DNA from: a phage
Strand: one strand, 5' to 3'
Assembly (NCBI GenBank): GCA_027262695.1
Contig: GCA_027262695.1_4722.1
Length of the DNA stretch: 64,000 nucleotides
Part shown: positions 1-64,000 of the stretch, piece after piece
Position numbering within the stretch: position 1 is the stretch's first letter
How the letters are laid out: every line of letters starts with the position of its first letter
Made by a program: the position numbers and the translations under genes
The notes under the pieces: model-generated
Seen by the model: the letters and a program-made list of their open reading frames with translations, nothing else
Database searches by the model: none
Told to the model about the DNA's origin: nothing

Positions 1-2358
1 GTAGTTCGCTTTAAGATGTTCTAATAACGGAGTAAGTCCGCCTAGGTAACTTAGCACAACGCCAACCGGGATACGTACGCCCATGAACTCAAGGTCAGCG
101 GCTTCGATAGGCATCTTCGCGGCATTGATACCGAAGAAATCAGGGAACGTTCCAACCGGCGTTGGGGTTTGATTCGGTTCGTAAACGTACAACTGATTCT
201 GATTATCCACCGCCAGGAATTCACCGTTGGTGTTTTTGGCGAACGTTAAGAATCCACCCGCCAGCTGTTCGGTGAACAAATCTGCGCCGATATGTTCTGG
301 CAACGTTTTGATATCGAGGCGTATGTCCCAATCCGCAAATTGAATTTGGGTGTAGTTACGCGCAAGCACAGCGAAGTAATACGGAACTTTGACAGCCGGA
401 TCAAAGACGTTACCACGTTTTAAGGTGGTTAGCGGGGAGGTTTTATCGTAATACATCGCTGTGAGTTGACGTGTTAACCAACGACCAGCATTATTCACGA
501 CACGCTCTGAACGTTTAACAAACACCTTACCGTAGGCGGTACTCAACGCAACTTCGGATGATGATACCTTTCTGATAGGTTTATCAACACGTTGTTTACG
601 CATCCGGTATTTAATACCGTTAACGACATAAATACCGTCCTTACGAACCTTCGGTAACATCACCGGGAACGTCGTTGGAACACCACCCACCGGAGCCAGC
701 TTGATCGTGATGACCTGGTAATCACCCATCACGTCAACAACATCTTCAACTTTATATCCGGTAACAGGATAGCCTGCTTGTTGCACTGCCACAACGGCCG
801 CTGCGATGTCCTTTTGCATCACGTGTTCAACGTAATGTTTATCCCACACCGCAAGCGTCGATTTACATAGGCTCTTATCGACGATAACATCCGCTTCCGG
901 CATAACCTTTGCTGGCGCTAATTTCGCGGCTTTTGGTTTAACCTCAACGTATTCAGCAAGCGTTAGTCCAGAACCGTCAGGTGCTTCAATTTCATGAATC
1001 GCGTCAGCGTTACGCATCGCGGCTTTATATTGAACGCCGCTTAATTGACCCGCATCCGCGAGGTCGCTCGCACGTACCAACACCGCATCGGATAACGACT
1101 GAATATATTCACCGTGCGTTTTCGGCAACGTTGCCGCATCGAAGACATCATCTTTTTCTTCCGGCACGTCGTCGTTGACGACCTCAAAGAGATCATCGGT
1201 GATGTCTTGATCTTCGTCCGGTTGAAAATCGGGCTGAACTTCAACGCCCGGGACTTCACGAACATCTTCGAACGCACGCTCAACAACCGCGTTCCATGCT
1301 TCAGCGTCGTCATCCTCATCCGATCCTCCGATCAACTCGCTTTCCAGTTCATCGGGGTCAAGAACGGTATCGAGATCCTCACCGTTAGGAAGCACGACAT
1401 CACGTTCATCGTACTCCGCATCGGGACTGTCTGCGAGAATATCACGCTCCTGACGAAGAACCTGCTCCTCTTCTTGTTTCTGTTCTTCTTCGTTGGCGCT
1501 CTGCGACCACAGACGGGTTACCGCCATCATCCAACGACGCTGGAATGTTTCAAGCGTTGTCTTATCAAGTTCCTCGCCTTCCTTCGCCAAACCCGAACGC
1601 CATTCTTCCATTAAACCAAGATTCAGGGTAAAGAAATAGACGCCGTCCGTAAATACAACGTTAAGCTTATCCAGCGAAGCACGATCCAATGACGCCATCG
1701 TACTGTTCTCACGATCGACACCTAACCAGCGGAAGAAGTCAAAGAACGACAGCTCCTCTGAGGTGGCAAAATTCATGAGGTTATTACGGGTTGGGGCTTG
1801 TTGTGTCGTACGCATCAACGATATCTTCGGTAACGTCGACGGGATACGGAATAACAAGAACTGCTGACGGTCGCTTTGCTTGGCGATCTCGTTTGCTTGC
1901 GTCCAAATCGTTTTACGCACGTTGAACCACTCATCATACCAACGTGTTAGCGTCGGACGATAGATGTACATGTGGTTAAGATGCGCATAGTTAGCCACGA
2001 TCTGGGCGTTGATGTTCTTCTCAACCTTGCTAAGATCGGTGACCAAACGAAAACGACGATGCGATGCACGGTAATCCAGTTTCGCACGCGGTAGCTGAAA
2101 TCGCTGATCGCGTCGAGGCGCGCCTTGCTTGGTTGCGAGGTCATCCGCGAACGATATCCAAAGCTGTGCACTTTCTTTGCTCAGCATGTATTCGTTTTCA
2201 GGAGGACCTATTAACGAAGGATCGGTTGCTGTGTAATGATAAACAGCATAACGCGGCAGCTGCAAAAGCTGCACCAAACGCAATCTAGGTGATAATAACT
2301 CTTGATAACGTCGTACACCGAATTGTCTGTAGTAATCAAGGTATTTAAGTTTTGCCAT
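1..2358 (-). CDS. large hypothetical protein, 5' part only (>785 aa, runs off window start); contains long acidic low-complexity stretch
   Basis: Uninterrupted minus-strand reading frame from ATG at 2358-2356 to position 1 (manually translated, MAKLKYLDYYRQFGVRRYQELL...); GGAG 8 nt upstream of ATG; not in ORF track because no stop in window. May alternatively be the 3' exon of the intron-containing gene upstream. Confidence 0.6.
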   Translation of the reverse strand, partial: MAKLKYLDYYRQFGVRRYQELLSPRLRLVQLLQLPRYAVYHYTATDPSLIGPPENEYMLSKESAQLWISFADDLATKQGAPRRDQRFQLPRAKLDYRASHRRFRLVTDLSKVEKNINAQIVANYAHLNHMYIYRPTLTRWYDEWFNVRKTIWTQANEIAKQSDRQQFLLFRIPSTLPKISLMRTTQQAPTRNNLMNFATSEELSFFDFFRWLGVDRENSTMASLDRASLDKLNVVFTDGVYFFTLNLGLMEEWRSGLAKEGEELDKTTLETFQRRWMMAVTRLWSQSANEEEQKQEEEQVLRQERDILADSPDAEYDERDVVLPNGEDLDTVLDPDELESELIGGSDEDDDAEAWNAVVERAFEDVREVPGVEVQPDFQPDEDQDITDDLFEVVNDDVPEEKDDVFDAATLPKTHGEYIQSLSDAVLVRASDLADAGQLSGVQYKAAMRNADAIHEIEAPDGSGLTLAEYVEVKPKAAKLAPAKVMPEADVIVDKSLCKSTLAVWDKHYVEHVMQKDIAAAVVAVQQAGYPVTGYKVEDVVDVMGDYQVITIKLAPVGGVPTTFPVMLPKVRKDGIYVVNGIKYRMRKQRVDKPIRKVSSSEVALSTAYGKVFVKRSERVVNNAGRWLTRQLTAMYYDKTSPLTTLKRGNVFDPAVKVPYYFAVLARNYTQIQFADWDIRLDIKTLPEHIGADLFTEQLAGGFLTFAKNTNGEFLAVDNQNQLYVYEPNQTPTPVGTFPDFFGINAAKMPIEAADLEFMGVRIPVGVVLSYLGGLTPLLEHLKANY

Positions 2359-2562
2359 GGGTTAGGCTCCACGAGGTCCCGTTAAGTTGCGTAATAGGAA
2401 CGCAACCGTATCGTAACCAATATCAATGTTGAATTTATTTTTACCGCTTACCCAGAAAGCACGCTTCTTGTGCGAGTTGGTAATTTCGTCGATGGCTTCC
2501 ATGGAATAAAGAACGTTAACCGAGACCGTATCACCGTCGAACCTTGTCTTCGCCTCAGTTCG

Positions 2563-3060
2563 CTACGCTGAGACCGCCTGCATGGATACGTACATGACAG
2601 GCTGCTTGCACTTTCATGCAAGAGGAGACTATATCAAACCGGCAGCTTCACCTTCTCGATCGTATCGAGAATGCGGTGCTGAAGTATTCTTCAGCAGCAC
2701 CTGCTACGGTAACCTACACTTCGAAGACGCTTGTCCTCTACAGGGTGGTAAATCCCTTAGTCGTTGAACCTGCGTTGTTTCCCATTCTTGGTTGCAAGAA
2801 TGCCGTATTACTACGCAACAACCAGGCTGCTGATTGCCCATTGTCTCGCACCTTAGCACCGCTTACGCGGCTTTTCTTTCAGCCTAAGCCTCTTACGGAG
2901 GTAGTGCATCTCAACTGTTGTTTCTGCCTTTCGGCACCCCATGGGTCGTTGAGCTTTAGGGGTTCCCAGCAATTCGTAGGTTTTTCAAGCACTCCCTTTC
3001 GGGAATACCGGACAACTTCCCTTGAAAAAAGTCTTTATTTTTCAAGGACTTATCCCCGCC
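2563..3060 (-). ncRNA. candidate group I self-splicing intron (boundaries approximate)
   Basis: Minus-strand core elements in canonical order: P AATTGCTGGGAA (2974-2963), Q AATCAGCAGCC (2835-2825), R GTTCAACGACTAAGGG (2769-2754), S GATATAGTCTCC (2635-2624); R GACTA pairs with S TAGTC (P7). No ORF >60 aa on this strand across ~600 bp between two long same-frame ORFs. Confidence 0.6.
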
Positions 3061-4518
3061 GAGTCCCTGGAGGTACGGGCTCGGAATGCAAACCGTTTCT
3101 ACGAACGATGCTTTTTGTTTCCAATCAGGGTATTCCCATGCGATATATCGTTCGTCAGTAATCGGTTCCCAATTACTATCAAGTTCTGTCTTGGGAGAAG
3201 CGTTAACGGTTGTACGCGCATAACAGGTTAACGGAATGACTGACTGCATGCCCGATACCGGATAACGTGTTACCATCGCAGCCAGGTTGTTCCAGTATTT
3301 ATATCCTGCGATATAGATAAGCTCAGTATAAGTAATGGGGTGAACATCCGCACCAGGTTTGTTAAGCATCTCTGGCGGTATTTCACTCATACCGCGGAAA
3401 AGTCGGAATGAATCGTTGTTTACATAAACCAAACAGAGATAACGACCATTCACCATGATAGGTTCGTTACGTACGCCTGGATCGCTTAGCGTGTTCAATA
3501 AACGTTCGATACCATCCCAAGTAGTAAAGTCATCGATGGTGTCAGGATCAAGTACGACTCGTTCACGTTCCATCGTTTCGGTATCGATAAGCTCAACCTC
3601 GGTAACATCACGGACGAAGATCTCTTGCAAAATACCAGTACGTAATGCGTGTTGCGTTATCGGAAGGGCTGCTTTGCTCATCTGGTATAGACCAAGCTGT
3701 ACAGATGTACATGACGTTTGGTTTGGAGAACCGAGAACCTCCGTTGTGGGGTTAATTGCCGAAATAACGTTACGGGTTGAGTTCCAAACACGACGTGAAC
3801 CGAACTTACCTTGGAAGATCCCTTTCTTACCCTGGAACATATCCAACAGCAATGCGTAGATATCATTGAAGGTTCTTTGCAGGCTCCAGCGCTGTCCGTC
3901 GTAGACAGGATCGTTGTAGTCCTTTAATCCATCGGGAACGGTATTGGAGATAGCAAGGAAACGACGGTAGAGCTCCGTGATTTCTTGTTCGCTTTCATAC
4001 CCGCCTTCCTTTACTTCTATTTCACGAAGACCAGCAGGTAACACCAATAAATGACGGGTCATCGCTTTGAACATGTTTTCTTCGACAACTTTAATACGCA
4101 GTTCTCGTTGCGCTGAACCTGTTGAAACGAACTTGATCTCCGCAACGTGTTGTGCGAAGAAACCGTAGCCGGTTTGTCCCGTTAATGCGTCAGCAGCAAC
4201 GAAATCACGCTGTTCTGGATCCCATCGTGCATAAGCTTTACCGGACATGATATCGCCATAAAGGTGTTTCAATCGAATAAGGCGATCGTAAATGACCGGA
4301 TGCAAGATTTCCACTTTACACTCGATGACCGCAAAGCGGCGATCACGATCTTCACTACCCGCACTCCCAAAGATGGTGTATGAATAAAAACCATCATCAT
4401 GGAAATTACCCGTACTCGGGTCACGGATACTCATGCTGGTAATCTTAGGAAGGAAACGCAACTGCTGCTTATCAAGATGCAGTATACTGATATTGAACGG
4501 CTCTCTGACTTTAGCCAT
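2956..4518 (-). CDS. hypothetical protein, putative 5' exon of intron-interrupted gene (last ~30-45 codons before the stop at 2956 are probably intron read-through)
   Basis: ORF track 2956..4551; start moved to ATG 4518 (MAKVREPF) preceded by AAGGAG with 7-nt spacer. ORF continues through the intron P element into a stop. Confidence 0.55.
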   Translation of the reverse strand: MAKVREPFNISILHLDKQQLRFLPKITSMSIRDPSTGNFHDDGFYSYTIFGSAGSEDRDRRFAVIECKVEILHPVIYDRLIRLKHLYGDIMSGKAYARWDPEQRDFVAADALTGQTGYGFFAQHVAEIKFVSTGSAQRELRIKVVEENMFKAMTRHLLVLPAGLREIEVKEGGYESEQEITELYRRFLAISNTVPDGLKDYNDPVYDGQRWSLQRTFNDIYALLLDMFQGKKGIFQGKFGSRRVWNSTRNVISAINPTTEVLGSPNQTSCTSVQLGLYQMSKAALPITQHALRTGILQEIFVRDVTEVELIDTETMERERVVLDPDTIDDFTTWDGIERLLNTLSDPGVRNEPIMVNGRYLCLVYVNNDSFRLFRGMSEIPPEMLNKPGADVHPITYTELIYIAGYKYWNNLAAMVTRYPVSGMQSVIPLTCYARTTVNASPKTELDSNWEPITDERYIAWEYPDWKQKASFVETVCIPSPYLQGLGGDKSLKNKDFFQGKLSGIPERECLKNLRIAGNP

Positions 4519-4691
4519 GGATGCACTCCTTAAATAAGGCGGCGGTATCATCTGAACACATGAGAGACGTAATGGGTGAAGCCATCACCCATCGCTTCCC
4601 TGCTTGATGCGAGGAAGGTATTAAATTACGTACCTGTCCGATGGCCTCGAACAGGCGATGTATGAAGCTATGCTTCAATTTGGAGGTATAC

Positions 4692-7600
4692 ATGGTAGAT
4701 AAAACCCGTGTTGAGGGTGATGATAATTGGGATAACTGGGATGAGGACTTCTCCCTGGATCTCGATTTTGATGAACCCAAAGACGACCGTAAGCCCATAA
4801 CCCGTTATGCAATAGGTGTCGCCAAAGGGGCTGCTGAAGATCTTACTTCCTACGAAAGAATGAAGGAGATCGCCAGAAACGCATTACCTAAGGGTTATAG
4901 CGACGGTATGGATCTTATCGATTCCGCCGTCGGATCCACGAAGGAACTATACAATGAAGCCGTTCGTGACATTCTTCCGAAGGTACAAAGCTCAAAACGG
5001 TTAGCCGCACAACTGACGAAAAAATACCGTGCGAGCATGCCCGATTTCTCGAAGAAAATTATCGAGCGTTGGGAGCAAGAAGCCAAGGAAGAAGACGAAC
5101 GTAAACAGGCGGAAGCCGATCTTAAACAACGCATGGCGAATGCAGGTGATGAAGAAATCGCTCGCAAGGTCGCTGAGGCGTTAGGAGAAGCGGCTAACCA
5201 GAACGCGGATCAGTTTGCAGAACAACAAGCAAAAGAAAGTATCCGTGACGATATTGCTGATAAACGTTATAATGTCACCAACAAACAGATGAGCGCGATG
5301 CAGGAAGGCATCGCCAAGATGGTTGGTTTCAATAACGAATTCGCCGCACGCTATATGCGTAAAAGCCTGGAACTAAAATACCGTTCTTTGGCGATACAAC
5401 GCGCGAGTTTCGATCAGCATAAAAAGTTAGCCGAAGTCTATATCGGTTTATTACAGAACATCCAAAAGAACACGGCTTTACCGGATGCGGCTAAAGCAAA
5501 AATGTCGGAAGAATTTCGTCGCACAGCGTACCAACGTTTCTTTGGTAACGCATTGAATGCGATGAGTTCTTTCGAGAACCGTTTCTTTGCTGATGTTAAG
5601 AAAAACCTTGCAACCAATGCGTTGGGTGCGTTGAAAGGTGTTGTGTCTGGCGCACACGACGCCCTCTCCGGTTTAAACGAAGCACGCGACTCGATGTCCA
5701 TGATGGACGGTATGGGGTCAGAAGGCGATATTAAGGAAATGCAAGGGAAGATGCTGGGTCAGTTGATCGGCTCAACCGTTGCACCATGGATGGCGAATAA
5801 AGGCATGACGGCATTGCGGGATTTAGCAAAACGTCATCCTAACGCTAAATTCGCCAACGCGTTAAAAGCGGTCGATCAAGGCGGTGAAGCTGCTGCTTAT
5901 ACAACGCGTAACGTTGGGAAACTGCTGCAAGAAGATCTTCGTAAAAACGAATTCAACCTCAGCGATCCCTTCTACAAACAGTTCCTGCGTGGGGCTGGAC
6001 GTTGGGCCTTCAATCTGGACGGTGGTCGTAACTTCCGTGTGATGAACGACACCGCGGAGACGTTAGCTGAACAAACATCTTTCGATGGTTTAACCTATCG
6101 TAGCATCAACGAGGTCATTCCCGGATTTCTTGCTCGTATACTGAAAAGCACTGAAGGTATCCGTACCGGTGAAAATGATCCTGATTACGAGGTCTATGAT
6201 GGCATCAGCGGGCAATTCGTTGCTCAACGTACCCGCGAACAAGGTGTAACCGACACCCTCTTTAACAAACGTTCGTTCGGTTATTACGCCGGTCGTTTTA
6301 ATGAAGTTATCTCGGTTATCGATCCCGATAAACAGCTGTCAGAAAAGGCAAGGAAAGCCTTGGCTAAACAGTTAGCACGCGACAGCGATGCGAACATGGC
6401 TTTCGATCCTGCTCGATATACCGACGAAAGTAACTTTGATCGCAGCATCGATAGAGACGCCATTAAAGAACTTTCTGCGTATTTCAAAGATCGTTACGGC
6501 ATTCGTGACGATGTTGATGATGAAGGTAACCGTCAACAGGTTATTGAAAACCGTGGGCAGTACTACACGGAACGTAACCGCGCTGATCTGCGGTACGGTA
6601 ATCTGAAATCCTTGCAGCCGGATATCCAACGCAACCTTAACCTTCTGAAACGTACCGGTGATGTTCAATACCTGGAACGCATCGGGATCGTAACAAGAAA
6701 CAGCGATGGCAGTTATTCGGTTAATCACGATCGTTACTTCTCTGAAATCGATCAATACATCGACCGACCGGAATACGCTGACCGTGGTGATGTTAACACG
6801 CGACTCAGTGCCCAACAGACCAGGGCGTTGGCGTTAGGCTATCGTGACGACGTTGCGTCAAACGCTGACGTACAAAATCGTGCGTTACCAAACCTCGATC
6901 GAACAACGGTCGGAACGGTAAACATCGATGAGAACATCGGATACGAGAAATGGTGGAACGATGCGGGTGTTATCACCACATCGCTTGAAGACCAAAATCG
7001 AGCATGGCAAGAACTCTATCTTGAAGCGCTTCAGGAAGCTTCGCATCAACGTGAAACGATGCTGGAACTTCTGAAAGCGATCTCAGAAAAAGAATGGGGT
7101 GGTAGCGGCGTTGGCCGCCAGGGCGAACCTGGCGGTGAAGAAAGTGATGATCGCTCTATGTTAGGTCGGATCTCCGACCTAACACTAGGTAAAGCCGGTA
7201 GCTATGCCTGGAAAGGTGCAAAAGGAGCTGCCAAGTTCGGATGGAAATGGGGTCGAAAAGCGGCGACATGGGGCGCAAAACGTACGTGGGGAAGCTTCGT
7301 AAACTCAGCGCGTCGAATTATCAACTTCAACCGTTTTGTGTTCGGTGCGTTATCCAAGGTCGATCAAGTTCCGTTTGACATTTACGTTAAAGGTGAAGAT
7401 CGTCCACGTATCTTAGCTGCAAAACTTCGTCAAGGTCTGTATTTCGATGAAGCCACCGGCAAAGCCGTCAAACGGATGAAGGATATTAAAGGTCCGTTAG
7501 TTGATGCTGACGGCAACATCGTCATCAGCGCTGAAGATATCGAGAAGGGATTGATTACGCGCGCTGGACGTGCCTTCGAAAACTCCGGTTTGAAAGCATG

Positions 7601-10600
7601 GGCACGTGAAGGTATCAACGGCATCACCACGGTATTAAGTTTACCAAGACTTTTAAAACGCGGTGCTACGGAGCTTTACAAGCATTTCGATAAAACACCT
7701 GACGTATACGTGACTGGTGAATCCACTCCACGTCTGCTTTCTCTGGTGATGGCGGCAGGCGGTTATTTCCGTAAGTCCGATGGGAAAGTCATCAAGCATC
7801 TGGAAGACATCGACGGTGATGTGGTTGACGCACAAGGAAACGTCATCCTGACCCACGCTGATATGCAGAAAGGGTTGGTCGATAAATACGGTAAGAAGAT
7901 ACGTCGCCTGAAAGAAAAGCTGATCAACTTCGGTGTGAAAGCTTTCACCTTACCGTTAACCTTATTGCGTAAGACAAAAGACATCCTGAAGAATCTCCCC
8001 ACGAAAGCCATGAACGGGTTGCGTCGTATGGGCCTGAACTTCCGTTTACCGGAAGAGGTGCTTATCGGTACAACCGCAGGCATGGTGGATCGTCTCGACG
8101 CTATTTATCAGCTTCTTGATAAACGCATGCCAGGTGGGGATAAGGATTATCGTGATTGGAACGGTGATGGTGTTCGTGAAGGATCGCTTGAAGATCTGAA
8201 ACGTAAACGCGCTGAGAAAGAAGGAGAAAAAGGAGAAGGTACAGGTAAAGGATCCGGGAAAGGAGAAGAGAAGGAGAAGAAAAAAGGAATTCTTGGGAGC
8301 CTTTTCGACATGCTTGGTGACACCGCACTTGGTAAACGTTTAATGGCGAGTCCGCTTGGAAAGATTCTGGGTGGCCTTGGATCCATTCTCAGCGGTGGTG
8401 CATCATTAACGGGGTTACTTGGGAAAGGTTTGCTTAAAGGCTCAGGCGCACTCCTCAGAGGGGGTTTAAGTGCTGCGGGTTGGTTAGGACGTGGTGCCCT
8501 GATGGCAGGCGGTGCTGCGCTTAATGCGGTAGGAGGATTATCCGGGCTTGGTGCTGCGCTTATCTCCCCGGTTGGGTTAGCGATTGCGGGCGGCGCATTA
8601 GCTGCCTATGCGGGTTGGAAAATCTATCAACATTTCGCTGATAAGCCTGACCCGATGCAGAAACTTCGTCTTATTGCATACGGTGCAAAAGGGGATGATA
8701 AGGACTTCAACAAGAAGTTATTGCAAACCGAAACCTACCTTACCGACCATGTGGTCATGACGGGAGATACCATCGGATTCAATCCAAAAGCAGATTCTGA
8801 AAAGATTCTTGAAATCTGGGAACTGTCATTGGAAGATACTGACCGGATGAATGAATGGAAGCGCTGGTATCTACATCGCTTTATCCCCGTTTTCGCTCGT
8901 GCGTTTAAACTCTGGAAAGAGCACATGCCGGACGAGAAGAAGTTCATGGAGATGGACGACTACCCCAACGGTGAGAACAAAGTCAAATGGTCAGAAGCCT
9001 TCATCTGGCCATCGGATAGTCCAGACAGCCCGTACTATGTTGAAGCTAACCCGTTAGGTTCGGCTGGCGCAACGTTATACATCGCGGGACAGGATGTTAA
9101 AAAGCTCATGGAAAGCCAGCTGGAAGTCATCAGGAAGGAATATCAAAACCAGATCAAGAAATACACGCACGATGAAGCGATTAAAGACTGGTCGAAGCTG
9201 TCTGACGCCCAACGTAAGTCCGTTGCGCCTAACGCGTTACGTGGACAGAAAGCCTCTTTACGTTTCAGCGATAACAAGTATAACAGTGCGGGTGTTAAAG
9301 GTCGTCAGAAACTGGACGCTACTGCGGTTGTTGAAAGCGTGGATCGTCGCGGTAAGAAATGGATGGCCGGTGGGTACATCGATGAACTTACCAGTTTACG
9401 TATCCGCGCCTACGGGTTAGAGGTTCCGCTGTTAAGCCAAATCAAGGTATTGATGGAACTGGAAGACGCGGTTGAACCTGGCGTTGTTGCTGAAGGTAAA
9501 GGCGTCAAATACGGCGGTAATCTCGCGGAGCTGTATAAGAAGTTCGCATCGAAATTCGGTCGGGATGTCAACGGCAAACAAGACCAGAACATCTGGTTTG
9601 CCTGGATGAACAACCGTTTCTTGCCGGTCTTCTTAACGTACTATCAGCAAGTTGGCGAGATGGGCGGACAAGGGCTGTTATCAGATGTTGTACAGAATCT
9701 GAAAGACAGCCAGCGTTGGGAAATCGGTGAGGCGTTGGTTGCTGCGCAATACAAGGATGAGAAGGGTGCGCTACAGCCGGTATGGTCGTGGAACAGTTGT
9801 GGTTTCTCTGGCACCAAAGCAAACATGTCCAGCAGTTCAACCAAGAGCCAACTCGATCTGTTAAAAGAATACGCAGATAAAGAGAAGGTTCGTGAGAAGA
9901 ACGCTGAAGCATCGCAGGAGGATGAAGATAAATTATCGAAAATCCAAGAGCAGTTGATGAAGCAAGCGGGATATGAGAAGAAGGACGGTGTTTGGCAGAA
10001 GAAATCACGTATCACGGGTGGGATGAGCAACGCGGAGGCGAACTACAATCCGAACCGTAACGAGGTTGGCAGAAGTAGCTTTACTGCTTCAGCAACCTCC
10101 AGCGCAGGTTTGGGTAGTGGTGGACCGGATATCACCGGGTTACCGAACATGGGACTGAAGAAACCCGCATCAGGTCCTGGTCCAGAAGCGGGTCGTCGTG
10201 CGGCAATTAAATCAGCGGTGAAGCACGGTATTACCGATCCGATGGAAATGGCGATGTTCTTATCGAACCTCGAACATGAATCCGGTAACTACAGGTATGT
10301 CCGCGAACTTAACTACACAAAACCCGACAGTCTGAAGAAAGCGTTCAGTCGTAAATTCAGGGATGAGCAGGACGCTGCCCAGACCATCAGCATGGGTCCA
10401 GAGGCGGTATTCGAACGTGTGTATGGAATGCGTAAGGATCTGGGAAATACCCAGAAAGGTGACGGAGCGAAATATCTGGGGCGTGGTTATATCCAGGTTA
10501 CAGGTAAAGCCAACTACGCACGATTGTCGAAGATCCTGAATAAAGATCTGGTTAGCGATCCATCGTATTTGGAAACCCCAGAAGGTGCAGCCGAAGGGAG

Positions 10601-11363
10601 TGTTGCGTGGTGGCTTAACAGGGGTAACGTATTACGCGATCCCGCAAAGCGTGGCGATGTTCGCCAGGTTCGTTACCTGGTTAACGGGGGGTATAACGGG
10701 CTACGCGATGTTGAGCAACGTTCAGCGTATTGGATTCAAGCTGCTAAAAGCGGTACATTGAAGAAAATGATGGATGAGGTTGCAGGTTCAACCTCAGACG
10801 ATCAAGCTGAAGGTCCGTCTACCGCCAGCCAAGTGAAGAACGAGGAGGCGCAAGAAACCAACAGCACACCAACATCAAGCAACGATCCGCAAGCACCGTC
10901 GGCAACCGCGACGCCTGAAGTCAAACCGTCAGCGGCCTCCGGTACCGCACCGGCACCCGGAACGGCAACACCGACACCAGGAAGTTTCGATACCGCAAAA
11001 GCTGCTGCTGGACAACCAGCGTCAACACCAGCGCCTAGCGAATTACCGTCAAACCCTGGTGCAAATCGAGGAATTTCAGTTCCAAATACACCTGCACAGG
11101 TTGCGCAGTCCGCAACACAAACATCGGCAGCAAGTGAAAACTTCTACGGTAGTGCAGGTGAGATTCTTCGTCAGCAGTTGACCGTGCAACAAAACATCGA
11201 GAAGAACACCGGTAAGACCAACGAACTGATCTCAGAATTGATCCAGGCTGTTAAAGGATCAACGATCGGTAAAGGTTCGACAGGATCTTCTCAACAACAG
11301 ACGATGTCGCTACCTAATCGTCCGCAAGGAATCTCTCCAACACGGACAAGGTACGCGCAGTAG
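4692..11363 (+). CDS. giant virion-associated protein (tape-measure-like) with GH19-family lysozyme/chitinase-like domain
   Basis: 2240-aa ORF; start set at ATG 4692 (GGAGG 5 nt upstream), giving 2223 aa. GH19-like motifs LEHESGN and KYLGRGYIQVTGKANY...SVAWWLNRG (about 10200-10750); Gly/Ala/Leu-rich hydrophobic segment about 8287-8630; Pro/Thr/Ser/Ala-rich tail about 10840-11140. Confidence 0.6.
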   Translation: MVDKTRVEGDDNWDNWDEDFSLDLDFDEPKDDRKPITRYAIGVAKGAAEDLTSYERMKEIARNALPKGYSDGMDLIDSAVGSTKELYNEAVRDILPKVQSSKRLAAQLTKKYRASMPDFSKKIIERWEQEAKEEDERKQAEADLKQRMANAGDEEIARKVAEALGEAANQNADQFAEQQAKESIRDDIADKRYNVTNKQMSAMQEGIAKMVGFNNEFAARYMRKSLELKYRSLAIQRASFDQHKKLAEVYIGLLQNIQKNTALPDAAKAKMSEEFRRTAYQRFFGNALNAMSSFENRFFADVKKNLATNALGALKGVVSGAHDALSGLNEARDSMSMMDGMGSEGDIKEMQGKMLGQLIGSTVAPWMANKGMTALRDLAKRHPNAKFANALKAVDQGGEAAAYTTRNVGKLLQEDLRKNEFNLSDPFYKQFLRGAGRWAFNLDGGRNFRVMNDTAETLAEQTSFDGLTYRSINEVIPGFLARILKSTEGIRTGENDPDYEVYDGISGQFVAQRTREQGVTDTLFNKRSFGYYAGRFNEVISVIDPDKQLSEKARKALAKQLARDSDANMAFDPARYTDESNFDRSIDRDAIKELSAYFKDRYGIRDDVDDEGNRQQVIENRGQYYTERNRADLRYGNLKSLQPDIQRNLNLLKRTGDVQYLERIGIVTRNSDGSYSVNHDRYFSEIDQYIDRPEYADRGDVNTRLSAQQTRALALGYRDDVASNADVQNRALPNLDRTTVGTVNIDENIGYEKWWNDAGVITTSLEDQNRAWQELYLEALQEASHQRETMLELLKAISEKEWGGSGVGRQGEPGGEESDDRSMLGRISDLTLGKAGSYAWKGAKGAAKFGWKWGRKAATWGAKRTWGSFVNSARRIINFNRFVFGALSKVDQVPFDIYVKGEDRPRILAAKLRQGLYFDEATGKAVKRMKDIKGPLVDADGNIVISAEDIEKGLITRAGRAFENSGLKAWAREGINGITTVLSLPRLLKRGATELYKHFDKTPDVYVTGESTPRLLSLVMAAGGYFRKSDGKVIKHLEDIDGDVVDAQGNVILTHADMQKGLVDKYGKKIRRLKEKLINFGVKAFTLPLTLLRKTKDILKNLPTKAMNGLRRMGLNFRLPEEVLIGTTAGMVDRLDAIYQLLDKRMPGGDKDYRDWNGDGVREGSLEDLKRKRAEKEGEKGEGTGKGSGKGEEKEKKKGILGSLFDMLGDTALGKRLMASPLGKILGGLGSILSGGASLTGLLGKGLLKGSGALLRGGLSAAGWLGRGALMAGGAALNAVGGLSGLGAALISPVGLAIAGGALAAYAGWKIYQHFADKPDPMQKLRLIAYGAKGDDKDFNKKLLQTETYLTDHVVMTGDTIGFNPKADSEKILEIWELSLEDTDRMNEWKRWYLHRFIPVFARAFKLWKEHMPDEKKFMEMDDYPNGENKVKWSEAFIWPSDSPDSPYYVEANPLGSAGATLYIAGQDVKKLMESQLEVIRKEYQNQIKKYTHDEAIKDWSKLSDAQRKSVAPNALRGQKASLRFSDNKYNSAGVKGRQKLDATAVVESVDRRGKKWMAGGYIDELTSLRIRAYGLEVPLLSQIKVLMELEDAVEPGVVAEGKGVKYGGNLAELYKKFASKFGRDVNGKQDQNIWFAWMNNRFLPVFLTYYQQVGEMGGQGLLSDVVQNLKDSQRWEIGEALVAAQYKDEKGALQPVWSWNSCGFSGTKANMSSSSTKSQLDLLKEYADKEKVREKNAEASQEDEDKLSKIQEQLMKQAGYEKKDGVWQKKSRITGGMSNAEANYNPNRNEVGRSSFTASATSSAGLGSGGPDITGLPNMGLKKPASGPGPEAGRRAAIKSAVKHGITDPMEMAMFLSNLEHESGNYRYVRELNYTKPDSLKKAFSRKFRDEQDAAQTISMGPEAVFERVYGMRKDLGNTQKGDGAKYLGRGYIQVTGKANYARLSKILNKDLVSDPSYLETPEGAAEGSVAWWLNRGNVLRDPAKRGDVRQVRYLVNGGYNGLRDVEQRSAYWIQAAKSGTLKKMMDEVAGSTSDDQAEGPSTASQVKNEEAQETNSTPTSSNDPQAPSATATPEVKPSAASGTAPAPGTATPTPGSFDTAKAAAGQPASTPAPSELPSNPGANRGISVPNTPAQVAQSATQTSAASENFYGSAGEILRQQLTVQQNIEKNTGKTNELISELIQAVKGSTIGKGSTGSSQQQTMSLPNRPQGISPTRTRYAQ

Positions 11364-11373
11364 TCATTAGTTC

Positions 11374-11395
11374 GGGGTGGGGAATCCCCACCCCC
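11374..11395 (+). terminator. GC-rich hairpin between the two large plus-strand genes
   Basis: GGGGTGGGGA-atc-CCCACCCC stem-loop immediately after stop of 4692..11363. Confidence 0.4.
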
Positions 11396-11412
11396 TTCTT
11401 GAGGAATGGTAC

Positions 11413-13554
11413 ATGGGTATTCTTGTTCAAAACGCCCTCATCACAAAACAAGCCTTTTTATTACCCGGTGACAGCAGCACGCTTAGTGCTGACATGATTA
11501 AAGCGAGACATACACCCTATTCCTACGATAACGTCGATGATACAACACTGGGTGGTAACTGGGTACTTAACCCGCCACCGCAATATACGAAATTTGCTGA
11601 TATCAAAGAACGACGACGTGCGGTTATGCCTGGATCAACGGGCATGGGTCGAGGCTATAGTGAAAGCATCAACAGCTTTAAAGAAGTTGTTACCTTACGA
11701 TTCGGTAAACCGCGCTTTACCGGCGCAGCTATCTTCTTTACTGACTTCTACGACGCGGATGTTGCGGTTACCGTGAAAACCGGTCGCGATCCCGGTATTC
11801 TTTATTACGCCGCCAAAGCGTATACCACCGTGCTTTCTTACCTCACACCGTTACCCTATATCTACATGCTGGGTCGTATCGGTCGATACTTCATGGGCAA
11901 ACCGACCAGCCAGTATTATTATCAAGTACCGACCATGCACGTTTATTGGTCTTCGTTCCAGACGTTGGTCAACCAAGCAGCAATAAACATGGGTATTGTT
12001 GCAGGGATGGGTAAGGACAAAGGGTACGTTGAGGAAGGCGGTACTGTACTCCACCAATTCTCGATTGGTGGTCAGGATGTTGAAGAATTCATCAACTACG
12101 CTTCTAAAACGCTCCCAGGCATTTACAAGAAAGGCGGTGGGATCGATATCTATCAAATTGCAACACGTCGTCAGCGTATACAGAACGCATGGGTTCGACG
12201 TATTCAATCCATGATGGAAAACGATTACGCGTCTTACGAGGAATTCTGGAACGATCTTGATAAACGACTTGATAGCGGCGCGTTTCCATCGGACGTTACC
12301 GGTCGTACGCTAACACAATACCTTGCTGATACACAGAAGTCTGCTGTTTACAGTGCAGCAGCAGGTGATAACAAACAGACGATGGACGACCTGTTATTCG
12401 GAAGGGCTTCCTACAGCAACAAAGATGCTGATGCTAACTTCAATGTCTCTGCTGCCACCTCCGACGGCGGTACGTCAACACATAGTCAAGGTACGACAGC
12501 CAACGTCGGTAATTCAACATCAGGGACCACACAGGCTTCAACTACAGCATCAACGGCTGGAGGTGCGAACGTACAGAGCAAAGGCATCGGGCAAACGAAT
12601 GCGGCTGAAGAAGCGACGTTCCTTGATCTGATGGATGCTGAACTGGCCGATGGTGCTCAGTTTATCAGTTTTCGAGTCGATTCCGTAACCAGTGTAACCG
12701 AAACATTCTCAAACAGTGCATCGGAAAGTTCAATCGCTCAGACGATGAACAGCAAAGCGCAAGCGAACATCGAACGGCGCTTTACGTTGTCAGGTGGTCA
12801 AACCGGTTGGGGTACGCTGGACGCGGCGATAAAGGGTGTGTCGGATACCATCAACGGTGCTATTTCAGGAATGGGTTTGGATGGTATCTTTGGTGCCTTC
12901 ATGGGTTCTGGCTTCGCAGACATTCCAAAGTTCTATTCTGGGTCATCGGTAAGCCTTCCACGTGCAGATCTGACAATGGAATTACGTTCCTGGAGTGGAG
13001 ATCGTTGGTCGATCTTTACGAACCTCATGGTACCGCTTTTAGCGATCCTTGCAGGCGGTTTACCGCAGTCTACCGGTAAATCGTCTTACGGGATGCCATT
13101 CATGTGCGAGTGTTATATTCCTGGTAAGGTCCAGATTAAAATGGGTCTTATTGATAATATCACAGTTACACGCCATGTCGGGAACGTGCCGTCAACACGT
13201 GAACGCTTACCGTTAGGTATTGATGTCAGTTTCAGTGTGTATGACCTGTCGTCGATCGTTGCAATGCCGATCACCACCACAGCAGCATCATTAGCAAAAT
13301 TGGATCCTCGTGGCTTCTTAAGTGATCTTCTTGCTGATGATACGCCGCTGAACAACTATCTTGCTGTGTTATCGGCGTTGACGCTTACCGAACAGGTTTA
13401 CATGGTCCCGGATTTAAGTCGTCGTATGCATAAGACCATGGCTGATATCGATAGTTTCTGGAGCAAAGGTAATTTTGCTAACTGGTTATCGGACACCATG
13501 CCTGGCAGGATAGCATCAGGGCTGTTATGGAAACGTACCGAACGACCGTTCTGA
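11413..13554 (+). CDS. hypothetical virion protein (follows giant protein; Thr/Ser-rich central linker)
   Basis: ORF track 11377..13554; start moved to ATG 11413 (GAGGAA upstream). 713 aa. No recognised catalytic motif. Confidence 0.55.
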   Translation: MGILVQNALITKQAFLLPGDSSTLSADMIKARHTPYSYDNVDDTTLGGNWVLNPPPQYTKFADIKERRRAVMPGSTGMGRGYSESINSFKEVVTLRFGKPRFTGAAIFFTDFYDADVAVTVKTGRDPGILYYAAKAYTTVLSYLTPLPYIYMLGRIGRYFMGKPTSQYYYQVPTMHVYWSSFQTLVNQAAINMGIVAGMGKDKGYVEEGGTVLHQFSIGGQDVEEFINYASKTLPGIYKKGGGIDIYQIATRRQRIQNAWVRRIQSMMENDYASYEEFWNDLDKRLDSGAFPSDVTGRTLTQYLADTQKSAVYSAAAGDNKQTMDDLLFGRASYSNKDADANFNVSAATSDGGTSTHSQGTTANVGNSTSGTTQASTTASTAGGANVQSKGIGQTNAAEEATFLDLMDAELADGAQFISFRVDSVTSVTETFSNSASESSIAQTMNSKAQANIERRFTLSGGQTGWGTLDAAIKGVSDTINGAISGMGLDGIFGAFMGSGFADIPKFYSGSSVSLPRADLTMELRSWSGDRWSIFTNLMVPLLAILAGGLPQSTGKSSYGMPFMCECYIPGKVQIKMGLIDNITVTRHVGNVPSTRERLPLGIDVSFSVYDLSSIVAMPITTTAASLAKLDPRGFLSDLLADDTPLNNYLAVLSALTLTEQVYMVPDLSRRMHKTMADIDSFWSKGNFANWLSDTMPGRIASGLLWKRTERPF

Positions 13555-13570
13555 TATTCGCCGCATAGAA

Positions 13571-13602
13571 CCCTCCTCCAACCCGTAAGGGAAGGAGGAG
13601 GG
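13571..13602. terminator. bidirectional hairpin CCCTCCTCC-AACCCGTAAGGGAA-GGAGGAGGG
   Basis: Perfect 9-bp outer stem with inner CCC/GGG and GTAA loop between convergent genes. Confidence 0.6.
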
Positions 13603-13608
13603 TTTATG

Positions 13609-14676
13609 TTAACCTAACGTCACTGTCGGTAAATCAGAATAAAGTTTCTTCAATCCTGCCATCGTGGTCGTCGTTGTGTAATTCTTACCCACCACAGCAA
13701 GCGATGCGTATTTCTTACTGCGTGAGAAAAGAGAATAAAACCCACTGGAGGTTTCCATCCACATCGTGAGGCGTTCTGCATCCTTACCGTGGTAATTCGT
13801 TTTACCCCATCCTGGTTTAAACGCATCAGCAAAATCAATTAAACGTGACGCTTCAGCGTCGTATTCTTTAAGGGTGATGTACGACGGTATACGGTAATTA
13901 CGAAACAGCAAAGTAATCAGTTCAGGAACCACGCTACGTGCGCGTTCAGCCGTAATAAGTTCGGTGATAACAGCAGCTGTACGGAAATCGCCGTTCTGTC
14001 CAACGCTACTTAATGACTCTGCTAAAGTGGTTGCCATCGCCACTTTATCTTCCGCTGATCCTGAATCATACAAACTACGCACGTCGATATAGTTGCCCGC
14101 TAATGCAGCTTGACGAATCAACGACGTAACAACAGTTTGGTTCGTCTTGTAGTCGTTATAGCTGAACGACGTACGTTCCTTTCCTTGATCAGAAAGATAC
14201 TGATCAACGATCGTAGACAGTTTGTAATACTCATCGCCAGACATCAGACTGTCGAGAAGTTTTACATTACCCTCTTTATCGATAAGCTTCCCTAGCGCAC
14301 CATTAGACTGTTGGTTGATGGTGCTGTAAATCTGATCTTTGACTTGCGATAAGATGTTATCCGTTGATGTGATATTCAAGCCGGTAACATCTTTGATCTT
14401 ATTCATTAACGCGTTTTCATTCAGCGAGATTTTACCGCCGCTGATGTCGATGAAAGAGTTAAGATCACTGATGGAAATCAGGTTTCCTGTTAACGCTGAT
14501 AATGTACTGTTGATGCTGTTCGTAATACTGCTACGAAAACTGGTTAACGCGTCTGCTGCTGAAACAGCGGTACCGCTAACCGCTTTAAGGAGCGTGTCAC
14601 GCCCGGTTGAAAAATCGCTGGTGATAGTTTTGATCTTGGACGTATCTATACTCGGCAGTTTGTCGTAAAGACTCAT
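13609..14676 (-). CDS. hypothetical protein
   Basis: ORF track 13609..14727; start moved to ATG 14676 (MSLYDKLPSI) with AGGAGGA 4 nt upstream. Confidence 0.6.
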   Translation of the reverse strand: MSLYDKLPSIDTSKIKTITSDFSTGRDTLLKAVSGTAVSAADALTSFRSSITNSINSTLSALTGNLISISDLNSFIDISGGKISLNENALMNKIKDVTGLNITSTDNILSQVKDQIYSTINQQSNGALGKLIDKEGNVKLLDSLMSGDEYYKLSTIVDQYLSDQGKERTSFSYNDYKTNQTVVTSLIRQAALAGNYIDVRSLYDSGSAEDKVAMATTLAESLSSVGQNGDFRTAAVITELITAERARSVVPELITLLFRNYRIPSYITLKEYDAEASRLIDFADAFKPGWGKTNYHGKDAERLTMWMETSSGFYSLFSRSKKYASLAVVGKNYTTTTTMAGLKKLYSDLPTVTLG

Positions 14677-14715
14677 CACGTCCTCCTGAAAAAGAAAAAA
14701 GAAATACGGCATAAA

Positions 14716-14741
14716 GCCTACCCACACAATGGTGGGTAGGC
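14716..14741 (-). terminator. hairpin GCCTACCCAC-acaat-GTGGGTAGGC followed on the minus strand by TTTATGCCGT
   Basis: Stem-loop after stop of 14759..15271; motif at 14706-14715. Confidence 0.55.
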
Positions 14742-14758
14742 TAAGATCAACATCGATG

Positions 14759-15271
14759 TTAAACTTCTTCGTTTTCTGAACCTAATGATTCAGCATCTGG
14801 ATCGTCAACAGGAACGGTTGCATCAAAATACCGCTTCGTATGCGTGGTTGTGTACCCTACGCTATCCGTAATGGAAATCGTAAACGTCACTTCCCTTGCA
14901 CGTATTAAACGCAACTTGTTCATGAAGTTCCGAAAAGGCATGGATCCACGATTCAACTCCTTGATGACGTTTCCTCGAATGCTGGAAATGTCTTTATTCG
15001 TTTTATCGGGATGCCGTTTCTTCACGTCACGCATATGTCGGGTGATATACGAATTGAGCTGATTTGCGCCGATCCCTCTCTCCGTATAAATCTGCAACAA
15101 GAACTCCGTCAGGAAATCCTGTCTACCCGTAGGCGTCCAGAAGTTGTTACCGTGGTTATAGTTAGTCGCTCGTCCTCGATTACTTTGAGGATTTTCATCA
15201 TCGCTTTCGTCACGACGCTTAAGCGGATTAATGCGTGCGCGAAAAGAGACTTCGTTATATTTATCTATCAT
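14759..15271 (-). CDS. hypothetical basic protein
   Basis: ORF track 14759..15316; ATG 15271 overlaps stop of upstream gene in ATGA arrangement. Confidence 0.5.
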   Translation of the reverse strand: MIDKYNEVSFRARINPLKRRDESDDENPQSNRGRATNYNHGNNFWTPTGRQDFLTEFLLQIYTERGIGANQLNSYITRHMRDVKKRHPDKTNKDISSIRGNVIKELNRGSMPFRNFMNKLRLIRAREVTFTISITDSVGYTTTHTKRYFDATVPVDDPDAESLGSENEEV

Positions 15272-15783
15272 AGTACACCAGTGTATTGACTGAGTGCGAA
15301 GGTTAGGAGTTCGCAACAGTCTCTCGCTAGTTTCCTTGTTTTGCGTAATCCATAAGCCGCATCCAAATCGTCACGTTCCGCCAGCGCGTCTAACCACGTC
15401 GCAAGTATGCGTCCATACTCGATAACGTCACGCATGAGAACGTCGAACTGGATAACACGACCATCGGCATCAGCAAGCCAACGATTGAATGTAATTTGTG
15501 GTGCTAATATTGCATAGGTTCTCTCCTCTAATGTTATTATGTTTATGTTGCCTTCGTTATCGAACGCTTGATGCCAACGGCGTAGGTCAAGCATCAACGA
15601 CTCAGCATCCATATACCACAACGGTAAATACGTTTTACGTGCAACACGTATATCGTAGATGTTGTGAACCCAGGACGTTGTTTTATAGAGCAACAAGAGT
15701 TCGTTTAACCGTTGCCTATCATCTTGAAACGTCTTCCTTTTATAACGTTGGAAAGCACGCCTCAAGAAAAAGCGATGTAACAT
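15268..15783 (-). CDS. hypothetical protein
   Basis: 171-aa ORF, first gene of a minus-strand operon. Confidence 0.55.
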   Translation of the reverse strand: MLHRFFLRRAFQRYKRKTFQDDRQRLNELLLLYKTTSWVHNIYDIRVARKTYLPLWYMDAESLMLDLRRWHQAFDNEGNINIITLEERTYAILAPQITFNRWLADADGRVIQFDVLMRDVIEYGRILATWLDALAERDDLDAAYGLRKTRKLARDCCELLTFALSQYTGVL

Positions 15784-15851
15784 GGCATCACCTATGTATC
15801 ATTCTTGCAGGTATCAATGATACCGTCACAAGAAGGTAACGTTTTACGTCG

Positions 15852-15875
15852 CCTCCATGACTGTTATCATGGAGG
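15852..15875. promoter_or_regulatory. inverted repeat CCTCCATGA-n6-TCATGGAGG in divergent promoter region
   Basis: Perfect 9-bp arms between minus gene start (15783) and plus gene start (15918); followed by GGTAATATAG. Confidence 0.35.
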
Positions 15876-15917
15876 TAATATAGTCCTGATATTTTTTTCA
15901 ATACGGAGAATAGAATA

Positions 15918-16532
15918 ATGAGCGAATACGGTGTTGTCCCCGTAGATGATGAACCGCAAGAGGCACCCGATAAATTCGAGGTCCGTCTCGATGAAACTCG
16001 TAACATCCGTCAACGATTTATTCAGCGTCTTGAAATGCTGTTAGATAGCGAATTCAAGGAATTTGAGCATAATCCCGGTGCGGATAATAAAGCCATCGTT
16101 GACGTAGAAAACGTCGACCGAATCGGGAAACTATTGCTGAAATCGTTGGGTGATAATGATAAAGTCGACTTAACGCTGAAACGTATTAGTGCTGACCAGG
16201 CCATGAACGACAGCGCATTGAAAACAGCGCAGGCCCTAACCGAAACCATGCTGCGCCGCTTAGGTCAGATGGATCAACATCCTCTCGCAGCAGGGGCTGT
16301 TTATGATGGCGAAGTCGTGCAACCGGTTACACCGGAAGAGCGCGATCGTCGACTTGGTTTTGCGTCGTTGGAAGAATTCGACAGCAAAGAGTTTTCACCG
16401 GGTATTCTCATCCAGGGACGTGTTGAAGAAACCAGCGATGCTTTTTACGCTAGAATGGCTCAACTGACGGCGTCGGTTCGTGAAGAGGTGTCTCAGCAGA
16501 TGACTGCTGAGGACGCACGCGAGGGGGAATAA
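15918..16532 (+). CDS. hypothetical acidic protein
   Basis: 204-aa ORF; AT-rich upstream region with GGAG. Confidence 0.55.
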   Translation: MSEYGVVPVDDEPQEAPDKFEVRLDETRNIRQRFIQRLEMLLDSEFKEFEHNPGADNKAIVDVENVDRIGKLLLKSLGDNDKVDLTLKRISADQAMNDSALKTAQALTETMLRRLGQMDQHPLAAGAVYDGEVVQPVTPEERDRRLGFASLEEFDSKEFSPGILIQGRVEETSDAFYARMAQLTASVREEVSQQMTAEDAREGE

Positions 16533-17229
16533 AATAACTGAACCATTTTATTCCAAAGAACCGCATGAACATCACGGGTGCGTTAGAAAGTTCAATCGCT
16601 TCGTAAAGTTGATCGTAAGCCAGATCGGAGTCAGGAATGGTTTCGCTGATCCGTCTGGCTACCACCAATACGTTACAAATCGGATTATCTTCCAACAGCA
16701 TTTGATTCGGGAGATGCCAACGTTTGAAATCGTAAAAGAACATCGCGTTATACGTTTTACGGATTTCTGCGGGATGCATCGTCGCCGGATGACGGTAGAT
16801 AATCTCGACGATATCTTGCGCACCGAGATACTGTTGAATACCCTCTTTTAACGCAACAGCTGCATCACCGACAAACTCAAACGGGTATGTGTTGACATGA
16901 ACCGAAAAATCCGGCGATGCGATACCGGTTAATCGATCCTTCATGTAATCCGCAACCACATAACACAACCGCCACATTAACTCCGTAGGAATGCATTTAT
17001 CGAGAATGGTTTCGTCAATATTTGCTAACGCGTTCTTAAACTCCTCGTAGGTGTAGTTTACTCCCGCCTGTTTCTCAGGTTCCAGGTTATAGGGCCTGTA
17101 ATGCCATTTCTTTCCCCACTTCCTGATCGCTTCTGGATCCAACGTTGTCGCTACTGCCATCTCAATGTCGAGCAGCGCTTCGAGTTCGACATAAACCGTA
17201 ACATACGCTGCGCTTTCAATCATCATCAC
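16450..17229 (-). CDS. hypothetical protein
   Basis: 259-aa ORF; 3' end overlaps convergent gene 15918..16532 by 83 nt; 5' end overlaps upstream gene by 4 nt. Confidence 0.5.
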   Translation of the reverse strand: MMMIESAAYVTVYVELEALLDIEMAVATTLDPEAIRKWGKKWHYRPYNLEPEKQAGVNYTYEEFKNALANIDETILDKCIPTELMWRLCYVVADYMKDRLTGIASPDFSVHVNTYPFEFVGDAAVALKEGIQQYLGAQDIVEIIYRHPATMHPAEIRKTYNAMFFYDFKRWHLPNQMLLEDNPICNVLVVARRISETIPDSDLAYDQLYEAIELSNAPVMFMRFFGIKWFSYFIPPRVRPQQSSAETPLHEPTPSVEPF

Positions 17230-17927
17230 TCTCCAGTATTACCCGTTAGCATCTGCGCGTCAGGCGACGTTGCCATTTTCTTCTCGTACTCTTTGGTTTG
17301 TTTGAAGACCAACTCACCGATTTCTTCCAGTTCTTCAACGGTGACGGTATGCAAATAGAGTAGCGGAATAATCCAGGTGTTCGCATTAAGCATGTCGCGG
17401 ATATCATCAACGGATGGGAGTTCGGTAAAGAACTGTTCATCAACTGCGAATAAATCCCGTGCGATGCCGTCAACGAGTTTGTGATTGCTTTCATGGATCC
17501 ATGCGAAACTTTCAGCAAGATGTTCCACGAGCATTTTAATATCATCGTCCGTTGAGAACACCGTACGACGAACATGCGTTGTAAGATCCATCGTGAATCC
17601 CATCAGCGAAGGGGTATCCTCAGAACGGAGTTCGCGCCACAAACGAAGCATGTTTTCAGGGATAAACAAATCATGGATAAAGGTGACACTGAACTTCGTC
17701 ACCCAATCTCGAATCGTCGCGCCTTTCGAATACTGTTGCGGCGGGGAATACAAATACACCCAGCGTTTTGTATACGCGATGACTTCCTTTCGCATCATCG
17801 CATCTAAAACAAGCACATAACGATCGGAAGCAAGTTCTTCCAATAAAAGCTCGAACGCCGTATCGCTTTCTGGAGAGAACGATCGTTTGATCTCTGCAAT
17901 ACGTCGTGATAACGAACTACGTAGCAT
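17226..17927 (-). CDS. hypothetical protein
   Basis: 233-aa ORF in operon. Confidence 0.55.
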   Translation of the reverse strand: MLRSSLSRRIAEIKRSFSPESDTAFELLLEELASDRYVLVLDAMMRKEVIAYTKRWVYLYSPPQQYSKGATIRDWVTKFSVTFIHDLFIPENMLRLWRELRSEDTPSLMGFTMDLTTHVRRTVFSTDDDIKMLVEHLAESFAWIHESNHKLVDGIARDLFAVDEQFFTELPSVDDIRDMLNANTWIIPLLYLHTVTVEELEEIGELVFKQTKEYEKKMATSPDAQMLTGNTGE

Positions 17928-17929
17928 GA

Positions 17930-18604
17930 TTAACCCTCGTCGAGATTATTCTGGAGATGCATTGCGGTGAGAATAACGCCAACTGCTGAAACCGATTTTG
18001 CTTTACTGTCTTCCGGAAGCTGTTCCAGACTTACCGTACCGGTTTCTAACAACATGCGGTTCATCGCGTTGAACTTCTTATCGTCACCACCACGCGCCTG
18101 CATCAACTCTCGGTTTACGTTCGGCATCGACCGTCCTAACGTCGCCTGCATTTCTGGCTGGCTCCACGTTGAGCCTTTACTGCCACCCGTCGGCTGGTTG
18201 GTCAACTGGTCTTTGGTGTTGTTGTTTTTCGGGATCGATATTTTAGCACTCAACGTTTCGGCTTGTCGGCGGTTTGGAATCAGGTACAATCTGGTTGGGC
18301 GGTCACGAAGCACCAATTGCCCTGTTTTCTGGTCGGTGAGATAAATGCGCTGGAAGAAGGGGAAACCGTATTTCTTACCAACTTCCAACGCACGTTTTAT
18401 CGTCACCTCGTTTTTGTTCATGTTGGGTACCCAGATGGGTAGAATCTCTTTCTTATCCCGACATAAACGCATATAGGCATCAAACGTCTCATCATCGATT
18501 TCAGCAAAACGTTTTTTGTAAATAGCGTAAGTCGGGCTAGATTCACCCACCAGGTCTTTGATATACCCAAGAATGAATTTTTCTGCTGCAGCGCGGTTGG
18601 ACAT
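17930..18604 (-). CDS. hypothetical protein
   Basis: 224-aa ORF in operon. Confidence 0.55.
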   Translation of the reverse strand: MSNRAAAEKFILGYIKDLVGESSPTYAIYKKRFAEIDDETFDAYMRLCRDKKEILPIWVPNMNKNEVTIKRALEVGKKYGFPFFQRIYLTDQKTGQLVLRDRPTRLYLIPNRRQAETLSAKISIPKNNNTKDQLTNQPTGGSKGSTWSQPEMQATLGRSMPNVNRELMQARGGDDKKFNAMNRMLLETGTVSLEQLPEDSKAKSVSAVGVILTAMHLQNNLDEG

Positions 18605-18613
18605 AAACGTCTC

Positions 18614-18955
18614 CTATTGTCGTGTCTGTTGCGGAAATACCCGAAACACCTGGACAATGATGTTCTTGTCCTCGCGGTTGGCGATGTCGATCATGTGTTT
18701 TGTTCCAGGACTTTTGAAATCCCAGAACGCAATTAGATGCGTAATGACATCACCCATCCACTCATTGCGTCTGAATCCAGCACCTTTACGATAAGGACCA
18801 TCCCAATCGGCAGGAAACGTGGTGTATTTAAACCCGTAATCCTTCGCGTAGCGGCGCACATGCAAATCAGCACCTGAATGCGCACCGCCAGCAATGAGAT
18901 GAACTTTGTCGTGAGGAAGGTTGTGTAACATCTGGTTCATACGCTTTTCGAACAA
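18614..18955 (-). CDS. DUF2493-like (SLOG/DprA-like Rossmann-fold) protein
   Basis: Motifs HLIAGGAHSGAD, FPADWD, KGAGFRRNEWM, AFWDFKSPGTKHMIDIA match the pattern I recall for DUF2493 proteins. Confidence 0.5.
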   Translation of the reverse strand: MFEKRMNQMLHNLPHDKVHLIAGGAHSGADLHVRRYAKDYGFKYTTFPADWDGPYRKGAGFRRNEWMGDVITHLIAFWDFKSPGTKHMIDIANREDKNIIVQVFRVFPQQTRQ

Positions 18956-19008
18956 GGGATAATCATCCCAGTAGCGTGATCCCGATACCCCTACACGATA
19001 GGGTTCGC

Positions 19009-19329
19009 TTATCTTCCACCGCGCAATGACTTTACGTTGCGTGCAATAAACGGTGCAACGTAGTCGCGGAAATTATGGATCCATCCTTTAATGGGTTGGT
19101 TGTCGAGCAAACATTCTCGTACTGAGAATGTGCTGACTTCTAATACGCCAAACTGCAATCGCCAATAACGGTTAATTTCAGCTTGGGTATGTTCTAATGT
19201 CATGTACTCAGGAACACGAGCCAGCAGGTCGTGTTTAAATTGCTCAGCAATCGCTGGTTGATGTGACGCAATTGTCTGCGTGATAACATCAATCAGTTCA
19301 TGCGCGTGCTTGATAGCAGGTGCTGTCAT
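19009..19329 (-). CDS. hypothetical protein
   Basis: 106-aa ORF in operon. Confidence 0.5.
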   Translation of the reverse strand: MTAPAIKHAHELIDVITQTIASHQPAIAEQFKHDLLARVPEYMTLEHTQAEINRYWRLQFGVLEVSTFSVRECLLDNQPIKGWIHNFRDYVAPFIARNVKSLRGGR

Positions 19330-19341
19330 TTATTTAGCCTT

Positions 19342-20832
19342 TTATTTTTTACTCGGACGATTCAGCGCAGGCACCGGATTTTTCGGTTGCTTTGTTTTTT
19401 CATCCATCCAGTACGGGAAGTATTCACCTGTACGCATGCGCAGTAAGTCCATGGTGGAAAGGAACGGAAGCGGATTTGGGTCGTCCAGATACGTCCAATA
19501 ACCACGTGTGTTTAACAGTACATCCCAGTCGAAACCTTTTGCTTTAAGATCGTCGTACAGTTCCTGTGGGGTGCAATAGAGCTGTGGGTTCTCGTAAACT
19601 TCTTGACGCCAGAGATTATGCATCTGGCACAACTCCGAGGTAATCTCCAGAGCGCGTTGCAGATACTCATCTTCTTCACAGAGAGAACGAATGGTTGTAC
19701 GCTGTAGTGCAACATCCGGATAAATATCCAAATACACCGTAGAAGCACCCTCAGCAGGTTTACCACCGGATGCATGCATACCCCAACCACGCATCCATTC
19801 TTTATCGCGTAGGTAATGGTATTCTGTTAACGACGGTTTAACGCCTTCGCTCTGACTGACGACAATCGGAAACGGTAAACCTGTCGGTCCGTTTTTAGCA
19901 CGCATGTTGAAAACCTGAATCAACTGCAGATCGGTATCACCAATAAGGTTATCACCAGGTCCACGAGGATACAACACACGTTTATCGGCGTTCTGAAGAA
20001 TCGTCAGTTTATCGATTTTCCAGAGGTTGTTAGTATAAAACGTAAAACGTTCAGGGACGTTCTTAAACTTCTCGTCACCTTTAAACCCTTTCAGTTTTCG
20101 TACCGGTTGCTGGCCTGGCATACCGCCAACGTTGACACCATCACCAAGGTGGGCCGTCATGGTGATATAAATGCCTGCTGACGCGGTGAGTACCGGCATC
20201 TGGGATAAAATCTGGCTTTTTGCTGCTGCTGAACGCATGGCTTCAGCATTTAGCTTTGCACCACCTGCGGTTTCTTTATCGAACAATGCATCAACAGCAT
20301 CGATTGGTAATCCAGAGAAACTGTCAATGAGGACAACGGTTGGTAACCACCAGGTGTAGTTCTCGCCGTGTTTGTTAATAAATGGAACGGCTTTGCGTTG
20401 TGACTTGTCTTTAACTTTGTCGTCACGGAATTTCTTGATTGCGTCGAACCAGATGTTACCACTCATCTGAACAGCGTCGGTGATAAACACACGTTCTTCT
20501 TCGAACAGGTCAACACCCGCGATATTAGACATGTTCATCGCAAGCGTTAAGATACGTGTTGTCGTTAACGACATTTCTGTGTCGTAAACGCTACTATTGC
20601 TGTTCGCGTAACGATCGATAACACGTAACAAGCGAAACATTATGAACGTGGTTTTGTTCATGTTGCCGCGAGCGCCTGCGCCCTCAACAAGCATCATACC
20701 GCCGTTACAAATGCTTTCACCGTGTTTACCGACGTAGTACCGACCACCAGATGTGGGAATATCCATTAAGCAACCAATGTTGAGATTAAAACGCATCTCT
20801 TCACCGGGAGAAAGGTACTTATTAAGATTCAT
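19342..20832 (-). CDS. RecA-superfamily ATPase (UvsX/RecA-like recombinase or DnaB-like helicase core)
   Basis: P-loop-like GAGARGNMNKTTF near N-terminus; TVVLIDSFSGL and AEAMRSAAAKSQILSQMPVLTASAG resemble RecA/UvsX Walker B and downstream region. Confidence 0.5.
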   Translation of the reverse strand: MNLNKYLSPGEEMRFNLNIGCLMDIPTSGGRYYVGKHGESICNGGMMLVEGAGARGNMNKTTFIMFRLLRVIDRYANSNSSVYDTEMSLTTTRILTLAMNMSNIAGVDLFEEERVFITDAVQMSGNIWFDAIKKFRDDKVKDKSQRKAVPFINKHGENYTWWLPTVVLIDSFSGLPIDAVDALFDKETAGGAKLNAEAMRSAAAKSQILSQMPVLTASAGIYITMTAHLGDGVNVGGMPGQQPVRKLKGFKGDEKFKNVPERFTFYTNNLWKIDKLTILQNADKRVLYPRGPGDNLIGDTDLQLIQVFNMRAKNGPTGLPFPIVVSQSEGVKPSLTEYHYLRDKEWMRGWGMHASGGKPAEGASTVYLDIYPDVALQRTTIRSLCEEDEYLQRALEITSELCQMHNLWRQEVYENPQLYCTPQELYDDLKAKGFDWDVLLNTRGYWTYLDDPNPLPFLSTMDLLRMRTGEYFPYWMDEKTKQPKNPVPALNRPSKK

Positions 20833-20930
20833 TGGGTAAAAACTCCTTCGATTCTTCGACTAATTCTTAGTGTTCAGAGAATAACTATTTTTAGTTAAGA
20901 CTGACAACCGCTATTTCCACGAGGACAATC

Positions 20931-21773
20931 ATGCATAAATTTACCATTCCTGAAGACCCGATTACACTGCAGACCCTTTGGGATTCACATCGTGCTCTAT
21001 CAATGGAAGGCTTTGCACAAGACTTCGCTTCACTTACTGCAGTAACGAATCTTCGTAGTATGTTTACTAACGGTAAGAAGTTCGTTACCGATTGGCTTAA
21101 AAAACGTGATGTGACGGTTTATCCTAAAGTCTCCGATGACCTCGATACCATCTTTAGCAACAACGCTTACAGCGATCTCATTGGGTATCGTGCTTTTATT
21201 CCGAATGGTTTAAATGCGCCGATGTCAGATTATGTTGTTGCTTTAACCCAGAGCCTGGATAGCGTAATTGGTACCATCTTGCCCGATTTGGATAAGTTGA
21301 CCGTAACGTGCGCTAAAGCCGTCAACGACGTTAACTTCCGTCGTAGTAGTGGTATGGCTCAAACACTACCTAAAAACGACCCAGAGAACGTTTTAGAGAC
21401 GTTACGTGCGATGTTCAAACGTGGGACGGTAACACAGACCACTGTAGGTCGTGCATATAAGAACGAAGACGATATCCGTCAGATCGGAAAAGATCTGGAT
21501 GTTTCCCGTACCCGTGCGCTCGACGTTAATCCTAAAGACGTGAAGAAAGCAATCGAACGTTTCATGGAGGTGGCTGACCGCTTAACCGAAATCCTGGTTC
21601 AAGATTACAATGAGGGTGCGGTGAGCAACGCAATGATTCGTGATATTAGCGACGCTATCTACCAAACAGCCAAGCAGGCTGAACTGTATGCGTTTCTCGT
21701 GAACGCTTTGGCTGAAGCGATCATCGCATATAACGACACATGGGACGCCGTTAAAAAGAACGCGAAAAAATAA
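20931..21773 (+). CDS. hypothetical protein
   Basis: 280-aa ORF bounded by divergent promoter region and terminator hairpin. Confidence 0.55.
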   Translation: MHKFTIPEDPITLQTLWDSHRALSMEGFAQDFASLTAVTNLRSMFTNGKKFVTDWLKKRDVTVYPKVSDDLDTIFSNNAYSDLIGYRAFIPNGLNAPMSDYVVALTQSLDSVIGTILPDLDKLTVTCAKAVNDVNFRRSSGMAQTLPKNDPENVLETLRAMFKRGTVTQTTVGRAYKNEDDIRQIGKDLDVSRTRALDVNPKDVKKAIERFMEVADRLTEILVQDYNEGAVSNAMIRDISDAIYQTAKQAELYAFLVNALAEAIIAYNDTWDAVKKNAKK

Positions 21774-21781
21774 CATAATAA

Positions 21782-21817
21782 CCCACCCTACTACCCCGTT
21801 AAGGGCGGTAGGGTGGG
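21782..21817. terminator. bidirectional hairpin CCCACCCTAC...GTAGGGTGGG
   Basis: 10-bp stem between convergent genes. Confidence 0.55.
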
Positions 21818-21824
21818 ATAAGGT

Positions 21825-22256
21825 TTATTTGCTGTATAGCTGTACCACTCGTTGTGTCGTAGGAACGCAGACTCTTACCAGAAGCTTTTTAATCTCCTGA
21901 CGAATCGTTGCTTTATCATCATAATAAAGCCATGGTGGAACGCGTTGCATTATGCGCTGCACGGCTTCATCGTAGTTCGTCGTCTCATTGAGTAACGTCT
22001 CACTATCCAGATCTTTCCATGCAGTAATACCAAGCCGCGCAGCAAACATCAGCGCTGAAACTGACTCCGCTATCTCCAGTCGCTCATTCATATCCGCAAG
22101 ACCTTTTAGCATGATGTAATTATCATCGTGCCGATGTAAGGTACCAAACAAACTTCCAAAGAGGAGGATGCGTTTGGCTTTTGCGGTTAAGAGGAACGAC
22201 AGGAGAGCGTGTTTCAACGGTTGTTTCTCACGTTCTACCTGTTCGACCATCTCCAT
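21825..22256 (-). CDS. hypothetical protein
   Basis: 143-aa ORF downstream of RNase H fusion gene. Confidence 0.5.
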   Translation of the reverse strand: MEMVEQVEREKQPLKHALLSFLLTAKAKRILLFGSLFGTLHRHDDNYIMLKGLADMNERLEIAESVSALMFAARLGITAWKDLDSETLLNETTNYDEAVQRIMQRVPPWLYYDDKATIRQEIKKLLVRVCVPTTQRVVQLYSK

Positions 22257-22259
22257 TGA

Positions 22260-23786
22260 TTACTCCAACACATAACGTGGGTTACTGTATATGTTAGCCC
22301 ATATCCCCACATCGTTACCTGATTCAATAATCACAGCAAAACGAAACGCAATATCAGACTCACGATAGGTTACTGCATACGCTTTCGTTTCGGGCGATGC
22401 TAAATAGCTCAAGTTCAGACGTTGAGGCAGGTCTAACCCCAAGGACATGGTACATGACGTAACACCTTGTTTATCAGGGTTCAGTCTGTAGTTCATGTCC
22501 ACTTTTAGGCTTTTCGTCACCTGCGTAATCGCACTATGCACTTTGGTAACCGTTTTGCCTTTCTTATCCTTTTCTGTTTCGAAAAGAACGTCGGTAATTT
22601 CGGTTACGACCAGACGCGGTGTGGATTCACGGTTATTGTCCAGCCATTCATCCAGTAACGTCTTCAAGAAGTTCAAGGAATCAATCGCACGCCAAGCAAG
22701 GTTCGGCGGATTACATGCTTCCATGAGAATCGCGGTGTTCGATCCACCCAACGGAAGATGCACGCTCTTACCGAGGCCCGTTGGACGCATGGTAAGATCG
22801 CACTCGCCCTCAAGAATATCGCGATGGTATTGACGATGATGAAGGTTATCGATGTATGCAATATACACTGATTCCGTTGTCCCATGCTCTAATACCCGAG
22901 ATGCATGCATACGCATAATCTCGACAGCATCATCTGGTTTGCTTAGATAGACAACGCTATACGCACTATCGCTGATTCTTTTCCCTAATTCAAGACGTCC
23001 TTTATTATCTTTATCGGTGTTACCACCGAAGTAGATATAGCGACCATCTTTCGCACGTTCTTGCTGCTGGTTGGTGGTGAAGTAACAGCGCGAGAACGTA
23101 AAGAACGGGCTTATTTCCGGCTCGGGGTTCCAATAACCTTTCGCTGGAAGCTCTCGGCGTATTTGGGTTCGTACAGCCCAGTCCTGGTTTTGTGACAGAT
23201 ACGTTCCACGCGTCGCCAGCATATCGGCACGCTCGTTACCGATATTGCCCTCGTGTCCAGGAACGTATCGCAGCGAAATATCGATAGCGTCGCGCTTTGC
23301 ATCCCTGATTGCACTATCGAGTTTTCGCCACCGTTCAGCATTCAACAACGGTTTATTATCGGATTTCACCCAGTTGTTTTCTCGCCAGTTAGCAAGATGG
23401 TTGGTGGTACCTACAACAACATATTGGCTATCCGACAATAGCTGAATCCGTTTTGCCCCCTTCGCTTTTCCAAGTTCAATCGCACGAATCGCTGCGTCCA
23501 ACTCCGCCTGATTGTTCGTCACGTTGAAACCTAACGCTTCTAACTCATCCACGTACTCTTTGGGTTCGACCAGCACAGCGTCTTTAGGAAAGTCGAGTTT
23601 AGGATCGACGTAACCGTATTGCGTCGGTTTGGGCTTTCCACTTTTTGAAGGTTCCAAGGTGCCTTTCACTTCTTTCATCAAATCGTAGGTGTAGCCATGT
23701 ACACCATAGCCACCGTACCCACTTGACGTTGGACGGGATCCCCCGTCACAATAGAAAACGGCACCAAGCTCGTTATTTCCTGCCAT
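22260..23786 (-). CDS. RNase H1-like domain fused to ~320-aa C-terminal domain of unknown function
   Basis: ORF track 22260..23798; start moved to ATG 23786 (MAGNNE, GAGG upstream). RNase H motifs: YCDGG, TNNQAELDAAIRA, SDSQYVV, GNERADMLA. Confidence 0.7.
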   Translation of the reverse strand: MAGNNELGAVFYCDGGSRPTSSGYGGYGVHGYTYDLMKEVKGTLEPSKSGKPKPTQYGYVDPKLDFPKDAVLVEPKEYVDELEALGFNVTNNQAELDAAIRAIELGKAKGAKRIQLLSDSQYVVVGTTNHLANWRENNWVKSDNKPLLNAERWRKLDSAIRDAKRDAIDISLRYVPGHEGNIGNERADMLATRGTYLSQNQDWAVRTQIRRELPAKGYWNPEPEISPFFTFSRCYFTTNQQQERAKDGRYIYFGGNTDKDNKGRLELGKRISDSAYSVVYLSKPDDAVEIMRMHASRVLEHGTTESVYIAYIDNLHHRQYHRDILEGECDLTMRPTGLGKSVHLPLGGSNTAILMEACNPPNLAWRAIDSLNFLKTLLDEWLDNNRESTPRLVVTEITDVLFETEKDKKGKTVTKVHSAITQVTKSLKVDMNYRLNPDKQGVTSCTMSLGLDLPQRLNLSYLASPETKAYAVTYRESDIAFRFAVIIESGNDVGIWANIYSNPRYVLE

Positions 23787-23836
23787 TGTAAACCTCATTA
23801 ATCATTGTCCGTATGATAGCCCAAAGTTGTACGGTA

Positions 23837-24388
23837 TTACCGATTCTGTTCTGTTGATGTCGATTGATTGCGATTGACCTTCATTGACCTTAATTTTCCT
23901 CCGTTAATCACGCATTGATCGCGTTGTTCGACAGTAGTGAGGCTATTGCAGACGTAGTAAGTATCAATGAAACGATCCACGCGTTCTTGAAACTTCCTTT
24001 CATCAGCTTGTTCTCGTTCGTAAGTTCGTAACGCACGATCAACTTCACCCTGCAGGATCCGGTTCTGTTCAACCATACTGTCGATTAAACGGCCTCTTAC
24101 TTCGTTCGATGTGTAGAGTTGACGAATCAGTTCTCGGTTGGTATCACGCGCATAACGCAATGTTGCATTCTCCTGACGTAAGCTATTAACATCAGCCATC
24201 AGGGTAATGATTTTTTCGCCAGCAAATAACGTCACGATACCCAATACGATGAAAAAACCCGTAATCAAGAATATCGAGGACTGCCGAGCTCCATCTCGAC
24301 GAGAACGTGCAGGCGGTCGCTTACTTCGCCGAAACAGCTCGCGAAGAAAAGGGAAAAGCCAGGGCAACGCCTTGAGTGTAGTAAACAT
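23837..24388 (-). CDS. membrane-anchored coiled-coil protein (single TM, Rz/i-spanin-like topology)
   Basis: ORF track 23837..24532; start moved to ATG 24388 (AAGGA upstream). Basic N-terminus, TM SSIFLITGFFIVLGIVTLFAG, then heptad-rich region. Confidence 0.4.
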   Translation of the reverse strand: MFTTLKALPWLFPFLRELFRRSKRPPARSRRDGARQSSIFLITGFFIVLGIVTLFAGEKIITLMADVNSLRQENATLRYARDTNRELIRQLYTSNEVRGRLIDSMVEQNRILQGEVDRALRTYEREQADERKFQERVDRFIDTYYVCNSLTTVEQRDQCVINGGKLRSMKVNRNQSTSTEQNR

Positions 24389-24442
24389 GCGTGTGTCCTT
24401 GATAGTATGAAATTTCCAATACAACTTAACCGAGGACGTCGA

Positions 24443-25783
24443 ATGATTAATATTTTTGGTTTTTATACGTACAAAGGGTACGCTAATAACCACCCAAAAA
24501 CCACGGCGAAATTCGGTGAGTTCAGTCAGCACAGTGCTACGTTCAGTCGCGAGATCGGCATCTATACCAACACGGCGTACGCACGTACGACCTTATTAGT
24601 GTTGAATGCAGAAAACGAAGCTGGTGAGGCACAAACGCTGGATGACGACACCGCAGGCCGCATTCTTCAGGTTGGTCAATGGTTGCTGGAAAAAGCCTCA
24701 TCGGGCGAAATCCAGGAAGACAGAGACCAAGTTATCAGCTACCTAAAAGACGACTTCACAACGTATCTTGATTCTATCGACATCCCAACACCCACCACCG
24801 ATGGGAAAGTCTATCTACCGGCGTGGATCAGTTTCAAGATAACAGCCACCGGCGATGTTGTCAAGATTTGGTTGTCTGATAGCGTATTCCAAAGTCAATA
24901 TCCAAAATACGAATATGAAGTCGTTCCTCCTGTTCCTAAGGATCAGTTAGATACCTTCTTCGAAGATCTGGCAACATTGAAGAAACTGGTTGACAGTCGA
25001 AGCAGCGAGAAACTGACCGAAGAAATCAACGAGGTGCGCGACCAATTCCCAGACACACAATTGTGGACGAAAACCTATAAAGCGTACGATTACACCGACG
25101 ATTCGAAATACATTAATACCGATTGGACGGTGATCATCTACGGTGCGGCAGGTAACAACATTGATAATATCAAGGAGTTCCTGCAAAACTGGGTTCTTAG
25201 CAACAGCACGCACGGACGTCCAGACTGGGAAATCGTTCTGCCGGATCTTTTTATTCCGACGGAACACATCTTCATCCCAATCTGGAACCGCCACAGCGCC
25301 CCGGAAATGACCAATCAGGCACGTATCTATAGTCCTATCTTCGATGATTCGTTGATGGATACCTACCTGAAAAACTTTGCTGATGGTTACGGTGAAACCA
25401 CCGAAGTCCGTAAATCGCTTCAAGCTGTGCCGACGTTGTGGCGCTCGATCGGTTTCTTAAGCGTTGGTAACTCACGTAACCGTGACGGTAAGCTTAAGTT
25501 CTACGATCGCTGGCCGCAATACGCACTTATCAGCACAACCAGTATCGACATTAACCGTATCGACGATGCGACACGTGAATTCATCACCTTCACTTACGAA
25601 ATGCTGAAACTGGCAGAATCGCTCACCGAAGACGATCCAGTACCGTTGGGCTATAGTCGTGTTACGCGTGGCAGCAATAGCTTCTTAGCGAAAAGCCACA
25701 ACGATGTTCAGTATCTCTTCTTAACAAAAGAAGCGTTCCTGAAGAAAATGCCGGATGAAGCCGACACACCTGTTGGAGGTTGA
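24443..25783 (+). CDS. hypothetical protein
   Basis: ORF track 24407..25783; start moved to ATG 24443 (GAGGA 6 nt upstream). Confidence 0.55.
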   Translation: MINIFGFYTYKGYANNHPKTTAKFGEFSQHSATFSREIGIYTNTAYARTTLLVLNAENEAGEAQTLDDDTAGRILQVGQWLLEKASSGEIQEDRDQVISYLKDDFTTYLDSIDIPTPTTDGKVYLPAWISFKITATGDVVKIWLSDSVFQSQYPKYEYEVVPPVPKDQLDTFFEDLATLKKLVDSRSSEKLTEEINEVRDQFPDTQLWTKTYKAYDYTDDSKYINTDWTVIIYGAAGNNIDNIKEFLQNWVLSNSTHGRPDWEIVLPDLFIPTEHIFIPIWNRHSAPEMTNQARIYSPIFDDSLMDTYLKNFADGYGETTEVRKSLQAVPTLWRSIGFLSVGNSRNRDGKLKFYDRWPQYALISTTSIDINRIDDATREFITFTYEMLKLAESLTEDDPVPLGYSRVTRGSNSFLAKSHNDVQYLFLTKEAFLKKMPDEADTPVGG

Positions 25784-25785
25784 TT

Positions 25786-26412
25786 ATGGCTGTAACACGC
25801 ATGACGCCAAGTCCCGGTGCGGTCGGGGTATTCACAGTATCAGCGCCGTTCTCCGTTGGTGCATCGACGTTATATACCGTTACAGCGTTGCGAAGATTCA
25901 GCGAAGTCATCGGTAGTGGAATCGATCTATTTACGGAACTATACGAACCGTTATCGATAGACAAATCCACTTTCGAAGCGCATCTTGAAGCAAATGCTTA
26001 TCTCGTCACGTTACAGCCGGATTATGGTGCGCCAGTACTGGTACCAGATACGTATATCACGTCGTACCCAAAGAACGATTCCTTACGGTATCGCCGCATT
26101 ATTCTGGGTATTGATTTCGGGCCTCTTCCTCCCGGTCTTGACCTTTCGTATTTAACAACGATATTGAAAGGTAAAGCCAGTGATATTCTTGGTGTCGAAC
26201 CTGAAGTTAAAACGATGGAAATCACTCTCGATGATACCGTTACTCAGGAACAACATCAGATAAACGAAGCCCGTCGTCAGGCTGCGATAAAAGAGCGAGA
26301 TACCATTTACGCACGCTGTGAAACACAAGAGAAGCAGATAACGGCTTTACTTGCAACCCAAAAGCAACTTATCAAATTGCTTCAAGACGCCGGAATCAAT
26401 CCGACACCTTAA
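25786..26412 (+). CDS. hypothetical protein with C-terminal coiled coil
   Basis: ATG 25786 with GGAGG 6 nt upstream, 3 nt after stop of previous gene. Confidence 0.55.
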   Translation: MAVTRMTPSPGAVGVFTVSAPFSVGASTLYTVTALRRFSEVIGSGIDLFTELYEPLSIDKSTFEAHLEANAYLVTLQPDYGAPVLVPDTYITSYPKNDSLRYRRIILGIDFGPLPPGLDLSYLTTILKGKASDILGVEPEVKTMEITLDDTVTQEQHQINEARRQAAIKERDTIYARCETQEKQITALLATQKQLIKLLQDAGINPTP

Positions 26413-26418
26413 CATATT

Positions 26419-26450
26419 CCCTCCTCCAACCCGTAAGGGAAGGAGGAGGG
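26419..26450. terminator. hairpin CCCTCCTCC-AACCCGTAAGGGAA-GGAGGAGGG followed by TATGCCGT and A12
   Basis: Same hairpin family as 13571; motif at 26452-26459. Confidence 0.6.
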
Positions 26451-26521
26451 CTATGCCGTAAAGCAAAAAAAAAAAATGATAGTCACGAGCCCTCCAATGA
26501 AGGAGAGCCGTGACCGTCAGT

Positions 26522-27223
26522 TTAGGATGCGGATAATCTAGCGTACTTTTGTCGAATATGGTTCTTACGGCGAACTTCGTCATCCTCGTCGCGCCATTCG
26601 AGGTAAGCTACGAATCGCCGTAACTGCGCTGCAGTCATTGTTGCTGACAGATCTTCTATTTCTAAAACAACATAGTGAACTTCGCCGACACCATCGCAGT
26701 CAGTATAACGGAATACCAAAAGATCCTTATCATATTCCGTGATAATAACCTTGAATCGTTTCTCGAACAAATAAAACAGTTCCGATTCGATAATCATCGG
26801 GATAACACAATTATCGTCACGTTCAATGATTTTCATCATCACACGTAACGCACGAAGCGCGTGATGGGCGAACGAACCATTAAATCGTTGATTCATTGCT
26901 TGTCCCACATCAACGATCTTTGTTCCTGGCCAGGGACGGATTACTGATTTCGGTGGTGTAAGACGGCAGCGGTACGCTTGTATAAACAACAGAATATCGG
27001 CGACATTAGGAAATTCTTCCTGGTCTTTGTACAGCTTACGGATAATATCCGGGATCGTAGTCAACAAATATTTCCTATCGCCTCCTACTTTCTCGAGATT
27101 AGCGATATGCCCTTCTACCACTGGCTGGTAAACGAAATTATACCAGTGGTGGTATTTTGCAACGTGTTGGTATTTCGGGATGAAATTAAGAACAGCGTTC
27201 ACTGCGCGTTTTAATGGGTTCAT
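26522..27223 (-). CDS. hypothetical protein
   Basis: 233-aa ORF. Confidence 0.55.
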   Translation of the reverse strand: MNPLKRAVNAVLNFIPKYQHVAKYHHWYNFVYQPVVEGHIANLEKVGGDRKYLLTTIPDIIRKLYKDQEEFPNVADILLFIQAYRCRLTPPKSVIRPWPGTKIVDVGQAMNQRFNGSFAHHALRALRVMMKIIERDDNCVIPMIIESELFYLFEKRFKVIITEYDKDLLVFRYTDCDGVGEVHYVVLEIEDLSATMTAAQLRRFVAYLEWRDEDDEVRRKNHIRQKYARLSAS

Positions 27224-27237
27224 CAGAAGAATCCTTC

Positions 27238-27672
27238 TTATGTTTTAATATGCACATCGTCAATCCCCTCGGTAATCCAGCCGATGGGAAGGACAATCGT
27301 TGTTATCGTGTTATGGGTGTAAGGATTAAGAAAATGGAAATAGTAATTTGTGTTAGATTGTTCGATGCGTAGGTCGAGCTGTGCGTCTTCAGGTAACCGT
27401 AACCAGGCACCGTACAGTTCATTAAACTTACGCTGAATTTTACCTGGGTTCATTGGAACCCCACGACCACGTTGATGTAGCTGACGTAATGATTCAATCA
27501 AACACTCAGAGATACCCGTTGTCGTTCCGTTATCGCTTGTATCGACAACGATGAACTCTCGTGACCCACGACCAAGATAAAAACCAGCAACAAAAGCTGC
27601 AGCAACAAAAAATATCGTACCGATACCAATATACCAATAGTAAGTATCCATAACGGCCTCACTTATACCCAA
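27238..27672 (-). CDS. small membrane protein (N-terminal TM)
   Basis: TM YYWYIGIGTIFFVAAAFVAGFYLG near N-terminus. Confidence 0.5.
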   Translation of the reverse strand: MGISEAVMDTYYWYIGIGTIFFVAAAFVAGFYLGRGSREFIVVDTSDNGTTTGISECLIESLRQLHQRGRGVPMNPGKIQRKFNELYGAWLRLPEDAQLDLRIEQSNTNYYFHFLNPYTHNTITTIVLPIGWITEGIDDVHIKT

Positions 27673-28238
27673 TAGTCGGCAAGCGGTTTCACCTTATTAA
27701 CGGGTAATTGTACTTTACCGATATTCTCTACATCTGCATCCGCGTAGAGAACAATTTTATCATTGTCTCTTTCCCAACGAATAATAAATCGACCAGGAAG
27801 AAGATTACCCTGTTCAAGAGACGCAGTAACCTGCTGCGTTAACACCGACAACCAAGCAGGCATCAGTGTTGCAATATCTAAGTCATTTGACCATTCAGCA
27901 CGTTGCTCCACAGGGCGTAACATCCGTTGGATGGTGCGTTGAACCGTCGCAGTGATATAGCCTTTATCTTCATCACTGATCGGATCCGGACGAGACACAA
28001 AACGTTCAGTAGGCTTGTGGGTAATATGTTCATGCAATTCGATGAGTGGTGTTGTCATAGTACTCGCTCCGTCAGAATGTAATTGGGTAACCCGCAGGGT
28101 TGTCTGCATGGTATTCAGAAGCGCAAAAGCGCCATAAACAACAACGACACTAAGTACAACCAAAACAGAAATCATTAACGTATATTGCATTGATATCTCC
28201 TCTTCATACGCATCTTGAAGATTAGTTAAAATCAACAA
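27663..28238 (-). CDS. small membrane protein (N-terminal TM)
   Basis: TM LMISVLVVLSVVVVYGAFALL near N-terminus; GAGGAGAT upstream. Confidence 0.5.
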   Translation of the reverse strand: MLILTNLQDAYEEEISMQYTLMISVLVVLSVVVVYGAFALLNTMQTTLRVTQLHSDGASTMTTPLIELHEHITHKPTERFVSRPDPISDEDKGYITATVQRTIQRMLRPVEQRAEWSNDLDIATLMPAWLSVLTQQVTASLEQGNLLPGRFIIRWERDNDKIVLYADADVENIGKVQLPVNKVKPLADYWV

Positions 28239-28258
28239 AAGAAAAAACGATATAAAGC

Positions 28259-28284
28259 AAGGTCCTCTGATATCAGAGGACCTT
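28259..28284 (-). terminator. intrinsic terminator: 26-bp perfect palindrome followed by T-rich run on minus strand
   Basis: AAGGTCCTCTGA-TA-TCAGAGGACCTT, then TTTATATCGTTTTTTCTTTTG on the transcribed strand. Confidence 0.65.
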
Positions 28285-28291
28285 GGATCAA

Positions 28292-28948
28292 TTAGCTTGC
28301 AGCTTCTTCATTTGTTTCAGGTTTGCTTCCCCCTAACAAACCGTCGAACAGACCCGTATGTTTCAGGTAGAAGAGAGCGATAGCGCCCATTGCTGCTGCG
28401 CTCGTCGCCGTTAATGCAACCCCTGCACGATACTGCCATTTACGGTCAGGCTTTTGATCAAGCGCCATACGACGCATGTATTCAGCCTCTGCTTCATTCC
28501 GATGAATTTCGGATTCGGCCAAGCGGGCTAAGGTATCGCGGTCAAGGTTATCATAACGTGCGTTCATGGTGGTTTCCTCTTGTTTGGAAGTTGATTGCTT
28601 GGTAGATTCTTGGTCAACAGTCGTTTCGGTTGGTTCAAACGGCTGGTTGTTCATTTTCTGATCTTTATTGGACATGATAGGCTCCTTCGATTTTTGAGAC
28701 GAAATTGATTTAAACCATCGTGGATGGCGGTATTCGGTTTTACATGTGCAGTTAAGTTTCTCGTGCAGGAAAGCGTAAAAACGTTTTGCGCCTACACGTA
28801 AGGCTTTCAGCATTACCCATCCACGAGCACTCAAACGGTGTAGCTGTTGCGGTATGTCGAGTTTCCTAGCCAAGCGAAAGTATCTTTCAATCACTTCGAT
28901 AGGAAACCATTGTTGTTCCACATCGGTGAGACTGAAAGTCTTATCCAT
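28292..28948 (-). CDS. hypothetical protein with C-terminal TM segment
   Basis: 218-aa ORF; hydrophobic GVALTATSAAAMGAIALFYL near C-terminus. Confidence 0.5.
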   Translation of the reverse strand: MDKTFSLTDVEQQWFPIEVIERYFRLARKLDIPQQLHRLSARGWVMLKALRVGAKRFYAFLHEKLNCTCKTEYRHPRWFKSISSQKSKEPIMSNKDQKMNNQPFEPTETTVDQESTKQSTSKQEETTMNARYDNLDRDTLARLAESEIHRNEAEAEYMRRMALDQKPDRKWQYRAGVALTATSAAAMGAIALFYLKHTGLFDGLLGGSKPETNEEAAS

Positions 28949-28979
28949 GATTGAAATCTCGCTGGCTTACTTCACTTAA

Positions 28980-28996
28980 GTAATATAGCCGTGAAA
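28980..28996 (+). promoter_or_regulatory. conserved 17-mer GTAATATAGCCGTGAAA (candidate promoter element)
   Basis: Identical 17-mer recurs at 43715-43731; the 9-nt core GTAATATAG recurs at 15875-15883. Confidence 0.35.
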
Positions 28997-29098
28997 AATG
29001 TTGGATTAAGTTAAATACCGCAACCGCAGCTAATTTTATAGGCTTTTAGCCTAAACCAATCATCTTCGGAATCATCATCTTTGAAACAGGAATCTATC

Positions 29099-29920
29099 AT
29101 GGAAAAAGTATTTGTTTGTAAGTTGTTTACCAACGGCAATAGCCAACCAATGTATCTGACCGATCCTGTTCTAGGTAATCGGAACAGTACCGTATTCAAA
29201 GAGGCTTTCGAATACGCTAAAAATAAAGCCGTGAGAACACTGACGTCTGATGACTGTATCGACGGTATCACGTGGGCAGAGTTAATCGGTGATGCCGTTC
29301 GACACTTCGTTCGGGATGCGAGAAAACGGGAAATCTGTCTCACGACTATTGTTGTGCGTGAAAACGCAGAAATTTTATCAAACGTTTTGGTTGATTTTAA
29401 TGACGTTTGCGTGTTTAATCCAGAGAACACGTTTGAACAATACCTTACTGCCCTGAACAACCAGCTCGGTAAAGATATTCATCCCGAATTCGCCAAGTTA
29501 ACGTATCAAGTGCTTTTTAACGACGTCGATCCAAACACAAAGATCAACACCAGCTTATCGCCCCTGGTAAAGAAATACGGATCGGTTCTTGCTACGGCAA
29601 CACCCACCACCGATGGCGGTTATGATATCGAATTGGATGGTCCATTAAAAGAACAAGAACCTACTGGGATTCGGGCGGTACATCACAACCTCGTCGTTAA
29701 ATCTGATGGATGCGATGAACATTACGCTATGATAAACGATGAAAACAATTACCGTTTAAGTCAAGCGATTGGTGTTCTACGCTATACCGAACCCACTGTT
29801 GTAGACGATTATACATCGACAACAACACACACCACGTGTTTCATTTTCATCTATCCCAATGAAAGTGTATACATTACCGACTGCTATGGCAATACCGTAG
29901 ATAGCTTACGTCGTTATTAA
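29099..29920 (+). CDS. hypothetical protein
   Basis: ORF track 29081..29920 (TTG); ATG 29099 preferred. Confidence 0.5.
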   Translation: MEKVFVCKLFTNGNSQPMYLTDPVLGNRNSTVFKEAFEYAKNKAVRTLTSDDCIDGITWAELIGDAVRHFVRDARKREICLTTIVVRENAEILSNVLVDFNDVCVFNPENTFEQYLTALNNQLGKDIHPEFAKLTYQVLFNDVDPNTKINTSLSPLVKKYGSVLATATPTTDGGYDIELDGPLKEQEPTGIRAVHHNLVVKSDGCDEHYAMINDENNYRLSQAIGVLRYTEPTVVDDYTSTTTHTTCFIFIYPNESVYITDCYGNTVDSLRRY

Positions 29921-29926
29921 TCATCA

Positions 29927-29948
29927 AGCCTGTCCTTCGGGGCAGGCT
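29927..29948 (+). terminator. hairpin AGCCTGTCC-ttcg-GGGCAGGCT followed by TTTTATGCCGTTAAA
   Basis: Stem-loop 6 nt after stop of 29099..29920; T-run then TATGCCGT motif. Confidence 0.6.
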
Positions 29949-30022
29949 TTTATGCCGTTAAATAACTGGAATAAGAATTAACAAAATAGGAAAATGGTGT
30001 GAATATAACACAAAGGAGGGAG

Positions 30023-30145
30023 ATGATTATGTTACTCATTCTAATGGAGAGAGCATTGCTGGCGGGTATCTGCGCATTCTCTGTTAAACACGCTGTTACT
30101 ATCATGACTGAAGAAAGGCGTAATACGCATAATGTATTACGCTGA
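30023..30145 (+). CDS. small hydrophobic peptide (40 aa), not in ORF track
   Basis: AAGGAGGGAG immediately upstream of ATG 30023; MIMLLILMERALLAGICAFSVKHAVTIMTEERRNTHNVLR; stop TGA 5 nt before ATG of next gene. Confidence 0.45.
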   Translation: MIMLLILMERALLAGICAFSVKHAVTIMTEERRNTHNVLR

Positions 30146-30150
30146 AAACA

Positions 30151-30564
30151 ATGTCTGCATTAGTGTATGACGAGAAATCGTCGAGGCCCCCGTCTTCACG
30201 AGGGCCAACACCTATGCATGATTATTCATCGTCTGTTAAACAAAAGGTTATAAACATGAGCAATTTGAACGTTGAATTTACTTCAACAACGCCTGTCATG
30301 AATGGTGTTGGCACTGAAACCAAAATCGTATTAGAACCCATTCCAGGGTTACGCGATCTCGGTGATTTTTATCAACTGATGCCGCGTATACGGAAGGCCT
30401 TAAACAGTATCGATCTTGATTCTAATAAAGATTTCCAACACGATACAGAAAATACCGATCATGTATTGCTGCCATCAGGGATCGCAAAATTCACCTACAC
30501 GCAAACATTGAAAGCCTCCGATGGTGAAATCCGTCGTTTTATCGTTGAAGTAGAAAGCGCATAA
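30151..30564 (+). CDS. hypothetical protein
   Basis: 137-aa ORF; no SD at 30151 but possible coupling to upstream small ORF; alternative start ATG 30256. Confidence 0.45.
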   Translation: MSALVYDEKSSRPPSSRGPTPMHDYSSSVKQKVINMSNLNVEFTSTTPVMNGVGTETKIVLEPIPGLRDLGDFYQLMPRIRKALNSIDLDSNKDFQHDTENTDHVLLPSGIAKFTYTQTLKASDGEIRRFIVEVESA

Positions 30565-30568
30565 AAAC

Positions 30569-30600
30569 CATCCTCCCGACCCGTAAGGGAAGGGAGGATG
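30569..30600. terminator. hairpin CATCCTCCC-GACCCGTAAGGGAA-GGGAGGATG followed by TATGCCGTTAAA
   Basis: Same family as 13571/26419; motif at 30604-30611. Confidence 0.6.
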
Positions 30601-30617
30601 AAATATGCCGTTAAACG

Positions 30618-31259
30618 TTATTCAACAAACCCTGCATTCAACAGATTGTCGTAAACACGATTAGCGACATCAACAGGAGAATGTGTGTTACTGGTATCTA
30701 TACGCAGCGTTTTCGCGTCGCCGAGATAGTCCATAAAATCCATGTAACGATAACGTCGTTTATTGAATGTCGCTTCATCGATGTTATCAAACATCTGATG
30801 TTTAGCGTGACGAACACGGAACCGCCTTAAATACGTAGGATAGTCGATATCCAGATAAACATAGTAAGACGGCATGATAATCGACGGTAGGTTCGGCAAC
30901 AATGCGTCAAACAACTTAACGTTGGCATCATTAACCTGATAAACATACGTCGAAGCAATCGAACGATCGCTAAGCACAGTCTTCCCTTCGTTAAGGGCTG
31001 GATGAATCACCTTGTTGAAGAGATGATTACGTTGCGACATCATCGCCAATAGTTCAGTTTCTGGATCGAATCTGTTCGTTGGTGTCTGATCTTCCAGGAT
31101 AAGTTTACGAATGGCTTCTCCGTAGAGCGTACCACCGGGTTCACGTACGACACAGACGTTGTTTAAACGACTGTGTAAAGACGAGATAACCGAACTCTTT
31201 CCTGAATAATCCAGACCTTCAATAACGATATATTTATTACGAGACATTCCCCGCTCCAA
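30618..31259 (-). CDS. tmk: thymidylate kinase (dTMP kinase)
   Basis: KYIVIEGLDYSGKSS P-loop and REPGGT motif match the Tmk pattern; 213 aa. Confidence 0.85.
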   Translation of the reverse strand: MERGMSRNKYIVIEGLDYSGKSSVISSLHSRLNNVCVVREPGGTLYGEAIRKLILEDQTPTNRFDPETELLAMMSQRNHLFNKVIHPALNEGKTVLSDRSIASTYVYQVNDANVKLFDALLPNLPSIIMPSYYVYLDIDYPTYLRRFRVRHAKHQMFDNIDEATFNKRRYRYMDFMDYLGDAKTLRIDTSNTHSPVDVANRVYDNLLNAGFVE

Positions 31260-31263
31260 TTAA

Positions 31264-32490
31264 CTACTTCGTTTTCGCCGTTATCGGCTGCGATACTGTA
31301 ATCTCGACCCGATCGACATCGGTACGTTTAACGATGATAAGGCTGCGTTCATCACCGAATGGTTCTGAGATCTTACAAGCCTCTTTAAGATTTTCGAGAA
31401 TCGTGCCATGGGGTTCAAACACCGCAAAACCGGAACTAGCGTCGATTCTTATTAAATATACACGCACATTGTTTACGGTAATGGTGTCATCCGTCTTGAA
31501 CCCACAGCAGGAGGGTAGACAGAACTGACCATTAACGCAATTAGCTAAGTATGCCTCACCACCGAACATTTCTATTAACGTCACCGGTTTAAATGTTTTC
31601 TCTGGGAAAGCATTATTAAGAATATCGTTTCCATTCACAAACCAGATCGTTACTTTATCTTCGGAATACGCTAGTCTGTATGGTTGGGTTGCGGACGCCT
31701 GCGCTTTATGCTGGTTAAATAACTTTGATTTTGTCGCAATCACAGCACGACCTTGGGCGTCAAAGTACAGAACTTCATACCCAACACATCCGATAAACAC
31801 GCGACGGTTATTAAGTTCCGGAATTCTGACTACTAACGCATTACCATCTTCCGTCGGTGTAATACCACGTAGGATGATAGATTCGTTGTTCAATGTTGAG
31901 TTGCTCACGATGACGCTTCGCATTACCGCTGGCGACACTATTTCATCTGCTGCAGGTTCAAGTTGCTCAGCTGTTACAGTCACGGATCTGTCTTCCTTTT
32001 CAACTGGCCAGTTGAAAAGGATTGTTTTATTAAGACAAACAATTGGGGTAATTTCGCCGATACTCCGTATCTTGACTGAGGGGCAATTGCACACATACGG
32101 AACAAAAACATCAATATCGTTGGTCGCTTCTTCAAGCATGCTAGCATACGCCATTGCTTCGGGACGATCGGTGAGATGAATAACAGCATAGACGATATCG
32201 TCTTTTAACCACGCACGTTTCACTCGTCCTATAACACGATTGATGTCTACAATAACTCTCTGAGCTTTCATCTCCCATTTTACTGCATCAGTACCACCCG
32301 CAACCACGTTCGGTTTATCCGTGTTTACACGATGAAGGAAACTATTGATTATTTCCTCATCGATCTGGATATCCTTTCTCGCAAAATTCAACAACGGAAT
32401 AACGAACTCATTGTTACCGCACTTCTCTGCTCCGCGAATGATAGGAGTACACTTCTTGTTCTCATCTGATCCCCAGATAACTTTAGTCAT
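31264..32490 (-). CDS. hypothetical protein
   Basis: ORF track 31264..32517 (GTG); ATG 32490 with AAGGA upstream preferred. Confidence 0.5.
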   Translation of the reverse strand: MTKVIWGSDENKKCTPIIRGAEKCGNNEFVIPLLNFARKDIQIDEEIINSFLHRVNTDKPNVVAGGTDAVKWEMKAQRVIVDINRVIGRVKRAWLKDDIVYAVIHLTDRPEAMAYASMLEEATNDIDVFVPYVCNCPSVKIRSIGEITPIVCLNKTILFNWPVEKEDRSVTVTAEQLEPAADEIVSPAVMRSVIVSNSTLNNESIILRGITPTEDGNALVVRIPELNNRRVFIGCVGYEVLYFDAQGRAVIATKSKLFNQHKAQASATQPYRLAYSEDKVTIWFVNGNDILNNAFPEKTFKPVTLIEMFGGEAYLANCVNGQFCLPSCCGFKTDDTITVNNVRVYLIRIDASSGFAVFEPHGTILENLKEACKISEPFGDERSLIIVKRTDVDRVEITVSQPITAKTK

Positions 32491-32523
32491 TTTCTGTTTC
32501 CTTCTTGGGTTTTGCACAAGTTT

Positions 32524-33138
32524 CTAACGGCGTTTTGTACCGACCTTCCCATTTCGATGGTCATCAAGAATACGCCATTCTTCGAACAGGAGTTCGGCTG
32601 CGAAATAACCTACAGCGATGCTGTCTATCGCATGCTCATCAAGATTCGCTAACACAACACCGTTTCTGGGTGTGATGTTCATGAGGTTCAACACTTTCTG
32701 GCGAACATCGTCCTTACCAACACGGGACGTCATAATCCCAACAGCGCGTTTTGCGCTTCGGTTATCAACCCCTAAGAAAGACACCGTAGGGTCAAAATCG
32801 ATAACCGTTGTCTGAATCGCTGAAAACAGCTCGCTGAGCGCCATACCGCTTTGCTTGAAACGACCGATGAATGGCGTCTCACAAGCGACCGCTTGCGGCT
32901 GGTACTCTTGCAATAACGTTGTCAGCGAACGACGGTGTTCTTGGATACGTGCGGCACGATTACCGTATCCAAGCGCAATATCGCCATCGGGATCATATCG
33001 ACGTGAAGCGTGCCATGTCCCTGCATACAGCAGTTCAATATCTTCGACACGCACGTCCAAACGTAGTAACGACGCACCGAGTGTATCGGTGCCAGGGTCG
33101 ATTGCCAGAATATCGTAAGCGTATTCTGGTGGGATCAT
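32524..33138 (-). CDS. RuvC-like Holliday junction resolvase
   Basis: ILAIDPGTDTLG (RuvC motif ILGIDPG), ACETPF, C-terminal DEHAIDSIAVG; ATG 33138 overlaps upstream stop (ATGA). Confidence 0.7.
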   Translation of the reverse strand: MIPPEYAYDILAIDPGTDTLGASLLRLDVRVEDIELLYAGTWHASRRYDPDGDIALGYGNRAARIQEHRRSLTTLLQEYQPQAVACETPFIGRFKQSGMALSELFSAIQTTVIDFDPTVSFLGVDNRSAKRAVGIMTSRVGKDDVRQKVLNLMNITPRNGVVLANLDEHAIDSIAVGYFAAELLFEEWRILDDHRNGKVGTKRR

Positions 33139-33950
33139 GGTGTTACAACAGCCTCTACTGACCATGGGAAGGTTTTCGCAACAACACCTTCCAGGAAGCG
33201 TTCAACTTCCGATTGCTCATACACCGAAAGCTTTTCGAACGGCGTTTGGTCTTCGGTTAAACCTACCGCATGAATAGGACCCAGGTCTTTAACCAGAGTG
33301 ACTTCGCCTTTAACGCCTTCGCGTTTAACGATGATCGCATGATCATTAACCTTGGGATCATACAGCACGCGCATCATGGTTACCGCGTCATCCGGTTCAT
33401 GACCGAAATCGATGGCAACACGAGCATTCGTCCCTTCATCATCCAGAAGCTTGCTCAGCGCTTTACAACGGTCTTCAATCCAATCCAACGCAACCACGGT
33501 TTCTTGGCGTAGCTGAACCTCAACTTCTTTTCCTTGTTCGTCGATACGTTTCACAGTAACAAAATCGTGTAATAGGCGGTCAGGAAGGAGGGAAGCAATA
33601 AGCTCAATGTTGGGTTCAGGTTTTTCGTTTTCCAGAATGATGGTCGCTTGTGCGTCCAGATGTTCTTTAAAACGGATGTAGCGCGTTAATCGCAGAACCT
33701 CGTCTTGGGATTTTGCGTCTTCGGGAATAATCTCCGTCATGACGTTATAAATCTTTTCAGCGAACGTCGGAATTACGGTGATTGTAATTCGTGCTGGTGT
33801 ACCGCGCTCCTGATACTCATCGGCTAACTTCTTGGCCATCCCGTTAAAATAGGTCTGGAGAAACGGTTGTTGTGTTAAAAACATTTTCTCCAGATCGGAA
33901 TAGCGATGCTTGCGTGCATGGCCTAGCTTCTTCATAGGCTTTTTCATCAA
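33135..33950 (-). CDS. hypothetical protein
   Basis: 271-aa ORF between Rad50-like and RuvC-like genes; no Mre11 phosphoesterase motifs seen. Confidence 0.5.
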   Translation of the reverse strand: MMKKPMKKLGHARKHRYSDLEKMFLTQQPFLQTYFNGMAKKLADEYQERGTPARITITVIPTFAEKIYNVMTEIIPEDAKSQDEVLRLTRYIRFKEHLDAQATIILENEKPEPNIELIASLLPDRLLHDFVTVKRIDEQGKEVEVQLRQETVVALDWIEDRCKALSKLLDDEGTNARVAIDFGHEPDDAVTMMRVLYDPKVNDHAIIVKREGVKGEVTLVKDLGPIHAVGLTEDQTPFEKLSVYEQSEVERFLEGVVAKTFPWSVEAVVTP

Positions 33951-33968
33951 CAGAAATCCTTATTTGTC

Positions 33969-36425
33969 TTAAATTATCGTGACATGTTCGTTATACGTTT
34001 CGGGGAGAATGATGTTCGTTTTATCAAGAACCATACACTCGGCTTTACGGAATGATGCATGGTTAATAACATAGTGGCTGATGAACCACACTTGGCTTAC
34101 GCGGTGACCATCAACCAAACGACGAACAAAATCCATGGCATTAGATTGGTGCTGCGGATCAAATGTTGATGCGAATTCATCTAACATCAACGGATAATCC
34201 GTGAACCCTTTGTAATGCATCATCGCGATGATGAACGCGATATTGATAATTTCCTTTTGTCCCTTACTCCCATAAACAATATCTTTTCGCGGTGTCGGAT
34301 ACTTCTCGGTTAAAAGTGGAAAACGATAGTTCAATCCTTGCGCATCGATAGCACATGGGAGTATCTGAAGTTGGTATTCCCAAATACTCGCAATGATACC
34401 GTTCATGTACTCAACGAACGCGTTGATTGGACCAGCGATTGTTTCGGCAATCAGTCCGTTAGATGGACTTAACTCATCCAGAACAAGTTGTGCGTAACTG
34501 AGCTGTTCTTCCACCTCTTTTTGTGTCGTTTCCAACTGAACCAGAAGCTGCTGGTCGGTTTTAGCTTCCTGTAGTTGCTGTTCGACATGACTTATTCGGC
34601 GAACTGTATCAGACATCGCAGCACGTAACGATTTCGTGTAGAGGTGTTGCAGATACTCTAACCACAGTTGCGTTAACGCTTTATCGCTGTTATCAGAACG
34701 TACCTGATCTTCCATAATCGACGTAATGGTTTCCAATCTACCTTCCGTAGCTGTGATGGCTTGTGTTAACCGCTCAACGGTTGTTAACAACTCTGTCCTG
34801 TTCTTATAAAGCAATTCTCGACGTTGCTGTAACGGTTCAACATCAACCGCTTGTACCCGTTCGAGCATACCTTGAAGATGCTTCCGTTCCTGTTCGGCTT
34901 GTGTGTAACGCGCAAGTTTCTCAAACGCAAGCAACCAATCGTTAATGATTCCAATGCTGCGGAATCCTAAACCGTTTTTACGTCCTTCTTCCAACAGATT
35001 ATCCCACATGGGTTTAATGGCGTAATAATCCTTCGTCCAACGCGTTAACTGACGATGTTGTTCCATCCAAAGCGTATAGCGCTGCACCTTCTCATTAAGT
35101 TCGGCTAACGATTTCTCCTGTTCTTCAACCCAAGCACGACCCTTCTGAATACGTTGTTCAATACCCGCTTTGCTGGTCTTTTCTGTCTCACCAACATGAA
35201 AGCGATAATTGCATTTTGGACAGCTGGTCTGGGGTTGATGGTTAAGGTGGTCGAGGTGCGCTTCTAAATCGGCTAACGCATGTTTCGCGTTACGCAAACG
35301 CATTCTTGCTGCCTCTTCCTCCTTGATGTAAGCTTCAGCGTCGTAAACATGATAGGTGTTGTCGGTATCAATCCATTCTTGGAGTAATTCCGTTAACGGA
35401 GCCTGAACTTGTGTGAGCTGTTGTAAACAAACCGCGGCGTCCAGATTCATTGTTAAAAGCTCACCTGGATGATCTTGCTGAAGTTGTTCATCCAAACAGG
35501 CAAGGCGGGCTTTAATCTGATCGATATCGCCTTCTCCAGACTGTTTCAACTGGTCAAGGATATTATCGATACCCAACAGCTCGTCAACCTGACTTTCGAG
35601 TTTCGCATTCGCATTCGCGAGTTGCTCTCTTAGTTCAGCCAGATTCTGCTGTTCTTGTTGCGATGTTCCTCCTTGGTAACGAACAACCGCGCGAAGAAGT
35701 TCGCGATTAAAATGATGGGCACGTTGTGCGGATTCCAGAAGCTGTCGTTGATCAACGTCGCTATCGAATAACGGCAATCCCATCATCGCTTCGAGCGCTG
35801 AGCGTTGCTGCTTTAACTCTGCTTCCAATCCCTGGTGGTCGGTTCCGGTGTATTTCGCTTCAATACGCTGTGATGTTTCAACCAACTTATTCAGTGTATG
35901 CTCATTCACCGCTTTCAGTGAACGTACTTGTTGCTTAACAACCTGAAACAACTCGAGCGCATAATCGACGTTAACCGGACATATCTGTGTTAATCGTTCG
36001 CGGCGTTTCATCGGTCCCATTTCGGTGAACTGATAAGCCGTTTCGTAACCTAGCAACAAACGAATGGTGTCATCATTAAGTTCGAAATGTTCTTCAATCA
36101 GTTTCCATTGGGCCGGTTGTGTACCACCACCGTTCAGGTTCTCGCTGTCGTTAACGTAGAACTCATGCTTAAACCCTTTTTCTAAACGACTGATAAGACG
36201 GTATTGCTTATTACGGTGTTCGCAGCGGTACTCGTAATACCCGTCTTTATCAAAATCAGCACGCTCAGGAACGGTCGGATACAGCAAAGGCAATAGACTA
36301 CTCTTACCGGAACCATTACTGCCTAAAATGAGTTGTACGGGATTATCTGGCCGGATGACCAGCTCCCGAATCATCCCGGTATCAAAACGATTGAATCCAC
36401 GTAAGTGGAGATAGGTGCATCGCAT
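33969..36425 (-). CDS. Rad50/SbcC-like SMC-family ATPase with coiled coil and CxxC zinc-hook
   Basis: Walker A LILGSNGSGKSSLL; central CPKC (about 35215-35226) inside long coiled coil; C-terminal signature-like GSKGQKE and Walker B PLMLDEF. Start set at ATG 36425. Confidence 0.7.
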   Translation of the reverse strand: MRCTYLHLRGFNRFDTGMIRELVIRPDNPVQLILGSNGSGKSSLLPLLYPTVPERADFDKDGYYEYRCEHRNKQYRLISRLEKGFKHEFYVNDSENLNGGGTQPAQWKLIEEHFELNDDTIRLLLGYETAYQFTEMGPMKRRERLTQICPVNVDYALELFQVVKQQVRSLKAVNEHTLNKLVETSQRIEAKYTGTDHQGLEAELKQQRSALEAMMGLPLFDSDVDQRQLLESAQRAHHFNRELLRAVVRYQGGTSQQEQQNLAELREQLANANAKLESQVDELLGIDNILDQLKQSGEGDIDQIKARLACLDEQLQQDHPGELLTMNLDAAVCLQQLTQVQAPLTELLQEWIDTDNTYHVYDAEAYIKEEEAARMRLRNAKHALADLEAHLDHLNHQPQTSCPKCNYRFHVGETEKTSKAGIEQRIQKGRAWVEEQEKSLAELNEKVQRYTLWMEQHRQLTRWTKDYYAIKPMWDNLLEEGRKNGLGFRSIGIINDWLLAFEKLARYTQAEQERKHLQGMLERVQAVDVEPLQQRRELLYKNRTELLTTVERLTQAITATEGRLETITSIMEDQVRSDNSDKALTQLWLEYLQHLYTKSLRAAMSDTVRRISHVEQQLQEAKTDQQLLVQLETTQKEVEEQLSYAQLVLDELSPSNGLIAETIAGPINAFVEYMNGIIASIWEYQLQILPCAIDAQGLNYRFPLLTEKYPTPRKDIVYGSKGQKEIINIAFIIAMMHYKGFTDYPLMLDEFASTFDPQHQSNAMDFVRRLVDGHRVSQVWFISHYVINHASFRKAECMVLDKTNIILPETYNEHVTII

Positions 36426-36450
36426 GCTATGATAATCCTTCTTCGATACC

Positions 36451-36496
36451 TTCTGAACCACGGGTTCAGAATGCGAAGCTGAAGCCATACTTCAGC
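36451..36496. promoter_or_regulatory. two adjacent inverted repeats in divergent promoter region
   Basis: TTCTGAACC-acg-GGTTCAGAA (36451-36471) and GCTGAAG-ccata-CTTCAGC (36478-36496). Confidence 0.35.
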
Positions 36497-36539
36497 GTTA
36501 TTTTCTATATCGTTATTTAAATCAGTAGGAGATTACAGC

Positions 36540-37628
36540 ATGAGCGACCTGGCAACAGACAATCGCACAAAAGGGAGTCAGCTAGCTCCAGACAACAACG
36601 TAAGCGTTTTCCGTATCTATGCCTTGGGTACTGTTGCTGCCGACTTTTCCAATAAAAGTCTGGAGGAAGATCCTAACCAAACGCTGGAGGTCTTTCTTGA
36701 TGAGATGATGTCAGGCGCTGATGGGAAAGTTGAAGCGGCGGGAAGCGTTAAAGAAGTCAGTGCAACAGACGCTCAAGGGAACAGTTATACGGCGAAAGCG
36801 GCAACAACAACCAGCGTACAGTGTTACTGGTTACCTTTCGGTAGTAACCGGATGACAGCACCTAACTTGAGGAAAGGTCAGCGTGTGGTGGTCTGGCGTA
36901 CTGCTGATGAAGAACAACTCTATTGGCAGCCCAAAGGAGGGGATAGTGAGCTGATGACCATGGAATCGGTTATCCTCACCGTCAGCGCACGTCCTAGCGC
37001 TAAGAAGGACCGTAAATCGATTTCAACGGAAGACTGCTATTACCTAATGGTTGATACCTTTCTTAAGAAAGCGGTTATCGGTACAAGCGCACAGCTTGGT
37101 GAAGTTACCCAAGTCTACATGGAACTTAATCTGGACGAGGGTTACCTACAGGTTGCGGACAGCGTCCATCAAAATCTGCTGTTACTCCATTTCGTTGAAC
37201 ATATGCTGCGTTATCAAAACCAGGACGACAGCATCATCGACGTGACAAAAAAGAACATCACATTCCAGTGCGAGGATACGCTCAAAGCCATCGCTAAGAA
37301 CGATATCCGAATGAAAGCAAAAAACATTTATACCGAATGTGAGAACTTCGAGCGTACCAGCAAAACAGAAAGCGTTACGAGTCAGAATGTTTCTTTGAAG
37401 TGTGACCGCTACACCGCGCAAGTATCAGGACAAACCACGTTCAAATGTCCTAATACGGTATTCACCGGAGCTGTAAGCTTCACAGGTGAGGACGGAAACA
37501 CGATGACGTTGAATGGGAACTTCGTACATGTTGCGGGCTCTTGGCGTTCACCAACCGGAACAAACGTATACACCCACGATCATGGTGGTGTAGATCGTGG
37601 TAGCGGTCGTACAGACCCGTTCCAATAA
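36540..37628 (+). CDS. hypothetical protein
   Basis: 362-aa ORF, AGGAGA upstream; isolated plus-strand gene with hairpin 37651-37684 downstream. Confidence 0.55.
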   Translation: MSDLATDNRTKGSQLAPDNNVSVFRIYALGTVAADFSNKSLEEDPNQTLEVFLDEMMSGADGKVEAAGSVKEVSATDAQGNSYTAKAATTTSVQCYWLPFGSNRMTAPNLRKGQRVVVWRTADEEQLYWQPKGGDSELMTMESVILTVSARPSAKKDRKSISTEDCYYLMVDTFLKKAVIGTSAQLGEVTQVYMELNLDEGYLQVADSVHQNLLLLHFVEHMLRYQNQDDSIIDVTKKNITFQCEDTLKAIAKNDIRMKAKNIYTECENFERTSKTESVTSQNVSLKCDRYTAQVSGQTTFKCPNTVFTGAVSFTGEDGNTMTLNGNFVHVAGSWRSPTGTNVYTHDHGGVDRGSGRTDPFQ

Positions 37629-37650
37629 ACAAAAAAGAAATGCAACACAA

Positions 37651-37684
37651 CCTCCTTCCCCGGCCTGATGGCTAGGGAAGGAGG
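37651..37684. terminator. bidirectional hairpin CCTCCTTCCC...GGGAAGGAGG
   Basis: 10-bp stem between convergent genes. Confidence 0.55.
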
Positions 37685-37699
37685 ATTATGGTTTATTTA

Positions 37700-38089
37700 T
37701 TAACGGATTGCGTTTTGGATGATTTCTTTTCCGATCGTAATCAAAGCAGGTATCTGTACTGCGGTTGCGCCTTGATGACGAAACGCGGTCGTTAATGCGG
37801 TATCGATGCTCACAGCACGTCCGTGAAGACGATCGAAATAGACTTGAGTGATAGCAGCGGCATACTCTTTTCGCTGTTTCTTGGTTTGGTTTACCATCGT
37901 CGCACTACTACCGACGATGAAATAAGCGATTAAGAAGAATGCGGCTGACCGTGAGCCGGGTAGAAAGCCTTGGCGTTTAGGAAGCATTTCACAATCACGA
38001 ACAGTAATACTGTTCGTGAGCTTTTCCATGTCGACATGGCATAATTTTGCATAGGTGTGAAGATGATGGGTAAAAGTTGAATTTAACAT
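37700..38089 (-). CDS. small membrane protein
   Basis: Central TM AAFFLIAYFIVGSSATMV; GAGGAAAG upstream. Confidence 0.5.
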   Translation of the reverse strand: MLNSTFTHHLHTYAKLCHVDMEKLTNSITVRDCEMLPKRQGFLPGSRSAAFFLIAYFIVGSSATMVNQTKKQRKEYAAAITQVYFDRLHGRAVSIDTALTTAFRHQGATAVQIPALITIGKEIIQNAIR

Positions 38090-38193
38090 TTCTTTCCTCG
38101 GTTACAATGAGTTCAATGTATGGCGTAAACGTCACAGAACGACGTATAACAGTTTGTTTTGATTTCTAAGGTGTTTCCCTATCTAAGAGTGAA

Positions 38194-38556
38194 TTAAAGC
38201 GTTCTGAAGAGTTCTGTGGCGTTCTCAGCACGTAAACATGCTTCGTTCAACAACTCCGCTAACAACTTCGATCTAACTTCAACGAATGTCCTGGTACGAT
38301 GCTCCCAGTCTAAACGGATGGTGTAAGTATCATCCATGTTTCTGTGGTCAACAACAGATGTTGAACAACGTGTTTCTTGTTTATTCACAGCACTCCAGAC
38401 ATCACGGATAATCGTCATGCCTTTCTTGGTGCACGTAAACGTCAAGATACAACGATTATTCGCTGCTTCTTCACAAACGTGAATAAATTCGCTTCGTAGC
38501 GATGAGGTCTTGGTCAATCGATCGATAGCAAGCGATAACCCAATACGTTGTTGCAT
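38194..38556 (-). CDS. small hypothetical protein (tandem family, possible third member)
   Basis: 120 aa; ILTFTCTKKGMTIIRDVW resembles the core of the two upstream genes. Confidence 0.45.
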   Translation of the reverse strand: MQQRIGLSLAIDRLTKTSSLRSEFIHVCEEAANNRCILTFTCTKKGMTIIRDVWSAVNKQETRCSTSVVDHRNMDDTYTIRLDWEHRTRTFVEVRSKLLAELLNEACLRAENATELFRTL

Positions 38557-38557
38557 A

Positions 38558-38971
38558 TCAAATTCCTTCTTTCAAAATCTCATTAAGGCCGTCTGCAACC
38601 GCGTCCAAATGGGCATCCATATCCGTTACGGTGTCAGCGGTAACTGTCCAGACGTGCTGTATTAATGTCTCACCATTCGTACATTTTACCATTTCCATCG
38701 CCAACTTTGTTTGTCCTGACGATGGTGAGATCTCATTGCTCCGCCAAAACGCAGCCTCGAGTAATGTTTTACCTAACGCTGTACACACAAAAGTAAATTC
38801 TACTTGACCAATACCTACCACCGAAGCGGATAACGGTTGGATATGTTCGCGCAGCTTATCATCTTCACGTAGGAGCAGCAGTGTACGATGTAAGTGTGTA
38901 CGGTGGGTAACAATAGCGTCGTAATGACCGATGCGTACATCGGCTACTGATTCAGGCCAGTTAATTTTCAT
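38558..38971 (-). CDS. small hypothetical protein (tandem paralog)
   Basis: 137 aa; VEFTFVCTALGKTLLEAAFW aligns with LGFVFSQTGKDVLENIFW of 38987..39430. Confidence 0.5.
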   Translation of the reverse strand: MKINWPESVADVRIGHYDAIVTHRTHLHRTLLLLREDDKLREHIQPLSASVVGIGQVEFTFVCTALGKTLLEAAFWRSNEISPSSGQTKLAMEMVKCTNGETLIQHVWTVTADTVTDMDAHLDAVADGLNEILKEGI

Positions 38972-38986
38972 GTTCGATTCCTCGTA

Positions 38987-39430
38987 TTAACACTGTGTTC
39001 CATTCGATAAGCGGGTGGTATCAAAACGATCCAGTTGGTGTACAATGCTATTAGCAACACGATGCAAATAGTGTATTTTGTCCATTCGTGAAATCGCAGA
39101 AATCGTCCAGCAAGCCTCTGACGTCCAATAGGTGCCGTCTTCACTAAGGCTAACGTTATAAACTAACTTCGTCATCACATTTCTCGCCTTATGCTCAGCA
39201 GACCAGAATATGTTTTCTAACACATCCTTCCCCGTTTGTGAAAACACGAACCCAAGCTTCACGTCGAGGTCGGATGCTTCAAGATTAACGAAGTGAAGAT
39301 GATTCTCCAAAGGCGCAAAAGAGGCTAAACGTTCCAGCGCGTTTTGCAGCGTGGGATGATCGAGCTTTTCGAGATCATCCACAGGTTGTTCAGGTACAAT
39401 CGCGATCGATTTACAGAATTTAATTTCCAT
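38987..39430 (-). CDS. small hypothetical protein (tandem paralog)
   Basis: 147 aa; shared core motif with 38558..38971. Confidence 0.5.
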   Translation of the reverse strand: MEIKFCKSIAIVPEQPVDDLEKLDHPTLQNALERLASFAPLENHLHFVNLEASDLDVKLGFVFSQTGKDVLENIFWSAEHKARNVMTKLVYNVSLSEDGTYWTSEACWTISAISRMDKIHYLHRVANSIVHQLDRFDTTRLSNGTQC

Positions 39431-39459
39431 GGTAGGTTCCTCTTGATAGATGGTAGTAA

Positions 39460-39479
39460 CGGGGATACCGCGGTATCCC
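39460..39479 (-). terminator. intra-operon hairpin GGGGATACCGCGGTATCCCC
   Basis: Perfect 20-bp palindrome between two minus genes. Confidence 0.4.
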
Positions 39480-39487
39480 CTAAGTCT

Positions 39488-39958
39488 TTATAACACGCCC
39501 CAAGCCATATTGGGTACAGGCTCGTTACGTTCGATGTAATACATCAAGCGTTCTTTAAGTTTGGTTAACGCCTCAGCAACGATGTTCTCCATGGCAATCA
39601 CCTTTCCAATGTAATCCATGGTATCCTGCCACGTAAACCATTCGACGGTATTGACGATGTAAAGGGTTTCATCGTCGTCGGTCATGACCTTGGCATTTTC
39701 ACGATGATCGCGGGTCGCGTATAACGGTGTTTTTAGATTCGCTCTGATACGTACCCAGAGCTTCTCCAGGAAATCGCTCGGTTGACTATCTGTCGTGATG
39801 ATAAGTTCACTCCGTACTGAACGCTCTCCACGCTTTTCAATAACAAGTAAACCATCGTAAGTGATGTTCATCAAGTTACGAAGGTCATCATTGCTATTCC
39901 AGTCTTTTACAACAGCAGGAAGTTGGCTATTGTACTCTTCAGGTAATCTCTTAAGCAT
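39488..39958 (-). CDS. hypothetical protein
   Basis: 156-aa ORF. Confidence 0.5.
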   Translation of the reverse strand: MLKRLPEEYNSQLPAVVKDWNSNDDLRNLMNITYDGLLVIEKRGERSVRSELIITTDSQPSDFLEKLWVRIRANLKTPLYATRDHRENAKVMTDDDETLYIVNTVEWFTWQDTMDYIGKVIAMENIVAEALTKLKERLMYYIERNEPVPNMAWGVL

Positions 39959-40403
39959 CGGTTTCTGCTCCTATATCACGTTTGAGTTCGGCGACCAGTT
40001 TGTCGTAATGGTCTTTTATCACATTCGCCATAACGAATTGCGCTTTTCTCACTAGCTGCTCATTGGCATCACTGAATGTAAAATACTCTCGCACTTCAAC
40101 CGGATGTGATACGCCACCGATATCGTAGGCTTTATTCGATGTGCGTTGAGCGATCACTGGGAGCGGTTTCGCGGCGTTCAGCGCAGTACAGATTTCCGTA
40201 ACGAGTTCTTGAATTTGGCTTTTCCCTTCGATGATAACGCTGCAACGATAAACATCCACCTCGTTAAGTTGTTCAACAACATCCGCCTTGATTTTGAATT
40301 GACCTACAAGCGCGCTTACTAAAGTGCGGTGCCAATTGTTCACCACTCCAACCAGCAATGGATGATTCTCAAGATCTCTTCTGTTCATTTCTGAGCTCCT
40401 CAA
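39951..40403 (-). CDS. hypothetical protein
   Basis: 150-aa ORF overlapping downstream gene by 8 nt. Confidence 0.5.
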   Translation of the reverse strand: MRSSEMNRRDLENHPLLVGVVNNWHRTLVSALVGQFKIKADVVEQLNEVDVYRCSVIIEGKSQIQELVTEICTALNAAKPLPVIAQRTSNKAYDIGGVSHPVEVREYFTFSDANEQLVRKAQFVMANVIKDHYDKLVAELKRDIGAETDA

Positions 40404-40425
40404 TCGCTCTATAACAAACTTTTAG

Positions 40426-40450
40426 AGGAAGGGAAACATATTCCCTTCCT
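40426..40450 (-). terminator. hairpin GGAAGGGAA-acata-TTCCCTTCC
   Basis: 9-bp stem between 40468..40743 and 39951..40403. Confidence 0.4.
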
Positions 40451-40467
40451 TGAGTTAGTTTATTGCG

Positions 40468-40743
40468 TTATACGTCTTTTCTGTGCGCGTAGAACGCCTT
40501 CGTTCCGTTGTTGATCGCCTCAACCACATCCGGGGTTAACACAACGGCGATATCGCTTCGAGATGACGGTGCGTAATACCCTTCACCGTTCTCGGTAATC
40601 AGGCGATAACGGACTAAGCCTATGTTCGGTTCAACGCGTACCACTCTTTCGAGTTTGTACTTGATGATCTTCGTCAGGCCGATAGTCTCTGATGCGTAGA
40701 TGGCTTTATAAACTTTGTTCTTTGCTGTCGTTTTCATCAACAT
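40468..40743 (-). CDS. small hypothetical protein interleaved in paralog cluster
   Basis: ORF track 40468..40812; internal ATG 40743 chosen to limit overlap with paralog 1 (still 38 nt). Confidence 0.4.
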   Translation of the reverse strand: MLMKTTAKNKVYKAIYASETIGLTKIIKYKLERVVRVEPNIGLVRYRLITENGEGYYAPSSRSDIAVVLTPDVVEAINNGTKAFYAHRKDV

Positions 40744-41599
40744 GGTTTCTGTTTTCCTTGGTTTGTTGTGGTCCCAGGTCGGAGATATCCCAACGGATAT
40801 AACCAACATCACGGATTCGCTCGGCTGTTTCTTCGGATTGTGGATTACGACTGATAACCGGTAGCCATTCCCCTTCTCGGGTTATCTTAACTTCGGTGAT
40901 CTGTAAGCTCATGTTCCAACGAACGTCATAAACCAGCGCGTAACCAAGAGGATGAACAAGCCCATCTTGGTTATACATCTTCAAAAGACCTCTTACATCT
41001 TCGCTACGAAGTGATTTCATGGCTGGACGTACGCGTTGAAGTCTCTTTGTGATATCGTATCCCAACTTAATATCCTTCCAACCCGTCATGACGTAAGGAA
41101 CAACGTTGCGGCGACGGAGTTGATGGTTGTGAGTGGTTTCTTCGGCGGTAAGATGTACCCAACCGAGATCGCTGTACGCCACGAACCGCGCTCCTTCTCC
41201 ATCGAGCACTGTGTGCTCATCTAACGCTGCTGCAACACCATGGCCTGCGTAATACGACGGAAGAACGTTCAGCATTTTAATACGGCTTTCTTGACCGGTA
41301 TGGTCAGGGTCGATATGCGCGTAGTAATAATTACGGCTTACCGGACGACCTTCCGCCATACATCCACGGAAGACAGGGTCCTGCATTCCAAGCGGATGGT
41401 AATACGCGAGCTGTTGCTCGTCACCTTCCCCGATGACCAACAAACGATCTTCACGACTTGGTGTGCTAGGATCTTTCACCGTGATGTAGGTAACAATCAC
41501 TTTCAGATTGTCTAAAATGTCCTGTGGAAGTTTCTCTAAATCCCGTGCGTCGTAAATACGATTAACAACAACGTTTGCAATGTGTTTTGGTAAGCTCAT
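40706..41599 (-). CDS. member 1 of triplicated ~270-aa paralog family (unknown function)
   Basis: Shared motifs LAYYHPLGMQ, SDLGWVHL, HPLGYALVYDVRWN, GYIRWDISDL; unique C-terminal extension. Confidence 0.6.
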   Translation of the reverse strand: MSLPKHIANVVVNRIYDARDLEKLPQDILDNLKVIVTYITVKDPSTPSREDRLLVIGEGDEQQLAYYHPLGMQDPVFRGCMAEGRPVSRNYYYAHIDPDHTGQESRIKMLNVLPSYYAGHGVAAALDEHTVLDGEGARFVAYSDLGWVHLTAEETTHNHQLRRRNVVPYVMTGWKDIKLGYDITKRLQRVRPAMKSLRSEDVRGLLKMYNQDGLVHPLGYALVYDVRWNMSLQITEVKITREGEWLPVISRNPQSEETAERIRDVGYIRWDISDLGPQQTKENRNHVDENDSKEQSL

Positions 41600-41644
41600 T
41601 TTAGATCTCTCTTTGTTATCGGTAAAATAAATAACGGCATAAAT

Positions 41645-41660
41645 GGGACATAACTGTCCC
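41645..41660 (-). terminator. hairpin GGGACA-taac-TGTCCC followed on minus strand by TTTATGCCGTTATTTATTTT
   Basis: Between paralog 2 stop and paralog 1 start; motif at 41633-41642. Confidence 0.45.
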
Positions 41661-41679
41661 CGTGTTAAATATCAACTGT

Positions 41680-42522
41680 TCACGCTTTCAAGTCTGAAAT
41701 ATCCCAACGTACGTAACCTGTACGCTCAATGTCGTCAACCAGTCGCTCGGTTTGATTTTCAACGCCAACGACGGGCACCCAATTTAAACGCCAGCGTCCA
41801 CCGACATTAACCTCAACACGCTGCAGATCTTCATTCCAACAAACCCCATTCGGTCTCAAAAAGCCCATCGGATGGATGTAGTCCTCATCGTAATCTTTCA
41901 ATAGCGCGAGAATATCGCTTCGGCTATAAGTCTTCACGCTTGCTAGATGTACGCTTTGTAGCTTATCACGCAGACCCCAACCGTACTCACTATCACGCCA
42001 TTCAGGCATGACAACCGGCAGTACATTCCGATGACGGATGTATTTTGCCGCTTCAGCAATATCAGCTGGGAGATGTATCCAACCTAAATCGCTGTTAGCG
42101 ACAAAATCAGGACTATCCATTTCATGGATGTAACGATCGTAAAGCGTAGCAGCGAGTCCTTCAGCAAGCACGTTTGTTGGAAGGAGGCAGTTGGCGCTTA
42201 TCTTGAAATCGAATACATCGGCATCAGGATCCACGTATGCGTAAAACCCGCGCGCAAAAGCACCGCCATGCTCTTTGAAGTAGTATTGGAACACAGCGTT
42301 TTGCATTCCGATGGGGTGGTAGTAAGCCAACACACGTTGTTCGCCGTCCGTGATTTCAATGAGCCGATCTTTCGGCTTCGGCCAGGTGATCTTCTCAACA
42401 TCGCAAACGCTGACGATCTTTCGTAGATTCACCTTGATATGTTCCGGGAGATGCCCGATTTCATTTTCATGATAAACACGGGTGATGACGTGATGAATAA
42501 CAGATTGTGGTTTAGCTGTCAT
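41680..42522 (-). CDS. member 2 of triplicated paralog family
   Basis: LAYYHPIGMQ, SDLGWIHL, HPMGFLRPNGVCWN, GYVRWDISDL. Confidence 0.6.
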   Translation of the reverse strand: MTAKPQSVIHHVITRVYHENEIGHLPEHIKVNLRKIVSVCDVEKITWPKPKDRLIEITDGEQRVLAYYHPIGMQNAVFQYYFKEHGGAFARGFYAYVDPDADVFDFKISANCLLPTNVLAEGLAATLYDRYIHEMDSPDFVANSDLGWIHLPADIAEAAKYIRHRNVLPVVMPEWRDSEYGWGLRDKLQSVHLASVKTYSRSDILALLKDYDEDYIHPMGFLRPNGVCWNEDLQRVEVNVGGRWRLNWVPVVGVENQTERLVDDIERTGYVRWDISDLKA

Positions 42523-42554
42523 TTGACGTCTCCTTTTCGTTTGTTGGTGATGGT

Positions 42555-42854
42555 TTAGGGTTTAGGTTCCGTTTTGTATTGTGCGAGTAATGCGTTGATC
42601 TGCTCCCGTTGTTCTTTTAAGCATGTGGGAAGCTGGTCTTCCCGTACCGTTCCGATTTCCAACGTGATGTACCAACGTTGTTCGGAAGCCTGCCATTGAA
42701 AACTGCTCTGTAACCGAAGGATGTTGGGATCGCGTACCTTGCTTGCGCTGTAGCGATCGAACCAATCCAGATAAGCGGCTTTTCCTTCCTCGTCGGCAAC
42801 GTAACGCTGCACGCTGTTCTTGCCTTTGTTCTCGTATCCCGTGATGCGGATCAT
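42555..42854 (-). CDS. small hypothetical protein interleaved in paralog cluster
   Basis: ORF track 42555..42908; ATG 42854 overlaps stop of paralog 3 in ATGA arrangement. Confidence 0.45.
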   Translation of the reverse strand: MIRITGYENKGKNSVQRYVADEEGKAAYLDWFDRYSASKVRDPNILRLQSSFQWQASEQRWYITLEIGTVREDQLPTCLKEQREQINALLAQYKTEPKP

Positions 42855-43627
42855 GCGAACGTTTCTCCTGTAACGTGTTGCGGATAGCGTAGCATGGTAA
42901 CATCCCATTGTACGAATCCCTGCTGTTGGAGTTGTTGCATAACCGCTTCAACGTCTTGTCCTGGATGCGCAACCGGCAACCAACGTGTATCCAGCACCTT
43001 CGCTTCAAGGCGGGCTTTGCGCTTGTTCCAACGTACCTCGCTGATCCATGCGAAGCCAAGCGGATGCACCACCTGCGGGTAATGCACGCGCAGCAGGTTC
43101 TTCATCCGGCGAAGGATTGCAAGCCTGGCGTCAAGCGCGTATGGTTTCACCTGGTTAAGCTTGCGGGTGTAATACGTTCCCACGGTTTGGTTCGCCCAAC
43201 CAGGAAGCGCATGATGGGACCCAGCCTGCAATGTATTGTCCCCGTTCGTCTTCAACCAACCGTATTGCCCTGCCGCACGTCCTTTCTCATGTTCAACTTG
43301 TACCAGCTGATCGATGAACGAAGCATCAACGATACCGTGATCCACCTCATCCAACGCATAGCGCACCACCAACCCGCTCGCGCTCATCCGTGCGGGATGC
43401 TGGCTCCGATGCGCGTACCAAACCCTATTAACATGCAGCCGAGAAGGATACGTGTGTGCGCCACGCCAAAACACTTTTCCGAGAACACGTTCTCCACAGT
43501 ACACCATCACCCCTTTGTGATCGATTAGGTAATCCAACACCTTCATGCATTCCGCTTTGATGCTATCCGGTAATGCTAAGTATTCCTCTTCGGTGAACAC
43601 GGTATCAAAAATGATTTCATCGCTCAT
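42851..43627 (-). CDS. member 3 of triplicated paralog family (most divergent)
   Basis: HPLGFAWISEVRWN and GFVQWDVTML align with members 1 and 2. Confidence 0.55.
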   Translation of the reverse strand: MSDEIIFDTVFTEEEYLALPDSIKAECMKVLDYLIDHKGVMVYCGERVLGKVFWRGAHTYPSRLHVNRVWYAHRSQHPARMSASGLVVRYALDEVDHGIVDASFIDQLVQVEHEKGRAAGQYGWLKTNGDNTLQAGSHHALPGWANQTVGTYYTRKLNQVKPYALDARLAILRRMKNLLRVHYPQVVHPLGFAWISEVRWNKRKARLEAKVLDTRWLPVAHPGQDVEAVMQQLQQQGFVQWDVTMLRYPQHVTGETFA

Positions 43628-43639
43628 GGATAAAGTTCC

Positions 43640-44075
43640 TTGTTTTCACGTTGTTTGATTAACGTATTGATTTCTGATGATGATAACATCGATATGTTTG
43701 CTGTTATCAAGAAGGTAATATAGCCGTGAAAGGATTTGTATTACAGAAAGGATATTTGTTTTTAAGAAGGGACGATGGTTATCAGGAAGGAGGTTATCGG
43801 TAGGTGTAGGAGAGGGGATTTCAAGGAAGGTTTAAGAGGATAGTTATGTTGTTTAGTTGAGAGTTTGCTAAAATAGCTTTATCGTTATCTTAGTTTATCT
43901 GTGTATTCGTTAGGTATCTTGATTTATCTTCTTAATGATCTTTTCAAAAGTGTTATCATGGTTATCTTAGGTTATGTCTTAATTGTTTTATCTTGGTATG
44001 TTTAAGTTGTTTTAAGTTATCTGTTTATCTATCTTGTTATCTTGTTTAAGTTGTTAATGGCTTATCTTCAAAACA
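43640..44075. repeat. AT-rich non-coding region with purine-rich (A/G)GAAGG repeats (about 43700-43850) and at least 8 TATCTT iterons (about 43880-44070)
   Basis: No credible ORF; copies such as GTTATCTTAG, GGTATCTTGA, TTTATCTTCT, GGTTATCTTAGG, TTTATCTTGG, GCTTATCTTC; TGTTTAAGTTGTT twice. Confidence 0.6.
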
Positions 44076-44085
44076 ATGGATAACA

Positions 44086-44131
44086 TGTGTTTACTACGCT
44101 CGTTGAGTTATAACTCAACGGTAACACATGT
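44086..44131. promoter_or_regulatory. composite palindrome: perfect 20-bp CGTTGAGTTATAACTCAACG flanked by inverted ACATGTGTT / AACACATGT
   Basis: 44101-44120 is its own reverse complement; flanking arms extend the dyad imperfectly. Confidence 0.45.
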
Positions 44132-44535
44132 CATCTGTGCATTACACTACGTTACATGCTTATCAACGTTTTGTGAAGACAAAACGTTCAACTCTAAAAA
44201 ACCATTTGTGATACTCTTCTTCACGTTGTTCATCAGAGTATCTCGTCTATCCTCACTGCGTTCGCATACGACATCACCGTTATACGCTAACGCTACGCTT
44301 ATAGCTTATAACTCTAAGGATAAAAACATAAACTCGCTTCGCTCGTTTAGTTTTTCTTTTTCTTAGAGTTATCATGTTGCTCGTCTCTAAAGGACTTCGC
44401 TCCTCCCCCGTCCCCCGAAGGGGCCGAGGTCGTGGAAATTTTACTTTCCAAATACATTTACAACGTCTGTAAACTTTTACCGACACATACCTAATCTTAT
44501 ATTTAAAATTAGAAAAAGAGAAAATACGAACATAA

Positions 44536-44566
44536 CCCTCCTCCAACCCGGAAGGGAAGGAGGAGG
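44536..44566 (-). terminator. hairpin CCCTCCTCC-AACCCGGAAGGGAA-GGAGGAGG
   Basis: Same family as 13571; after stop of 44585..45478; followed on minus strand by TTATGTTCGTATTTT. Confidence 0.6.
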
Positions 44567-44584
44567 TGATAACAGTCTATTTAA

Positions 44585-45478
44585 TTAATCGGAAGTGTTA
44601 TAACCGAATACTGCTTTACCGTAGGTGTGAGTACCATCACTGAGTGACAATACTAATACGTGGTTATACGCATCGTTAACACCCTTGTCGGTAGAATCGG
44701 TGGTAACACCGTTGTAGACAAAGGTAGCTGATTGCAGATTGGTTTTCAGTTCATTGATGATATCATCACTTACACCAGTCTGCTCTTTAATCAGAGTAGT
44801 CAGGTTACCTGCTAAGCTTGCGTCGAGATTTACTTCGTTGCCAGTAATAGCTTGTAAACCTGAAGCGTAAGTACTGAAGTCTAACGGATAGGTTAACAGA
44901 CGTGCTGACGTTTTGGTACCATTGCCTTCATCAACGTAGGTTAAGTTACCCAGGTTGGTAACCTTGATAATGTTAGACAGATCCAGCGTTGTGTTATAAA
45001 CTTTAACTTGAACAGAACCATACCAAGCCAACGAATCTTCTTTGGCTTCCAGGGTAACGGTTTGGATACCTGACTGATCAAAGGTAACGGGATTAGATAA
45101 CGTTTCAGCTTTGATGTCTTTTGTTTTATCCAGGAACTTCTCGCCGGAAGGCGTAACCATACCGTAGCGTTGAGCTACGAGGTCGACCACGTCACCGATG
45201 GTGGTGTTTGCTTCAACACTAACGCGCACCGCGATCTTCTGGAACCATTTAGCCAGATCCAGACGATGATAGGTGACATCGCGGGTATTGAAGTACGGTG
45301 TACCATCACCCGGACTGAGTGTTAATGTTGCTGCACTATCAGAATCGCTTTTGGATTTAAGAACGTATTTGAGATCAGTGTATTTGAAACTGGCTCCCGT
45401 ATCGGCGTTAAGCTGGTTGATCTCATCAACGATAAGTTGCCACGGTGTTTTCAAAGTAAGTGATACTCGACTTGACAT
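44585..45478 (-). CDS. structural-region paralog family member A (YYDR-YG-LAWTGSV family)
   Basis: VTYHRLDL, LVAQRYGMV, LAWYGSVQV. Confidence 0.55.
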   Translation of the reverse strand: MSSRVSLTLKTPWQLIVDEINQLNADTGASFKYTDLKYVLKSKSDSDSAATLTLSPGDGTPYFNTRDVTYHRLDLAKWFQKIAVRVSVEANTTIGDVVDLVAQRYGMVTPSGEKFLDKTKDIKAETLSNPVTFDQSGIQTVTLEAKEDSLAWYGSVQVKVYNTTLDLSNIIKVTNLGNLTYVDEGNGTKTSARLLTYPLDFSTYASGLQAITGNEVNLDASLAGNLTTLIKEQTGVSDDIINELKTNLQSATFVYNGVTTDSTDKGVNDAYNHVLVLSLSDGTHTYGKAVFGYNTSD

Positions 45479-45514
45479 TTTTTTACCTCGATGGTTGTTA
45501 CATCACTCTCAAAA

Positions 45515-45562
45515 GATGTAAATGTTTACAGAAAATAATATATTTTATATTTAATGTAAATG
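45515..45562. promoter_or_regulatory. direct repeats ATGTAAATG (x2) with TGTAAA-tg-TTTACA inverted repeat in AT-rich divergent promoter
   Basis: 45515-45523 and 45554-45562; inverted repeat 45517-45530. Confidence 0.35.
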
Positions 45563-45620
45563 ATATGGAGAACGACTCCGAATCTCCTTTTCGACCATCA
45601 AAATCAGAGGACACACAGTC

Positions 45621-46163
45621 ATGGCCTTAGACTTTAACAAAGCAGCGAAATCCCTTCTGCTCGATCTTATCAACACCAAAGCAACTCGCACACTGACCGA
45701 AGAAGAACTGCAGTTCGGTACTCCGGGGGCATCTTCCGAACATTCTAAGAACACCGTTATTCAGCTGGATGCTGCGGATGAAGCAGAAAACCTGCAGGGT
45801 ACTCAGCAGTTCTACTACGATCGTCTGGCTCTATCTGACGTTTTCGCTGATGTAACCGGCGATGTTACTTTCGAACTGCCGCACGGTACTGAAAGCATCC
45901 AGGCTTCCGAGCTGGTAAGCAAGCTGGTCACCAAATTCGGCCTGGCTTCCCTGACCGGTGAAATCAAAGAAGAAACCTTCCAGCTGTCTGCAGGTACTGT
46001 TGGTCAGGTAACTCTGAGCGCGATCGAGAACGGTCTGGTATATACCGGCACTCTGCAGGTTGCTCTGACCTATGCAGCAGCACCGAAAGACGAACTGGCA
46101 ACCGTTCTGGCGAATAACGTAGCTGAAGGTTTCGTGAAACCTGAAGTAGCTGTCGTTGGCTAA
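45621..46163 (+). CDS. paralog family member B; strongly codon-optimised, probably very abundant virion protein
   Basis: FYYDRLAL, LVTKFGLA, LVYTGTLQV; near-exclusive CTG/GGT/CGT/ACC/TTC codon use unlike neighbours. Confidence 0.65.
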   Translation: MALDFNKAAKSLLLDLINTKATRTLTEEELQFGTPGASSEHSKNTVIQLDAADEAENLQGTQQFYYDRLALSDVFADVTGDVTFELPHGTESIQASELVSKLVTKFGLASLTGEIKEETFQLSAGTVGQVTLSAIENGLVYTGTLQVALTYAAAPKDELATVLANNVAEGFVKPEVAVVG

Positions 46164-46172
46164 TAAGCACGT

Positions 46173-46213
46173 AGAGCAATAGTATGGGTTTTGTACAGCT
46201 CGGCTATTGCTCT
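46173..46213 (+). terminator. stem-loop AGAGCAATAG-n21-CTATTGCTCT directly after stop of 45621..46163
   Basis: 10-bp perfect stem; further hairpins downstream in a ~290-nt 3' region. Confidence 0.4.
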
Positions 46214-46362
46214 TCTACAATTTGGTTGTAACAATCTGCGTGGTTGCACGCTTATCTTTCTCATTGAACGCTTCGTATGATGCGTGGTGTTGAAAGGGTT
46301 GTGGATCTCCTCAAGCGGCCAGGGACCCAGACCAACCTGAATAAACACAAACACATGTTAAG

Positions 46363-46394
46363 CCCCTCCTCATCCGTTATTGGGTGGGGAGGGG
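46363..46394. terminator. bidirectional hairpin CCCCTCCTCATCC...GGGTGGGGAGGGG
   Basis: Between convergent genes 45621..46163 and 46458..47093. Confidence 0.5.
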
Positions 46395-46457
46395 TCTTAT
46401 ACGTCTTTATGCGTTCCGTTCGTTCTGGAGCGTTTTAGAACGGTTTACGACAGGGTT

Positions 46458-47093
46458 TTATTCAGCACTGAAACCGTTCAAACGGATAGCTTCGTAACGT
46501 TTACGTTCACGACGTTTACGCGCCTGCCAACCGTAAATGAACTTCTCGTCTTTCTCACGACGTTCAGCTAATTCGATGTAATACATGCTCTGCATATCCA
46601 GCATCGCGTCGATAAGGTAATCTTTACCTTGCTCGCCACGTTTTGCGATATAAGCGTCCAACGCACCTAAGGTTTTAGGTCCCATCCCACCATCAGCGTC
46701 AATATCTTTCCAGTAAGTTTGACGGTTGTTCATGACGTTGAGGTAACGCTGGAGGTTCTTAACGGCAACGGATTTGCCTGCATTGATACCCAGATCAAAG
46801 AGACGGTCAGCTAAGAACACGGAACGCTTCATGACGTCATCAAGCTTCATCTTATCCCAGAAGTGGGTTTTGTAGATGAAGAACGCCATGTCGTAGGTCA
46901 GATTGCGCATATTACCATTCCAACCGAATTTCGTTTTCAGCGTGGTTTTGTATTGATCGGCGAGCGCTTTCGTAATTCCCATCATGGTTTCATTACCGCT
47001 GTCATCTGGGTCGTTGACGTATCCCGCCTCGATGTTGGTTTTATCACGAATGATGAATTCGCAGGTAAAATCTTTTTCAGTAATCTTGGTCAT
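46458..47093 (-). CDS. endolysin, GH108-like muramidase with PG_binding_3-like C-terminal domain
   Basis: EAGYVNDPDDSGNETMMGIT matches the GH108 motif (EGGYVNDP.D.GG.T.GIT); DADGGMGPKTLGAL matches the peptidoglycan-binding motif. Confidence 0.8.
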   Translation of the reverse strand: MTKITEKDFTCEFIIRDKTNIEAGYVNDPDDSGNETMMGITKALADQYKTTLKTKFGWNGNMRNLTYDMAFFIYKTHFWDKMKLDDVMKRSVFLADRLFDLGINAGKSVAVKNLQRYLNVMNNRQTYWKDIDADGGMGPKTLGALDAYIAKRGEQGKDYLIDAMLDMQSMYYIELAERREKDEKFIYGWQARKRRERKRYEAIRLNGFSAE

Positions 47094-47185
47094 TAGAACT
47101 CCTCGTTTAGATAACGATTTAGAGGAACAGGAAGGCCCTAGAACGCGATAAACGATTTAAACCAGGCAAACCCTAGATTAAACTT

Positions 47186-47199
47186 TTCGAAGCGTTAGA
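47186..47199. promoter_or_regulatory. perfect palindrome TAGAACGCGTTCTA upstream of endolysin gene
   Basis: Related TAGAACG / CGTTCT words also at about 47138, 46411-46432. Confidence 0.35.
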
Positions 47200-47219
47200 A
47201 CGCGTTCTAGAGCGTGAAA

Positions 47220-49268
47220 TTAAATACCCTTGGTTCCTTTCACGCGGTGCGCAATTTCTTCAACCATTGCACGCAAGGCACGAAGCTGTTGGTCGTGTTC
47301 GTACCAACCGCCTAACAGAACCCCGCTATACACCATGGTGTCCAGACTTAACAGTCCTTTATCTGATACGTTGATCATTTCAGGGAACTGTTCTTGTACA
47401 CGTTGTGCGATAACACCGATCTTCTCAACATCAGGATCGTAGTCGTGACGGAAACGGGCAAGCCCGGTGTATGCCATTTCACGTAAACGATCACTGAAAG
47501 ATTCTGGATGGTCTTTCAGATAACGGATGTCGTGTTTACTACGCTCATCTGAACGGATGTATGCGTTAGGAACATCGATGTTGCTGTTGAAGTACAACGC
47601 GCTACCACCACCTGCAGAGTTACCCCAATAGAAGCTAGTAAGAATGCTACCGCCATTACCTGTAACATGCACGGTGCTTCCCACCCTCGTTCCACCGCTA
47701 CCATCAACGAAGACCAGTTTGTTTCCGCTGTAAGAACCCCAGAACAGACGACTATCGATGATGTTGGTTGCGGCGAGGCGGGCGTTACGTGGTGTAGAAT
47801 AGACGGTGTTGATATCTTGCTGCGCCTGTGCGTCAGAAGCGATACCGTAGTTCTGCACATTACCTAAACCTACTTGGGCTTTTGTAACAGCGTGAGGGTT
47901 GTCTCGACGGTTAGCGTGATTGTTAACCAGATCGCCCGCCAATTTCTGAATTGCCCAGTTGGTAGACTGTGGCGTCATGTAACGGTTAGTTGCAGAACCA
48001 CCTTGCGCCTCAGCTTGGTTAGCGGTTGGGTAGTTCTCAACGCTTCCTAACCCTACTTGTGCCTTAGACACTTGGTGCGGGTTATTCTTGTCGGCAATAT
48101 GTGCATTAAGCGGAACTAACGCGAAGGTCTCGATGGACGCTTTGGTTGTGTTCGGTGCCATTAATCGGTTAGCTGCAACCCCAGCACGTGCTTCATCCTC
48201 CGAAGCCATCGGATAGTCTTGCACATTACCTAATCCTACCTGCGCTTTGGTCACCTTGTGCGGGTTGTTGTAATCGGTTTTATGTGCGTTAAGCGGAATC
48301 AATGCGAATTGTTCAATCGCTGCAACGGTACGTAGCGGCGTCATGAATCGGTTATTCGCTGTTCCGTCCTTCGCCTCGCTATCCGAAGCGGTCGGGAAGT
48401 TATCAACGTTCCCAAGGTTAACCTGTGCTTTGGTAACGCTATGTGGGTTATCTTTACGATTAGCGTGAGCGTCGACTAGATCCCCACCCAGTTTAGCAAT
48501 CGCCCATCCAACCGTTTGTGCGGTCATGTATCGGTCAGGTGCTGTACCGGCTTCTGCCTCCGCCTTGTTTGCGGTAGGATAGTTCTGTACATTACCTAAA
48601 CCTACTTGGGCTTTTGTGGTTTCGTGCGGGTTATCGGTACGGTTAGCATGCGCGTAATGCAGATCGGTAAGGTCTTTATCCGCCGCTTGCATGTCTTTAC
48701 GTAGCTGATCGATTGCCGCCCAGAGACGGTTATCGGACGCAGCATCACCGATAAGTATTGCGGCTTTCAGCGAATAGATCGCTAAGCAAAGATGTTCGGT
48801 ACCGTAGATAGCACTAACATGGTGGATGTGTGGTTCAGGCGGATAAAGTTCCGGTTTGTTCTTGATGTCGTCCCAGTTGATCGGACGATCGTCAAGTTTG
48901 AGTTCTTCGATAGCCTGATATAACGCGTCAATAAGACTTACGTAAACACCACCGATGATACGATAGTCGTTAATTAACGTCCCCTCGATATCATCGTTGA
49001 TGATGGCGATCGCCGCACAGATTTCTTTACCTGCGTAAAGCGTCGCATCCTGATACAAGAAGATGGGTTTATAATCCACGCCTCGTACCAGTGTCTTACC
49101 GGTAAGCTTTTCAGTGATGACCAGACTTTCGGTAAAGAACGGTCCGCCATCAAGGGCGTAACATTTATTCTCGGTTCGTGGAACGGTATGCTCTTCACCA
49201 ACGATGTGGTTGCTGGCGAGTGTACCGGTCCAGTCCTCGGGGTACTTCAGGGTAATTGGTGTCGACAT
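47220..49268 (-). CDS. tail fibre protein with five NPH..TKAQVGLGNV repeats and C-terminal S74-type intramolecular chaperone domain
   Basis: Repeats about 47846-48656; C-terminal SDERSKHDIRYL...GVIAQRVQE (about 47220-47590) matches the autoproteolytic chaperone motif of endosialidase/T5 pb1-type fibres. Confidence 0.75.
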   Translation of the reverse strand: MSTPITLKYPEDWTGTLASNHIVGEEHTVPRTENKCYALDGGPFFTESLVITEKLTGKTLVRGVDYKPIFLYQDATLYAGKEICAAIAIINDDIEGTLINDYRIIGGVYVSLIDALYQAIEELKLDDRPINWDDIKNKPELYPPEPHIHHVSAIYGTEHLCLAIYSLKAAILIGDAASDNRLWAAIDQLRKDMQAADKDLTDLHYAHANRTDNPHETTKAQVGLGNVQNYPTANKAEAEAGTAPDRYMTAQTVGWAIAKLGGDLVDAHANRKDNPHSVTKAQVNLGNVDNFPTASDSEAKDGTANNRFMTPLRTVAAIEQFALIPLNAHKTDYNNPHKVTKAQVGLGNVQDYPMASEDEARAGVAANRLMAPNTTKASIETFALVPLNAHIADKNNPHQVSKAQVGLGSVENYPTANQAEAQGGSATNRYMTPQSTNWAIQKLAGDLVNNHANRRDNPHAVTKAQVGLGNVQNYGIASDAQAQQDINTVYSTPRNARLAATNIIDSRLFWGSYSGNKLVFVDGSGGTRVGSTVHVTGNGGSILTSFYWGNSAGGGSALYFNSNIDVPNAYIRSDERSKHDIRYLKDHPESFSDRLREMAYTGLARFRHDYDPDVEKIGVIAQRVQEQFPEMINVSDKGLLSLDTMVYSGVLLGGWYEHDQQLRALRAMVEEIAHRVKGTKGI

Positions 49269-49281
49269 AACCTGGAGGTCC

Positions 49282-51879
49282 TTATAACGTGACTGTACCT
49301 AATTTGGTTGTCTTATTGAGATTAATGACAGAGATCTGGGTATCGCTGGTCGTAATCGTTCCGATATTAACGCGCTGTCCTTTATCATCTTCTTGCTTGT
49401 AGATGGTTAACTCCAGTTCTAACTGGTCGCCATTAGGAACAACGGAAACGTACCATGTTTTATTACCTGGTGAACTATTATAGTCTTTTAGGTTATAATG
49501 GCCTTTAGGTAAGGTCATGGCCTTACCGGCAAACAAACATGAAATGTCCTCGTTGATATAAACGTCGAAACCGGAAGAAGCGATGACTGTTGAGGCCATT
49601 ATTCGAGACGCGACGATACCACGATTATAGTCGTCGATTGTGGTACCTATGACATTGAATACTTGCCCCCCGTTACCCATAATGGTCGATTCGCTAGTGT
49701 TTACGTAGCCGATACCCCAAGTCGGATGAATGTTCCAGCGGTACCCACTGTTTTGTAAATATGTATACATGTCCTCATAGGCCGCATTCACCCAACTACC
49801 ATCACTTTTTCGTCCAGCCCTAAATTGGAATGTGTTGCTATTTCCAGATGTCCCTCGGCCAAGCGGGACATGTCCCGCTACTAACCAACCATCCGTACTT
49901 TGCATATATGCGAACGAACCGTACGCTCTGTTATCAGCCCAAATATTCACGGTATCAACACGCTCAACGTAGGCGATTACCTTTTGTACGCCAGTTATAG
50001 CGATTGAACCCTTGCGTGCCGACAAATTAACTTCTGCGATTACAACACCCATTTTACGCTGGCTGCCACTAAACCCCAATACAACCATTAAACACGGTGC
50101 GTTTGTTGCTTCAGGAGGGATTGTTATCGATTGTTTCCAGTCGGTGATTCCGTTGAGTTTTGTTCCAGTGTATGCGTTCCAGACGGTTTGTCCAGCCGAT
50201 TTCAGATTCTGTTCAGAAATAGAAATGCTATCGCCCTCAGGGATTAACGTGTCGTAATTAAGACCGATGTTACTGGATAGACGATTGTCATTTAAGTAAG
50301 ATCCACTGAGTGTGACGTTATTGTTACGATATATTGTCAAGAATGGCGCAGCCAGAGCGTCTAATACCGTAAAGTTACTTGATGGCATGAAACCATAGAC
50401 ATCGATACCATTACCGTGGTAATGGTAGTTTGTCCAACTACCTTGATAACTTACGGTACGCCCATCGTAGTGACCTTGTTCACCGCCACTGCTAGACAAC
50501 GTGTATATCTTGGTTGCTGATAGAAATGCGAGATACCCATGAGCCGCCAAAGCTCCAACAACCCTGTCTTTTATCTTTAACCAATCTGAAGTATATAACG
50601 TACTGTCGGGATTCATTTTGGCTATTTCATCGTAAGCTGTGCCTGCGAAGTTTCCGATAGTGTACGTACGTATATCCGGCTGTCCGTTATTGTCGTTCTG
50701 TACAGCAATTACTTGCCCAGAATCATTGATATCGATATTACCGATACAGTTGTGAGGCCCCCACACCCAATATCCATCTTTATAATTGGATTCTCCTTGT
50801 GTGAATGTTGATGGTCCTCGCCACGCGATGCCGTTCGATTCGGCGTAGTAGGTCGCTTGCCCCGATCCGGGATTCATGGCGTATTTGTTATTGGTTGGGT
50901 CAAAATCGATGTAAAAATGATGCATTCCTTGACGTTGATGATTGTTCTGATCATTTGTCCACCACGATGAACCGACCAGAATTCGCGCTTTACCATTTTT
51001 TACAGTGGACCATAAACGTATTGCAGCGCGCCAGATGATTTGACCGATCCCGTTAGACGGGAAACTATTCGCACTTATACGGTTACAGACTATGAGTTCG
51101 CTGCTATTGTTTACTTGAGTCCCTTCAATTGTGACACCGTTTATGTTAGTGATCAGTGTTGCCGATACACTACCCCCTGTAGGGGCGATAGAGGAACGTT
51201 GAACGGTGTAAATTTTTAGTGATAATTTATAGCCGTCCCTAACAGCAATCCCAATGTAAATAGTCCCGTTAATTTCCCAACAACAAACATCGGGCATCGT
51301 TTCTTTGAAATCGGATAAAGCACCATCGATATACATTGCAACGTGTTTACTGGCATCGAATGTACCATCCGTTAACGCGATGAACATTTTGGCGTTATTA
51401 CCGTTGATATCAGCCGCTAATCCGAGTAGTATGTTGTTCTGATGACAGTAGATGGCTTTAGGTGCTAGATCCAACATAGCCGGTTGGTACTGTCGGCTTG
51501 TCGGTATTACGCTAGTAACTGCACCATTTTGATCCGTTTTACAAATAACGTAATATACGCCATGTATGATGCTGTTTGTCGCCGACCTTAGTAGGACAAT
51601 CGTCCCGTCAGATTCACGACATATACCGTAATGACGATAGTCGGTGATTAAGCCGATAGCACCATCAGCAGAGCCTTCAATTGCCAGAGGAAAATAACTT
51701 TGGTCCCCAACCTGTTCGATATCGGTTGCGCCAATATCGATGTATTTTTCCATCTCAGTGTTGAACTCAGCGGTACTGTAGGCACCGAGATCGCTCGCCT
51801 TTAGTCCCGTTGGGTTGTCGCGACTGGCGATACGCGTAGTAACGCTACTCACCAGTTCGCTGAACTTTTTCATTGCCAT
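49282..51879 (-). CDS. large tail fibre / receptor-binding protein candidate
   Basis: 865-aa ORF immediately upstream of and co-oriented with the fibre genes; no repeats or catalytic motif recognised. Confidence 0.45.
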   Translation of the reverse strand: MAMKKFSELVSSVTTRIASRDNPTGLKASDLGAYSTAEFNTEMEKYIDIGATDIEQVGDQSYFPLAIEGSADGAIGLITDYRHYGICRESDGTIVLLRSATNSIIHGVYYVICKTDQNGAVTSVIPTSRQYQPAMLDLAPKAIYCHQNNILLGLAADINGNNAKMFIALTDGTFDASKHVAMYIDGALSDFKETMPDVCCWEINGTIYIGIAVRDGYKLSLKIYTVQRSSIAPTGGSVSATLITNINGVTIEGTQVNNSSELIVCNRISANSFPSNGIGQIIWRAAIRLWSTVKNGKARILVGSSWWTNDQNNHQRQGMHHFYIDFDPTNNKYAMNPGSGQATYYAESNGIAWRGPSTFTQGESNYKDGYWVWGPHNCIGNIDINDSGQVIAVQNDNNGQPDIRTYTIGNFAGTAYDEIAKMNPDSTLYTSDWLKIKDRVVGALAAHGYLAFLSATKIYTLSSSGGEQGHYDGRTVSYQGSWTNYHYHGNGIDVYGFMPSSNFTVLDALAAPFLTIYRNNNVTLSGSYLNDNRLSSNIGLNYDTLIPEGDSISISEQNLKSAGQTVWNAYTGTKLNGITDWKQSITIPPEATNAPCLMVVLGFSGSQRKMGVVIAEVNLSARKGSIAITGVQKVIAYVERVDTVNIWADNRAYGSFAYMQSTDGWLVAGHVPLGRGTSGNSNTFQFRAGRKSDGSWVNAAYEDMYTYLQNSGYRWNIHPTWGIGYVNTSESTIMGNGGQVFNVIGTTIDDYNRGIVASRIMASTVIASSGFDVYINEDISCLFAGKAMTLPKGHYNLKDYNSSPGNKTWYVSVVPNGDQLELELTIYKQEDDKGQRVNIGTITTSDTQISVINLNKTTKLGTVTL

Positions 51880-51891
51880 TATTCACCTCGA

Positions 51892-52377
51892 TTAAATAGG
51901 CGAGTCGGGTAGCTGACCATCATCGATCTCGATGGTGGCCACCTTACGTGTTGCAGCAAGATGTGATGTACCCTGGATTTTGTTCCAGGTGCCGATACGC
52001 ATGGCGTTTTTGTAGCTGCTATCGCTATCGTTCAGCGTGTAAACAAAACCGCTATCGGTTACGGCAAGATAGATCCAGCCTACAGACTCACTGATGCCTG
52101 ACACGTCCAAAGTTGCTGCTGGCACCGTCCCTACCACCGTGTTGTATTCCGCTGTACCTTGACCAATGCTGATCCGTCCGTTGCTGTAACTGGCTGCTGG
52201 AAGCGTTTTATTTCGACTGAAGAAAAGAAACGGAAGGTAACGCTGGGTAACAAGCGGTGCAAGTTTAGGAGCCACTTCGGTCTTAACGTAGACATCTGTT
52301 TGTGCTGGCGTTACCTCGTGAGGGTTCTTTTGGGTAAGATACGTCCCCCATTCAGAAAGCAGTGTTGATAGCTTCAT
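51892..52377 (-). CDS. small fibre-associated protein with N-terminal NPH-type motif
   Basis: KNPHEVTPAQTDVY near N-terminus; paralog of 52382..52897. Confidence 0.5.
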   Translation of the reverse strand: MKLSTLLSEWGTYLTQKNPHEVTPAQTDVYVKTEVAPKLAPLVTQRYLPFLFFSRNKTLPAASYSNGRISIGQGTAEYNTVVGTVPAATLDVSGISESVGWIYLAVTDSGFVYTLNDSDSSYKNAMRIGTWNKIQGTSHLAATRKVATIEIDDGQLPDSPI

Positions 52378-52381
52378 GCGG

Positions 52382-52897
52382 TTACCCCATGTAACGTTTT
52401 TGGCCGAGGATGAAGACTTTGTTAAATACCACCGAAGTGATTCCTGTTGCGTTACAGCTCACCTGCCCGACGCGAATTGCTGTTGACGTATCGACCCCAG
52501 CACTACTCTGCCAGATCCAATCGATCGATCCGTCTTTCTGACGAATGAAAAGATAACCGGTTTTGTTCGCCCAGTCGGAAGTAAGTTTTTTGATGTCTAG
52601 CGTTCCCTTCGCCAGAATATAGTCGGTACCGGCGATCATGACGGGTATTTCAGGATACGAGATTACCGTACCGCTGGCAGTAACGTTGCTGATGCGTTCG
52701 CTACGAATATCGGTACAGTCACCGAAATACGCTACGGGGAGTATCCCCTTAGGGAGCTTTTTGCCGATTCTCGTATCGATCGTGTTTTTATCGGGTGCGT
52801 CGATTTGCGCTGCGGTGACTTGGTTAGGGTTATCCTTCCTTGCGTACCATGTCGTCATGCGAGCACCCAATTCACTCATTTTTGTGCCCATTTTCAC
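52382..52897 (-). CDS. small fibre-associated protein with N-terminal NPN-type motif
   Basis: KDNPNQVTAAQIDAP near N-terminus; paralog of 51892..52377. Confidence 0.5.
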   Translation of the reverse strand: MKMGTKMSELGARMTTWYARKDNPNQVTAAQIDAPDKNTIDTRIGKKLPKGILPVAYFGDCTDIRSERISNVTASGTVISYPEIPVMIAGTDYILAKGTLDIKKLTSDWANKTGYLFIRQKDGSIDWIWQSSAGVDTSTAIRVGQVSCNATGITSVVFNKVFILGQKRYMG

Positions 52898-52936
52898 ATC
52901 CTATCGAAAAATAAAAAGAAGGAAAGGTGGGTAGAA

Positions 52937-52954
52937 CCCACCCATCCGTTATAA
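52937..52954 (-). terminator. hairpin GGTGGGT-aga-ACCCACC followed by T-rich run on minus strand
   Basis: Overlaps stop of fibre gene 52949..55102; TTCCTTTCCTTCTTTTTATTTTT follows on transcribed strand. Confidence 0.55.
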
Positions 52955-55102
52955 CGTTTCGAAGTCGGTTGCTTTGATAACCGCGTTGAAGTTGGCAAGG
53001 AATTCCTTAAGCAACGCTTGGAAGACATCACGGAACGCCGTGTTCGTCTTCAAACTGGTTAAATAATCGTTCTTAAGGTAATCGCTCAGCTTACCGATCT
53101 TCTGCATCTTCTCGCCGTCTTCGTTCTCTCCAGGTTCTTGGCTGTTGATGTTAACCCATTTGATCCCTTCGAGATCGCCATCGGCAAGGAAGTTAGCGGG
53201 CGTCTCATCGTCGTTCAGGATTTTAATTGTGTCGCTGGATTCAATGCCACCGTAAGCTTCCAGAAGCTGGTTGACTGTTAGCGTGTTGGTGTTGATTGAA
53301 CCATTGACACCATCAATACCGATGCCTGCACCTGTGATGGATGTCGCCGAAAGATCGATCGGCCCGGTTAACTTACCACCGTTGATCGGTAACGCACCAA
53401 CTTGCTCTGCGGTGTGTGTGTGGTTGGCTAACGCCGCAAACGCCGCGATAGACTTATATGTCGAATACGGCGTCATGTACGCTGATTGGTTGGTGTTGTC
53501 AGCGGCTTCAGTATCGGTAGCGACATTAAAGTTCTGCACGTTGCTGAGACCGACCTGCGCCTTCGTTACTTCATGCGGGTTGCTCTTATCGACAACGTGT
53601 GCTGCAAAACCGTCACCGGCTAAAGCGGTGATTGCTGCTTTTGTCGCAGCCGGTGTCATATAGCGGTTGGTTGCTTCACCTGCCTGTGCTTCCGCATCAG
53701 AAGCAACAGGATAGTTCTCAACGCTCCCCAAACCGACCTGAGATTTTGTTACTTGGTGTGGGTTTTCGGTATTCGCGATATGGCTACTGAATCCTTGACC
53801 AGCCAGTTGCTCGATTGCGTAACGAACAAGTATTGGCGTCATGTACTTGTTGTTAACCTGACCATCGATGGCTTCTTGGGTGGTGGCAACCCCGAAGTTT
53901 TGCACGCTCCCCAACCCAACTTGCGCTTTCGTAACAGCGTGGGGGTTATTGGTGTTACCGATGTGATCGGTAACCGTTGGGGTGATTAATCCTGCGATAG
54001 CGGCTGCCGTGGTCGCAGGGGTCATGTATTTATCGTTAGCAACACCCGCAGCAGCTTCTACGTTAGATGCTACACCGTAGTTCAATACATTTCCTAACCC
54101 AACCTGCGCCTTGGTTACCCCGTGGGGGTTGTTCTTGTCTCCGGTATGGGTTGTCAACGTAGCGTTAACGTTATCGATACGCGTGCTTAAGCTATCAGTG
54201 ATTGCTTTGATTGCGGCTCGTACACCCGCTGGTGTTGTGTACAGATCTGTGGCCGTACCGGTAATGGTTGTATTACTATCGGCTACACCGTAGTTCTCAA
54301 CGTTTCCGAGTCCCACCTGGGCTTTCGTTACCTTGTGTGGGTTGTTGTAGTTGCTGATGTGCGCAGCAGCACTATCACCACTCAGGTTAGCGATCATCTT
54401 ACGCGTCATCGCCAACGTCATGTACAGATTTTCACCGATGGTTTCCAGATCGCTCTCGGTCGCCGTTGTGAAGTTCTGCACATTCCCCAATCCAACTTGA
54501 GCCTTGGTTACCCCATGGGGATTATCGCGACGATTCTCGTGCTGCAGCAATGCGGTCATTGCTTTATTGAACCCTTCTTCAAGCGGTTCTTTCAATGATT
54601 CGATTGCAGCCACCACATCGTCCCACGTCATTGTGTCGGTTTCGACATTATGCTGGTGGTTGATTGGCGGGAATACGGAAGGAACGTCGGCAACCTTTTC
54701 CCAGAACGTAACGCGGGGATCGTAAAGGTTGTTGGCTAAAACGTTAAGAATTTGTTGTTGATCAAGTGTAAACTCACCCCCCAGTGAATAGTAGTTCAGT
54801 TGCAACTGTCCACTGAATGCGGTGTCCAACAGCATGATGGAACCGTATAATTCCAGGCCGGTCAGCGCAGCCATGGCACGGAAGGGGTGAGTGCATAAAA
54901 AGTCAACGCCTTCTTCCAGATACGCGTTTGTTTCCGGGTTGTAGATCTTTAATCCATTACGAAAATATGGCGCGTATTTAGGAACGAGAAAGTTAAATCC
55001 GGTCCCCGTGGAAGGACGGACAGTGACGAGTTCTTCTGGAACCCATGCGCCATCCAAATTCCCCTGCGGGTTATACGGAAGGCGTTTAATTTCATCTGTC
55101 AT
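52949..55102 (-). CDS. tail fibre protein with six NPH..TKAQVGLGNV repeats
   Basis: Repeats about 53530-54541, e.g. NRRDNPHGVTKAQVGLGNVQNF, NNPHKVTKAQVGLGNVENY. Confidence 0.7.
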   Translation of the reverse strand: MTDEIKRLPYNPQGNLDGAWVPEELVTVRPSTGTGFNFLVPKYAPYFRNGLKIYNPETNAYLEEGVDFLCTHPFRAMAALTGLELYGSIMLLDTAFSGQLQLNYYSLGGEFTLDQQQILNVLANNLYDPRVTFWEKVADVPSVFPPINHQHNVETDTMTWDDVVAAIESLKEPLEEGFNKAMTALLQHENRRDNPHGVTKAQVGLGNVQNFTTATESDLETIGENLYMTLAMTRKMIANLSGDSAAAHISNYNNPHKVTKAQVGLGNVENYGVADSNTTITGTATDLYTTPAGVRAAIKAITDSLSTRIDNVNATLTTHTGDKNNPHGVTKAQVGLGNVLNYGVASNVEAAAGVANDKYMTPATTAAAIAGLITPTVTDHIGNTNNPHAVTKAQVGLGSVQNFGVATTQEAIDGQVNNKYMTPILVRYAIEQLAGQGFSSHIANTENPHQVTKSQVGLGSVENYPVASDAEAQAGEATNRYMTPAATKAAITALAGDGFAAHVVDKSNPHEVTKAQVGLSNVQNFNVATDTEAADNTNQSAYMTPYSTYKSIAAFAALANHTHTAEQVGALPINGGKLTGPIDLSATSITGAGIGIDGVNGSINTNTLTVNQLLEAYGGIESSDTIKILNDDETPANFLADGDLEGIKWVNINSQEPGENEDGEKMQKIGKLSDYLKNDYLTSLKTNTAFRDVFQALLKEFLANFNAVIKATDFETL

Positions 55103-55133
55103 GATGCGCCCTTTACAAGTTGTTAGTAAGTGT

Positions 55134-55152
55134 GGGATACCCTGGGGTATCC
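55134..55152. promoter_or_regulatory. hairpin GGGATACC-ctg-GGTATCC in divergent promoter region
   Basis: Between minus start 55102 and plus start 55207. Confidence 0.3.
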
Positions 55153-55206
55153 TGTGTTAACAGCGGTAAAATATTACTGTAACTATAAAATAAGGGGGCC
55201 TCTCCC

Positions 55207-56484
55207 ATGTATACATTGGTAAAAACTTACGGATTACCCGTAGGTTCCGGCACGGCCTGGACAGCACTTGAAGCGGGTGAAAGCGTCCTGAGCACGTTGT
55301 TCGCAACGTATCAAAAACTCAATATCCAGGTCCATGAAAGTTATACTGACCAGCAGCAGGTTATCGATCTTTATACGTTTCAATCCGAGCTTCAAAACAG
55401 CAGCGATACGCTTAATGCTTGGCTGAAGGCGAAGTCGGATGCCCACACCAACCTTCGTGGTCAACCGGGTGAACTCTCGATTAAAGCCCACAAGCTCTAT
55501 TGTCACGACGTTATCACGGTAGGCTTTCTTCCTAAAGTCGGTAATAGTGGATATCATCCAAGCAACGCGATTCCTGAATCGGAACGTACCGATATTCTCC
55601 TAACAAAAGCGAACACGAATTACGAGAACATCGGCAAGCACTGCTTGTTCACGGTAGGGGGTTACGTACACCCTCACGTTTACGGTAAGGATGTTGGTGT
55701 TTATATCCAGGGTGGATTCAAGACAGCCCAACGCAGCCAGGAAAACGATATCGGGATGATCGATTTCAGCTGTATCGGAAGTTTGGAGATTCATGCGATC
55801 ACAGAAGACATGATTGCGGATTCCACGAAGCTTTTACCGTACAAAGATGAGATGTATCTGCGCTTACCCCGTAAAGTCGCGGAAGATGAAACGGTCGCAT
55901 TAGTGTTCGGAGGTTACTTACATCTCCTCGATGACTGTTACACGATCGTTAGTGATACGACAGCAAAAATAAACTGCATTAACATGTTCTTGTACGAAAG
56001 GTATTTTCGTTCTCGTGAATATCTTGACTTAACCTCCCTCGGTATTCTCTTGGACGAAGAAAACCCACAATCGGATATTGTTGCGAACCGTTTGCTGTCC
56101 GATAAAGCCTTGAAAGCTTGGGTGACCCATCCATGCAGCTTTTGGGTTTATATCAAAGCAACCTCGATTCAAGTTACGCAAGAACCGCTACCGCGCAGTG
56201 GTGTGCCAGGACAGTATTTCTTAGGCAAGAAACCGGAAGGATTAATTCGCGCGGATCTTGGAGAACTACCTGCGTACGTACAGACTTACGAGAAACCACT
56301 GTGGGTACTTCATTCACGATGGGGACTTCGTAAGAACATGCTGTTTGAAAACACGTTATACAAACACACACGTGTTAAACGCCTCAATGATACACCGTAT
56401 CTCCATCAGGTATGGTTGGAAACGCATGCGACGTTACAAACCGTACACAAGCTGGAACTGATCGATTCCAGTCAGAAAAAATAA
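55207..56484 (+). CDS. hypothetical protein (structural region)
   Basis: 425-aa ORF. Confidence 0.55.
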   Translation: MYTLVKTYGLPVGSGTAWTALEAGESVLSTLFATYQKLNIQVHESYTDQQQVIDLYTFQSELQNSSDTLNAWLKAKSDAHTNLRGQPGELSIKAHKLYCHDVITVGFLPKVGNSGYHPSNAIPESERTDILLTKANTNYENIGKHCLFTVGGYVHPHVYGKDVGVYIQGGFKTAQRSQENDIGMIDFSCIGSLEIHAITEDMIADSTKLLPYKDEMYLRLPRKVAEDETVALVFGGYLHLLDDCYTIVSDTTAKINCINMFLYERYFRSREYLDLTSLGILLDEENPQSDIVANRLLSDKALKAWVTHPCSFWVYIKATSIQVTQEPLPRSGVPGQYFLGKKPEGLIRADLGELPAYVQTYEKPLWVLHSRWGLRKNMLFENTLYKHTRVKRLNDTPYLHQVWLETHATLQTVHKLELIDSSQKK

Positions 56485-56499
56485 ACACGGCAAACATAA

Positions 56500-56531
56500 C
56501 CCTCCTCCAACCCATCAGGGAAGGAGGAGGG
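56500..56531. terminator. hairpin CCCTCCTCC-AACCCATCAGGGAA-GGAGGAGGG followed by TATGCCGT
   Basis: Same family; motif at 56534-56541. Confidence 0.6.
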
Positions 56532-56540
56532 CATATGCCG

Positions 56541-57446
56541 TCAGGCTACGTATAACGTTAGATAACCTTCAATGAGGGTGTTCATTACACTGAGTTGGAG
56601 AACGACAGCTTTACTAACATCCGTACGCACCCCGAACGGTAGCGTTTTGAAGTGCTCTGGATCCGTAATAACTTTCGCGTTTTGTAGGTTAAGCGATCCT
56701 GGTATCGCTGACAATACCCAACGATCGTTAACCGTCAGACCAACGATCTCTTCAGAAAGTCCTAACTTCAGAGTGTTCATTTCTGCAATCAGGGCTTCTG
56801 AATGCGCATCGCCCGATGTTAACGTGTAACCATCGGTTAACGCCGTCAACACCGCATCCGATACGAACCAGTTGTACGATACGATCGCACCTGGTAGCTT
56901 ATCGCTATCCCGATCGATGATGTAGTTAAGACCAGCTAACATGTTGTTACGGATGAGGTTGTTCAGGTCGTTATGACCTGATGTCAACTCAACAAGCAGT
57001 TGACCGACCCAGACTTGGTTACCGGGTTTCGGTGTTATTACAACCTGTATCGGCTGTCGGGATTTGTCCAGATCAGCATCAACGATTTCGGTTTTATTCA
57101 GCAGGATACCGTACGTTGAGGCTAAGACAGGCAATACCTCAGAAACCTTGGTCAGTGTATCTAAGGTTTCGATTTCTATCGGCCAACGATGTTGCCCACC
57201 AGACCAAATACCGAGTTTGCTAAGATCGATACGGTTGTAATAGATGTCGACGGAGTTCACGAGCCCGGAACCCGGTTGTGGGTGCACGGTCAACATACTG
57301 TTGCGTTTGTATCCCGTGCTTTCAGAAGCCTCACCGATAACCAGCTTATCCAGCGTCACACCCCGAGCATCGAAATCGCTATGTTTTCGAATCAGTCGGA
57401 AGAGAATTTCCTTTGATTCTAGCCCCAGGATTTCACTGTACTCCAT
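56541..57446 (-). CDS. structural-region paralog family member C
   Basis: DIYYNRIDL, LASTYGILL, QVWVGQLLV. Confidence 0.55.
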   Translation of the reverse strand: MEYSEILGLESKEILFRLIRKHSDFDARGVTLDKLVIGEASESTGYKRNSMLTVHPQPGSGLVNSVDIYYNRIDLSKLGIWSGGQHRWPIEIETLDTLTKVSEVLPVLASTYGILLNKTEIVDADLDKSRQPIQVVITPKPGNQVWVGQLLVELTSGHNDLNNLIRNNMLAGLNYIIDRDSDKLPGAIVSYNWFVSDAVLTALTDGYTLTSGDAHSEALIAEMNTLKLGLSEEIVGLTVNDRWVLSAIPGSLNLQNAKVITDPEHFKTLPFGVRTDVSKAVVLQLSVMNTLIEGYLTLYVA

Positions 57447-57461
57447 TTAACACCCCTTAGG

Positions 57462-58346
57462 TTACGGTAGGATTTCTGCACCGGTTGGACCTGCCTTACG
57501 GGCTTCCAACGCACCAAGGTCGTATTTCAACGTTAACGTATCGTTGGTGGTGTAGAGGTTGTGGTACGTTGAAATCAGGTCGGTAACTTGAGCTCCTACG
57601 ATTTCGTTCATATCGAAGTTGGAACCTTGACCGTCATCAGCACGAACGATTTTATCGCCCGCAGAGACTATTCCAATTTCAGAAATAACCGCGTACTCTT
57701 CACCACCCTCGGTGAGCTTAGCCACATTGCGGTATTCGTTAATATCCCACGGTGTCCAAACCAGAGACACCTTGCAGCTGTAATCGTAATACTCACCTGT
57801 CGCCACTAAAATTCCGGTGGTCGGAATATCCGGTCGTGGCGGGTTGAGGTTCACATCGGTGGGATGCCATTCGATGGTCTGAGCAACACCATCAATGTAT
57901 TTGGTATAACGCATGGAGCGGACAACGTTATCGAAATCGATGCGGCGACCGTAATAACAGATGTACTTTTTACCGCTTTCCAGCGTCTCGATACGCCGTA
58001 ACCCAAATTTAGCACGTTCGTCCGTGGTTAAATCGTTACCCACTTCACGCATTACAAATGGCTTGATCTTCCACGGTGAAAGATTGCTTGCTTCATGGGC
58101 GATCGGCATCGAGGAAGGGATACCGTTCGCATTACGGATGAATTCATGACCCAGGTTACCGATACAGAAGTAACGTACGGCAGGATTACCTTCAGGGTAG
58201 ATCTTCGCTTGGATCTGAAGTTTTTCGTTCAGGGTGCTATGTTCTTCCCACGCGTGAGGAAGTCCCAACGTCAGGTTGGTTTGTACTTGACCACCGATAA
58301 TCGTACGAACGATACGATCGGTAGCACGGATTTGTGTAGAAGCCAT
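57462..58346 (-). CDS. hypothetical structural protein, possible divergent member of the same family
   Basis: YICYYGRRIDF and VSLVWTPW loosely match family motifs. Confidence 0.45.
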   Translation of the reverse strand: MASTQIRATDRIVRTIIGGQVQTNLTLGLPHAWEEHSTLNEKLQIQAKIYPEGNPAVRYFCIGNLGHEFIRNANGIPSSMPIAHEASNLSPWKIKPFVMREVGNDLTTDERAKFGLRRIETLESGKKYICYYGRRIDFDNVVRSMRYTKYIDGVAQTIEWHPTDVNLNPPRPDIPTTGILVATGEYYDYSCKVSLVWTPWDINEYRNVAKLTEGGEEYAVISEIGIVSAGDKIVRADDGQGSNFDMNEIVGAQVTDLISTYHNLYTTNDTLTLKYDLGALEARKAGPTGAEILP

Positions 58347-58362
58347 GTCTTTTCCTATTTAA

Positions 58363-59214
58363 TCAGTTATATTGCATCAACAGGATACCGCCGTAGTTCG
58401 TGCAGTAATCTTGACTTAGTGTAACGATAACCGCATTAGCGAATGCTGGGTTAACCGGATAGCCCTGGGCGATAAGGTCGGTTGTTTTACCTGTTGCGAG
58501 CACGGTTGCCCCATACAGGTTGTTTTCGTCCTCACGACCGTTATAAACCCAAGGGGTTGGTGCAACGTTGTTGAATAAACTCACCAGTGCGCTTAAGTTA
58601 CTACCAACCTTTAATCCAGCAAGATCGGAACGGATGGCTGTACAATCAATAGCGTAACTGTAAACCAATGCCTGGATACGATTTGCGGTGTAGTACGGGA
58701 AATTGAGGCCGGTCATCACCGTGGTCTTCATCATCCCTGCAATATCGCGTGCGCTATCGAGAAGATAAAATTTAACACTCCCTGTCCAGGCTAATCCGGT
58801 TGTTTTCAATTCTACGACATGAGGGAACGGATATTCATCACCTCGAACAATCGGAGAATCAACGCAGCTTTCCTGATCGATAACGATTCCGTACGTTGAT
58901 TGGATCAGCGGGATAAGATCGTGCGTGGTTTTAACACCGGCATCGATTGCAAGCTTCGGCTCCATTCCCAAGAAGAAATCCTGGATTGGAATACGATCGT
59001 ACCATACGTAGCTGCTTTCACGGTACTGCGCTGGTGTTACGGTTGCCGAAGGCGATACTTTAGCGCGGGTATTTCGATTATACGCGTGGTTTCCGTTTTC
59101 AGCAACATCCGTGATATCAAGTGCATCGAAGTTAAAGTCGAAGTCAGGATTGGCTACCTGAATAAGTTCGGCGACCAGTACTTTAGGACTTTTGTTTAAC
59201 AATTTCTGACTCAT
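58363..59214 (-). CDS. structural-region paralog family member E
   Basis: YVWYDRIPI, LIQSTYGIVI, LAWTGSVKF. Confidence 0.55.
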   Translation of the reverse strand: MSQKLLNKSPKVLVAELIQVANPDFDFNFDALDITDVAENGNHAYNRNTRAKVSPSATVTPAQYRESSYVWYDRIPIQDFFLGMEPKLAIDAGVKTTHDLIPLIQSTYGIVIDQESCVDSPIVRGDEYPFPHVVELKTTGLAWTGSVKFYLLDSARDIAGMMKTTVMTGLNFPYYTANRIQALVYSYAIDCTAIRSDLAGLKVGSNLSALVSLFNNVAPTPWVYNGREDENNLYGATVLATGKTTDLIAQGYPVNPAFANAVIVTLSQDYCTNYGGILLMQYN

Positions 59215-59224
59215 TGTTTATTCC

Positions 59225-60160
59225 TTAGCCTTGTTCTTTCGGGGAACGGCCCTGAAGGCTTGCGGTATGCCCGTCGACATTATAATAGAAAATCAACGGA
59301 CCGCCAACAGCAGTACAGTAGTTTTCATCCAGACTGATTTCGATGCCGTATTGGTAACCTGCGCGAGCCGGGATACGTTCGCCTAACTCACCGTTGAAAT
59401 CCACCTTCGCGTTATACAGGTTGTATGGCGCTGTGTTATCGGTTAATACCCAACGATCGGTGGTCATTTCAGCCAGAAGGTCAGCAACCATCACATCGCT
59501 AACAACGGTACCTGTTACCAGCGAAGCCAAAAGCTCACCGTACTCAGACGTATCGCGACTGTAACTGTAGATTTCACCGCTTGCACGTACACCCTGTCCA
59601 AAGAACTTAAGACCGTCCAGCTCTTTGATCGCGATGATATCATCAAGATTCGGTACACGCGATTTCATCAGGATACGAACGCTCCCCGTCCAAGCCAGGC
59701 AACTAGATACGACGCGAAGCAACTGTCCGTTAACGGTATCCCAGTTAAGTTCATCGTTGACGATTTCTTCAGCTGTAAGGCCAAGACCGAAACGTTCCTT
59801 GATGATAGGCCAGATATCACGCATCTTGGTGGCGTCTGGCGCATCAATAAGAATAGGCGCTACGTTACGCAGATACGCGCCGATATTAATACGATCGTAA
59901 TACAGCGTCGTCGAACCTTCATAATCGTCTAACTCAGTAAGCTTAGCGGTTGCCGTTGCCGTAATCTGGGTGTCGCGCTCGTAGGCGCTTTGGTTAGTGG
60001 TTGGTGTTCCTAAAACCAATAATTCAGGTGTCAGGACGTGTTCTCCGTTCTGAGGTGGGTTATCGTGGTTGATAAGACCGTACACGAGATCGGATGAAGG
60101 TAAAGAGACGTCAACCGGGTAAAGTTCGGTGCCGTCAGTAGTTGTTACCGTATCACTCAC
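59225..60160 (-). CDS. structural-region paralog family member F
   Basis: TLYYDRINI, IIKERFGLGL, LAWTGSVRI. Confidence 0.55.
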   Translation of the reverse strand: MSDTVTTTDGTELYPVDVSLPSSDLVYGLINHDNPPQNGEHVLTPELLVLGTPTTNQSAYERDTQITATATAKLTELDDYEGSTTLYYDRINIGAYLRNVAPILIDAPDATKMRDIWPIIKERFGLGLTAEEIVNDELNWDTVNGQLLRVVSSCLAWTGSVRILMKSRVPNLDDIIAIKELDGLKFFGQGVRASGEIYSYSRDTSEYGELLASLVTGTVVSDVMVADLLAEMTTDRWVLTDNTAPYNLYNAKVDFNGELGERIPARAGYQYGIEISLDENYCTAVGGPLIFYYNVDGHTASLQGRSPKEQG

Positions 60161-60219
60161 GGTGGCCTCCTCGCCAGAAATTAGTTAAAAAAGAGTTTGC
60201 GATATGCTGCGCTATCACG

Positions 60220-62631
60220 TTAAGCATCCTCGGTAGGTAATGGTTTCACAATCAAACGATTGAGCGGATTCGATAGGCGCATACTGATAGGCTTATACGC
60301 AGCATGATTCGTTTCGCTCAATACAGCGGATCGGAAGCGACCTTCAACACGTTTATAGATTGGGTTTATCCAAAGACCCTGAAGACCCGGTTGACGGAAA
60401 CGTTGTTCGATAGGTTTAATCGGTTTCACGGTCAAACCACGTACCGCTTCTGACGGTATACGTTCGCTGATGTCGCGAGGCGCTCGACCTGGGAATGGAG
60501 CCAACCAGAGACCATCCAGCGGGTTCTTACGGAAACGCAACGAGATAGGATCGCTGATAACCTGCGCCCAGTATTGCGTGCTGAACCGTACCGTCTGGGT
60601 ATTCTCGTAACCGCTGCAATCGCACCAGGTGGGTTTCGGCGGGGCTTCTAAGCTCTCAACCGCGGATTCACGCCAGTTCGTCATTGGATTGTTATCATGG
60701 ACGAATTTGATAACTTCCGTAGCCTGGTTATCCGTATCGTGAACGTTTGCTTGTGCCCAGTCCTCCCACAGTTCTTCACTGCCGCTTACCAAACTTGAAC
60801 CGAGTCGAACGGCAATTTTGTTCAGTGGTTTGATCGGATCACTGTTGATTGTCTGGATAAAATGGATGGTGTAACTGCTCAGTGTCTTAAGCAGCTGTAG
60901 CATCCCGTATTGAATATCCTTAAGACTGGTAACGTCTTCCAAGTCTTGACCGGTGGCCTTCGTGAAGATATCGAGAGCCAGAATCCCTGCTTCTTCTTGA
61001 CTGATTGCGTCAAGTTCCCAATCCATCGCTAAGAACCATTCCTTGTAAAGCTGTCCAATACCGAAATCAACCCCAACGTCCATGTAGAAGTTTTCAACGA
61101 TCGCTTCAGCCATACCTCGAGCCTGGTAATGCTCCTGGAGCTGATACATGAACTGATGACGACGCCAACCCTGGTAAATTTCGGTAACGATGTTAAGAAA
61201 TTCCTCAGTACTGACGATAGGACGTAATGTCACCTGTTTATCTAAACACCACCAGATCAGTTTGTCAGGAATGATAACCGGATCGGTAATGCTACGAAGA
61301 TGCTCGAATGTCGGTAACGTTAAAACGCGGACGTGGTTAGCATGGATCTTAGGCACTTCAATCAGCGTCATACCCATCGAATAGTTCAGCAAATACAAGA
61401 ATAGCTTGTAGGCATCTTTCATCGACATGGTCATGGTATCACCCGTCACCGGGTTGGTGGTGGTTAACCGTGACTGATACATGCCGATGGAACTCAGATG
61501 GATCCATTCGTTGAGCAAGAAATCGTATTTCGGGTATAACTCACTGTCGGTAAGATCTTCCGCTTCACTTTCCAATACCTTGGTTGTTAAGGTATTATTG
61601 TCATGCATCGACATCTTCTCTATTGTGCGGTTAAGCTCGGTATAATACTCCGCTTCGTTATCCCGCGCTAGAGGGAACTGTTGTTGCATTACGGTGGTGA
61701 CCTTACGACGTACCGTCCCGTTACCAACGATCTCTTGAAGGTTAAGCGGTTTACGTTCCATGTAAACAGTGGGTTTTAACGTCTGAGGTATTTCGGAAGC
61801 GTCTTGTTTGATCGAAAACGCACCGATTGGAATGCCACGATCGGTTAATACCTTTTGAATGAGCTTATCGTAGTTTTCCGTTCTACCCATGTTCCTTTCG
61901 ACGTAAGCGATGTTACGATAGAACCAGAGCATTTGGGATTCTGTCATGTATCGCTTGAATCGATCAAGACCTTGATGGCTTGCCAGATAACTCCAGATAT
62001 GGAAGCTATGGGCATAATGGGTATGACAGTTTTCCCAACGAATACCTTTTATCATCTCAGGTATTTGTGTGAATAGAATAGCATATAACGCAGGCCAATG
62101 AAGCATATCGACGCTTTCATATGCCGGATGTTCCCAGCGTCTGAAGTAGTCGTCGATTTCTTGCTGTAATCGTGGAATAAGGTTGGCTTCGCGTGATTCA
62201 ACCTCACGGGTATCGTACCAGAGAATCTCGTGATTGCGTGCAGCAATGGCTTTCTCGATATCGATGGGGTTAAGGATACCCAAGATCAACATACGTTGTT
62301 CCGGGTACCGTGCAATTAGACGATTGAAATAATCTCCGCCGTACGCGTATTCCCTTGCGGTCATGCGGTGCCGTAGCATGTTTTCCTTGGTGAACTCGAT
62401 CTCTTCGAGCGTATCCAGGGAATTGACGGTCATCATTGTCTGACAAGGATGATACTCGCCAGCGAGATTCATGTAGTATAACCACGTGCGTGGGTCGTCC
62501 CCGACGGCCATCTGGTAGACTTCGGAAACCTTGAGGTTTAACCGTTCTGCCGTGATGTCGCTTTTAATAATCAGGGTGTCCGTTAGACGCTGCACGCTTT
62601 CCGAATAAAGCTGATAGTCAGTGTTGGACAC
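60220..62631 (-). CDS. large hypothetical protein (about 803 aa)
   Basis: ORF track 60220..62700 begins at TTG; GTG 62631 with GGAGGA 6 nt upstream preferred. Confidence 0.5.
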   Translation of the reverse strand: MSNTDYQLYSESVQRLTDTLIIKSDITAERLNLKVSEVYQMAVGDDPRTWLYYMNLAGEYHPCQTMMTVNSLDTLEEIEFTKENMLRHRMTAREYAYGGDYFNRLIARYPEQRMLILGILNPIDIEKAIAARNHEILWYDTREVESREANLIPRLQQEIDDYFRRWEHPAYESVDMLHWPALYAILFTQIPEMIKGIRWENCHTHYAHSFHIWSYLASHQGLDRFKRYMTESQMLWFYRNIAYVERNMGRTENYDKLIQKVLTDRGIPIGAFSIKQDASEIPQTLKPTVYMERKPLNLQEIVGNGTVRRKVTTVMQQQFPLARDNEAEYYTELNRTIEKMSMHDNNTLTTKVLESEAEDLTDSELYPKYDFLLNEWIHLSSIGMYQSRLTTTNPVTGDTMTMSMKDAYKLFLYLLNYSMGMTLIEVPKIHANHVRVLTLPTFEHLRSITDPVIIPDKLIWWCLDKQVTLRPIVSTEEFLNIVTEIYQGWRRHQFMYQLQEHYQARGMAEAIVENFYMDVGVDFGIGQLYKEWFLAMDWELDAISQEEAGILALDIFTKATGQDLEDVTSLKDIQYGMLQLLKTLSSYTIHFIQTINSDPIKPLNKIAVRLGSSLVSGSEELWEDWAQANVHDTDNQATEVIKFVHDNNPMTNWRESAVESLEAPPKPTWCDCSGYENTQTVRFSTQYWAQVISDPISLRFRKNPLDGLWLAPFPGRAPRDISERIPSEAVRGLTVKPIKPIEQRFRQPGLQGLWINPIYKRVEGRFRSAVLSETNHAAYKPISMRLSNPLNRLIVKPLPTEDA

Positions 62632-62700
62632 GATCGGTCCTCCAAGGAGCCAGTGTAAATGAACGATATAAATAAAGGGCGCGTCGCCCTCGAACGTCAA

Positions 62701-64000
62701 ATGAGCAATAATGACGTTGCGAAGGCACTCATGAACAAATTTGTCGCTCCTGCTCCGCAGTCACGTCTTTATAACACACGTGAAGCGGAAGGAGCGAGCG
62801 GTCGTTTCGGGTTAGTTGTTCCCGACCAGATGACGATGAACACGGTGACGCGTGCGACCGCAACAAACGTCGAGGATAATAAAAACATCCTCGAGTTGTT
62901 CCCTGAACTTAAACGCGTGATGCAGATCTATGTTGCCGCGTTGACGAACCCTAACGATCTTAAGACGGTCGAGATGTTCATCGACAGCGAAGATTTCCCC
63001 GGCAGAGTCGCAGAAATCGTTCAGCCGATGATCGATACCATCGACACGCATTTTAAGAATATCTATAAAATAAAGACGCTTATCCCTCGTATCATCGAAG
63101 ATGTCTTCTTTATCAAGGGCAGCTATAACTTCGTTGTTCTGCCTGAAAGCACGCTCGATCGTGCTATTAACGGCAACGGCCAACTGAAACTCGAAGAATA
63201 CGGATTTAAAAACAATCATTTCGCCAGCTGGGGGCTGCTGGGGAATGACAGCCGTATACGCAGTCAACATCAGTTACCGACAACGGTTTCGATGGAAGAT
63301 TATTTTTCAGGCGTTAACGAAACCATCCCGTACGATCCGGTTGTCCGTATCGATAGCATCAAGTTTACCAACACGATGCTCCGTGATAAAGACGGTAAAT
63401 TCATTGAAGCGAAGGTCGATATTCCGGATATGGTTACGGTTGTTGATAACCCAGACATCCTTCGCATGCCGATTTTACACCAACGTCGTGCGTCAACAGC
63501 CGTGCAACGTGCATTACGTGCAAACACCTTAGGCGGTAACGGCCTGGTGACGTTATCAGGCGATCCGACGCAAACCGCGAATCGACGTGAGCTGACACAA
63601 GAGCAAGTTAATGAGATCTGGAATAAACTAAACATCCAACGTCATACCAAGGTATCGCCTGTGTACGCACTAGCAACCCCGGATACCCTTGACCGTCAAA
63701 GTGTCGGTCATCCTGGTGTGATGCACGTACCACCTGAGTCATTAGAACCGGTTCATGCGCCTGGCGATCCAGAGAACCATATCGGTTATCTCGTCCAGCT
63801 GGATGAATTCGGTTACCCAGTACGTTTGGTTGAAGATGCTGCGTATTACAAACAGCTGGAAGGTCGACTGTCGAAGATCACGGCGGATATTGCCGGTACA
63901 TCAAGCAACGGAATGGCGAGTGAGATGATCGGGGCAGCGAAGAACATGGTTCAAGGTACGTCGTGTAACCAAGTCGATATGTCAGCGTTTGTCTCGTCGT
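62701..64000 (+). CDS. hypothetical protein, 5' part only (>430 aa, runs off window end)
   Basis: Frame from ATG 62701 (or ATG 62731 with GAAGG upstream) is open to position 64000 (checked codon by codon); not in ORF track because no stop in window. Confidence 0.6.
   Translation, partial: MSNNDVAKALMNKFVAPAPQSRLYNTREAEGASGRFGLVVPDQMTMNTVTRATATNVEDNKNILELFPELKRVMQIYVAALTNPNDLKTVEMFIDSEDFPGRVAEIVQPMIDTIDTHFKNIYKIKTLIPRIIEDVFFIKGSYNFVVLPESTLDRAINGNGQLKLEEYGFKNNHFASWGLLGNDSRIRSQHQLPTTVSMEDYFSGVNETIPYDPVVRIDSIKFTNTMLRDKDGKFIEAKVDIPDMVTVVDNPDILRMPILHQRRASTAVQRALRANTLGGNGLVTLSGDPTQTANRRELTQEQVNEIWNKLNIQRHTKVSPVYALATPDTLDRQSVGHPGVMHVPPESLEPVHAPGDPENHIGYLVQLDEFGYPVRLVEDAAYYKQLEGRLSKITADIAGTSSNGMASEMIGAAKNMVQGTSCNQVDMSAFVSS

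Follow-up and report, generated by a model that had tools for sequence, protein, structure and literature searches.

In the Goslar group of phages, the gene for a small SLOG-superfamily protein located downstream of the phage recombinase seems to lack a start codon upstream of its first strand, to which ribosomes appear to gain access by frameshifting out of the intervening gene; this is the sole new point of our analysis. The DNA analysed (a stretch of 64,000 nucleotides, here called the window) belongs to a jumbo phage closely related to Goslar, which infects E. coli and forms a phage nucleus. The minus strand of the window carries, tightly packed and in this order, (i) the UvsX recombinase gene (19342..20832), (ii) the gene of MID, a helical protein of 106 aa (19009..19329), (iii) a YAcAr/SLOG gene and (iv) a virion RNA polymerase subunit gene. 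As the best overall explanation of the locus we lean, if only slightly, towards a UvsX recombinase run in which a -1 frameshift gives a MID-SLOG fusion. The Goslar-group SLOG protein is probably made only as such a trans-frame product, i.e. a 238-aa MID-SLOG fusion in a low, constant proportion to free MID.

A sequence-only reading of the window had noticed a RecA-superfamily ATPase and a DUF2493-like gene in one run, and this observation was confirmed by the RecA fold and motifs of the former and the PF10686 match of the latter. The interpretation given there, a phage recombination-mediator pair, was supported in part. As stated there, the operon finding adds little: UvsX of this phage group has been published as a marker of the phage nucleus and serves as a model cargo for nuclear import, and the name DprA has already been given to its SLOG neighbour. 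The window recombinase shows no substantive difference from its published orthologs, and the phage represents a further isolate of the same group.

The 496-aa product of 19342..20832 is, as judged from its sequence and a predicted model, the phage's own RecA/UvsX-family recombinase, already published for Goslar-like phages. Its direct orthologs, encoded in the same neighbourhood, are Goslar gp193 ('UvsX', Goslar_00243), PhiKZ Nlp1/gp152, PhiPA3 gp175 and RAY gp150, all belonging to Chimalliviridae core gene cg49; identity is 99% with the Goslar protein and about 37%, over 95% of the length, with those of PhiKZ-like phages. Profile searches, which the sequence-only reading had named as the check on both proteins, assigned the small one to a SLOG family, but the recombinase matched no Pfam (RecA/Rad51) or NCBIfam model. 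Its only PHROG-type match was PHROG 97, a family with such jumbo-phage proteins; it is therefore by fold and motifs that we place it in the RecA/UvsX/Rad51 group. Among PDB sequences, neither single-sequence nor profile searches revealed a significant match, T4 UvsX appearing at E=0.63.

The RecA/UvsX-like core proposed in that reading was borne out by the Walker A, Glu and Walker B motifs. The Walker A motif or P-loop (A54-RGNMN-K60-T61, 20650..20673) aligned with GPSKSFKS of T4 UvsX; it deviates from GxxxxGK[ST] in that Asn replaces the consensus Gly, and T4 UvsX, which has Phe there, shares this feature of a non-Gly residue ahead of the P-loop Lys. The presumed catalytic Glu lies in Y-D84-T-E86 (20575..20586), the counterpart of YDSE in an hhalign comparison with a T4 UvsX fragment, and the Walker B motif is VVLID170S (20320..20337). 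Residues G51, N57, K60, D84, E86, D170 and S171 are invariant (n=31 homologs). In the predicted model the ATPase core has a RecA fold, with recombinases as its nearest structural relatives; it shares the P-loop Lys, the presumed catalytic Glu and the Walker B Asp with T4 UvsX and RecA. In this model, low-confidence loops (residues 181-191 and 234-239) flank the expected strands and may be flexible counterparts of the DNA-binding loops L1 and L2 of T4 UvsX and RecA. The DnaB-like replicative helicase core that had been offered as an alternative to a recombinase we consider barely credible.

The window recombinase differs from T4 UvsX and RecA in sequence (11-15% identity) and in possessing its own C-terminal region (residues about 333-496), which is mostly helical, conserved and of high pLDDT. 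This tail contains the signature motifs FLSTMDLL and MRxGxYxPYW (19408..19464), the most conserved peptides of the protein, with invariant columns; RecA and UvsX lack both motifs. An intein was considered for the 862-aa UvsX homolog of one lineage (L005) and rejected, as BLAST showed UvsX to be uninterrupted and the LAGLIDADG module to be an N-terminal in-frame addition. Orthologs of the recombinase localise to the phage nucleus, and PhiKZ Nlp1 is a recombinase conferring fitness, the deletion of nlp1 having a phenotype. By orthology, the window protein would be imported into the phage nucleus, where it would be expected to form ATP-dependent filaments on single-stranded DNA that serve recombination-dependent replication and repair of the phage genome.

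The UvsX-MID-SLOG order is kept even between lineages that share only about 33% identity in UvsX. MID adjoins UvsX in 22-25 of the 31 lineages and is its near-constant downstream neighbour in Chimalliviridae; the SLOG gene is an accessory third component, its position after UvsX being conserved in 12 of the 31 (about 40%), and the PhiKZ-like lineages have retained UvsX and MID and carry no SLOG gene. MID (phrog_6181) is predicted to be a five-helix bundle (pLDDT 90.7), and its family comprises 319 cluster representatives, nearly all of 83-135 aa. A fold search with MID revealed no informative match and no UvsY-like fold. Since MID accompanies UvsX in most of the lineages sampled, it is the stronger candidate for the role of UvsX cofactor where phages lack UvsY. 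At the other end of the run, the gene for an RNA polymerase beta-subunit fragment (17930..18604, minus strand; phrog_3233, E=9.9e-65; core gene cg50, ortholog of PhiKZ gp149) starts 9 nt past the SLOG stop and is provided with a strong AGGAG. A sigma-70 promoter scan was uninformative because the phage has its own RNA polymerases, and a PADLOC search gave no useful match.

The open reading frame 18614..18955, in which the DUF2493 pattern had been recognised, indeed scored above the gathering threshold of PF10686 (YAcAr, formerly DUF2493) as listed: 34.3 bits (cut-off 28.2) over profile positions 18-64. The window ORF is 98% identical to its Goslar ortholog (gp195/Goslar_00241), a protein of 108 aa counted from ATG 18940 (18614..18940, minus strand). 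When the start-less extension of this frame, VIARWKISEPYRVGVSGSRYWDDYPLFEKR (18941..19030, minus strand), was included, the score rose to 52.3 bits and the match to profile positions 2-64 of 66. The extension codes for strand beta1 and for an S-G-x-R motif that does not vary within the family; in 17 diverse jumbo-phage homologs, the motifs G-x-R (after strand 1), G-x-x-G-x-D, A-G-x-x-R-N and S-x-G-T are all invariant. By these profile matches, 18614..18940 together with its extension is a YAcAr member of the SLOG superfamily and consists of one domain, about 130 aa long, that aligns without flanking domains.

The extension evolves as coding sequence, with pN/pS values of 0.19-0.38 in the SLOG frame versus 0.87-3.1 in control frames. 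Purifying selection on the 30 upstream codons equals that on the SLOG body and persists within the start-less lineages, which speaks against a decaying or truncated gene from which only the 108-aa ORF, devoid of the first strand, or nothing functional would be made. Goslar has been annotated in that way and gene callers treat all relatives likewise, but the family-wide invariance of S-G-x-R is at odds with decay. Moreover, ATG 18940 is not conserved as a start, being replaced by ATA in lineage L093, and no Shine-Dalgarno sequence was found at this codon; we regard decay as very improbable. Neither the first strand nor the invariant Gly-x-Arg motif is encoded by the annotated Goslar 'DprA' ORF, and constructs based on the annotation are therefore probably non-functional. 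If the frameshift reading is true, this published ORF is mis-annotated, i.e. truncated.

Ahead of SLOG strand 1, ATG, GTG and TTG are missing in four of the five lineages, L004 having TTG, and in L005-type genomes near-cognate starts are missing too. The window SLOG differs from other YAcAr (PF10686) proteins in having no start codon of its own. According to the mechanism that we propose, the Goslar group would have no usable start codon ahead of the first strand, and a fraction of the ribosomes ending MID would, most likely, slip back one base at GUA_AAG (19035..19030). The slipped ribosomes would read on in the SLOG frame, past a conserved hairpin located 5 nt downstream of the slip site, to give a MID-SLOG fusion of 238 aa (27.9 kDa) in addition to free MID.

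The candidate -1 slip site (19030..19035, minus strand) corresponds to Val99-Lys100 of MID, with A_AAG at 19033..19030. GTA-AAG is invariant in the five lineages and frozen even at synonymous positions. A_AAG, of the minimal Z_ZZN type, is a known shift site in E. coli; the candidate is a tetranucleotide only, not an X_XXY_YYZ heptamer. The stretch in which a shift is permitted is about 15 nt in L094, and the six codons past the slip site gave pN/pS values of 0.52 in the -1 frame versus 1.03 in the 0 frame (a small sample). The MID homologs of Moabite and PhiEaH1 stop at the slip-site position, where MID homology ends.

The hairpin (18993..19024, minus strand), predicted with RNAalifold, has a stem of 9-11 bp. 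Its 5' arm, GCGCGGUGG (19024..19016), and 3' arm, CUAUCGUGU (19001..18993), are frozen at synonymous sites and each is unique in the window; the variable loop between them contains the MID stop, TAA (19011..19009). Compared with shuffled sequence, the structure shows no gain in stability (z 0 to -0.9), and covariation cannot show because all of its pairs are invariant.

Precedents for frameshifting at A_AAG are IS1222 (G_CGA_AAG), B. subtilis cdd (A_CGA_AAG) and E. coli dnaX (A_AAA_AAG). As in these systems, the downstream ORF of the window is in the -1 frame, overlaps the upstream ORF and has no start of its own; the shift-prone Lys codon AAG follows an A, the host possesses only one tRNA-Lys, and a stem-loop is predicted 5 nt downstream. 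The predicted output, a short product and a C-terminally extended fusion, resembles that of lambda G/GT and dnaX. In contrast to the known A_AAG systems, the window site is a tetranucleotide with no upstream Shine-Dalgarno-like stimulator, and its hairpin is weak, with four G-U pairs, and not statistically stable. A literature search combining Goslar and frameshift returned nothing relevant.

The same conserved nucleotides could instead direct initiation. In that case there would be no frameshift, and SLOG would be made alone (about 132 aa, 15.5 kDa) from the codon four positions before a conserved Tyr, which is ATA in the window, L093 and L094, GTA in the L003 group and TTG in L004. The invariant GGUGG would be its Shine-Dalgarno sequence, hidden by the hairpin until ribosomes ending MID open it (translational coupling). 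The codon at that column is in every case a start codon or differs from one by a single base; the column lies near the Moabite start codon (one residue off in the alignment), and the TTG of L004 is bona fide. Initiation would also agree with the invariance of GCGCGGTGG even as intergenic sequence (L004, L094), and with the absence of natural in-frame MID-SLOG ('Rosetta stone') fusions among the best 150 of the 319 MID-family representatives. The MID stop overlaps the ATA/GTA codon (ATAA, GTAA) in three lineages; in L094 and L004 it is 14 nt upstream of the codon, and the stop-start overlap is therefore absent there. In E. coli, AUA initiates translation very poorly, and GUA even more so. What this alternative does not explain is the synonymous-site freezing of GTA-AAG and the tighter -1 than 0 frame past the slip site (small sample). 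Furthermore, the residues specified by ATA, GTA and TTG (Ile, Val and Leu) look like a conserved aliphatic position in a translated linker, not like a selected initiator. We consider separate initiation unlikely.

A -1 frameshift, if real, would be a simple and testable case of recoding in jumbo phages and, as far as the literature searched shows, the first recoding event described in the DNA-metabolism module of Chimalliviridae. It would also point to a physical link of SLOG with the helical protein MID beside UvsX. The fusion would tether the SLOG domain, a DprA-related module that may bind ssDNA or a nucleotide ligand, to the UvsX-associated MID; any physical contact among UvsX, MID and SLOG is putative.

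The kinship with DprA claimed in the sequence-only reading held at the level of the SLOG superfamily, through PF10686; like DprA/Smf (PF02481), the window SLOG is encoded near a RecA homolog. It did not extend to the DprA family itself: the window protein gave no match to PF02481 at E up to 0.1, its profile retrieved nothing significant and no DprA chain from PDB sequences, and the Moabite and PhiEaH1 orthologs reached 16.6 and 12.6 bits, below the 29.6 cut-off. DprA has a multi-domain architecture, with flanking domains around a Rossmann-like core, whereas the window SLOG is a single domain from which these are missing. The arginine of its invariant Gly-x-Arg may, we assume, correspond to the ssDNA-contacting arginine of DprA.

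SLOG may not be a recombinase loader. It could bind or process a nucleotide-derived ligand (NAD+, ADP-ribose derivatives or ADP-ribosylated DNA), e.g. in countering host defence, and its adjacency to UvsX would then reflect a shared block of DNA-maintenance/nuclear genes instead of direct partnership. We regard this view, a functional one that does not conflict with the frameshift, as tentative and deserving attention. NAD+-linked roles (NAD+/ADP-ribose derivatives) were predicted for YAcAr by Iyer et al. 2021, with fusions to Macro, NADAR and Nudix domains, and in RAY/Ea35-70-like loci the YAcAr domain lies beside a Macro domain (L085) or is fused with one (L066). Such Macro-SLOG fusions of RAY-like phages raise the question of whether 'DprA-like' proteins act on ADP-ribose-type ligands or load the recombinase. 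The SLOG family is present in 455 phage records, mostly without this UvsX family and often amid small early genes, and it is missing from many UvsX-bearing lineages, which, together with the lack of a DprA-family match, favours a ligand. On the side of a DNA-related role are the UvsX-MID-SLOG order preserved despite the low UvsX identity, the HHpred match of the Moabite ortholog to H. pylori DprA reported by its annotators, the co-localisation of the RAY SLOG homolog with phage DNA, and the fusion of a DUF2493 domain with the ICP1 DNA helicase HelB.

The Goslar SLOG ortholog was aligned with RAY gp153 by Prichard et al. 2023. The window SLOG shares the YAcAr invariant motifs with RAY gp153 ('DprA') and with the C-terminal domain of ICP1 HelB. 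It differs from both in architecture: the YAcAr domain of HelB is fused to an SF1B helicase, and proteins of the RAY gp153 type have an extra N-terminal domain (matching no Pfam or NCBIfam family) and a Macro neighbour, whereas the window SLOG is a minimal, stand-alone domain.

The segment 17000-23000 of the window was 92.2% identical over its full length to Escherichia phage vB_EcoM_Goslar, a nucleus-forming jumbo phage of 237 kb, in whose records all genes of this locus are labelled 'hypothetical protein'. Both ORFs of the sequence-only reading exist as reported, with every quoted peptide motif: an ATPase, here called UvsX (19342..20832, minus strand; 496 aa, ATG start), and a DUF2493-like SLOG ORF (18614..18955, minus strand; 113 aa, TTG start), separated by a single gene, MID (19009..19329, minus strand; 106 aa). 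UvsX, MID, SLOG, an RNA-polymerase beta fragment and two more genes overlap or are spaced by gaps of ≤12 nt, and a search for terminators among these tightly packed genes of the window gave no convincing one; on this arrangement, co-transcription of the UvsX-MID-SLOG run appears plausible. The gene following SLOG (17930..18604, minus strand) is an 'RNA polymerase beta subunit' in the RefSeq Goslar record and a 'virion structural protein' (cg50, PhiKZ gp149) in the core-gene table. A polymerase subunit thus shares the tightly packed run with recombination genes.

By fold and motifs, the ATPase is a recombinase. It matched no Pfam or NCBIfam model, and a profile of 31 homologs reached T4 UvsX (3io5) at E=0.63 only; its sole strong match was PHROG 97, 'UvsX-like recombinase' (E=1.8e-32), which contains jumbo-phage proteins of this same kind. 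The closest structural relatives were recombinases, among them RAD51 paralogs (~19) and T4 UvsX (18.5). DnaB, T7 gp4, Twinkle and KaiC ranked below them (≤16.6), and the DnaB-like helicase core suggested as an alternative was therefore rejected, while this ranking and the motifs support the RecA/UvsX-like core. The key residues of the P-loop (A54-RGNMN-K60-T61, with Asn at a consensus Gly position occupied by Phe in T4 UvsX), of Y-D84-T-E86 (aligned with YDSE of T4 UvsX) and of Walker B (VVLID170S) are invariant across the family. Two low-confidence loops of the predicted structure (residues 181-191 and 234-239) appear to lie where RecA L1 and L2 would be expected. The '~250-aa C-terminal extension' was overstated, since ~300 residues align with RecA; the tail (~333-496) is mostly helical, carries FLSTMDLL and MRxGxYxPYW motifs, and is kept at full length in 288/288 phage records bearing the family, all of jumbo phages. 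In L005, a Goslar-group relative, an 862-aa ORF (1029-3617) carries a ~358-aa LAGLIDADG/Hom_end module fused in frame at the UvsX N-terminus. UvsX itself is uninterrupted (it aligns to residues 359-852), and the module probably stems from insertion of a homing endonuclease directly upstream of UvsX, not from an intein inside it.

This ATPase is already known as the Goslar-type UvsX, so the finding as first given is not new. Birkholz et al. named Goslar gp193 'UvsX' and found, in 100% of infected cells, that its fluorescent fusions co-localised with the phage nucleus (bioRxiv 10.1101/2021.10.25.465362); in the list of Prichard et al. 2023 it is core gene cg49 of the Chimalliviridae (Goslar gp243 by GenBank numbering, PhiKZ gp152, RAY gp150). 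In PhiKZ the ortholog is Nlp1, a model cargo for the nuclear import system. Phages deleted for nlp1 form small plaques, have a competitive index of 0.05 and are sensitive to the CBASS nuclease NucC, a phenotype read by its authors as lost recombinational repair; PhiPA3 gp175 serves as a nuclear RecA marker. A 512-aa protein encoded nearby (22260..23798, minus strand), with an RNase H domain restricted to residues 91-198 and a large conserved extension (phrog_3265), is listed in the core-gene table as the ortholog of PhiKZ gp155, i.e. of Nlp2, also a model nuclear-import cargo. Thus, two of the four model import cargos are encoded within 4.5 kb.

For the analysis of gene order, 80 loci around UvsX homologs were fetched, scanned with MID and SLOG HMMs and collapsed to 31 Chimalliviridae lineages (≥80% UvsX identity, ≥2.5 kb of downstream sequence). 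In 22 of these, MID was the gene directly 3' of UvsX, and in 25 it lay within 4 kb; SLOG was found downstream of UvsX in 12, and both genes in nine; PhiKZ-like lineages retain UvsX and MID without SLOG. On these counts, MID is the tight partner of UvsX, and SLOG an accessory, lineage-restricted third gene. MID represents a five-helix family without characterised members (319 cluster representatives), commoner after UvsX than SLOG; it is absent from the published core-gene list, and a fold search gave no informative match. A protein 98% identical to the window MID has been deposited as 'hypothetical protein ACMG5L_21910 [Escherichia coli]' (P0128), which suggests a Goslar-like phage contig within an E. 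coli assembly.

The small protein had been assigned to DUF2493, as part of a SLOG fold shared with DprA. The SLOG part of this assignment held: the ORF as listed matched PF10686 (YAcAr, formerly DUF2493; 'YspA, cpYpsA-related SLOG family') with E=2.1e-8, at profile positions 18-64 of 66 only. Membership of the DprA family did not, because the ORF failed to match the DprA model PF02481 and a profile of 17 SLOG homologs found no DprA chain in the PDB; the orthologs from phages Moabite and PhiEaH1 scored 16.6 and 12.6 bits against PF02481 (cut-off 29.6). On these profile matches, the protein belongs to the YAcAr family of the SLOG superfamily. Of the original interpretation, the recombinase and SLOG assignments are retained and the helicase alternative is dropped. 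The small protein has relatives in 455 phage records, which label them inconsistently ('GTP-binding domain', 'DprA-like', 'ssDNA-binding'); among these relatives is the C-terminal domain of ICP1 HelB, a helicase. The Moabite annotation reports an HHpred match to H. pylori DprA, and Prichard et al. aligned 'Goslar_gp241', the ortholog of the window SLOG ORF, with RAY gp153, which co-localises with phage DNA, calling both DprA. The pairing of SLOG and recombinase as mediators is a hypothesis already in print: according to Iyer et al. 2021, a DprA/Smf-type SLOG protein might replace UvsY next to a jumbo-phage RecA homolog (PMC7824862). The same authors predicted NAD+/ADP-ribose-linked roles for YAcAr domains (PMC7824862), and SLOG function could be DNA-directed or aimed at nucleotide/ADP-ribose ligands.

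In RAY/Ea35-70-like loci (L085 5464-7255, L066 5403-7184, and L084), a divergent SLOG-like paralog (139-160 aa; no Pfam match) takes the place of MID and is followed by a Macro domain (PF01661, E=1e-9) and a 293-aa protein, matching the published RAY gp153 sequence, with an N-terminal domain of ~150 aa without family assignment and a C-terminal YAcAr domain; in L066, Macro, the unassigned domain and YAcAr form a single 429-aa fusion. The YAcAr gene of an N4-like coliphage, of Bacillus phage Kirov and of an Acinetobacter phage is surrounded by small early genes, and no recombinase lies close to it at these loci.

A database fragment identical to the window SLOG protein extends upstream as ...EPYRVGVSGSRYWDDYPLFEKRMNQ..., and the SLOG frame is open up to 19072, with no ATG, GTG or TTG upstream of TTG 18955. 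Addition of this stretch raised the PF10686 score to 52.3 bits and the coverage to positions 2-64 of 66, and its S-G-x-R motif is invariant relative to the Moabite and PhiEaH1 orthologs, in which the corresponding residues come after an ordinary start codon. The stretch is thus genuine SLOG domain sequence. The start-less arrangement is common to five Goslar-group lineages ((i) the window, Goslar, L011, L012; (ii) L003, L005, L095, L096; (iii) L004; (iv) L093; (v) L094), and its presence in independent assemblies led us to reject sequencing error. L005-type genomes contain no start or near-cognate codon (ATG, GTG, TTG, CTG, ATT, ATC, ATA) in the open stretch. In most other lineages examined, a canonical start lies 0-21 codons upstream of strand 1, the first beta strand of the domain (a tally leaving out a few loci without a match to the motif pattern used). 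The ATG annotated as the SLOG start in Goslar reads ATA in L093 and, in contrast to neighbouring genes, is not preceded by a Shine-Dalgarno sequence. In the SLOG frame, pN/pS of the start-less stretch (0.19-0.38) resembles that of the gene body (0.30-0.35), whereas the other two frames gave 0.87-3.1. This strongly suggests that the stretch is translated. Selection on it continued after loss of the canonical start: between L003 and L005 there are 25 synonymous and 17 nonsynonymous changes (ratio 0.19), and between the window and Goslar eight and one, respectively. We regard a truncated or decaying SLOG gene as highly improbable.

Relative to MID, SLOG lies in the -1 frame. Homologs of MID in other lineages stop exactly at window ...N-V-K100, and the GTA AAG codons at that point (GUA_AAG, 19035..19030, minus strand) do not vary among the five lineages. 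L094 has a SLOG-frame stop three codons 5' of GTA AAG and the MID stop two codons 3', so any frame change is confined to ~15 nt, which include A_AAG. In E. coli, a host with a single tRNA-Lys, A_AAG is the classic minimal site for -1 shifting; IS1222 uses it (G_CGA_AAG), and B. subtilis cdd contains it (Atkins et al. 2016, PMC5009743). RNAalifold predicted a stem of 9-11 bp beginning 5 nt past the slip site, in which GCGCGGUGG (19024..19016, minus strand) pairs with CUAUCGUGU (19001..18993, minus strand) and the loop contains the MID stop. The freezing of synonymous sites is the strongest evidence for recoding. Within SLOG-frame codons 15-74, 26 columns combine an invariant residue with a degenerate codon, and 25 of them use at least two codons across the five lineages, whereas all five such columns in the slip codon and both stem arms use a single one (hypergeometric p=3.5e-5); spacer and loop sequence vary freely. 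In the MID frame, GTA (one of four codons) and AAG (one of two) are frozen, while 17 of 20 other comparable columns vary. Neither stem arm recurs in the window beyond chance.

We consider it fairly probable that SLOG is decoded through a -1 frameshift at the end of MID. The predicted product would be a 238-aa, 27.9-kDa fusion of MID residues 1-100, the linker VIARWKISEP and the complete SLOG domain. The stem does not exceed shuffled sequence in stability (z 0 to -0.9) and, its pairs being invariant, can yield no covariation; the MID end has neither a heptameric slippery site nor an upstream stimulator, the best 150 of 319 MID-family representatives included no natural fusion of MID and SLOG in frame, and we found no report of frameshifting in Goslar. 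SLOG might instead be initiated within the hairpin loop, four codons before a conserved Tyr, where an invariant GGUGG precedes the codon as a possible Shine-Dalgarno sequence sequestered in the hairpin. This codon is ATA, GTA or TTG (a true TTG in L004 only); AUA and GUA are very poor initiation codons, and the column encodes Ile, Val or Leu, as for a conserved aliphatic linker residue. Moreover, the frozen GTA-AAG would be left unexplained, and just past the slip site constraint is stronger in the -1 frame than in the 0 frame (0.52 vs 1.03, in a small sample). We regard initiation in the loop as unlikely.

The probable recoding of SLOG, with its mis-annotated N-terminus, is new, as are the recognition of MID as a constant neighbour of UvsX and, in RAY-like phages, the association of Macro with SLOG. 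It is also worth mentioning that two convergent ORFs of the window (15918..16532, plus strand, and 16450..17229, minus strand) overlap by ~83 nt at their 3' ends, and that Goslar gp199 and gp198 are annotated likewise.

Follow-up and report, generated by a model that had tools for sequence, protein, structure and literature searches.

The stretch of phage DNA analyzed here (64,000 nt; contig GCA_027262695.1_4722.1 of GenBank assembly GCA_027262695.1), referred to as the window, shows ~92% nucleotide identity by megablast to Escherichia phage Goslar, one of the nucleus-forming jumbo phages known as chimalliviruses, and the complete Goslar genome was used as a proxy for the window phage. Three genes encoding proteins with a single transmembrane (TM) segment lie within 27238-28948 on the minus strand: the homologs of Goslar gp4 (28292..28948), gp3 (27663..28238) and gp2 (27238..27672). 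The last gene of this same-strand run encodes a soluble 233 aa homolog of gp1 (26522..27223, minus strand). The homolog of gp247 (23837..24388, minus strand, 183 aa) is separated from this cluster by two divergent conserved neighbors (24407..26412) that served as synteny anchors, a phiKZ gp157-like virion structural gene (24407-25783, plus strand; PHROG 3293, 1.9e-128) and a DUF7194 gene (25780-26412, plus strand; PHROG 3241; Pfam DUF7194, 3e-67). On its other side lies an RNase H-like gene (22260..23798, minus strand), Goslar gp246 and counterpart of phiKZ gp155 (PHROG 3265, 1.7e-103). All five homologs (5/5 genes) are under purifying selection, with dN/dS values of the flagged genes versus close relatives of 0.07-0.25 (gp4, 0.09-0.14; gp3, 0.07-0.15; gp2, 0.08-0.25; gp1, ~0.17; gp247, ~0.10), and gene order and TM layout are kept in a distant lineage (L019) at only 25-32% identity. 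These are therefore real genes and not chance open reading frames (ORFs).

Using Kyte-Doolittle (KD) hydropathy windows rather than a trained predictor, we recovered the three single TM segments claimed in a preliminary description of this DNA. The 218 aa gp4 is predicted to be a tail-anchored inner-membrane protein, in which a conserved helical cytoplasmic N-domain (aa 1-84) is followed by a disordered linker, a helix, the C-terminal TM segment (aa 175-195, KD ~1.7) and a 23 aa acidic tail, for which prediction gives a periplasmic location (N-in/C-out). The AF2 model, built from a 5-sequence MSA, has a pLDDT of 70-88 in the N-domain and 59.5 overall. Only two further diverged gp4 lineages, P0024 and P0023, were found among 1.84 billion representatives. 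The TM segment is N-terminal in both gp3 (aa 23-41, KD 2.75) and gp2 (aa 15-33, KD 2.15). In gp3, it precedes a domain of ~143 aa with two helices and then strands (single-sequence AF2 model, pLDDT 58); in gp2, it precedes a domain of ~110 aa carrying a conserved SECL motif and a ...W..EGIDD motif, and no lipobox was found in this protein. Their start codons are uncertain, giving 175 aa (ATG 28190) or 191 aa (TTG 28238) for gp3 and 137 aa (ATG 27651) or 144 aa (TTG 27672) for gp2; the Goslar record uses the ATG in both cases. The full gp4-gp3-gp2 order is also present in L019, where the gp3 homolog (25% identity) has equal length and TM position and a C-terminal motif in common, and the gp2 homolog is 32% identical (E 2e-14). 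In a third lineage, L075, the gene after the gp4 homolog likewise begins with a TM segment. In contrast, gp1 is not conserved in L019, where three other soluble genes occupy its position. The trio seems to consist of bitopic inner-membrane proteins known only from Goslar-like chimalliviruses.

A 30 nt motif of the chimallivirus early virion RNA polymerase type, TTTCACGGCTATATTACTTAAGTGA, precedes gp4 (28971..29000, minus strand, CATTTTTCACGGCTATATTACTTAAGTGAA; PWM score 42.9 bits), with the TATATTAC core (28980-28987) located 32 nt ahead of the start codon. This core is listed as a phiKZ promoter and closely resembles the 201phi2-1 promoter consensus ...TATATTACDWHDGTG (PMC7058600). In RNAP-encoding jumbo phages, such conserved, bioinformatically detectable motifs are early promoters of the virion RNA polymerase (PMC7598289). 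The three motif sites in the window lie 32-92 nt upstream of start codons on the same strand, and a shuffled-window control gave 0-1 hits at a threshold of at least 14 bits. Goslar has 12 sites of this class, 12/12 on the minus strand, and its chimallin-position gene (gp189) is preceded by the same motif class. The motif is kept upstream of the gp4 homologs of L019 (28.8 bits) and L075 (40.9 bits), so that in three lineages it is found before gp4 with a TM-initiated gene following. A control scan of the phiKZ lysis cassette found no extended early-type motif. It is the class of this motif that points to early expression of gp4-gp3-gp2. Between gp4 and gp3, a 12-bp GC-rich hairpin with a U-rich tract (28258..28285, minus strand; RNAfold -22.7 kcal/mol) resembles an intrinsic terminator or attenuator, and the Goslar record has a terminator annotated at the same place. 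The hairpin is absent in L019, where the gp4 and gp3 homologs overlap. In the window lineage it could halt transcription 3' of gp4 and separate the timing of gp3 and gp2 from the promoter.

The presumed endolysin is a soluble muramidase encoded at 46458..47093 (minus strand; Goslar gp24), with Glyco_hydro_108 (GH108; 6.5e-19) and PG_binding_3 (1.8e-18) Pfam domains and a match to PHROG 315 (endolysin). Its N-terminus is hydrophilic and therefore holds no signal or SAR segment. The preliminary description had reported that this gene has no holin or spanin neighbors and that lysis functions appear dispersed, and both statements stand. The endolysin gene sits within a block of tail-fiber and structural genes, no TM segment was found by a KD scan of the ORFs from ~44.5 to 59 kb, and two small neighbors (51892-52377 and 52382-52897) are soluble and tail-fiber-like. 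A canonical holin-endolysin-spanin cassette, next to this or another lysin, was not found anywhere in the complete Goslar genome, so the lysis genes are unclustered, unlike those of phiKZ. No spanin, including any i/o-spanin pair, was recognizable in that genome either. Since the endolysin is soluble, some gene must encode a large-hole holin. The likeliest Goslar holin homolog, judging from sequence, is gp85, encoded outside the window at ~94 kb into the genome. In Moabite, its sequence homolog is gp275, a membrane protein encoded next to tmk and directly beside the spanins, and this gp275/gp85 family, with two TM segments and a conserved 'I(S/N)(R/K)ERRD(L/I)(M/L)S(V/A)(I/V/F)(V/L/F)GD' tail, is a candidate chimallivirus holin in enterobacterial phages. 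Like gp4, its members have a soluble N-terminal domain before the C-terminal TM segment(s), but the two families differ (hhalign probability 0.8%).

A dispersed lysis system could nevertheless be built from the flagged genes, with gp4 as a holin releasing the GH108 endolysin, gp3 and gp2 as membrane regulators (antiholin, lysis inhibition) and gp247 as an inner-membrane spanin component. The model for gp4 would be phiKZ gp142, a class IIIB holin (Manohar et al. 2026, PMC12894885), which gp4 resembles in having one TMD, a predicted N-in/C-out orientation, a large helical N-domain on the cytoplasmic side and a short tail in the periplasm. The endolysin without export signal or membrane neighbors, the missing cassette, a behavior of phiKZ that resembles lysis inhibition, and the position of the trio ~1.7 kb from the Tmk/RuvC module, which lysis genes adjoin in phiKZ and Moabite, are all in line with this proposal. 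However, the cytoplasmic part of gp4, which includes the disordered linker, has about twice the length of that of gp142, and gp4 adjoins no endolysin, spanin or gp143-like regulator. The early-type promoter stands before gp4 in three lineages and is missing before the phiKZ cassette, a comparison of the gp4 and gp142 families by hhalign detected no homology (probability 4.5%), and it is another Goslar protein, gp85, that matches the spanin-abutting protein of Moabite. As for gp247, phiKZ and Moabite have separate spanins in addition to genes of its family, and its o-spanin partner is absent. We consider this system unlikely, and the dispersed-lysis interpretation of the preliminary description is overall only partly supported, as its tentative linking of the trio to the holin is supported neither by the promoter class, which is shared with the chimallin-position gene, nor by any profile similarity of gp4 to gp142.

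With an early-type promoter in front of it, the trio is more likely to act early at the inner membrane, for instance in superinfection exclusion, than in late lysis. Superinfection exclusion had been named as the alternative for these proteins, and the sequence evidence on timing seems to fit it better than lysis. In phage T4, the superinfection exclusion proteins Imm and Sp are made early. Both these and the T4 holin-antiholin pair T and RI resemble the trio in being small bitopic inner-membrane proteins; for gp3 and gp2, the similarity to T and RI is confined to layout, in size and N-terminal TM segment. The trio matched no PDB chain by sequence, T4 T and RI included, a fold comparison was uninformative as the model was poor, and no homology to any known superinfection-exclusion protein was found.

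The trio may instead work at the cytoplasmic face of the inner membrane, for example by anchoring or organizing early infection structures or by targeting host membrane-associated proteins. A charge count places gp2 and gp3 N-out/C-in in every lineage (zero K/R before the TM segment and +1 to +3 after it) and gp4 N-in/C-out, so that all three bulk domains would be cytoplasmic, and the early-type promoter suits such a role. We regard it as improbable, as the same count misassigns the known i-spanins of phiKZ and Moabite and is weak evidence, and neither homology nor a confident fold supports a cytoplasmic activity.

The i-spanin-like layout attributed to gp247 was found again. An N-terminal amphipathic motif, MFTTLKALPWLFPFLRELF, and a basic stretch (N-tail +7) are followed by the TM segment (aa 36-57, KD 2.54, N-in/C-out) and a predicted periplasmic coiled-coil-like domain with two C-terminal Cys, a region with weak matches to coiled-coil families (ZapB, BRE1, TSC22, DUF6377). 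The slot between the RNase H and gp157-like genes is conserved, being kept in Moabite, Proteus phage 10, Special G, phiKZ and IMG/VR loci, and in phiKZ it is occupied by gp156.1/gp156. The gp247 family HMM retrieved Moabite gp259 (8.7e-5), and hhalign aligned gp247 with the gp156.1 family over 22 N-terminal columns (probability 90.7%, E 1.3e-6). Common to gp247 and phiKZ gp156.1 are an 'LKAL..PFL+E.F' N-terminal motif, a basic stretch, a single TM segment and a coiled coil; at 183 aa, gp247 has roughly double the length of the 96 aa gp156.1, and its C-terminal domain is lineage-specific. Judged by synteny, HMM and hhalign, gp247 represents, in the Goslar lineage, the phiKZ gp156.1 family that occurs across the chimalliviruses.

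In many chimalliviruses, the gene after the gp156.1-type gene encodes a conserved lipoprotein of the gp156 family (11 members, 10 from 36 IMG/VR loci plus phiKZ gp156; E 1e-27 or better), and the two make up a spanin-like pair. This is the case in phiKZ, whereas in the window the RNase H gene comes directly after gp247. A lipobox search of the whole window, relaxed pattern included, found no such ORF in or after 23837-24388 or anywhere else, in agreement with the o-spanin partner noted earlier as missing; the only credible Goslar lipoprotein, gp88, is encoded outside the window next to a tail-fiber assembly gene. The partner gene was probably lost in several lineages, including the window and all identifiable enterobacterial-phage ones. 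Like two-component spanins (lambda Rz/Rz1, phiKZ gp141/gp141.1, Moabite gp274/gp273), gp247 has type II topology, and its periplasmic domain is a helical coiled coil bearing C-terminal cysteines; in the wider gp247 family, a neighboring lipoprotein completes a pair in the manner of i- and o-spanins. However, gp247 has no sequence similarity to phiKZ gp141 or the Moabite i-spanin, carries a 35 aa conserved cytoplasmic N-tail that Rz lacks, and has no o-spanin in the window. In phiKZ, the spanin proven by experiment is not gp156.1/gp156 but another pair, gp141/141.1 (PMC12894885), and Moabite, which has the single-gene gp247 form, carries a separate, embedded and annotated spanin pair (PMC6639629); both spanin pairs adjoin RuvC. 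Because of this coexistence, the gp247 family is not "the" spanin, contrary to what had been suggested as a possibility for 23837-24388.

That gp247 is a partner-less outer-membrane disruptor, the spanin equivalent of Goslar-like phages, whose lengthened C-terminal domain took over outer-membrane contact after loss of the gp156-type lipoprotein, is very doubtful: the proteins of single-gene lineages (135-183 aa) do exceed phiKZ/Noxifer-type paired members (96-129 aa) in length, though sizes of 141-194 aa also occur among paired members, purifying selection on gp247 is strong, and Goslar lacks a recognizable pair, its one lipoprotein having a tail-fiber neighbor, but Moabite has its separate spanins, the C-terminal part is poorly conserved even among Goslar-like lineages, where the two Cys are lost, hhalign gave no link to the lipoprotein family (probability 0.5%), and a C-terminal membrane-active or lipid-anchor feature is lacking.

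Our preferred reading, to which we give about even chances, is that two unrelated things lie here, an early-type trio operon (27238-29000) and a gp156.1-family gene (23837-24388), and that probably neither supplies the missing holin or spanin. The gp247 protein would sit in the inner membrane in N-in/C-out orientation, with its coiled coil in the periplasm, and its ancestral partner would be the adjacent gp156-family lipoprotein, the two together forming a spanin-like, envelope-facing pair. As no spanin is identifiable in Goslar, gp247 without this partner could still act in outer-membrane disruption. The operon would comprise the early-type promoter, gp4, the hairpin, gp3, gp2 and then the soluble gp1, and would be transcribed by the virion RNA polymerase from the injected genome. 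Its membrane proteins would enter the host inner membrane within the first minutes of infection, gp4 as a tail-anchored protein lying mostly in the cytoplasm, gp3 and gp2 anchored by their N-terminal TM segments. There, the trio would most likely block or modify secondary infection, or else condition the membrane at the early-vesicle stage.

In a megablast search, window 23000-30000 was 92% identical to Escherichia phage vB_EcoM_Goslar, a chimallivirus (nucleus-forming jumbo phage) of E. coli whose gene names are used here for the window homologues. Mapping to Goslar placed gp246, encoding an RNase H-like protein (22260-23798), gp247 (23837-24388), gp1 (26522-27223), gp2 (27238-27672), gp3 (27663-28238) and gp4 (28292-28948) on the minus strand, with gp248 (24407-25783) and gp249 (25780-26412) on the plus strand. 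Goslar position 17 corresponds to window about 26442, so the arbitrary start of the record falls inside the region studied. Both ends of the linear GenBank record lie in the convergent intergenic region at window about 26413-26521, and the gene neighborhood is therefore split in the reference record. The window is continuous across this point, a finding that fits a genome with circular permutation or terminal redundancy. Every gene flagged here is annotated as "hypothetical protein" in Goslar, and searches of PHROGs, Pfam and NCBIfam gave no informative family for gp1-gp4 or gp247. Comparison of these five genes with close relatives gave dN/dS values of 0.07-0.25. Elsewhere in the window, a group I catalytic intron was detected at 2605-3037 on the minus strand (Rfam RF00028, 58.4 bits, E 3e-12), and the Goslar record likewise has an Intron_gpI feature in that region, where a gene for an RNA polymerase subunit lies.

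A Kyte-Doolittle scan found one transmembrane (TM) segment each in gp2, gp3 and gp4, in agreement with the three single-TM proteins that the preliminary description had placed at 27238-28948. The Goslar gp14 homologue (37700-38089, minus strand, 129 aa) is an additional single-TM protein absent from that description; its TM is central (aa 48-69) and flanked on each side by basic residues. A gp247 homologue (P0014, 62-64% identical) led to L019, a 101-kb contig of a diverged Goslar-like phage, where homologues of gp4 (28% identical, E 3e-14), gp3 and gp2 (32% identical, E 2e-14) are consecutive; the gp3 homologue is 25% identical in a global alignment and shares length, TM position and a C-terminal motif. 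When 1.84 billion representatives were searched with the gp4 family using HMMER, only two diverged lineages were recovered, P0024 (the L019 lineage) and P0023, plus two spurious matches. On the short contig encoding P0023, the gene after the gp4 homologue likewise encodes an N-terminal TM. No trio was found in other chimalliviruses, gp2-family scans of IMG/VR and metagenomes returned only close Goslar relatives (88-100% identical), and tblastn against 50,697 phage records gave Goslar itself as the sole match for gp4 and gp247. On a 1.68-kb metagenome contig of a third lineage (L075), a protein of the SUKH_5 immunity-protein superfamily is encoded at L075:70-510, upstream of a gp4 homologue and its early-type promoter.

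Structure prediction was of little help. The AlphaFold2 model of gp3 was poor (pLDDT 58) and that of gp4 reached a pLDDT of 59.5, with 70-88 in the N-domain; Foldseek returned nothing at E below 2 for gp3, nor for gp4 against the PDB. A phmmer search of gp2 and gp3 against all PDB chains gave no relevant match to T4 gpt (holin T) or the antiholin RI. By the positive-inside count, gp2 and gp3 would have cytoplasmic large domains, a result we do not trust because the same count misassigns known i-spanins.

Evidence on the timing of the trio came from a promoter motif. A 30-nt early-type motif with the core TATATTAC occurs on the minus strand at 15866-15895, 28971-29000 and 43706-43735 (PWM starts 15895, 29000 and 43735), in each case with a start codon on the same strand 32-92 nt downstream. 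These sites scored 33-43 bits, compared with 0-1 hits at 14 bits in shuffled windows. The copy at gp4 (...TTTTTCACGGCTATATTACTTAAGTGAAG), whose core spans 28980-28987, lies 32 nt upstream of the gene's start. The core TATATTAC is listed as the phiKZ promoter, and the flanks of the gp4 copy fit the 201phi2-1 consensus TTTRARR_BTATATTACDWHDGTG (PMC7058600). According to a review, a conserved motif of this kind precedes the early operons of every jumbo phage that encodes RNAPs, and wherever tested the motif was an early promoter of the virion RNAP (PMC7598289). The gp4 homologues of L019 and L075 are preceded by the motif too, with scores of 28.8 and 40.9 bits. The extended motif occurs 12 times in Goslar, always on the minus strand, and one copy lies upstream of gp189, the gene at the chimallin position. 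As a control, the extended motif was absent from the phiKZ lysis cassette and from the phiKZ gp156.1/gp156 region; it does occur at other small genes of phiKZ, for example gp166 and gp185. A scan for sigma-70 promoters showed no enrichment (13 found against 16.5 expected), in line with transcription that does not depend on the host RNAP.

The class of this promoter motif suggests that the trio is expressed early, and the predicted early-type promoter argues against late expression of gp4. In the window, a strong hairpin (-22.7 kcal/mol) followed by a U-tract lies between gp4 and gp3, whereas the two homologues overlap in L019; co-transcription is therefore likely in L019 and uncertain in the window. 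Behind the early-type promoter at 43735, three tandem paralogous genes (40706-43627, minus strand; 297, 280 and 258 aa) share motifs, and they represent a predicted lineage-specific expansion of early genes.

The preliminary description had proposed that the trio and gp247 may be the holin and spanin or, alternatively, superinfection-exclusion proteins. The relevant precedent is phiKZ, whose true lysis cassette was shown by Manohar et al. 2026 (PMC12894885). In that cassette gp141 is the i-spanin, gp141.1 the o-spanin, gp143 a cytoplasmic regulator and gp144 the endolysin, and gp142 is a holin termed class IIIB, having one TMD, an N-in/C-out topology, a large cytoplasmic domain and a short periplasmic tail (PMC12894885). 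In 201phi2-1 (locus L069), gp226-gp228 are homologous to the i-spanin, holin and lysis regulator of phiKZ and are annotated as virion proteins from mass spectrometry, which is odd for lysis proteins.

By hydropathy and charge heuristics, gp4 has the layout of gp142: a single TMD, N-in/C-out, with a large cytoplasmic N-domain and a short periplasmic C-tail. Its TM lies at aa 175-195 with flank charges of +5 before and +2 after, and the same pattern is seen in the proteins P0002, P0024 and P0023. However, gp142 is part of a lysis cassette, whereas gp4 is outside any, with the endolysin 17.5 kb away and no gp143-like regulator. The homology searches gave a BLASTP E of 1.5 between gp4 and gp142 and an hhalign probability of 4.5% for the gp4 family against a five-phage gp142 family, the family alignments being shallow. 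In a word-indexed search of 5.8 billion proteins, phiKZ gp142 found itself only.

Another holin lead was found outside the trio. Moabite has a separately annotated, embedded i/o-spanin pair adjoining RuvC and Tmk (PMC6639629). Moabite gp275 is located directly after tmk, abuts these spanins and encodes a soluble N-domain of about 100 aa plus two TMs. PhiEaH1, PCH45 and the KpLz group have homologues of it in the same place, directly after tmk where tmk is annotated. The Goslar homologue, gp85 (MK327938 93878-94447, at 93.9 kb and so outside the window), is a candidate holin. Profile comparisons of the gp85 family were non-significant with the gp142 family (probability 4%) and with gp4, and the KpLz and 201phi2-1 proteins are linked solely by an N-terminal "MTLxELLS" resemblance. 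As no relation between gp85 and gp142 could be demonstrated, we consider gp85 a lead and not an assignment.

The endolysin itself stands alone. The gp24 product (46458-47093, minus strand) matched Glyco_hydro_108 (6.5e-19) and PG_binding_3 (1.8e-18), both above the curated Pfam cut-offs, and scored 67 bits with the NCBIfam holin-associated muramidase model, under its cut-off of 240. Its N-terminus is hydrophilic, and the endolysin should therefore need a holin. The Kyte-Doolittle scan, run on a non-overlapping ORF set from the whole window, showed the stretch from about 44.5 to 59 kb to be free of TM proteins, so the description of a GH108 endolysin without holin or spanin neighbors held. Two small genes at 51892-52377 and 52382-52897 (minus strand), considered as membrane proteins, were rejected, having no TM and carrying tail-fibre N-terminal motifs. 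The pair lies between large tail-fibre genes, its N-terminal "R/KxDNP..VT.AQ" motif is repeated in the neighboring fibre proteins, and the Goslar note "similar to putative membrane protein" on one of the two was not borne out, the protein being without a TM.

Strict and relaxed lipobox scans gave no plausible lipoprotein gene in the whole window. Neither tblastn with phiKZ gp141, gp141.1, gp143 and gp144 nor searches with the Moabite spanins gave a match in the window or in Goslar. When phiKZ gp139-144 were compared with the window, the sole significant match was that of gp139 to 57462-58346. Outside the window, gp88 (MK327938, 97923-98426), which adjoins a tail-fibre assembly gene, encodes the single credible lipoprotein of the entire Goslar genome, and gp98 (MK327938, 110508-111005) encodes a second wall hydrolase, SleB-like and with a signal peptide. 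We looked for a canonical cassette beside another lysin, the finding that would have spoken against dispersed lysis genes, and found none in the Goslar genome; the lysis genes are indeed not clustered.

This leaves gp247, which had been described as i-spanin-like but with no evident o-spanin. Its TM lies at aa 36-57 (KD 2.54), with flank charges of +7 before and +2 after in both the window and L019, and hydropathy and flank charges together predict an N-in/C-out (type II) topology. The C-terminal part gave weak matches to the coiled-coil families ZapB, BRE1, TSC22 and DUF6377 (E 0.01-0.7). All three frames were read and scanned for lipoboxes, and no o-spanin lipoprotein gene was found embedded in, overlapping or directly downstream of gp247, which is directly followed by the RNase H gene. 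The topology and the missing partner agree with the preliminary description. The spanin function of phiKZ gp141/gp141.1 was shown by experiment.

A homologue of the adjacent gp248 is kept in 285 phage records. Between the RNase H-like and gp157-like genes, Moabite, Proteus phage 10, Special G and phiKZ all carry a small minus-strand gene in the slot of gp247, with the same architecture: a TM and a coiled coil, preceded by an amphipathic N-terminal motif and a basic stretch. As in the gp156.1 family, gp247 is on the opposite strand to the gp157-like virion gene. The phiKZ gene in this slot is gp156.1 (96 aa), and the next gene, gp156, encodes a clear lipoprotein (MSRKFFLILLPLISG directly before CVYT). 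We then read the slot in 36 IMG/VR loci fetched around the DUF7194 gene. In many lineages the TM/coiled-coil gene is immediately followed by a lipoprotein gene; Goslar-like phages, Moabite/2050HW, Special G-like phages, Proteus phage 10 and several IMG/VR loci have a single longer gene (135-183 aa) and no lipoprotein. HMM searches confirmed a downstream lipoprotein of the gp156 family in 10 of the 36 IMG/VR loci as well as in phiKZ, and lipoboxes revealed further ones. These lipoproteins form one homologous family (11 members, E 1e-27 or better) and share a C-terminal "YI..L...I..ER....C" motif. Pairs were located at L016:5185-5897 (phiKZ gp156.1 and gp156) and in L024, L033, L036, L038, L040, L041, L050, L055 and L056, just upstream of the gp157-like gene.

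Profile searches linked the two gene types. HMM iteration from gp156.1 gathered 24 members and reached the Goslar type at E 0.002-0.016, and the search in the other direction gave E 0.0013; both used a database of about 870 proteins, and the E-values are borderline in both directions. The Goslar-family HMM matched Moabite gp259 at 8.7e-5. The hhalign comparison of the two families gave a probability of 90.7% (E 1.3e-6), covering the N-terminal motif only (22 columns). The idea that the C-terminus of gp247 is the fused remnant of a lost lipoprotein was rejected, since it shows no relation to the lipoprotein family (hhalign probability 0.5%). Because phiKZ and Moabite have separate spanins, the gp156.1 family is an additional spanin-like module and not "the" spanin. 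We found no mention of the pair in the searchable literature, where gp156 was not found named together with phiKZ. In the supplementary table of a phiKZ TnSeq preprint, zero insertions are given for orf154-157, including 156 and 156.1, which may reflect essentiality or polarity.

The preliminary observation held, and its interpretation held in part, in that the lysis genes are not clustered; the flagged genes, however, are more likely something other than a holin and a spanin. The trio is more likely an early-promoter operon of inner-membrane proteins, as predicted from sequence, restricted to Goslar-like phages, and gp247 more likely belongs, without its partner, to a spanin-like two-gene module that is found across chimalliviruses and differs from the proven spanin of phiKZ. 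For the trio, our preferred guess is a function in superinfection exclusion or early membrane conditioning. In TM layout the trio fits the small inner-membrane proteins of the T4 Imm/Sp class, and its promoter motif class predicts that it is expressed early, as that class is. A bolder proposal, which we regard as improbable, is that gp156.1 and gp156 form an ancestral, possibly essential envelope module of chimalliviruses and not a lysis spanin, that this module was rewired to a partner-less form in several lineages including the Goslar-like phages, and that the lineage-specific, chimallin-class early gp4-gp3-gp2 operon cooperates with it at the membrane during the first minutes of infection. 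Such a module would serve another step, for example sensing or excluding superinfection, genome entry together with early-vesicle biology, or the regulation of lysis timing.

Lysis by nucleus-forming jumbo phages has been explained only recently, for phiKZ, and the phiKZ cassette is not portable to Goslar-like phages, with their isolated endolysin, lack of a recognizable o-spanin and membrane candidates that look early. A second, widely conserved spanin-like gene pair, gp156.1/gp156, occurs across chimalliviruses. Goslar, as an E. coli model phage, offers a tractable system for cheap, concrete experiments. If the trio does exclude superinfection or condition the membrane, it would bear on the poorly understood membrane-vesicle stage of infection.

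Follow-up and report, generated by a model that had tools for sequence, protein, structure and literature searches.

In phage lambda, S105 and S107 are the paradigm of a holin and an antiholin produced from two starts, whereas the type I toxin peptides are represented by Hok, Ldr, TisB and Ibs. Conserved-sequence terminators have been reported for phiKZ and 201phi2-1. The closest described counterpart of the locus that we studied is found in Escherichia phage vB_EcoM_Goslar, whose gp006 (HOV27_gp006, YP_009820691.1) occupies the same place between gp005 and gp007 and has the same length, Shine-Dalgarno (SD) sequence and stop codon. The window (the whole stretch of 64,000 nucleotides of phage DNA that was analysed) differs from Goslar gp006 by two Ala/Thr replacements, and at 30151 it reads ATG instead of the CTG of Goslar. 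At the nucleotide level, positions 29000 to 31300 of the window share 96.7% identity with Goslar (NC_048170), whose position 1 corresponds approximately to window position 26421, and the sequence assigns the window to a jumbo phage of the Goslar type, a nucleus-forming E. coli phage of the Chimalliviridae. The small open reading frame (ORF) at 30023-30145, which the preliminary description had called unannotated, was absent only from the ORF track available to that reader: it is the coding sequence HOV27_gp006 in the RefSeq record NC_048170, the gene callers recovered it on all public contigs looked up, and its peptide matches YP_009820691 with 95% identity (38-40 aa, E=5e-17). Judged by these matches, the ORF is already known as the ortholog of Goslar gp006, a hypothetical protein of 38 aa, and gp006 goes unmentioned in the Goslar literature text that was searched. 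The features of the locus are, in window coordinates:

Upstream, minus strand: gp004 (RefSeq NC_048170 annotation).
29099-29920, plus strand: gp005 (RefSeq), followed by an annotated terminator.
29926-29949, plus strand: gp005 terminator hairpin AAGCCTGTCC-TTCG-GGGCAGGCTT, present in the Goslar annotation and in our hairpin scan, followed by a T and then TATGCCGT.
29951-29958, plus strand: TATGCCGT motif, directly after the gp005 terminator.
14706-14713 (minus), 26452-26459 (plus), 29951-29958 (plus), 30604-30611 (plus), 41634-41641 (minus) and 56534-56541 (plus): the copies of the TATGCCGT motif.
30013-30022, plus strand: SD sequence AAGGAGGGAG, with the 7-nt core AAGGAGG.
30023-30025, plus strand: first ATG, 3 nt past AGGAGG, probably not the main start.
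30029-30145, plus strand: coding sequence of the gp006 ortholog, 38 aa (MLLILMERALLAGICAFSVKHAVTIMTEERRNTHNVLR) and a TGA stop, as in RefSeq and the public contigs.
30117-30143, plus strand: 11-bp hairpin GGCGUAAUACG-CAUAA-UGUAUUACGCU, from folds, spanning codons 32-40 (numbered for the 40-codon ORF, of which they are the last nine) and the first base of the stop.
30153-30217: non-coding, near-invariant block that contains nested dyads and the TATG motifs of 30166 and 30213.
30256-30564, plus strand: gp007 ortholog, 102 aa from the RefSeq start, the next gene after gp006.
Downstream of gp007, minus strand: gp008, thymidylate kinase (tmk; RefSeq).

This order is kept in Goslar and at the related loci, where gp006 comes after the gp005 terminator and before gp007 and tmk; on contig L010, gp006 and gp007 are kept, gp005 is uncalled and about 700 nt are absent. 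gp005 is fast-evolving, with weak PHROG matches (phrog_17697 and phrog_1453) and a faint similarity of its C-terminus to the goF mRNA metabolism modulator. On the other side of the locus, the homolog of Goslar gp009 (minus strand, 31264-32517, hypothetical) has an N-terminal half that is hypervariable among four Goslar-like genomes (31900-32500, with 45-79 variable columns per 100 and fewer than 10 in the flanks), which suggests a diversifying or recombining segment.

The signals around the gp005 terminator (3 variable sites in 31 nt) were also considered as a possible origin of the gp006 transcript. Each of the six exact copies of the TATGCCGT octamer in the window sits 1-3 nt past a GC-rich hairpin, and from this context the motif could either belong to the signature of the terminators or mark TATG-type starts right behind them, the copy at 29951-29958 then being the start of the gp006 transcript; such starts would resemble the late promoter of phiKZ, which consists of TATG with the G as +1 (PMC4666361). 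TATG placed after a hairpin shows a modest enrichment in the window (21 cases, as against 11 +/- 3 after shuffling), in what looks like a signature of terminators; for the reverse order, with the hairpin after TATG, there is no enrichment (3 cases, with a mean of 6 after shuffling). A scan for sigma-70 promoters stayed below shuffle expectation, and the TATAAC(AC) near the gp006 SD has no consistent context at its other copies. Near-identical bidirectional hairpins (CCCTCCTCCAACCCGTAAGGGAAGGAGGAGGG) with CATA...TATG flanks occur at ~13571-13602, 26419-26450, 44536-44566 and 56500-56531, with related copies at 30569-30599 and 37651-37685; by analogy, this family probably represents conserved-sequence terminators like those of phiKZ and 201phi2-1.

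Nine peptide variants of gp006 were found in Goslar-like phages, each of 38 aa and with 89-95% identity, and metagenome contigs carry rare variants such as L5P and C17R. A phmmer search of 1.84 billion representatives returned only the gp006 cluster itself and three repetitive false positives, Goslar was the sole match by tblastn in 50,697 phage records, a scan of GTDB genomes gave 0 matches, and Pfam, PHROGs and NCBIfam held no family match even at E-values up to 1-10. In these searches, neither homologs nor families nor context provided a functional lead. gp005 and gp007 are likewise clade-restricted, and conservation tests are therefore confined to the Goslar-like clade. As a gene, gp006 is of little significance, being annotated as hypothetical and present in one narrow clade. 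What the analysis provides is the first evolutionary evidence for the reality of this 38-codon annotation, along with corrections of its start site and of its relationship to gp007.

The ORF, its peptide and its SD sequence are as the preliminary description had given them: AAGGAGGGAG lies at 30013-30022, ATG at 30023-30025 and TGA at 30143-30145, and translation from ATG 30023 yields MIMLLILMERALLAGICAFSVKHAVTIMTEERRNTHNVLR. The SD, which had been called near-perfect, is indeed that of a very strong ribosome-binding site. Among the 37 Goslar genes checked, typical SD cores are of 4-5 nt and lie 5-10 nt ahead of the start, and the 7-nt length of the gp006 core is matched only by GAGGTGA of gp026; the AGGAG core is present in 19/19 genomes (it reads AGAGGAGAGAG in L009). 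Nevertheless, AGGAGG occurs 33 times in the window, mostly within the CCCTCCTCC...GGAGGAGGG family of terminator hairpins, which therefore create false signals of an SD with a mini-ORF, and three other copies also precede an ATG or GTG with an ORF of 31-37 codons. Because such combinations recur, an SD and a short ORF are, taken alone, within chance; what raises this ORF above chance is that it is intact and of the same length in 19/19 genomes and that its substitutions are codon-periodic.

Selection on the frame was assessed over 30032-30119 in 11 genomes sampled regardless of their peptide sequence, namely the window, 3 genomes found via gp005 and 7 metagenome contigs that contain, unchanged, the invariant 30-mer of positions 30120-30149. 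The 18 substitution events, which come from a shallow clade, divide into 13 synonymous and 5 non-synonymous in the gp006 frame, where 33% synonymous would be expected under neutrality (binomial P=0.0008 for the synonymous excess; omega about 0.19-0.2), and they fall 4/2/12 on codon positions 1/2/3. The remaining plus-strand frames give synonymous to non-synonymous ratios of 3:15 and 2:16. All five replacements are conservative (A/T twice, M/I, R/K and H/R). Furthermore, the SD, the spacer and the upstream region accumulate 25-28 events per 100 sites, a neutral-type rate, and constraint stops at the gp006 start codon; that the signal ends there argues for a real coding gene. Conservation in related phages, by which the preliminary description had proposed to judge the ORF, leaves it unrefuted, as the frame is intact and of equal length in all 19 distinct related genomes. 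With purifying selection (13:5), a conserved frame and a very strong ribosome-binding site, the comparison identifies gp006 as a real, selectively maintained small protein-coding gene.

The start codon, on the other hand, has to be revised. ATG 30023 had been taken as the start, and a second in-frame ATG is found at 30029-30031. This second ATG sits 9 nt past AGGAGG, a spacing typical of Goslar genes, and varies to GTG only, whereas the first lies 3 nt past AGGAGG and is followed by a codon (codon 2, 30026-30028) that encodes I, T or N, plus one synonymous change. Because of this variation and of the two spacings, ATG 30029 is the likelier main start, giving 38 aa, and RefSeq agrees. Just 5' of the gp006 SD there is also a mini-ORF, ATG GTG TGA at 29995-30003, preceded by AGGAAA and probably meaningless.

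AlphaFold2, run on the alignment of variants, models gp006 as one continuous helix from residue 2 to residue 37 (mean pLDDT 81), with a pLDDT above 90 across the first 20 residues. The preliminary description had proposed a hydrophobic N-terminus with a basic tail: the hydrophobic helix and a mildly basic C-terminal tail (EERRNTHNVLR) are borne out, but the hydrophobic part is interrupted by Glu-Arg (residues 9-10 of the 40-codon reading). The transmembrane (TM) prediction, which had been suggested as a check, is accordingly mixed. The best 19-residue Kyte-Doolittle mean is 2.13, above the classical threshold of 1.6, whereas on the Hessa scale the free energies add up to about +1 kcal/mol, a marginal value that is due to E7/R8 (38-aa numbering); the hydrophobic moment is low. 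Lys-His follows 11 residues past Glu-Arg, and a TM window shifted towards the C-terminus would enclose K20/H21. The tryptic peptides of gp006 are MLLILMER, ALLAGICAFSVK, HAVAIMAEER and NTHNVLR. According to these models, gp006 most likely takes the form of a helix that crosses the membrane once, its mildly basic tail lying in the cytoplasm.

Taken together, we consider it probable, with a good deal of room for doubt, that the gp006 ortholog is a genuine translated 38-aa gene, specific to Goslar-like chimalliviruses, whose product would be a small membrane peptide made of one helix. Translation would start mainly at ATG 30029, and the product would be a single continuous alpha-helix of which the N-terminal ~20-27 residues insert in the host inner membrane as a single pass, N-out/C-in, so that the tail EERRNTHNVLR would then be cytoplasmic. 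gp006 could in this way serve as an accessory membrane peptide that oligomerises or binds a host or phage membrane protein, and it would act outside any canonical lysis cassette.

The relationship of gp006 to the next gene differs from what had been suggested, namely translational coupling to a gene beginning at ATG 30151. This ATG does lie 5 nt past the stop of the ORF and opens a 137-aa ORF in the window, but it is present in 6/19 genomes, the codon being CTG, TTG or GGG in 13/19, and of the 18 genomes that span the frame 30151-30256, 9 have it interrupted by a frameshift or a stop. The RefSeq start of gp007 is the equivalent of 30256, after a 110-nt spacer, and over the first 21 codons from there (to 30318) the events at codon positions 1/2/3 are 0/0/13. 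From these comparisons, gp006 is expressed independently of gp007 and without translational coupling. In the window and in L004, L011 and L012, ATG 30151 is open and in frame with gp007, to which it would add an N-terminal extension of 35 aa; because the start is missing or the frame broken in most genomes, this extension would be a lineage-specific accident. A -1 shift of ribosomes out of gp006 to the 30151 frame was rejected on the sequence: there is no slippery site, and the frame opens only at 30133 and is broken in half of the genomes. As for the product of gp007, a mass spectrometry study of Goslar gives ~250 copies per virion (bioRxiv 10.64898/2026.04.21.720040), by which gp007 is an abundant virion-associated protein. 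gp006 is absent from the examined part of the virion table of the same study (bioRxiv 10.64898/2026.04.21.720040), which argues only against its being a virion component.

More unusual than the ORF itself are the hairpin at its 3' end and the block that follows it. Zero changes were found at 30120-30150 in 12 genomes, none of which had been chosen on that stretch, and the two changes at the base of the stem, G30117A and C30119T, keep the pairing of the plus-strand RNA through A-U and G-U. The block at 30153-30217 shows 3 events in 65 sites, compared with 43 in 67 nearby neutral-type sites (Fisher p=6e-14), and no codon periodicity. It contains the perfect dyads GACGA-GAAA-TCGTC, GGCCCCCGT-CTTC-ACGAGGGCC and TGCAT...ATGCA, and the region folds with z-scores of -4.1 (plus strand) and -6.1 (minus strand). 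The 65-nt block is a single-copy, clade-specific element, with no repeat or paralog in the window or in Goslar; Rfam gave no match at E up to 1 over 29000-31000, and a tRNA/tmRNA scan found none. No two-sided changes were seen among the pairs of the hairpin and block, 30 of 36 being invariant, and this lack of compensatory covariation arises because almost nothing varies. An RNA structure in the hairpin and block is plausible from their sequence, and possible roles of the block would be those of a promoter or operator of gp007, a stabiliser of a 5' leader, a processing site, or an antisense RNA or sRNA. More likely, the 3' hairpin of gp006 and the block serve at the RNA or DNA level, either in the 3' end and stability of the transcript or as the promoter or leader of gp007. 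The analysis thereby also points to an unusually constrained non-coding element just 5' of the gene of an abundant virion protein, in a model nucleus-forming phage.

One alternative to a functional peptide follows from this arrangement. gp006 could be a regulatory leader peptide (uORF), for which the act of translation matters and not the peptide itself: ribosomes arriving at the stop would melt the 30117-30143 hairpin, and thereby alter the termination, processing or folding of a block that controls gp007. The very strong SD of gp006, a stop codon within the last base pair of the conserved 11-bp hairpin, the near-invariance of the block downstream and the weak SD of gp007 (AAGG) would all be in keeping with such a mechanism. 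However, purifying selection on the amino acids extends along the whole body of the ORF, and not just near the hairpin, the gap to gp007 is of 110 nt, the hairpin has no U-tract after it, and no alternative terminator/antiterminator pairing was identified. We thus regard a leader peptide as rather unlikely. We give a similarly low credence to a more novel proposal, according to which 30117-30217 would act in Goslar-like chimalliviruses as a cis-regulatory RNA or operator of a kind not described before, setting the expression of gp007, possibly via the translation of gp006, or else gp006 would be a membrane peptide peculiar to chimalliviruses, with the host membrane or the early-infection vesicle as its target.

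A role in lysis timing, as a holin, an antiholin or a pinholin-like peptide, possibly through a dual start at Met1 and Met3, is suggested by the small hydrophobic helix with its charged C-terminal tail and by the two in-frame starts two codons apart. The neighbourhood speaks against it: the neighbours of gp006 are gp005, gp007 and thymidylate kinase, with no lysis cassette, and the endolysin gp024 (Goslar 17700-18335) lies ~14 kb away without any cassette link, which leaves a holin role unsupported. Within its 38 aa the peptide itself offers a single marginal TM segment; its second residue, being I, T or N, is never charged; only 3 nt separate AGGAGG from the first ATG; and Pfam, PHROGs and NCBIfam contain no holin family that matches. 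We conclude that a holin or antiholin role of gp006 is unlikely, and distinctly so.

It could also be asked whether the ORF is spurious, that is, whether the segment is a non-coding leader or intergenic RNA in which an ORF and an SD coincide. Coincidental AGGAGG and short ORFs exist elsewhere in the window, inside terminator hairpins, gp006 has no relatives beyond the Goslar clade, and a first count of substitutions, made on one contig per peptide variant (L008-L015), looked neutral, with 9 synonymous and 17 non-synonymous changes and flat codon positions. This count was rejected for its biased sampling: variants that differ only by synonymous changes collapse into one protein entry, and the neutral appearance is therefore an ascertainment artefact. 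Since the unbiased set gives 13:5 with a clear 3-periodicity in the gp006 frame, and the ORF is intact in 19/19 genomes, we hold a spurious ORF to be quite improbable. More generally, for tiny ORFs the collection of homologs via clusters of distinct proteins inflates dN/dS, a methodological caution that applies beyond this locus.

A further reading, very unlikely in our view, makes gp006 a peptide of the type I toxin kind, held in check by an antisense RNA; this RNA would arise from the minus strand of the conserved block and end at the hairpin. The size and hydrophobicity of gp006 are typical of such toxins, the minus strand of 30110-30262 is the one that folds better (z = -6.1), and on that strand CTTTCTTC comes after the hairpin 30142-30118, which the scan marked as terminator-like. 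Against this, a scan of the region found no promoter-like site on the minus strand, the would-be promoter region (30218-30255) is the most variable stretch, the one-sided changes in the stem keep G-U pairing on the plus strand only, and NCBIfam and the other family searches returned no toxin family. Finally, the idea that the real gene is a minus-strand antisense ORF (30105..29950, 46-51 aa) is hardly credible: its frame stays open over 46 codons in every genome and shows 9 synonymous to 5 non-synonymous changes across its overlap with gp006, but it mimics the signal because its third codon positions are common with those of gp006, its stop position is variable, its ATG has no SD (upstream is GCCTTTCTTCAGTC), and beyond the gp006 body (29968-30031; 21 codons) it gives 2 synonymous to 10 non-synonymous changes without periodicity, from which it follows that the constraint belongs to the plus-strand ORF.

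Set against known systems, gp006 resembles phage holins and antiholins in its hydrophobic helix, charged C-terminus and two close in-frame starts, and differs from them in being much shorter, in having one marginal TM segment and in not lying beside an endolysin or spanin gene; unlike in S105/S107, no charged residue separates the two starts, and there is no family match. With the type I toxins of 20-50 aa (Hok, Ldr, TisB, Ibs) it has in common its hydrophobicity and its position beside a structured, conserved, RNA-like sequence, but it is encoded in the genome of a lytic jumbo phage and has no HMM match, and its antisense RNA is hypothetical. The small single-helix membrane proteins of fewer than 50 aa (surveyed in PMC10903887) differ from gp006 by its Glu-Arg interruption and by the lack of sequence kinship between gp006 and any described family; gp006 is nevertheless like them in its similar size and single predicted helix, and also in its hydrophobic N-terminal part, its short charged tail and its strong ribosome-binding site.

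Follow-up and report, generated by a model that had tools for sequence, protein, structure and literature searches.

Where is the nuclease partner of a phage-encoded Rad50/SbcC-like ATPase when none is recognisable in the genes around it, and has one of those genes perhaps taken its place? The question is raised by the minus-strand gene at 33969..36425 of the window, which here means the whole 64,000-nt stretch of phage DNA analysed. Its preliminary description had recognised a Rad50/SbcC-like ATPase with a zinc hook close to a RuvC-like resolvase, had reported 'no recognisable Mre11/SbcD partner', and had left it that either the nuclease is elsewhere or the gene next to the ATPase is a divergent or novel partner. 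The reading favoured here, and held with a good deal of confidence, is that the ATPase is one subunit of a known phage SbcCD-type system whose subunits are unlinked, the nuclease being encoded far off.

The source of the window, to judge from its sequence, is a Goslar-like chimallivirus, i.e. a nucleus-forming jumbo phage of enterobacterial hosts, with 96.6% nucleotide identity to Escherichia phage Goslar over 4.1 kb (~97%). For the biology of the phage nucleus, Goslar offers a tractable model in E. coli.

A Rad50-type ATPase

The predicted 818-aa product of 33969..36425 is Goslar gp012 (99.3% aa identity), the orthologue of phiKZ gp165 and the product of a core chimallivirus gene. The Rad50/SbcC architecture first proposed for it is borne out, in position as well as in kind, by Walker A (GSNGSGKS, aa 35-42, nt 36323-36300), the zinc hook (CPKC, aa 402-405, nt 35222-35211) halfway along the protein, the signature motif (SKGQ, aa 720, nt 34257-34268) and Walker B (LMLDE, aa 746-750, nt 34176-34190), to which can be added the D-loop residue D756 and the H-loop (SH, aa 783-784, nt 34074-34079). 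The insert of ~500 aa between the ATPase halves would, from this architecture, be a coiled coil. Alignment with phiKZ gp165 and with homologues from Noxifer, RAY, Eowyn and metagenomes (23-49% identity) shows G35, N37, G38, G40, K41, S42 and S43 of the Walker A region to be invariant in six divergent homologues, S720, D749, E750, D756 and H784 to be invariant across those aligned, and C402, P403 and C405 of the hook to be so across chimalliviruses; it also favours the ATG at 36425 as start codon over an upstream ATG at 36488.

Family searches concur. The best-matching PHROG is phrog_77, 'SbcC-like subunit' (E=3.2e-74), Rad50 leads when the family profile is compared with PDB (3aux at 8.3e-9, then 5f3w and 3qku), and Pfam SMC_N is matched at 1e-9 with 38.6 bits, slightly under its cutoff of 40. 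The complete set of ATPase motifs together with the zinc hook speaks for a Rad50-type protein rather than SMC or RecN. In phiKZ, orf165 tolerated zero transposon insertions (bioRxiv 10.1101/2025.11.23.690004).

A probable nuclease subunit encoded far from the ATPase

Within the window itself no ORF has a GNH[DE] motif, and a profile of chimallivirus SbcD found no nuclease copy there (best E=0.15, to an ORF other than the gene adjoining the ATPase). However, the subunits are unlinked in chimalliviruses, so that a missing neighbour in 64 kb is not evidence of the gene's absence. The nuclease gene was located in Goslar-like contigs, Goslar among them. In Goslar it encodes gp178, annotated as 'hypothetical', ~81 kb from the ATPase gene and beyond the limits of the window, in a conserved block where gp178, like phiKZ gp065, adjoins the genes for non-virion RNA polymerase, ChmC and PicA. 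By profile and by predicted structure gp178 is a divergent Mre11/SbcD homologue and the orthologue of phiKZ gp065, which RefSeq labels 'SbcD-like' (32% identity, E=1e-51). It matches phrog_100, 'SbcD-like', at 1.8e-40, and its family profile finds only Mre11/SbcD in PDB, with Thermotoga maritima Mre11 (2q8u, 2.1e-9) followed by Pyrococcus furiosus Mre11 and E. coli SbcD; the match to Pfam Metallophos (E=0.04) is below threshold. Invariant in 69-70 homologues of the gp178 type are D20, H22, G56, D57, D60, G96, T97, H100, D101, H172, G209, H210 and H212, with metal-binding motifs I, II, IV and V of the metallophosphoesterases canonical and motif III in the variant form G-T-x-x-H-D in place of GNH(D/E).

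The AlphaFold model of gp178 (pLDDT 92.5) has a nuclease domain and a capping domain, and the top 33 Foldseek matches to it in PDB are all Mre11/SbcD (best 8.8e-15, to 4nzv, with TM 0.73-0.75). Full-length chains of Mre11-Rad50 complexes align with the model over ~400 columns. Beyond a disordered linker (328-344) it ends in two helices, 352-363 and 369-376, and this predicted C-terminal helix-loop-helix is of the architecture of the Rad50-binding domain. With profile matches and a fold of this kind in a phage ~97% identical to the source of the window, the statement that there was no recognisable partner falls, and an SbcD gene elsewhere in the genome, which had been named as what would overturn it, is present in this reference. 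As to the alternatives left standing at the outset, 'elsewhere' proved correct, and nothing was found in support of the adjacent gene.

Partnership and what it may do

Each Goslar genome has one copy of the ATPase gene and one of the nuclease gene, and across phages the two travel together. Homologues of the ATPase are carried by 287 phage records and of the nuclease by 315, with the counts by genus (ATPase/nuclease) being 81/81 for Pseudomonas, 62/62 for Erwinia, 24/24 for Salmonella, 22/23 for Vibrio, 21/21 for Serratia, 19/19 for Aeromonas, 16/16 for Klebsiella and 13/13 for Ralstonia. SbcC and SbcD have been described as 'practically universally conserved' in jumbo phages (PMC7824862). Both phiKZ 065 ('Nuclease') and 165 ('SbcC-like nuclease') are in a core-gene list, and antisense knock-down of either reduces plaquing (PMC12571901). 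The two genes are in different conserved blocks, and since they are unlinked, partnership gets no support from genomic context. The identity of both subunits, the conservation of their motifs, the nuclease fold and the co-occurrence of the genes are matters of observation.

On this view the phage would have an Mre11-Rad50 (SbcCD-type) complex of its own for processing DNA ends, with the ATPase as its Rad50/SbcC subunit. Two ATPase heads, linked through the CPxC zinc hook at the far end of the long coiled coil, would hold DNA ends or hairpins in a clamp that depends on ATP, and the divergent Mre11/SbcD subunit (Goslar gp178, phiKZ gp065) may attach through a helix-loop-helix of the type that binds the base of the Rad50 coiled coil. 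If T4 gp46/gp47 are a guide, the complex might then resect ends and thereby supply the phage recombinase, serving recombination-dependent replication and repair within the phage nucleus, with the RuvC-like resolvase cutting branched concatemers before packaging. It is by such reasoning that we infer the physical association of the ATPase with gp178, the substrates of the complex and its role in replication.

Neighbouring genes and other readings of the locus

The genes that do adjoin the ATPase invite a different kind of speculation. On the other strand, and divergent from it, is a baseplate assembly gene (36540..37628, plus strand; phiKZ gp164 family, phrog_3216 at 9.8e-62), the only neighbour of the ATPase conserved across chimalliviruses and with the same divergent layout in phiKZ, Noxifer, RAY and Eowyn. 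On the minus strand, after a gap of 21 nt, comes an ATG-initiated gene for a 270-aa protein (33135..33947, Goslar gp011; 33135..33950 in the preliminary description), followed by that for a predicted RuvC Holliday-junction resolvase of 204 aa (32524..33138; Goslar gp010, phiKZ gp140 family). The early recognition of the latter holds up, with PF02075 matched at 26.0 bits (E=9.3e-6) against a gathering cutoff of 22.2, phrog_159 at 1.6e-21 and acidic residues at the expected places as read from the sequence (D in AIDPGTD, E in ACETPF and D..D in DEHAIDS); it is 100% identical in aa to gp010 and has a homologue in 213 phage records. As annotated in Goslar, its start is most likely at 33138, not 33165, and an ATGA there gives a 4-nt overlap with the stop of the 270-aa gene, as also in L016-L018. 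Further on are a hypervariable 408-aa ORFan (31264..32490, minus strand), which has no match in Pfam, PHROG or PADLOC and is only 62% identical in aa to Goslar gp009 when the flanking genes are 98-100% identical, its slot being occupied by a 163-aa gene in L016 and empty in L012, and the thymidylate kinase gene (30618..31259, minus strand; Goslar gp008, PF02223 at E=9.8e-28). The latter closes the same-strand block, and downstream of it is the sole reasonable minus-strand terminator-like hairpin (30142-30118).

What is the 270-aa protein doing between an ATPase and a resolvase? One suggestion, compatible with the SbcCD-type explanation and adding a third component to it, is a Goslar-clade accessory factor of end processing or resolution, for instance a DNA-binding or regulatory adaptor for the ATPase or for RuvC. 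In its favour the gene keeps its slot between the two in three lineages of only 44-46% identity, purifying selection on it is strong (pN/pS of 0.049 against Goslar), its divergence roughly keeps pace with that of the ATPase (45-46% identity to the L012 lineage, as against 49% for the ATPase), its product has a basic N-terminal tail (pI 10.4), and the 4-nt overlap with RuvC suggests translational coupling. Against this, adjacency is weak evidence in a densely packed phage genome, the protein is without detectable homology to anything, beside the ATPase or RuvC of other chimalliviruses, where the neighbours differ, the gene is absent or unrecognisable, and structure prediction gave only an unusable model (AlphaFold pLDDT 45.8). 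We regard an accessory role of some sort as rather unlikely, and the more specific proposal, of a new accessory subunit linking Mre11-Rad50 end processing to RuvC junction resolution in the phage nucleus, as less likely still; if true, such a linker would be a viral functional analogue of Nbs1/Sae2 or RuvA, albeit without sequence relatives.

Might the ATPase instead work free of any nuclease, as an SMC/RecN-like DNA tether or genome organiser in the phage nucleus, with the Mre11-like protein independent of it? The residence of the two genes in different conserved blocks would suit this, as would the structural (baseplate) gene next to the ATPase and the unequal strengths of knock-down in phiKZ, '++' for 065 and '+' for 165 (PMC12571901). 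However, the phyletic distributions of the two genes match, the Mre11-like protein retains a C-terminal helix-loop-helix past its flexible linker and aligns with complex chains over those ~400 columns, and the hook and full motif set are typical of Rad50, not of SMC or RecN, which leaves an independent ATPase improbable.

Less probable again, and largely refuted, is that Mre11/SbcD has been replaced, as partner of the ATPase, by the 270-aa protein acting as a novel nuclease of non-phosphoesterase type. All that speaks for it is the position directly downstream of the ATPase and the lack of an Mre11 gene within the window, whereas a bona fide Mre11/SbcD homologue exists in this type of genome and accompanies the ATPase in all chimalliviruses. 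Exhaustive searches and a profile search found homologues of the 270-aa protein only in Goslar-like contigs, a range limited to one small clade when the ATPase is a core gene. Metallophosphoesterase motifs (DxH, GDxxD, GNH[DE], H, GHxH) are absent from it, in line with the lack of phosphoesterase motifs noted in the preliminary description; no nuclease motif or family match was found in Pfam, PHROG or PADLOC, and its family profile has no match in PDB even at E<=10, so that it is no SbcD in its own right.

Scarcely credible, and already discounted at the outset, is a part for the ATPase in an SMC-like defence or counter-defence system on the phage (Lamassu LmuB-like, Wadjet-like or similar), for its weak PADLOC matches (LmuB at 8.4e-12 with partial coverage, mad3 at 1.9e-10 and other ABC/SMC-type ATPase models) are expected of any Rad50/SMC-type ATPase and score far below the phage SbcC family, its best PDB family is Rad50, its gene belongs to the single-copy core of a lytic phage family and is essential in phiKZ (bioRxiv 10.1101/2025.11.23.690004), and in place of the cognate partners that Lamassu and Wadjet have in one locus with their ATPase, whether an LmuA-type effector or JetA/B/D, the neighbours are baseplate, ORFan, RuvC and thymidylate kinase genes, none of which matches any defence model.

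Implications and comparison with known systems

Taken for itself the ATPase is an ordinary finding, as it belongs to a system already known and matters little beyond annotation. In practice, Goslar gp178 and the corresponding proteins of Goslar-like genomes, now carried as 'hypothetical protein', merit annotation as Mre11/SbcD-like nucleases, which would complete the SbcCD-type complex of the phage. All that is left over is the small ORFan family that, in the Goslar-like clade, has its fixed place between ATPase and RuvC.

With Lamassu LmuB and Wadjet JetC the ATPase shares the general Rad50/SMC-type ABC head and coiled coil, as the weak LmuB match reflects, but it is without partner effector genes, is a core essential gene and is much closer to phage SbcC and to Rad50. 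The Mre11-Rad50 proteins of T. maritima, P. furiosus and Methanocaldococcus jannaschii provide the best PDB matches for both phage subunits; in contrast to these archaeal and bacterial proteins those of the phage are very divergent, and the likeness comes from sequence and predicted fold. We know of no Nbs1/Xrs2-type third subunit.

T4 gp46/gp47, T5 D12/D13 and E. coli SbcCD likewise pair a Rad50-type ATPase, with coiled coil and zinc hook, with an Mre11-type metallophosphoesterase that has a capping domain, and in T4 the role of gp46/gp47 in end resection for recombination-dependent replication is established. By Foldseek the gp178 fold matches SbcD of E. coli at E=1.2e-10 and of Staphylococcus aureus at 1.1e-12, though with cellular homologues no more than 13-20% of residues are identical. 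The differences are that T4, T5 and E. coli have the two genes side by side and transcribed together, as against the ~81 kb between them in Goslar, and that motif III in those systems is GNH(D/E) rather than the variant of gp178.

Closest of all is phiKZ, where gp165 and gp065 (phrog_77 and phrog_100) are the direct orthologues of the ATPase and of gp178. Along most of its length gp165 is 26% identical to the ATPase, and it shares with it every motif as well as the CPxC hook; in both phages the ATPase gene is divergent from the gp164-family baseplate gene and the nuclease gene lies in the block with ChmC, a sigma-like gene and PicA. In phiKZ-type genomes, however, RuvC (gp140) follows a virion protein gene in the tail/lysis region, whereas in the Goslar-like clade it has moved, together with the clade-specific 270-aa gene, to a place immediately downstream of the ATPase.

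A Rad50/SbcC-like ATPase of nucleus-forming phages

The 818-aa product of the ORF at 33969-36425 (-) is a known, annotated core gene product of chimalliviruses, orthologous to phiKZ gp165, and the Rad50/SbcC architecture assigned to it in the preliminary description is borne out. Walker A (GSNGSGKS) is at aa 35-42, CPKC at the protein midpoint (aa 402-405; nt 35222-35211), the signature SKGQ at aa 720, Walker B (LMLDE) at aa 746-750 and the H-loop at S783-H784. On alignment with phiKZ gp165, the homologues of Noxifer, RAY and Eowyn and one metagenomic relative (23-49% identity), the motif residues are invariant, C402, P403, C405, D749, E750, D756 and H784 among them. The protein matches PHROG family phrog_77, ‘SbcC-like subunit of palindrome specific endonuclease’ (3.2e-74), Rad50 proteins are the top PDB matches of its family profile (3aux, 8.3e-9), and its match to Pfam SMC_N, at 1e-9, is slightly below cutoff. 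N-terminal alignment favours ATG 36425 as the start rather than the upstream ATG at 36488.

The locus (32497-36600) is 96.6% identical to DNA of Escherichia phage vB_EcoM_Goslar (Goslar), with the two records of that phage as the only matches. Goslar, a nucleus-forming jumbo phage of 237 kb, has a nuclear shell protein and the tubulin PhuZ annotated in its record; against it the pN/pS of the ATPase is 0.018. Near the ATPase gene the window coordinate equals the Goslar coordinate + 26,470, and therefore the window spans approximately 210.8-237.3 kb of Goslar followed by 1-37.5 kb. Within the window, at ~26420-26470, lies position 1 of the linear Goslar record, whose ends are arbitrary and are therefore crossed here. 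An identical ATPase protein is also encoded on contig ABJYRE010000004.1 of NCBI assembly GCA_027262755.1. Many isolate assemblies at NCBI with the labels Salmonella enterica, E. coli or Shigella sonnei contain near-complete Goslar-like genomes as contigs of 236-248 kb, which suggests that enterobacterial cultures often carry these lytic jumbo phages or are contaminated with them. Further along, 40706-41599 (-) and 41680-42522 (-) are tandem paralogues (36% identical over 275 aa, E=2.7e-57), their position matching the 894-nt Goslar gene for virion structural protein gp022 and a preceding stretch with no gene annotated in Goslar.

SMC-like ATPases of the Lamassu or Wadjet type invite the reading that this one serves in a defence system, and PADLOC does match it to LmuB (8.4e-12) and mad3 (1.9e-10). 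These matches are, however, weak and of generic ATPase type, the neighbours of the gene match nothing in PADLOC, and the gene is single-copy core, its phiKZ counterpart taking no transposon insertions (bioRxiv 10.1101/2025.11.23.690004). A role in defence is rejected.

The nuclease partner

The Goslar record is annotated without any SbcD or Mre11, and a GNH[DE] regular expression finds nothing in any ORF of the window or of Goslar. One annotated metallophosphoesterase of Goslar, gp157 (185 aa), was considered as the partner and set aside, its type having a patchy distribution (Enterococcus, Bacillus, Streptomyces and some Erwinia phages) that does not track the ATPase. The literature points elsewhere: Iyer et al. 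describe both SbcC and SbcD as practically universal among jumbo phages (PMC7824862), and a phiKZ antisense screen lists the core ‘Nuclease 065’ beside ‘SbcC-like nuclease 165’ (PMC12571901). In RefSeq phiKZ gp065 is an ‘SbcD-like subunit of palindrome specific endonuclease’.

By position and sequence the Goslar counterpart of phiKZ gp065 is gp178 (NC_048170 162,609-163,751 (-)), annotated as ‘hypothetical protein’, a label that is a gap in the annotation of the reference genome. It is 32% identical to gp065 (E=1e-51) and matches phrog_100, ‘SbcD-like’ (1.8e-40), with a marginal Pfam Metallophos match (E=0.04). Across 69-70 aligned homologues the invariant residues are D20 and H22 (motif I), G56, D57 and D60 (motif II), G96, T97, H100 and D101 (a motif III variant, G-T-x-x-H-D), H172 (motif IV), and G209, H210 and H212 (motif V). 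It is because this motif III is non-canonical that simple GNH[DE] scans fail, and motif scanning by itself would have falsely affirmed the absence of a partner.

Against PDB, the leading matches of the gp178 family profile are Mre11/SbcD only; T. maritima Mre11 is the best match (2.1e-9, over the entire nuclease domain), followed by P. furiosus Mre11 and E. coli SbcD. A confident AlphaFold model of a protein identical to gp178 (pLDDT 92.5, pTM 0.82) has nuclease and capping domains and, after a linker that is disordered (328-344), a helix-loop-helix at the C terminus (352-376), and the top 33 Foldseek matches of this model in PDB are all Mre11/SbcD (best 4nzv, 8.8e-15; TM 0.73-0.75 on the target). 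By profile and predicted structure, then, gp178 is a clear Mre11/SbcD-like nuclease. Searched with the family profile, Goslar has exactly one such ORF (5e-125), and none is found among the ORFs of the window.

The preliminary description had seen no recognisable Mre11/SbcD partner, a view that by its own account an SbcD gene elsewhere in the genome would overturn; in Goslar gp178 is that gene, and the alternative then offered, of a nuclease encoded elsewhere, is the one that holds. Searched by tblastn against phage records, the ATPase is present in 287 and the nuclease in 315, with near-identical counts by genus (ATPase/nuclease: Pseudomonas 81/81, Erwinia 62/62, Salmonella 24/24, Vibrio 22/23, Serratia 21/21, Aeromonas 19/19, Klebsiella 16/16, Ralstonia 13/13); many of the records already label the nuclease ‘nuclease SbcCD, D subunit’. 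The two genes are unlinked throughout the chimalliviruses, and therefore a 64-kb window holds the ATPase alone. That the partner looked to be missing is due to the size of the window and to the incomplete annotation of Goslar.

Genes beside the ATPase

With the ATPase itself already known, the residual curiosities are the clade-specific 270-aa ORFan between it and RuvC, together with the hypervariable gene on the far side of RuvC. Only one neighbour of the ATPase gene is conserved throughout the chimalliviruses, a baseplate gene transcribed divergently from it. The gene that lies downstream of the ATPase varies by genus.

That downstream gene here, at 33135-33947 (-), is real, as judged from a pN/pS against Goslar of 0.049. 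It had been put forward as a possible divergent or novel nuclease partner despite its lack of phosphoesterase motifs. The lack is confirmed by regular expression, and the product has no match in Pfam, PHROG, PADLOC or PDB and belongs to no PHROG family. A word-indexed search of 5.8 billion proteins, tblastn of all phage records, exhaustive HMMER against 1.84 billion representatives and a profile search place its relatives, 44-46% identical, in a few lineages of the Goslar-like clade only. Two further weak matches were discarded, one a 632-aa eukaryotic ankyrin/repeat protein whose repeats inflate the score, the other a fragment of another match. Nor is the ORFan a divergent form of the ~295-aa virion protein encoded ahead of RuvC in phiKZ, PhiPA3, Noxifer and Deimos-Minion (hhalign probability 0.6%), and neither it nor the 408-aa ORFan described below has similarity to RAY gp24, encoded downstream of the RAY ATPase. 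Its AlphaFold model, from a four-sequence alignment, is unusable (pLDDT 45.8). The 270-aa ORFan is not the nuclease partner; from its gene position an accessory role is possible.

The RuvC-like neighbour (32524-33138 (-)) reported earlier stands: it matches PF02075 above cutoff and phrog_159 with 1.6e-21. As in the Goslar annotation, it starts at 33138, with a 4-nt overlap on the stop of the preceding gene. In three of three lineages the order is ATPase, 270-aa ORFan, RuvC with the 4-nt overlap, a variable slot and thymidylate kinase. In other chimalliviruses RuvC comes after the ~295-aa virion protein, and only in the Goslar-like clade has a rearrangement brought it beside the Rad50-like ATPase. 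The RuvC-like gene of Noxifer, PhiPA3 and Deimos-Minion (phiKZ gp140 family) lies in the tail/lysis region, directly behind that structural gene.

The variable slot is occupied here by a 408-aa ORFan (31264-32490 (-)) with 11 cysteines and no family match, 62% identical to the 391-aa Goslar gp009 whereas the flanking gene products are 98-100% identical. Related lineages have a 163-aa gene in the slot, or nothing, which suggests an accessory position that is hypervariable or exchangeable. Since the 408-aa ORFan and gp009 differ in length, the Goslar offset shifts by 50 nt, from 26,470 at RuvC to 26,420 at thymidylate kinase (30618-31259 (-)).

On the minus strand there is no convincing terminator from 36425 to 30618, and a hairpin is present at 30142-30118; these tentative indications therefore suggest that the five genes of 36425-30618 (-) probably form one transcription unit. 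A scan for sigma-70 promoters found 10 against 12.7 expected, which is uninformative; these phages rely on RNA polymerases of their own.

A likely division of labor

To judge from their sequences both subunits are present with catalytic motifs conserved, and the modelled nuclease has an Mre11 fold and a tail of the Rad50-binding type. The chimallin nucleus keeps out host repair enzymes, and it is within that nucleus that a complex of the two would process DNA ends or hairpins, supplying the phage recombinase in recombination-dependent replication and repair, with RuvC resolving branches afterwards, ahead of packaging. Such a complex may well be a heterotetramer bridged by zinc hooks; this, like the role proposed for it, follows what is known of T4 gp46/47 and of SbcCD/Mre11-Rad50.
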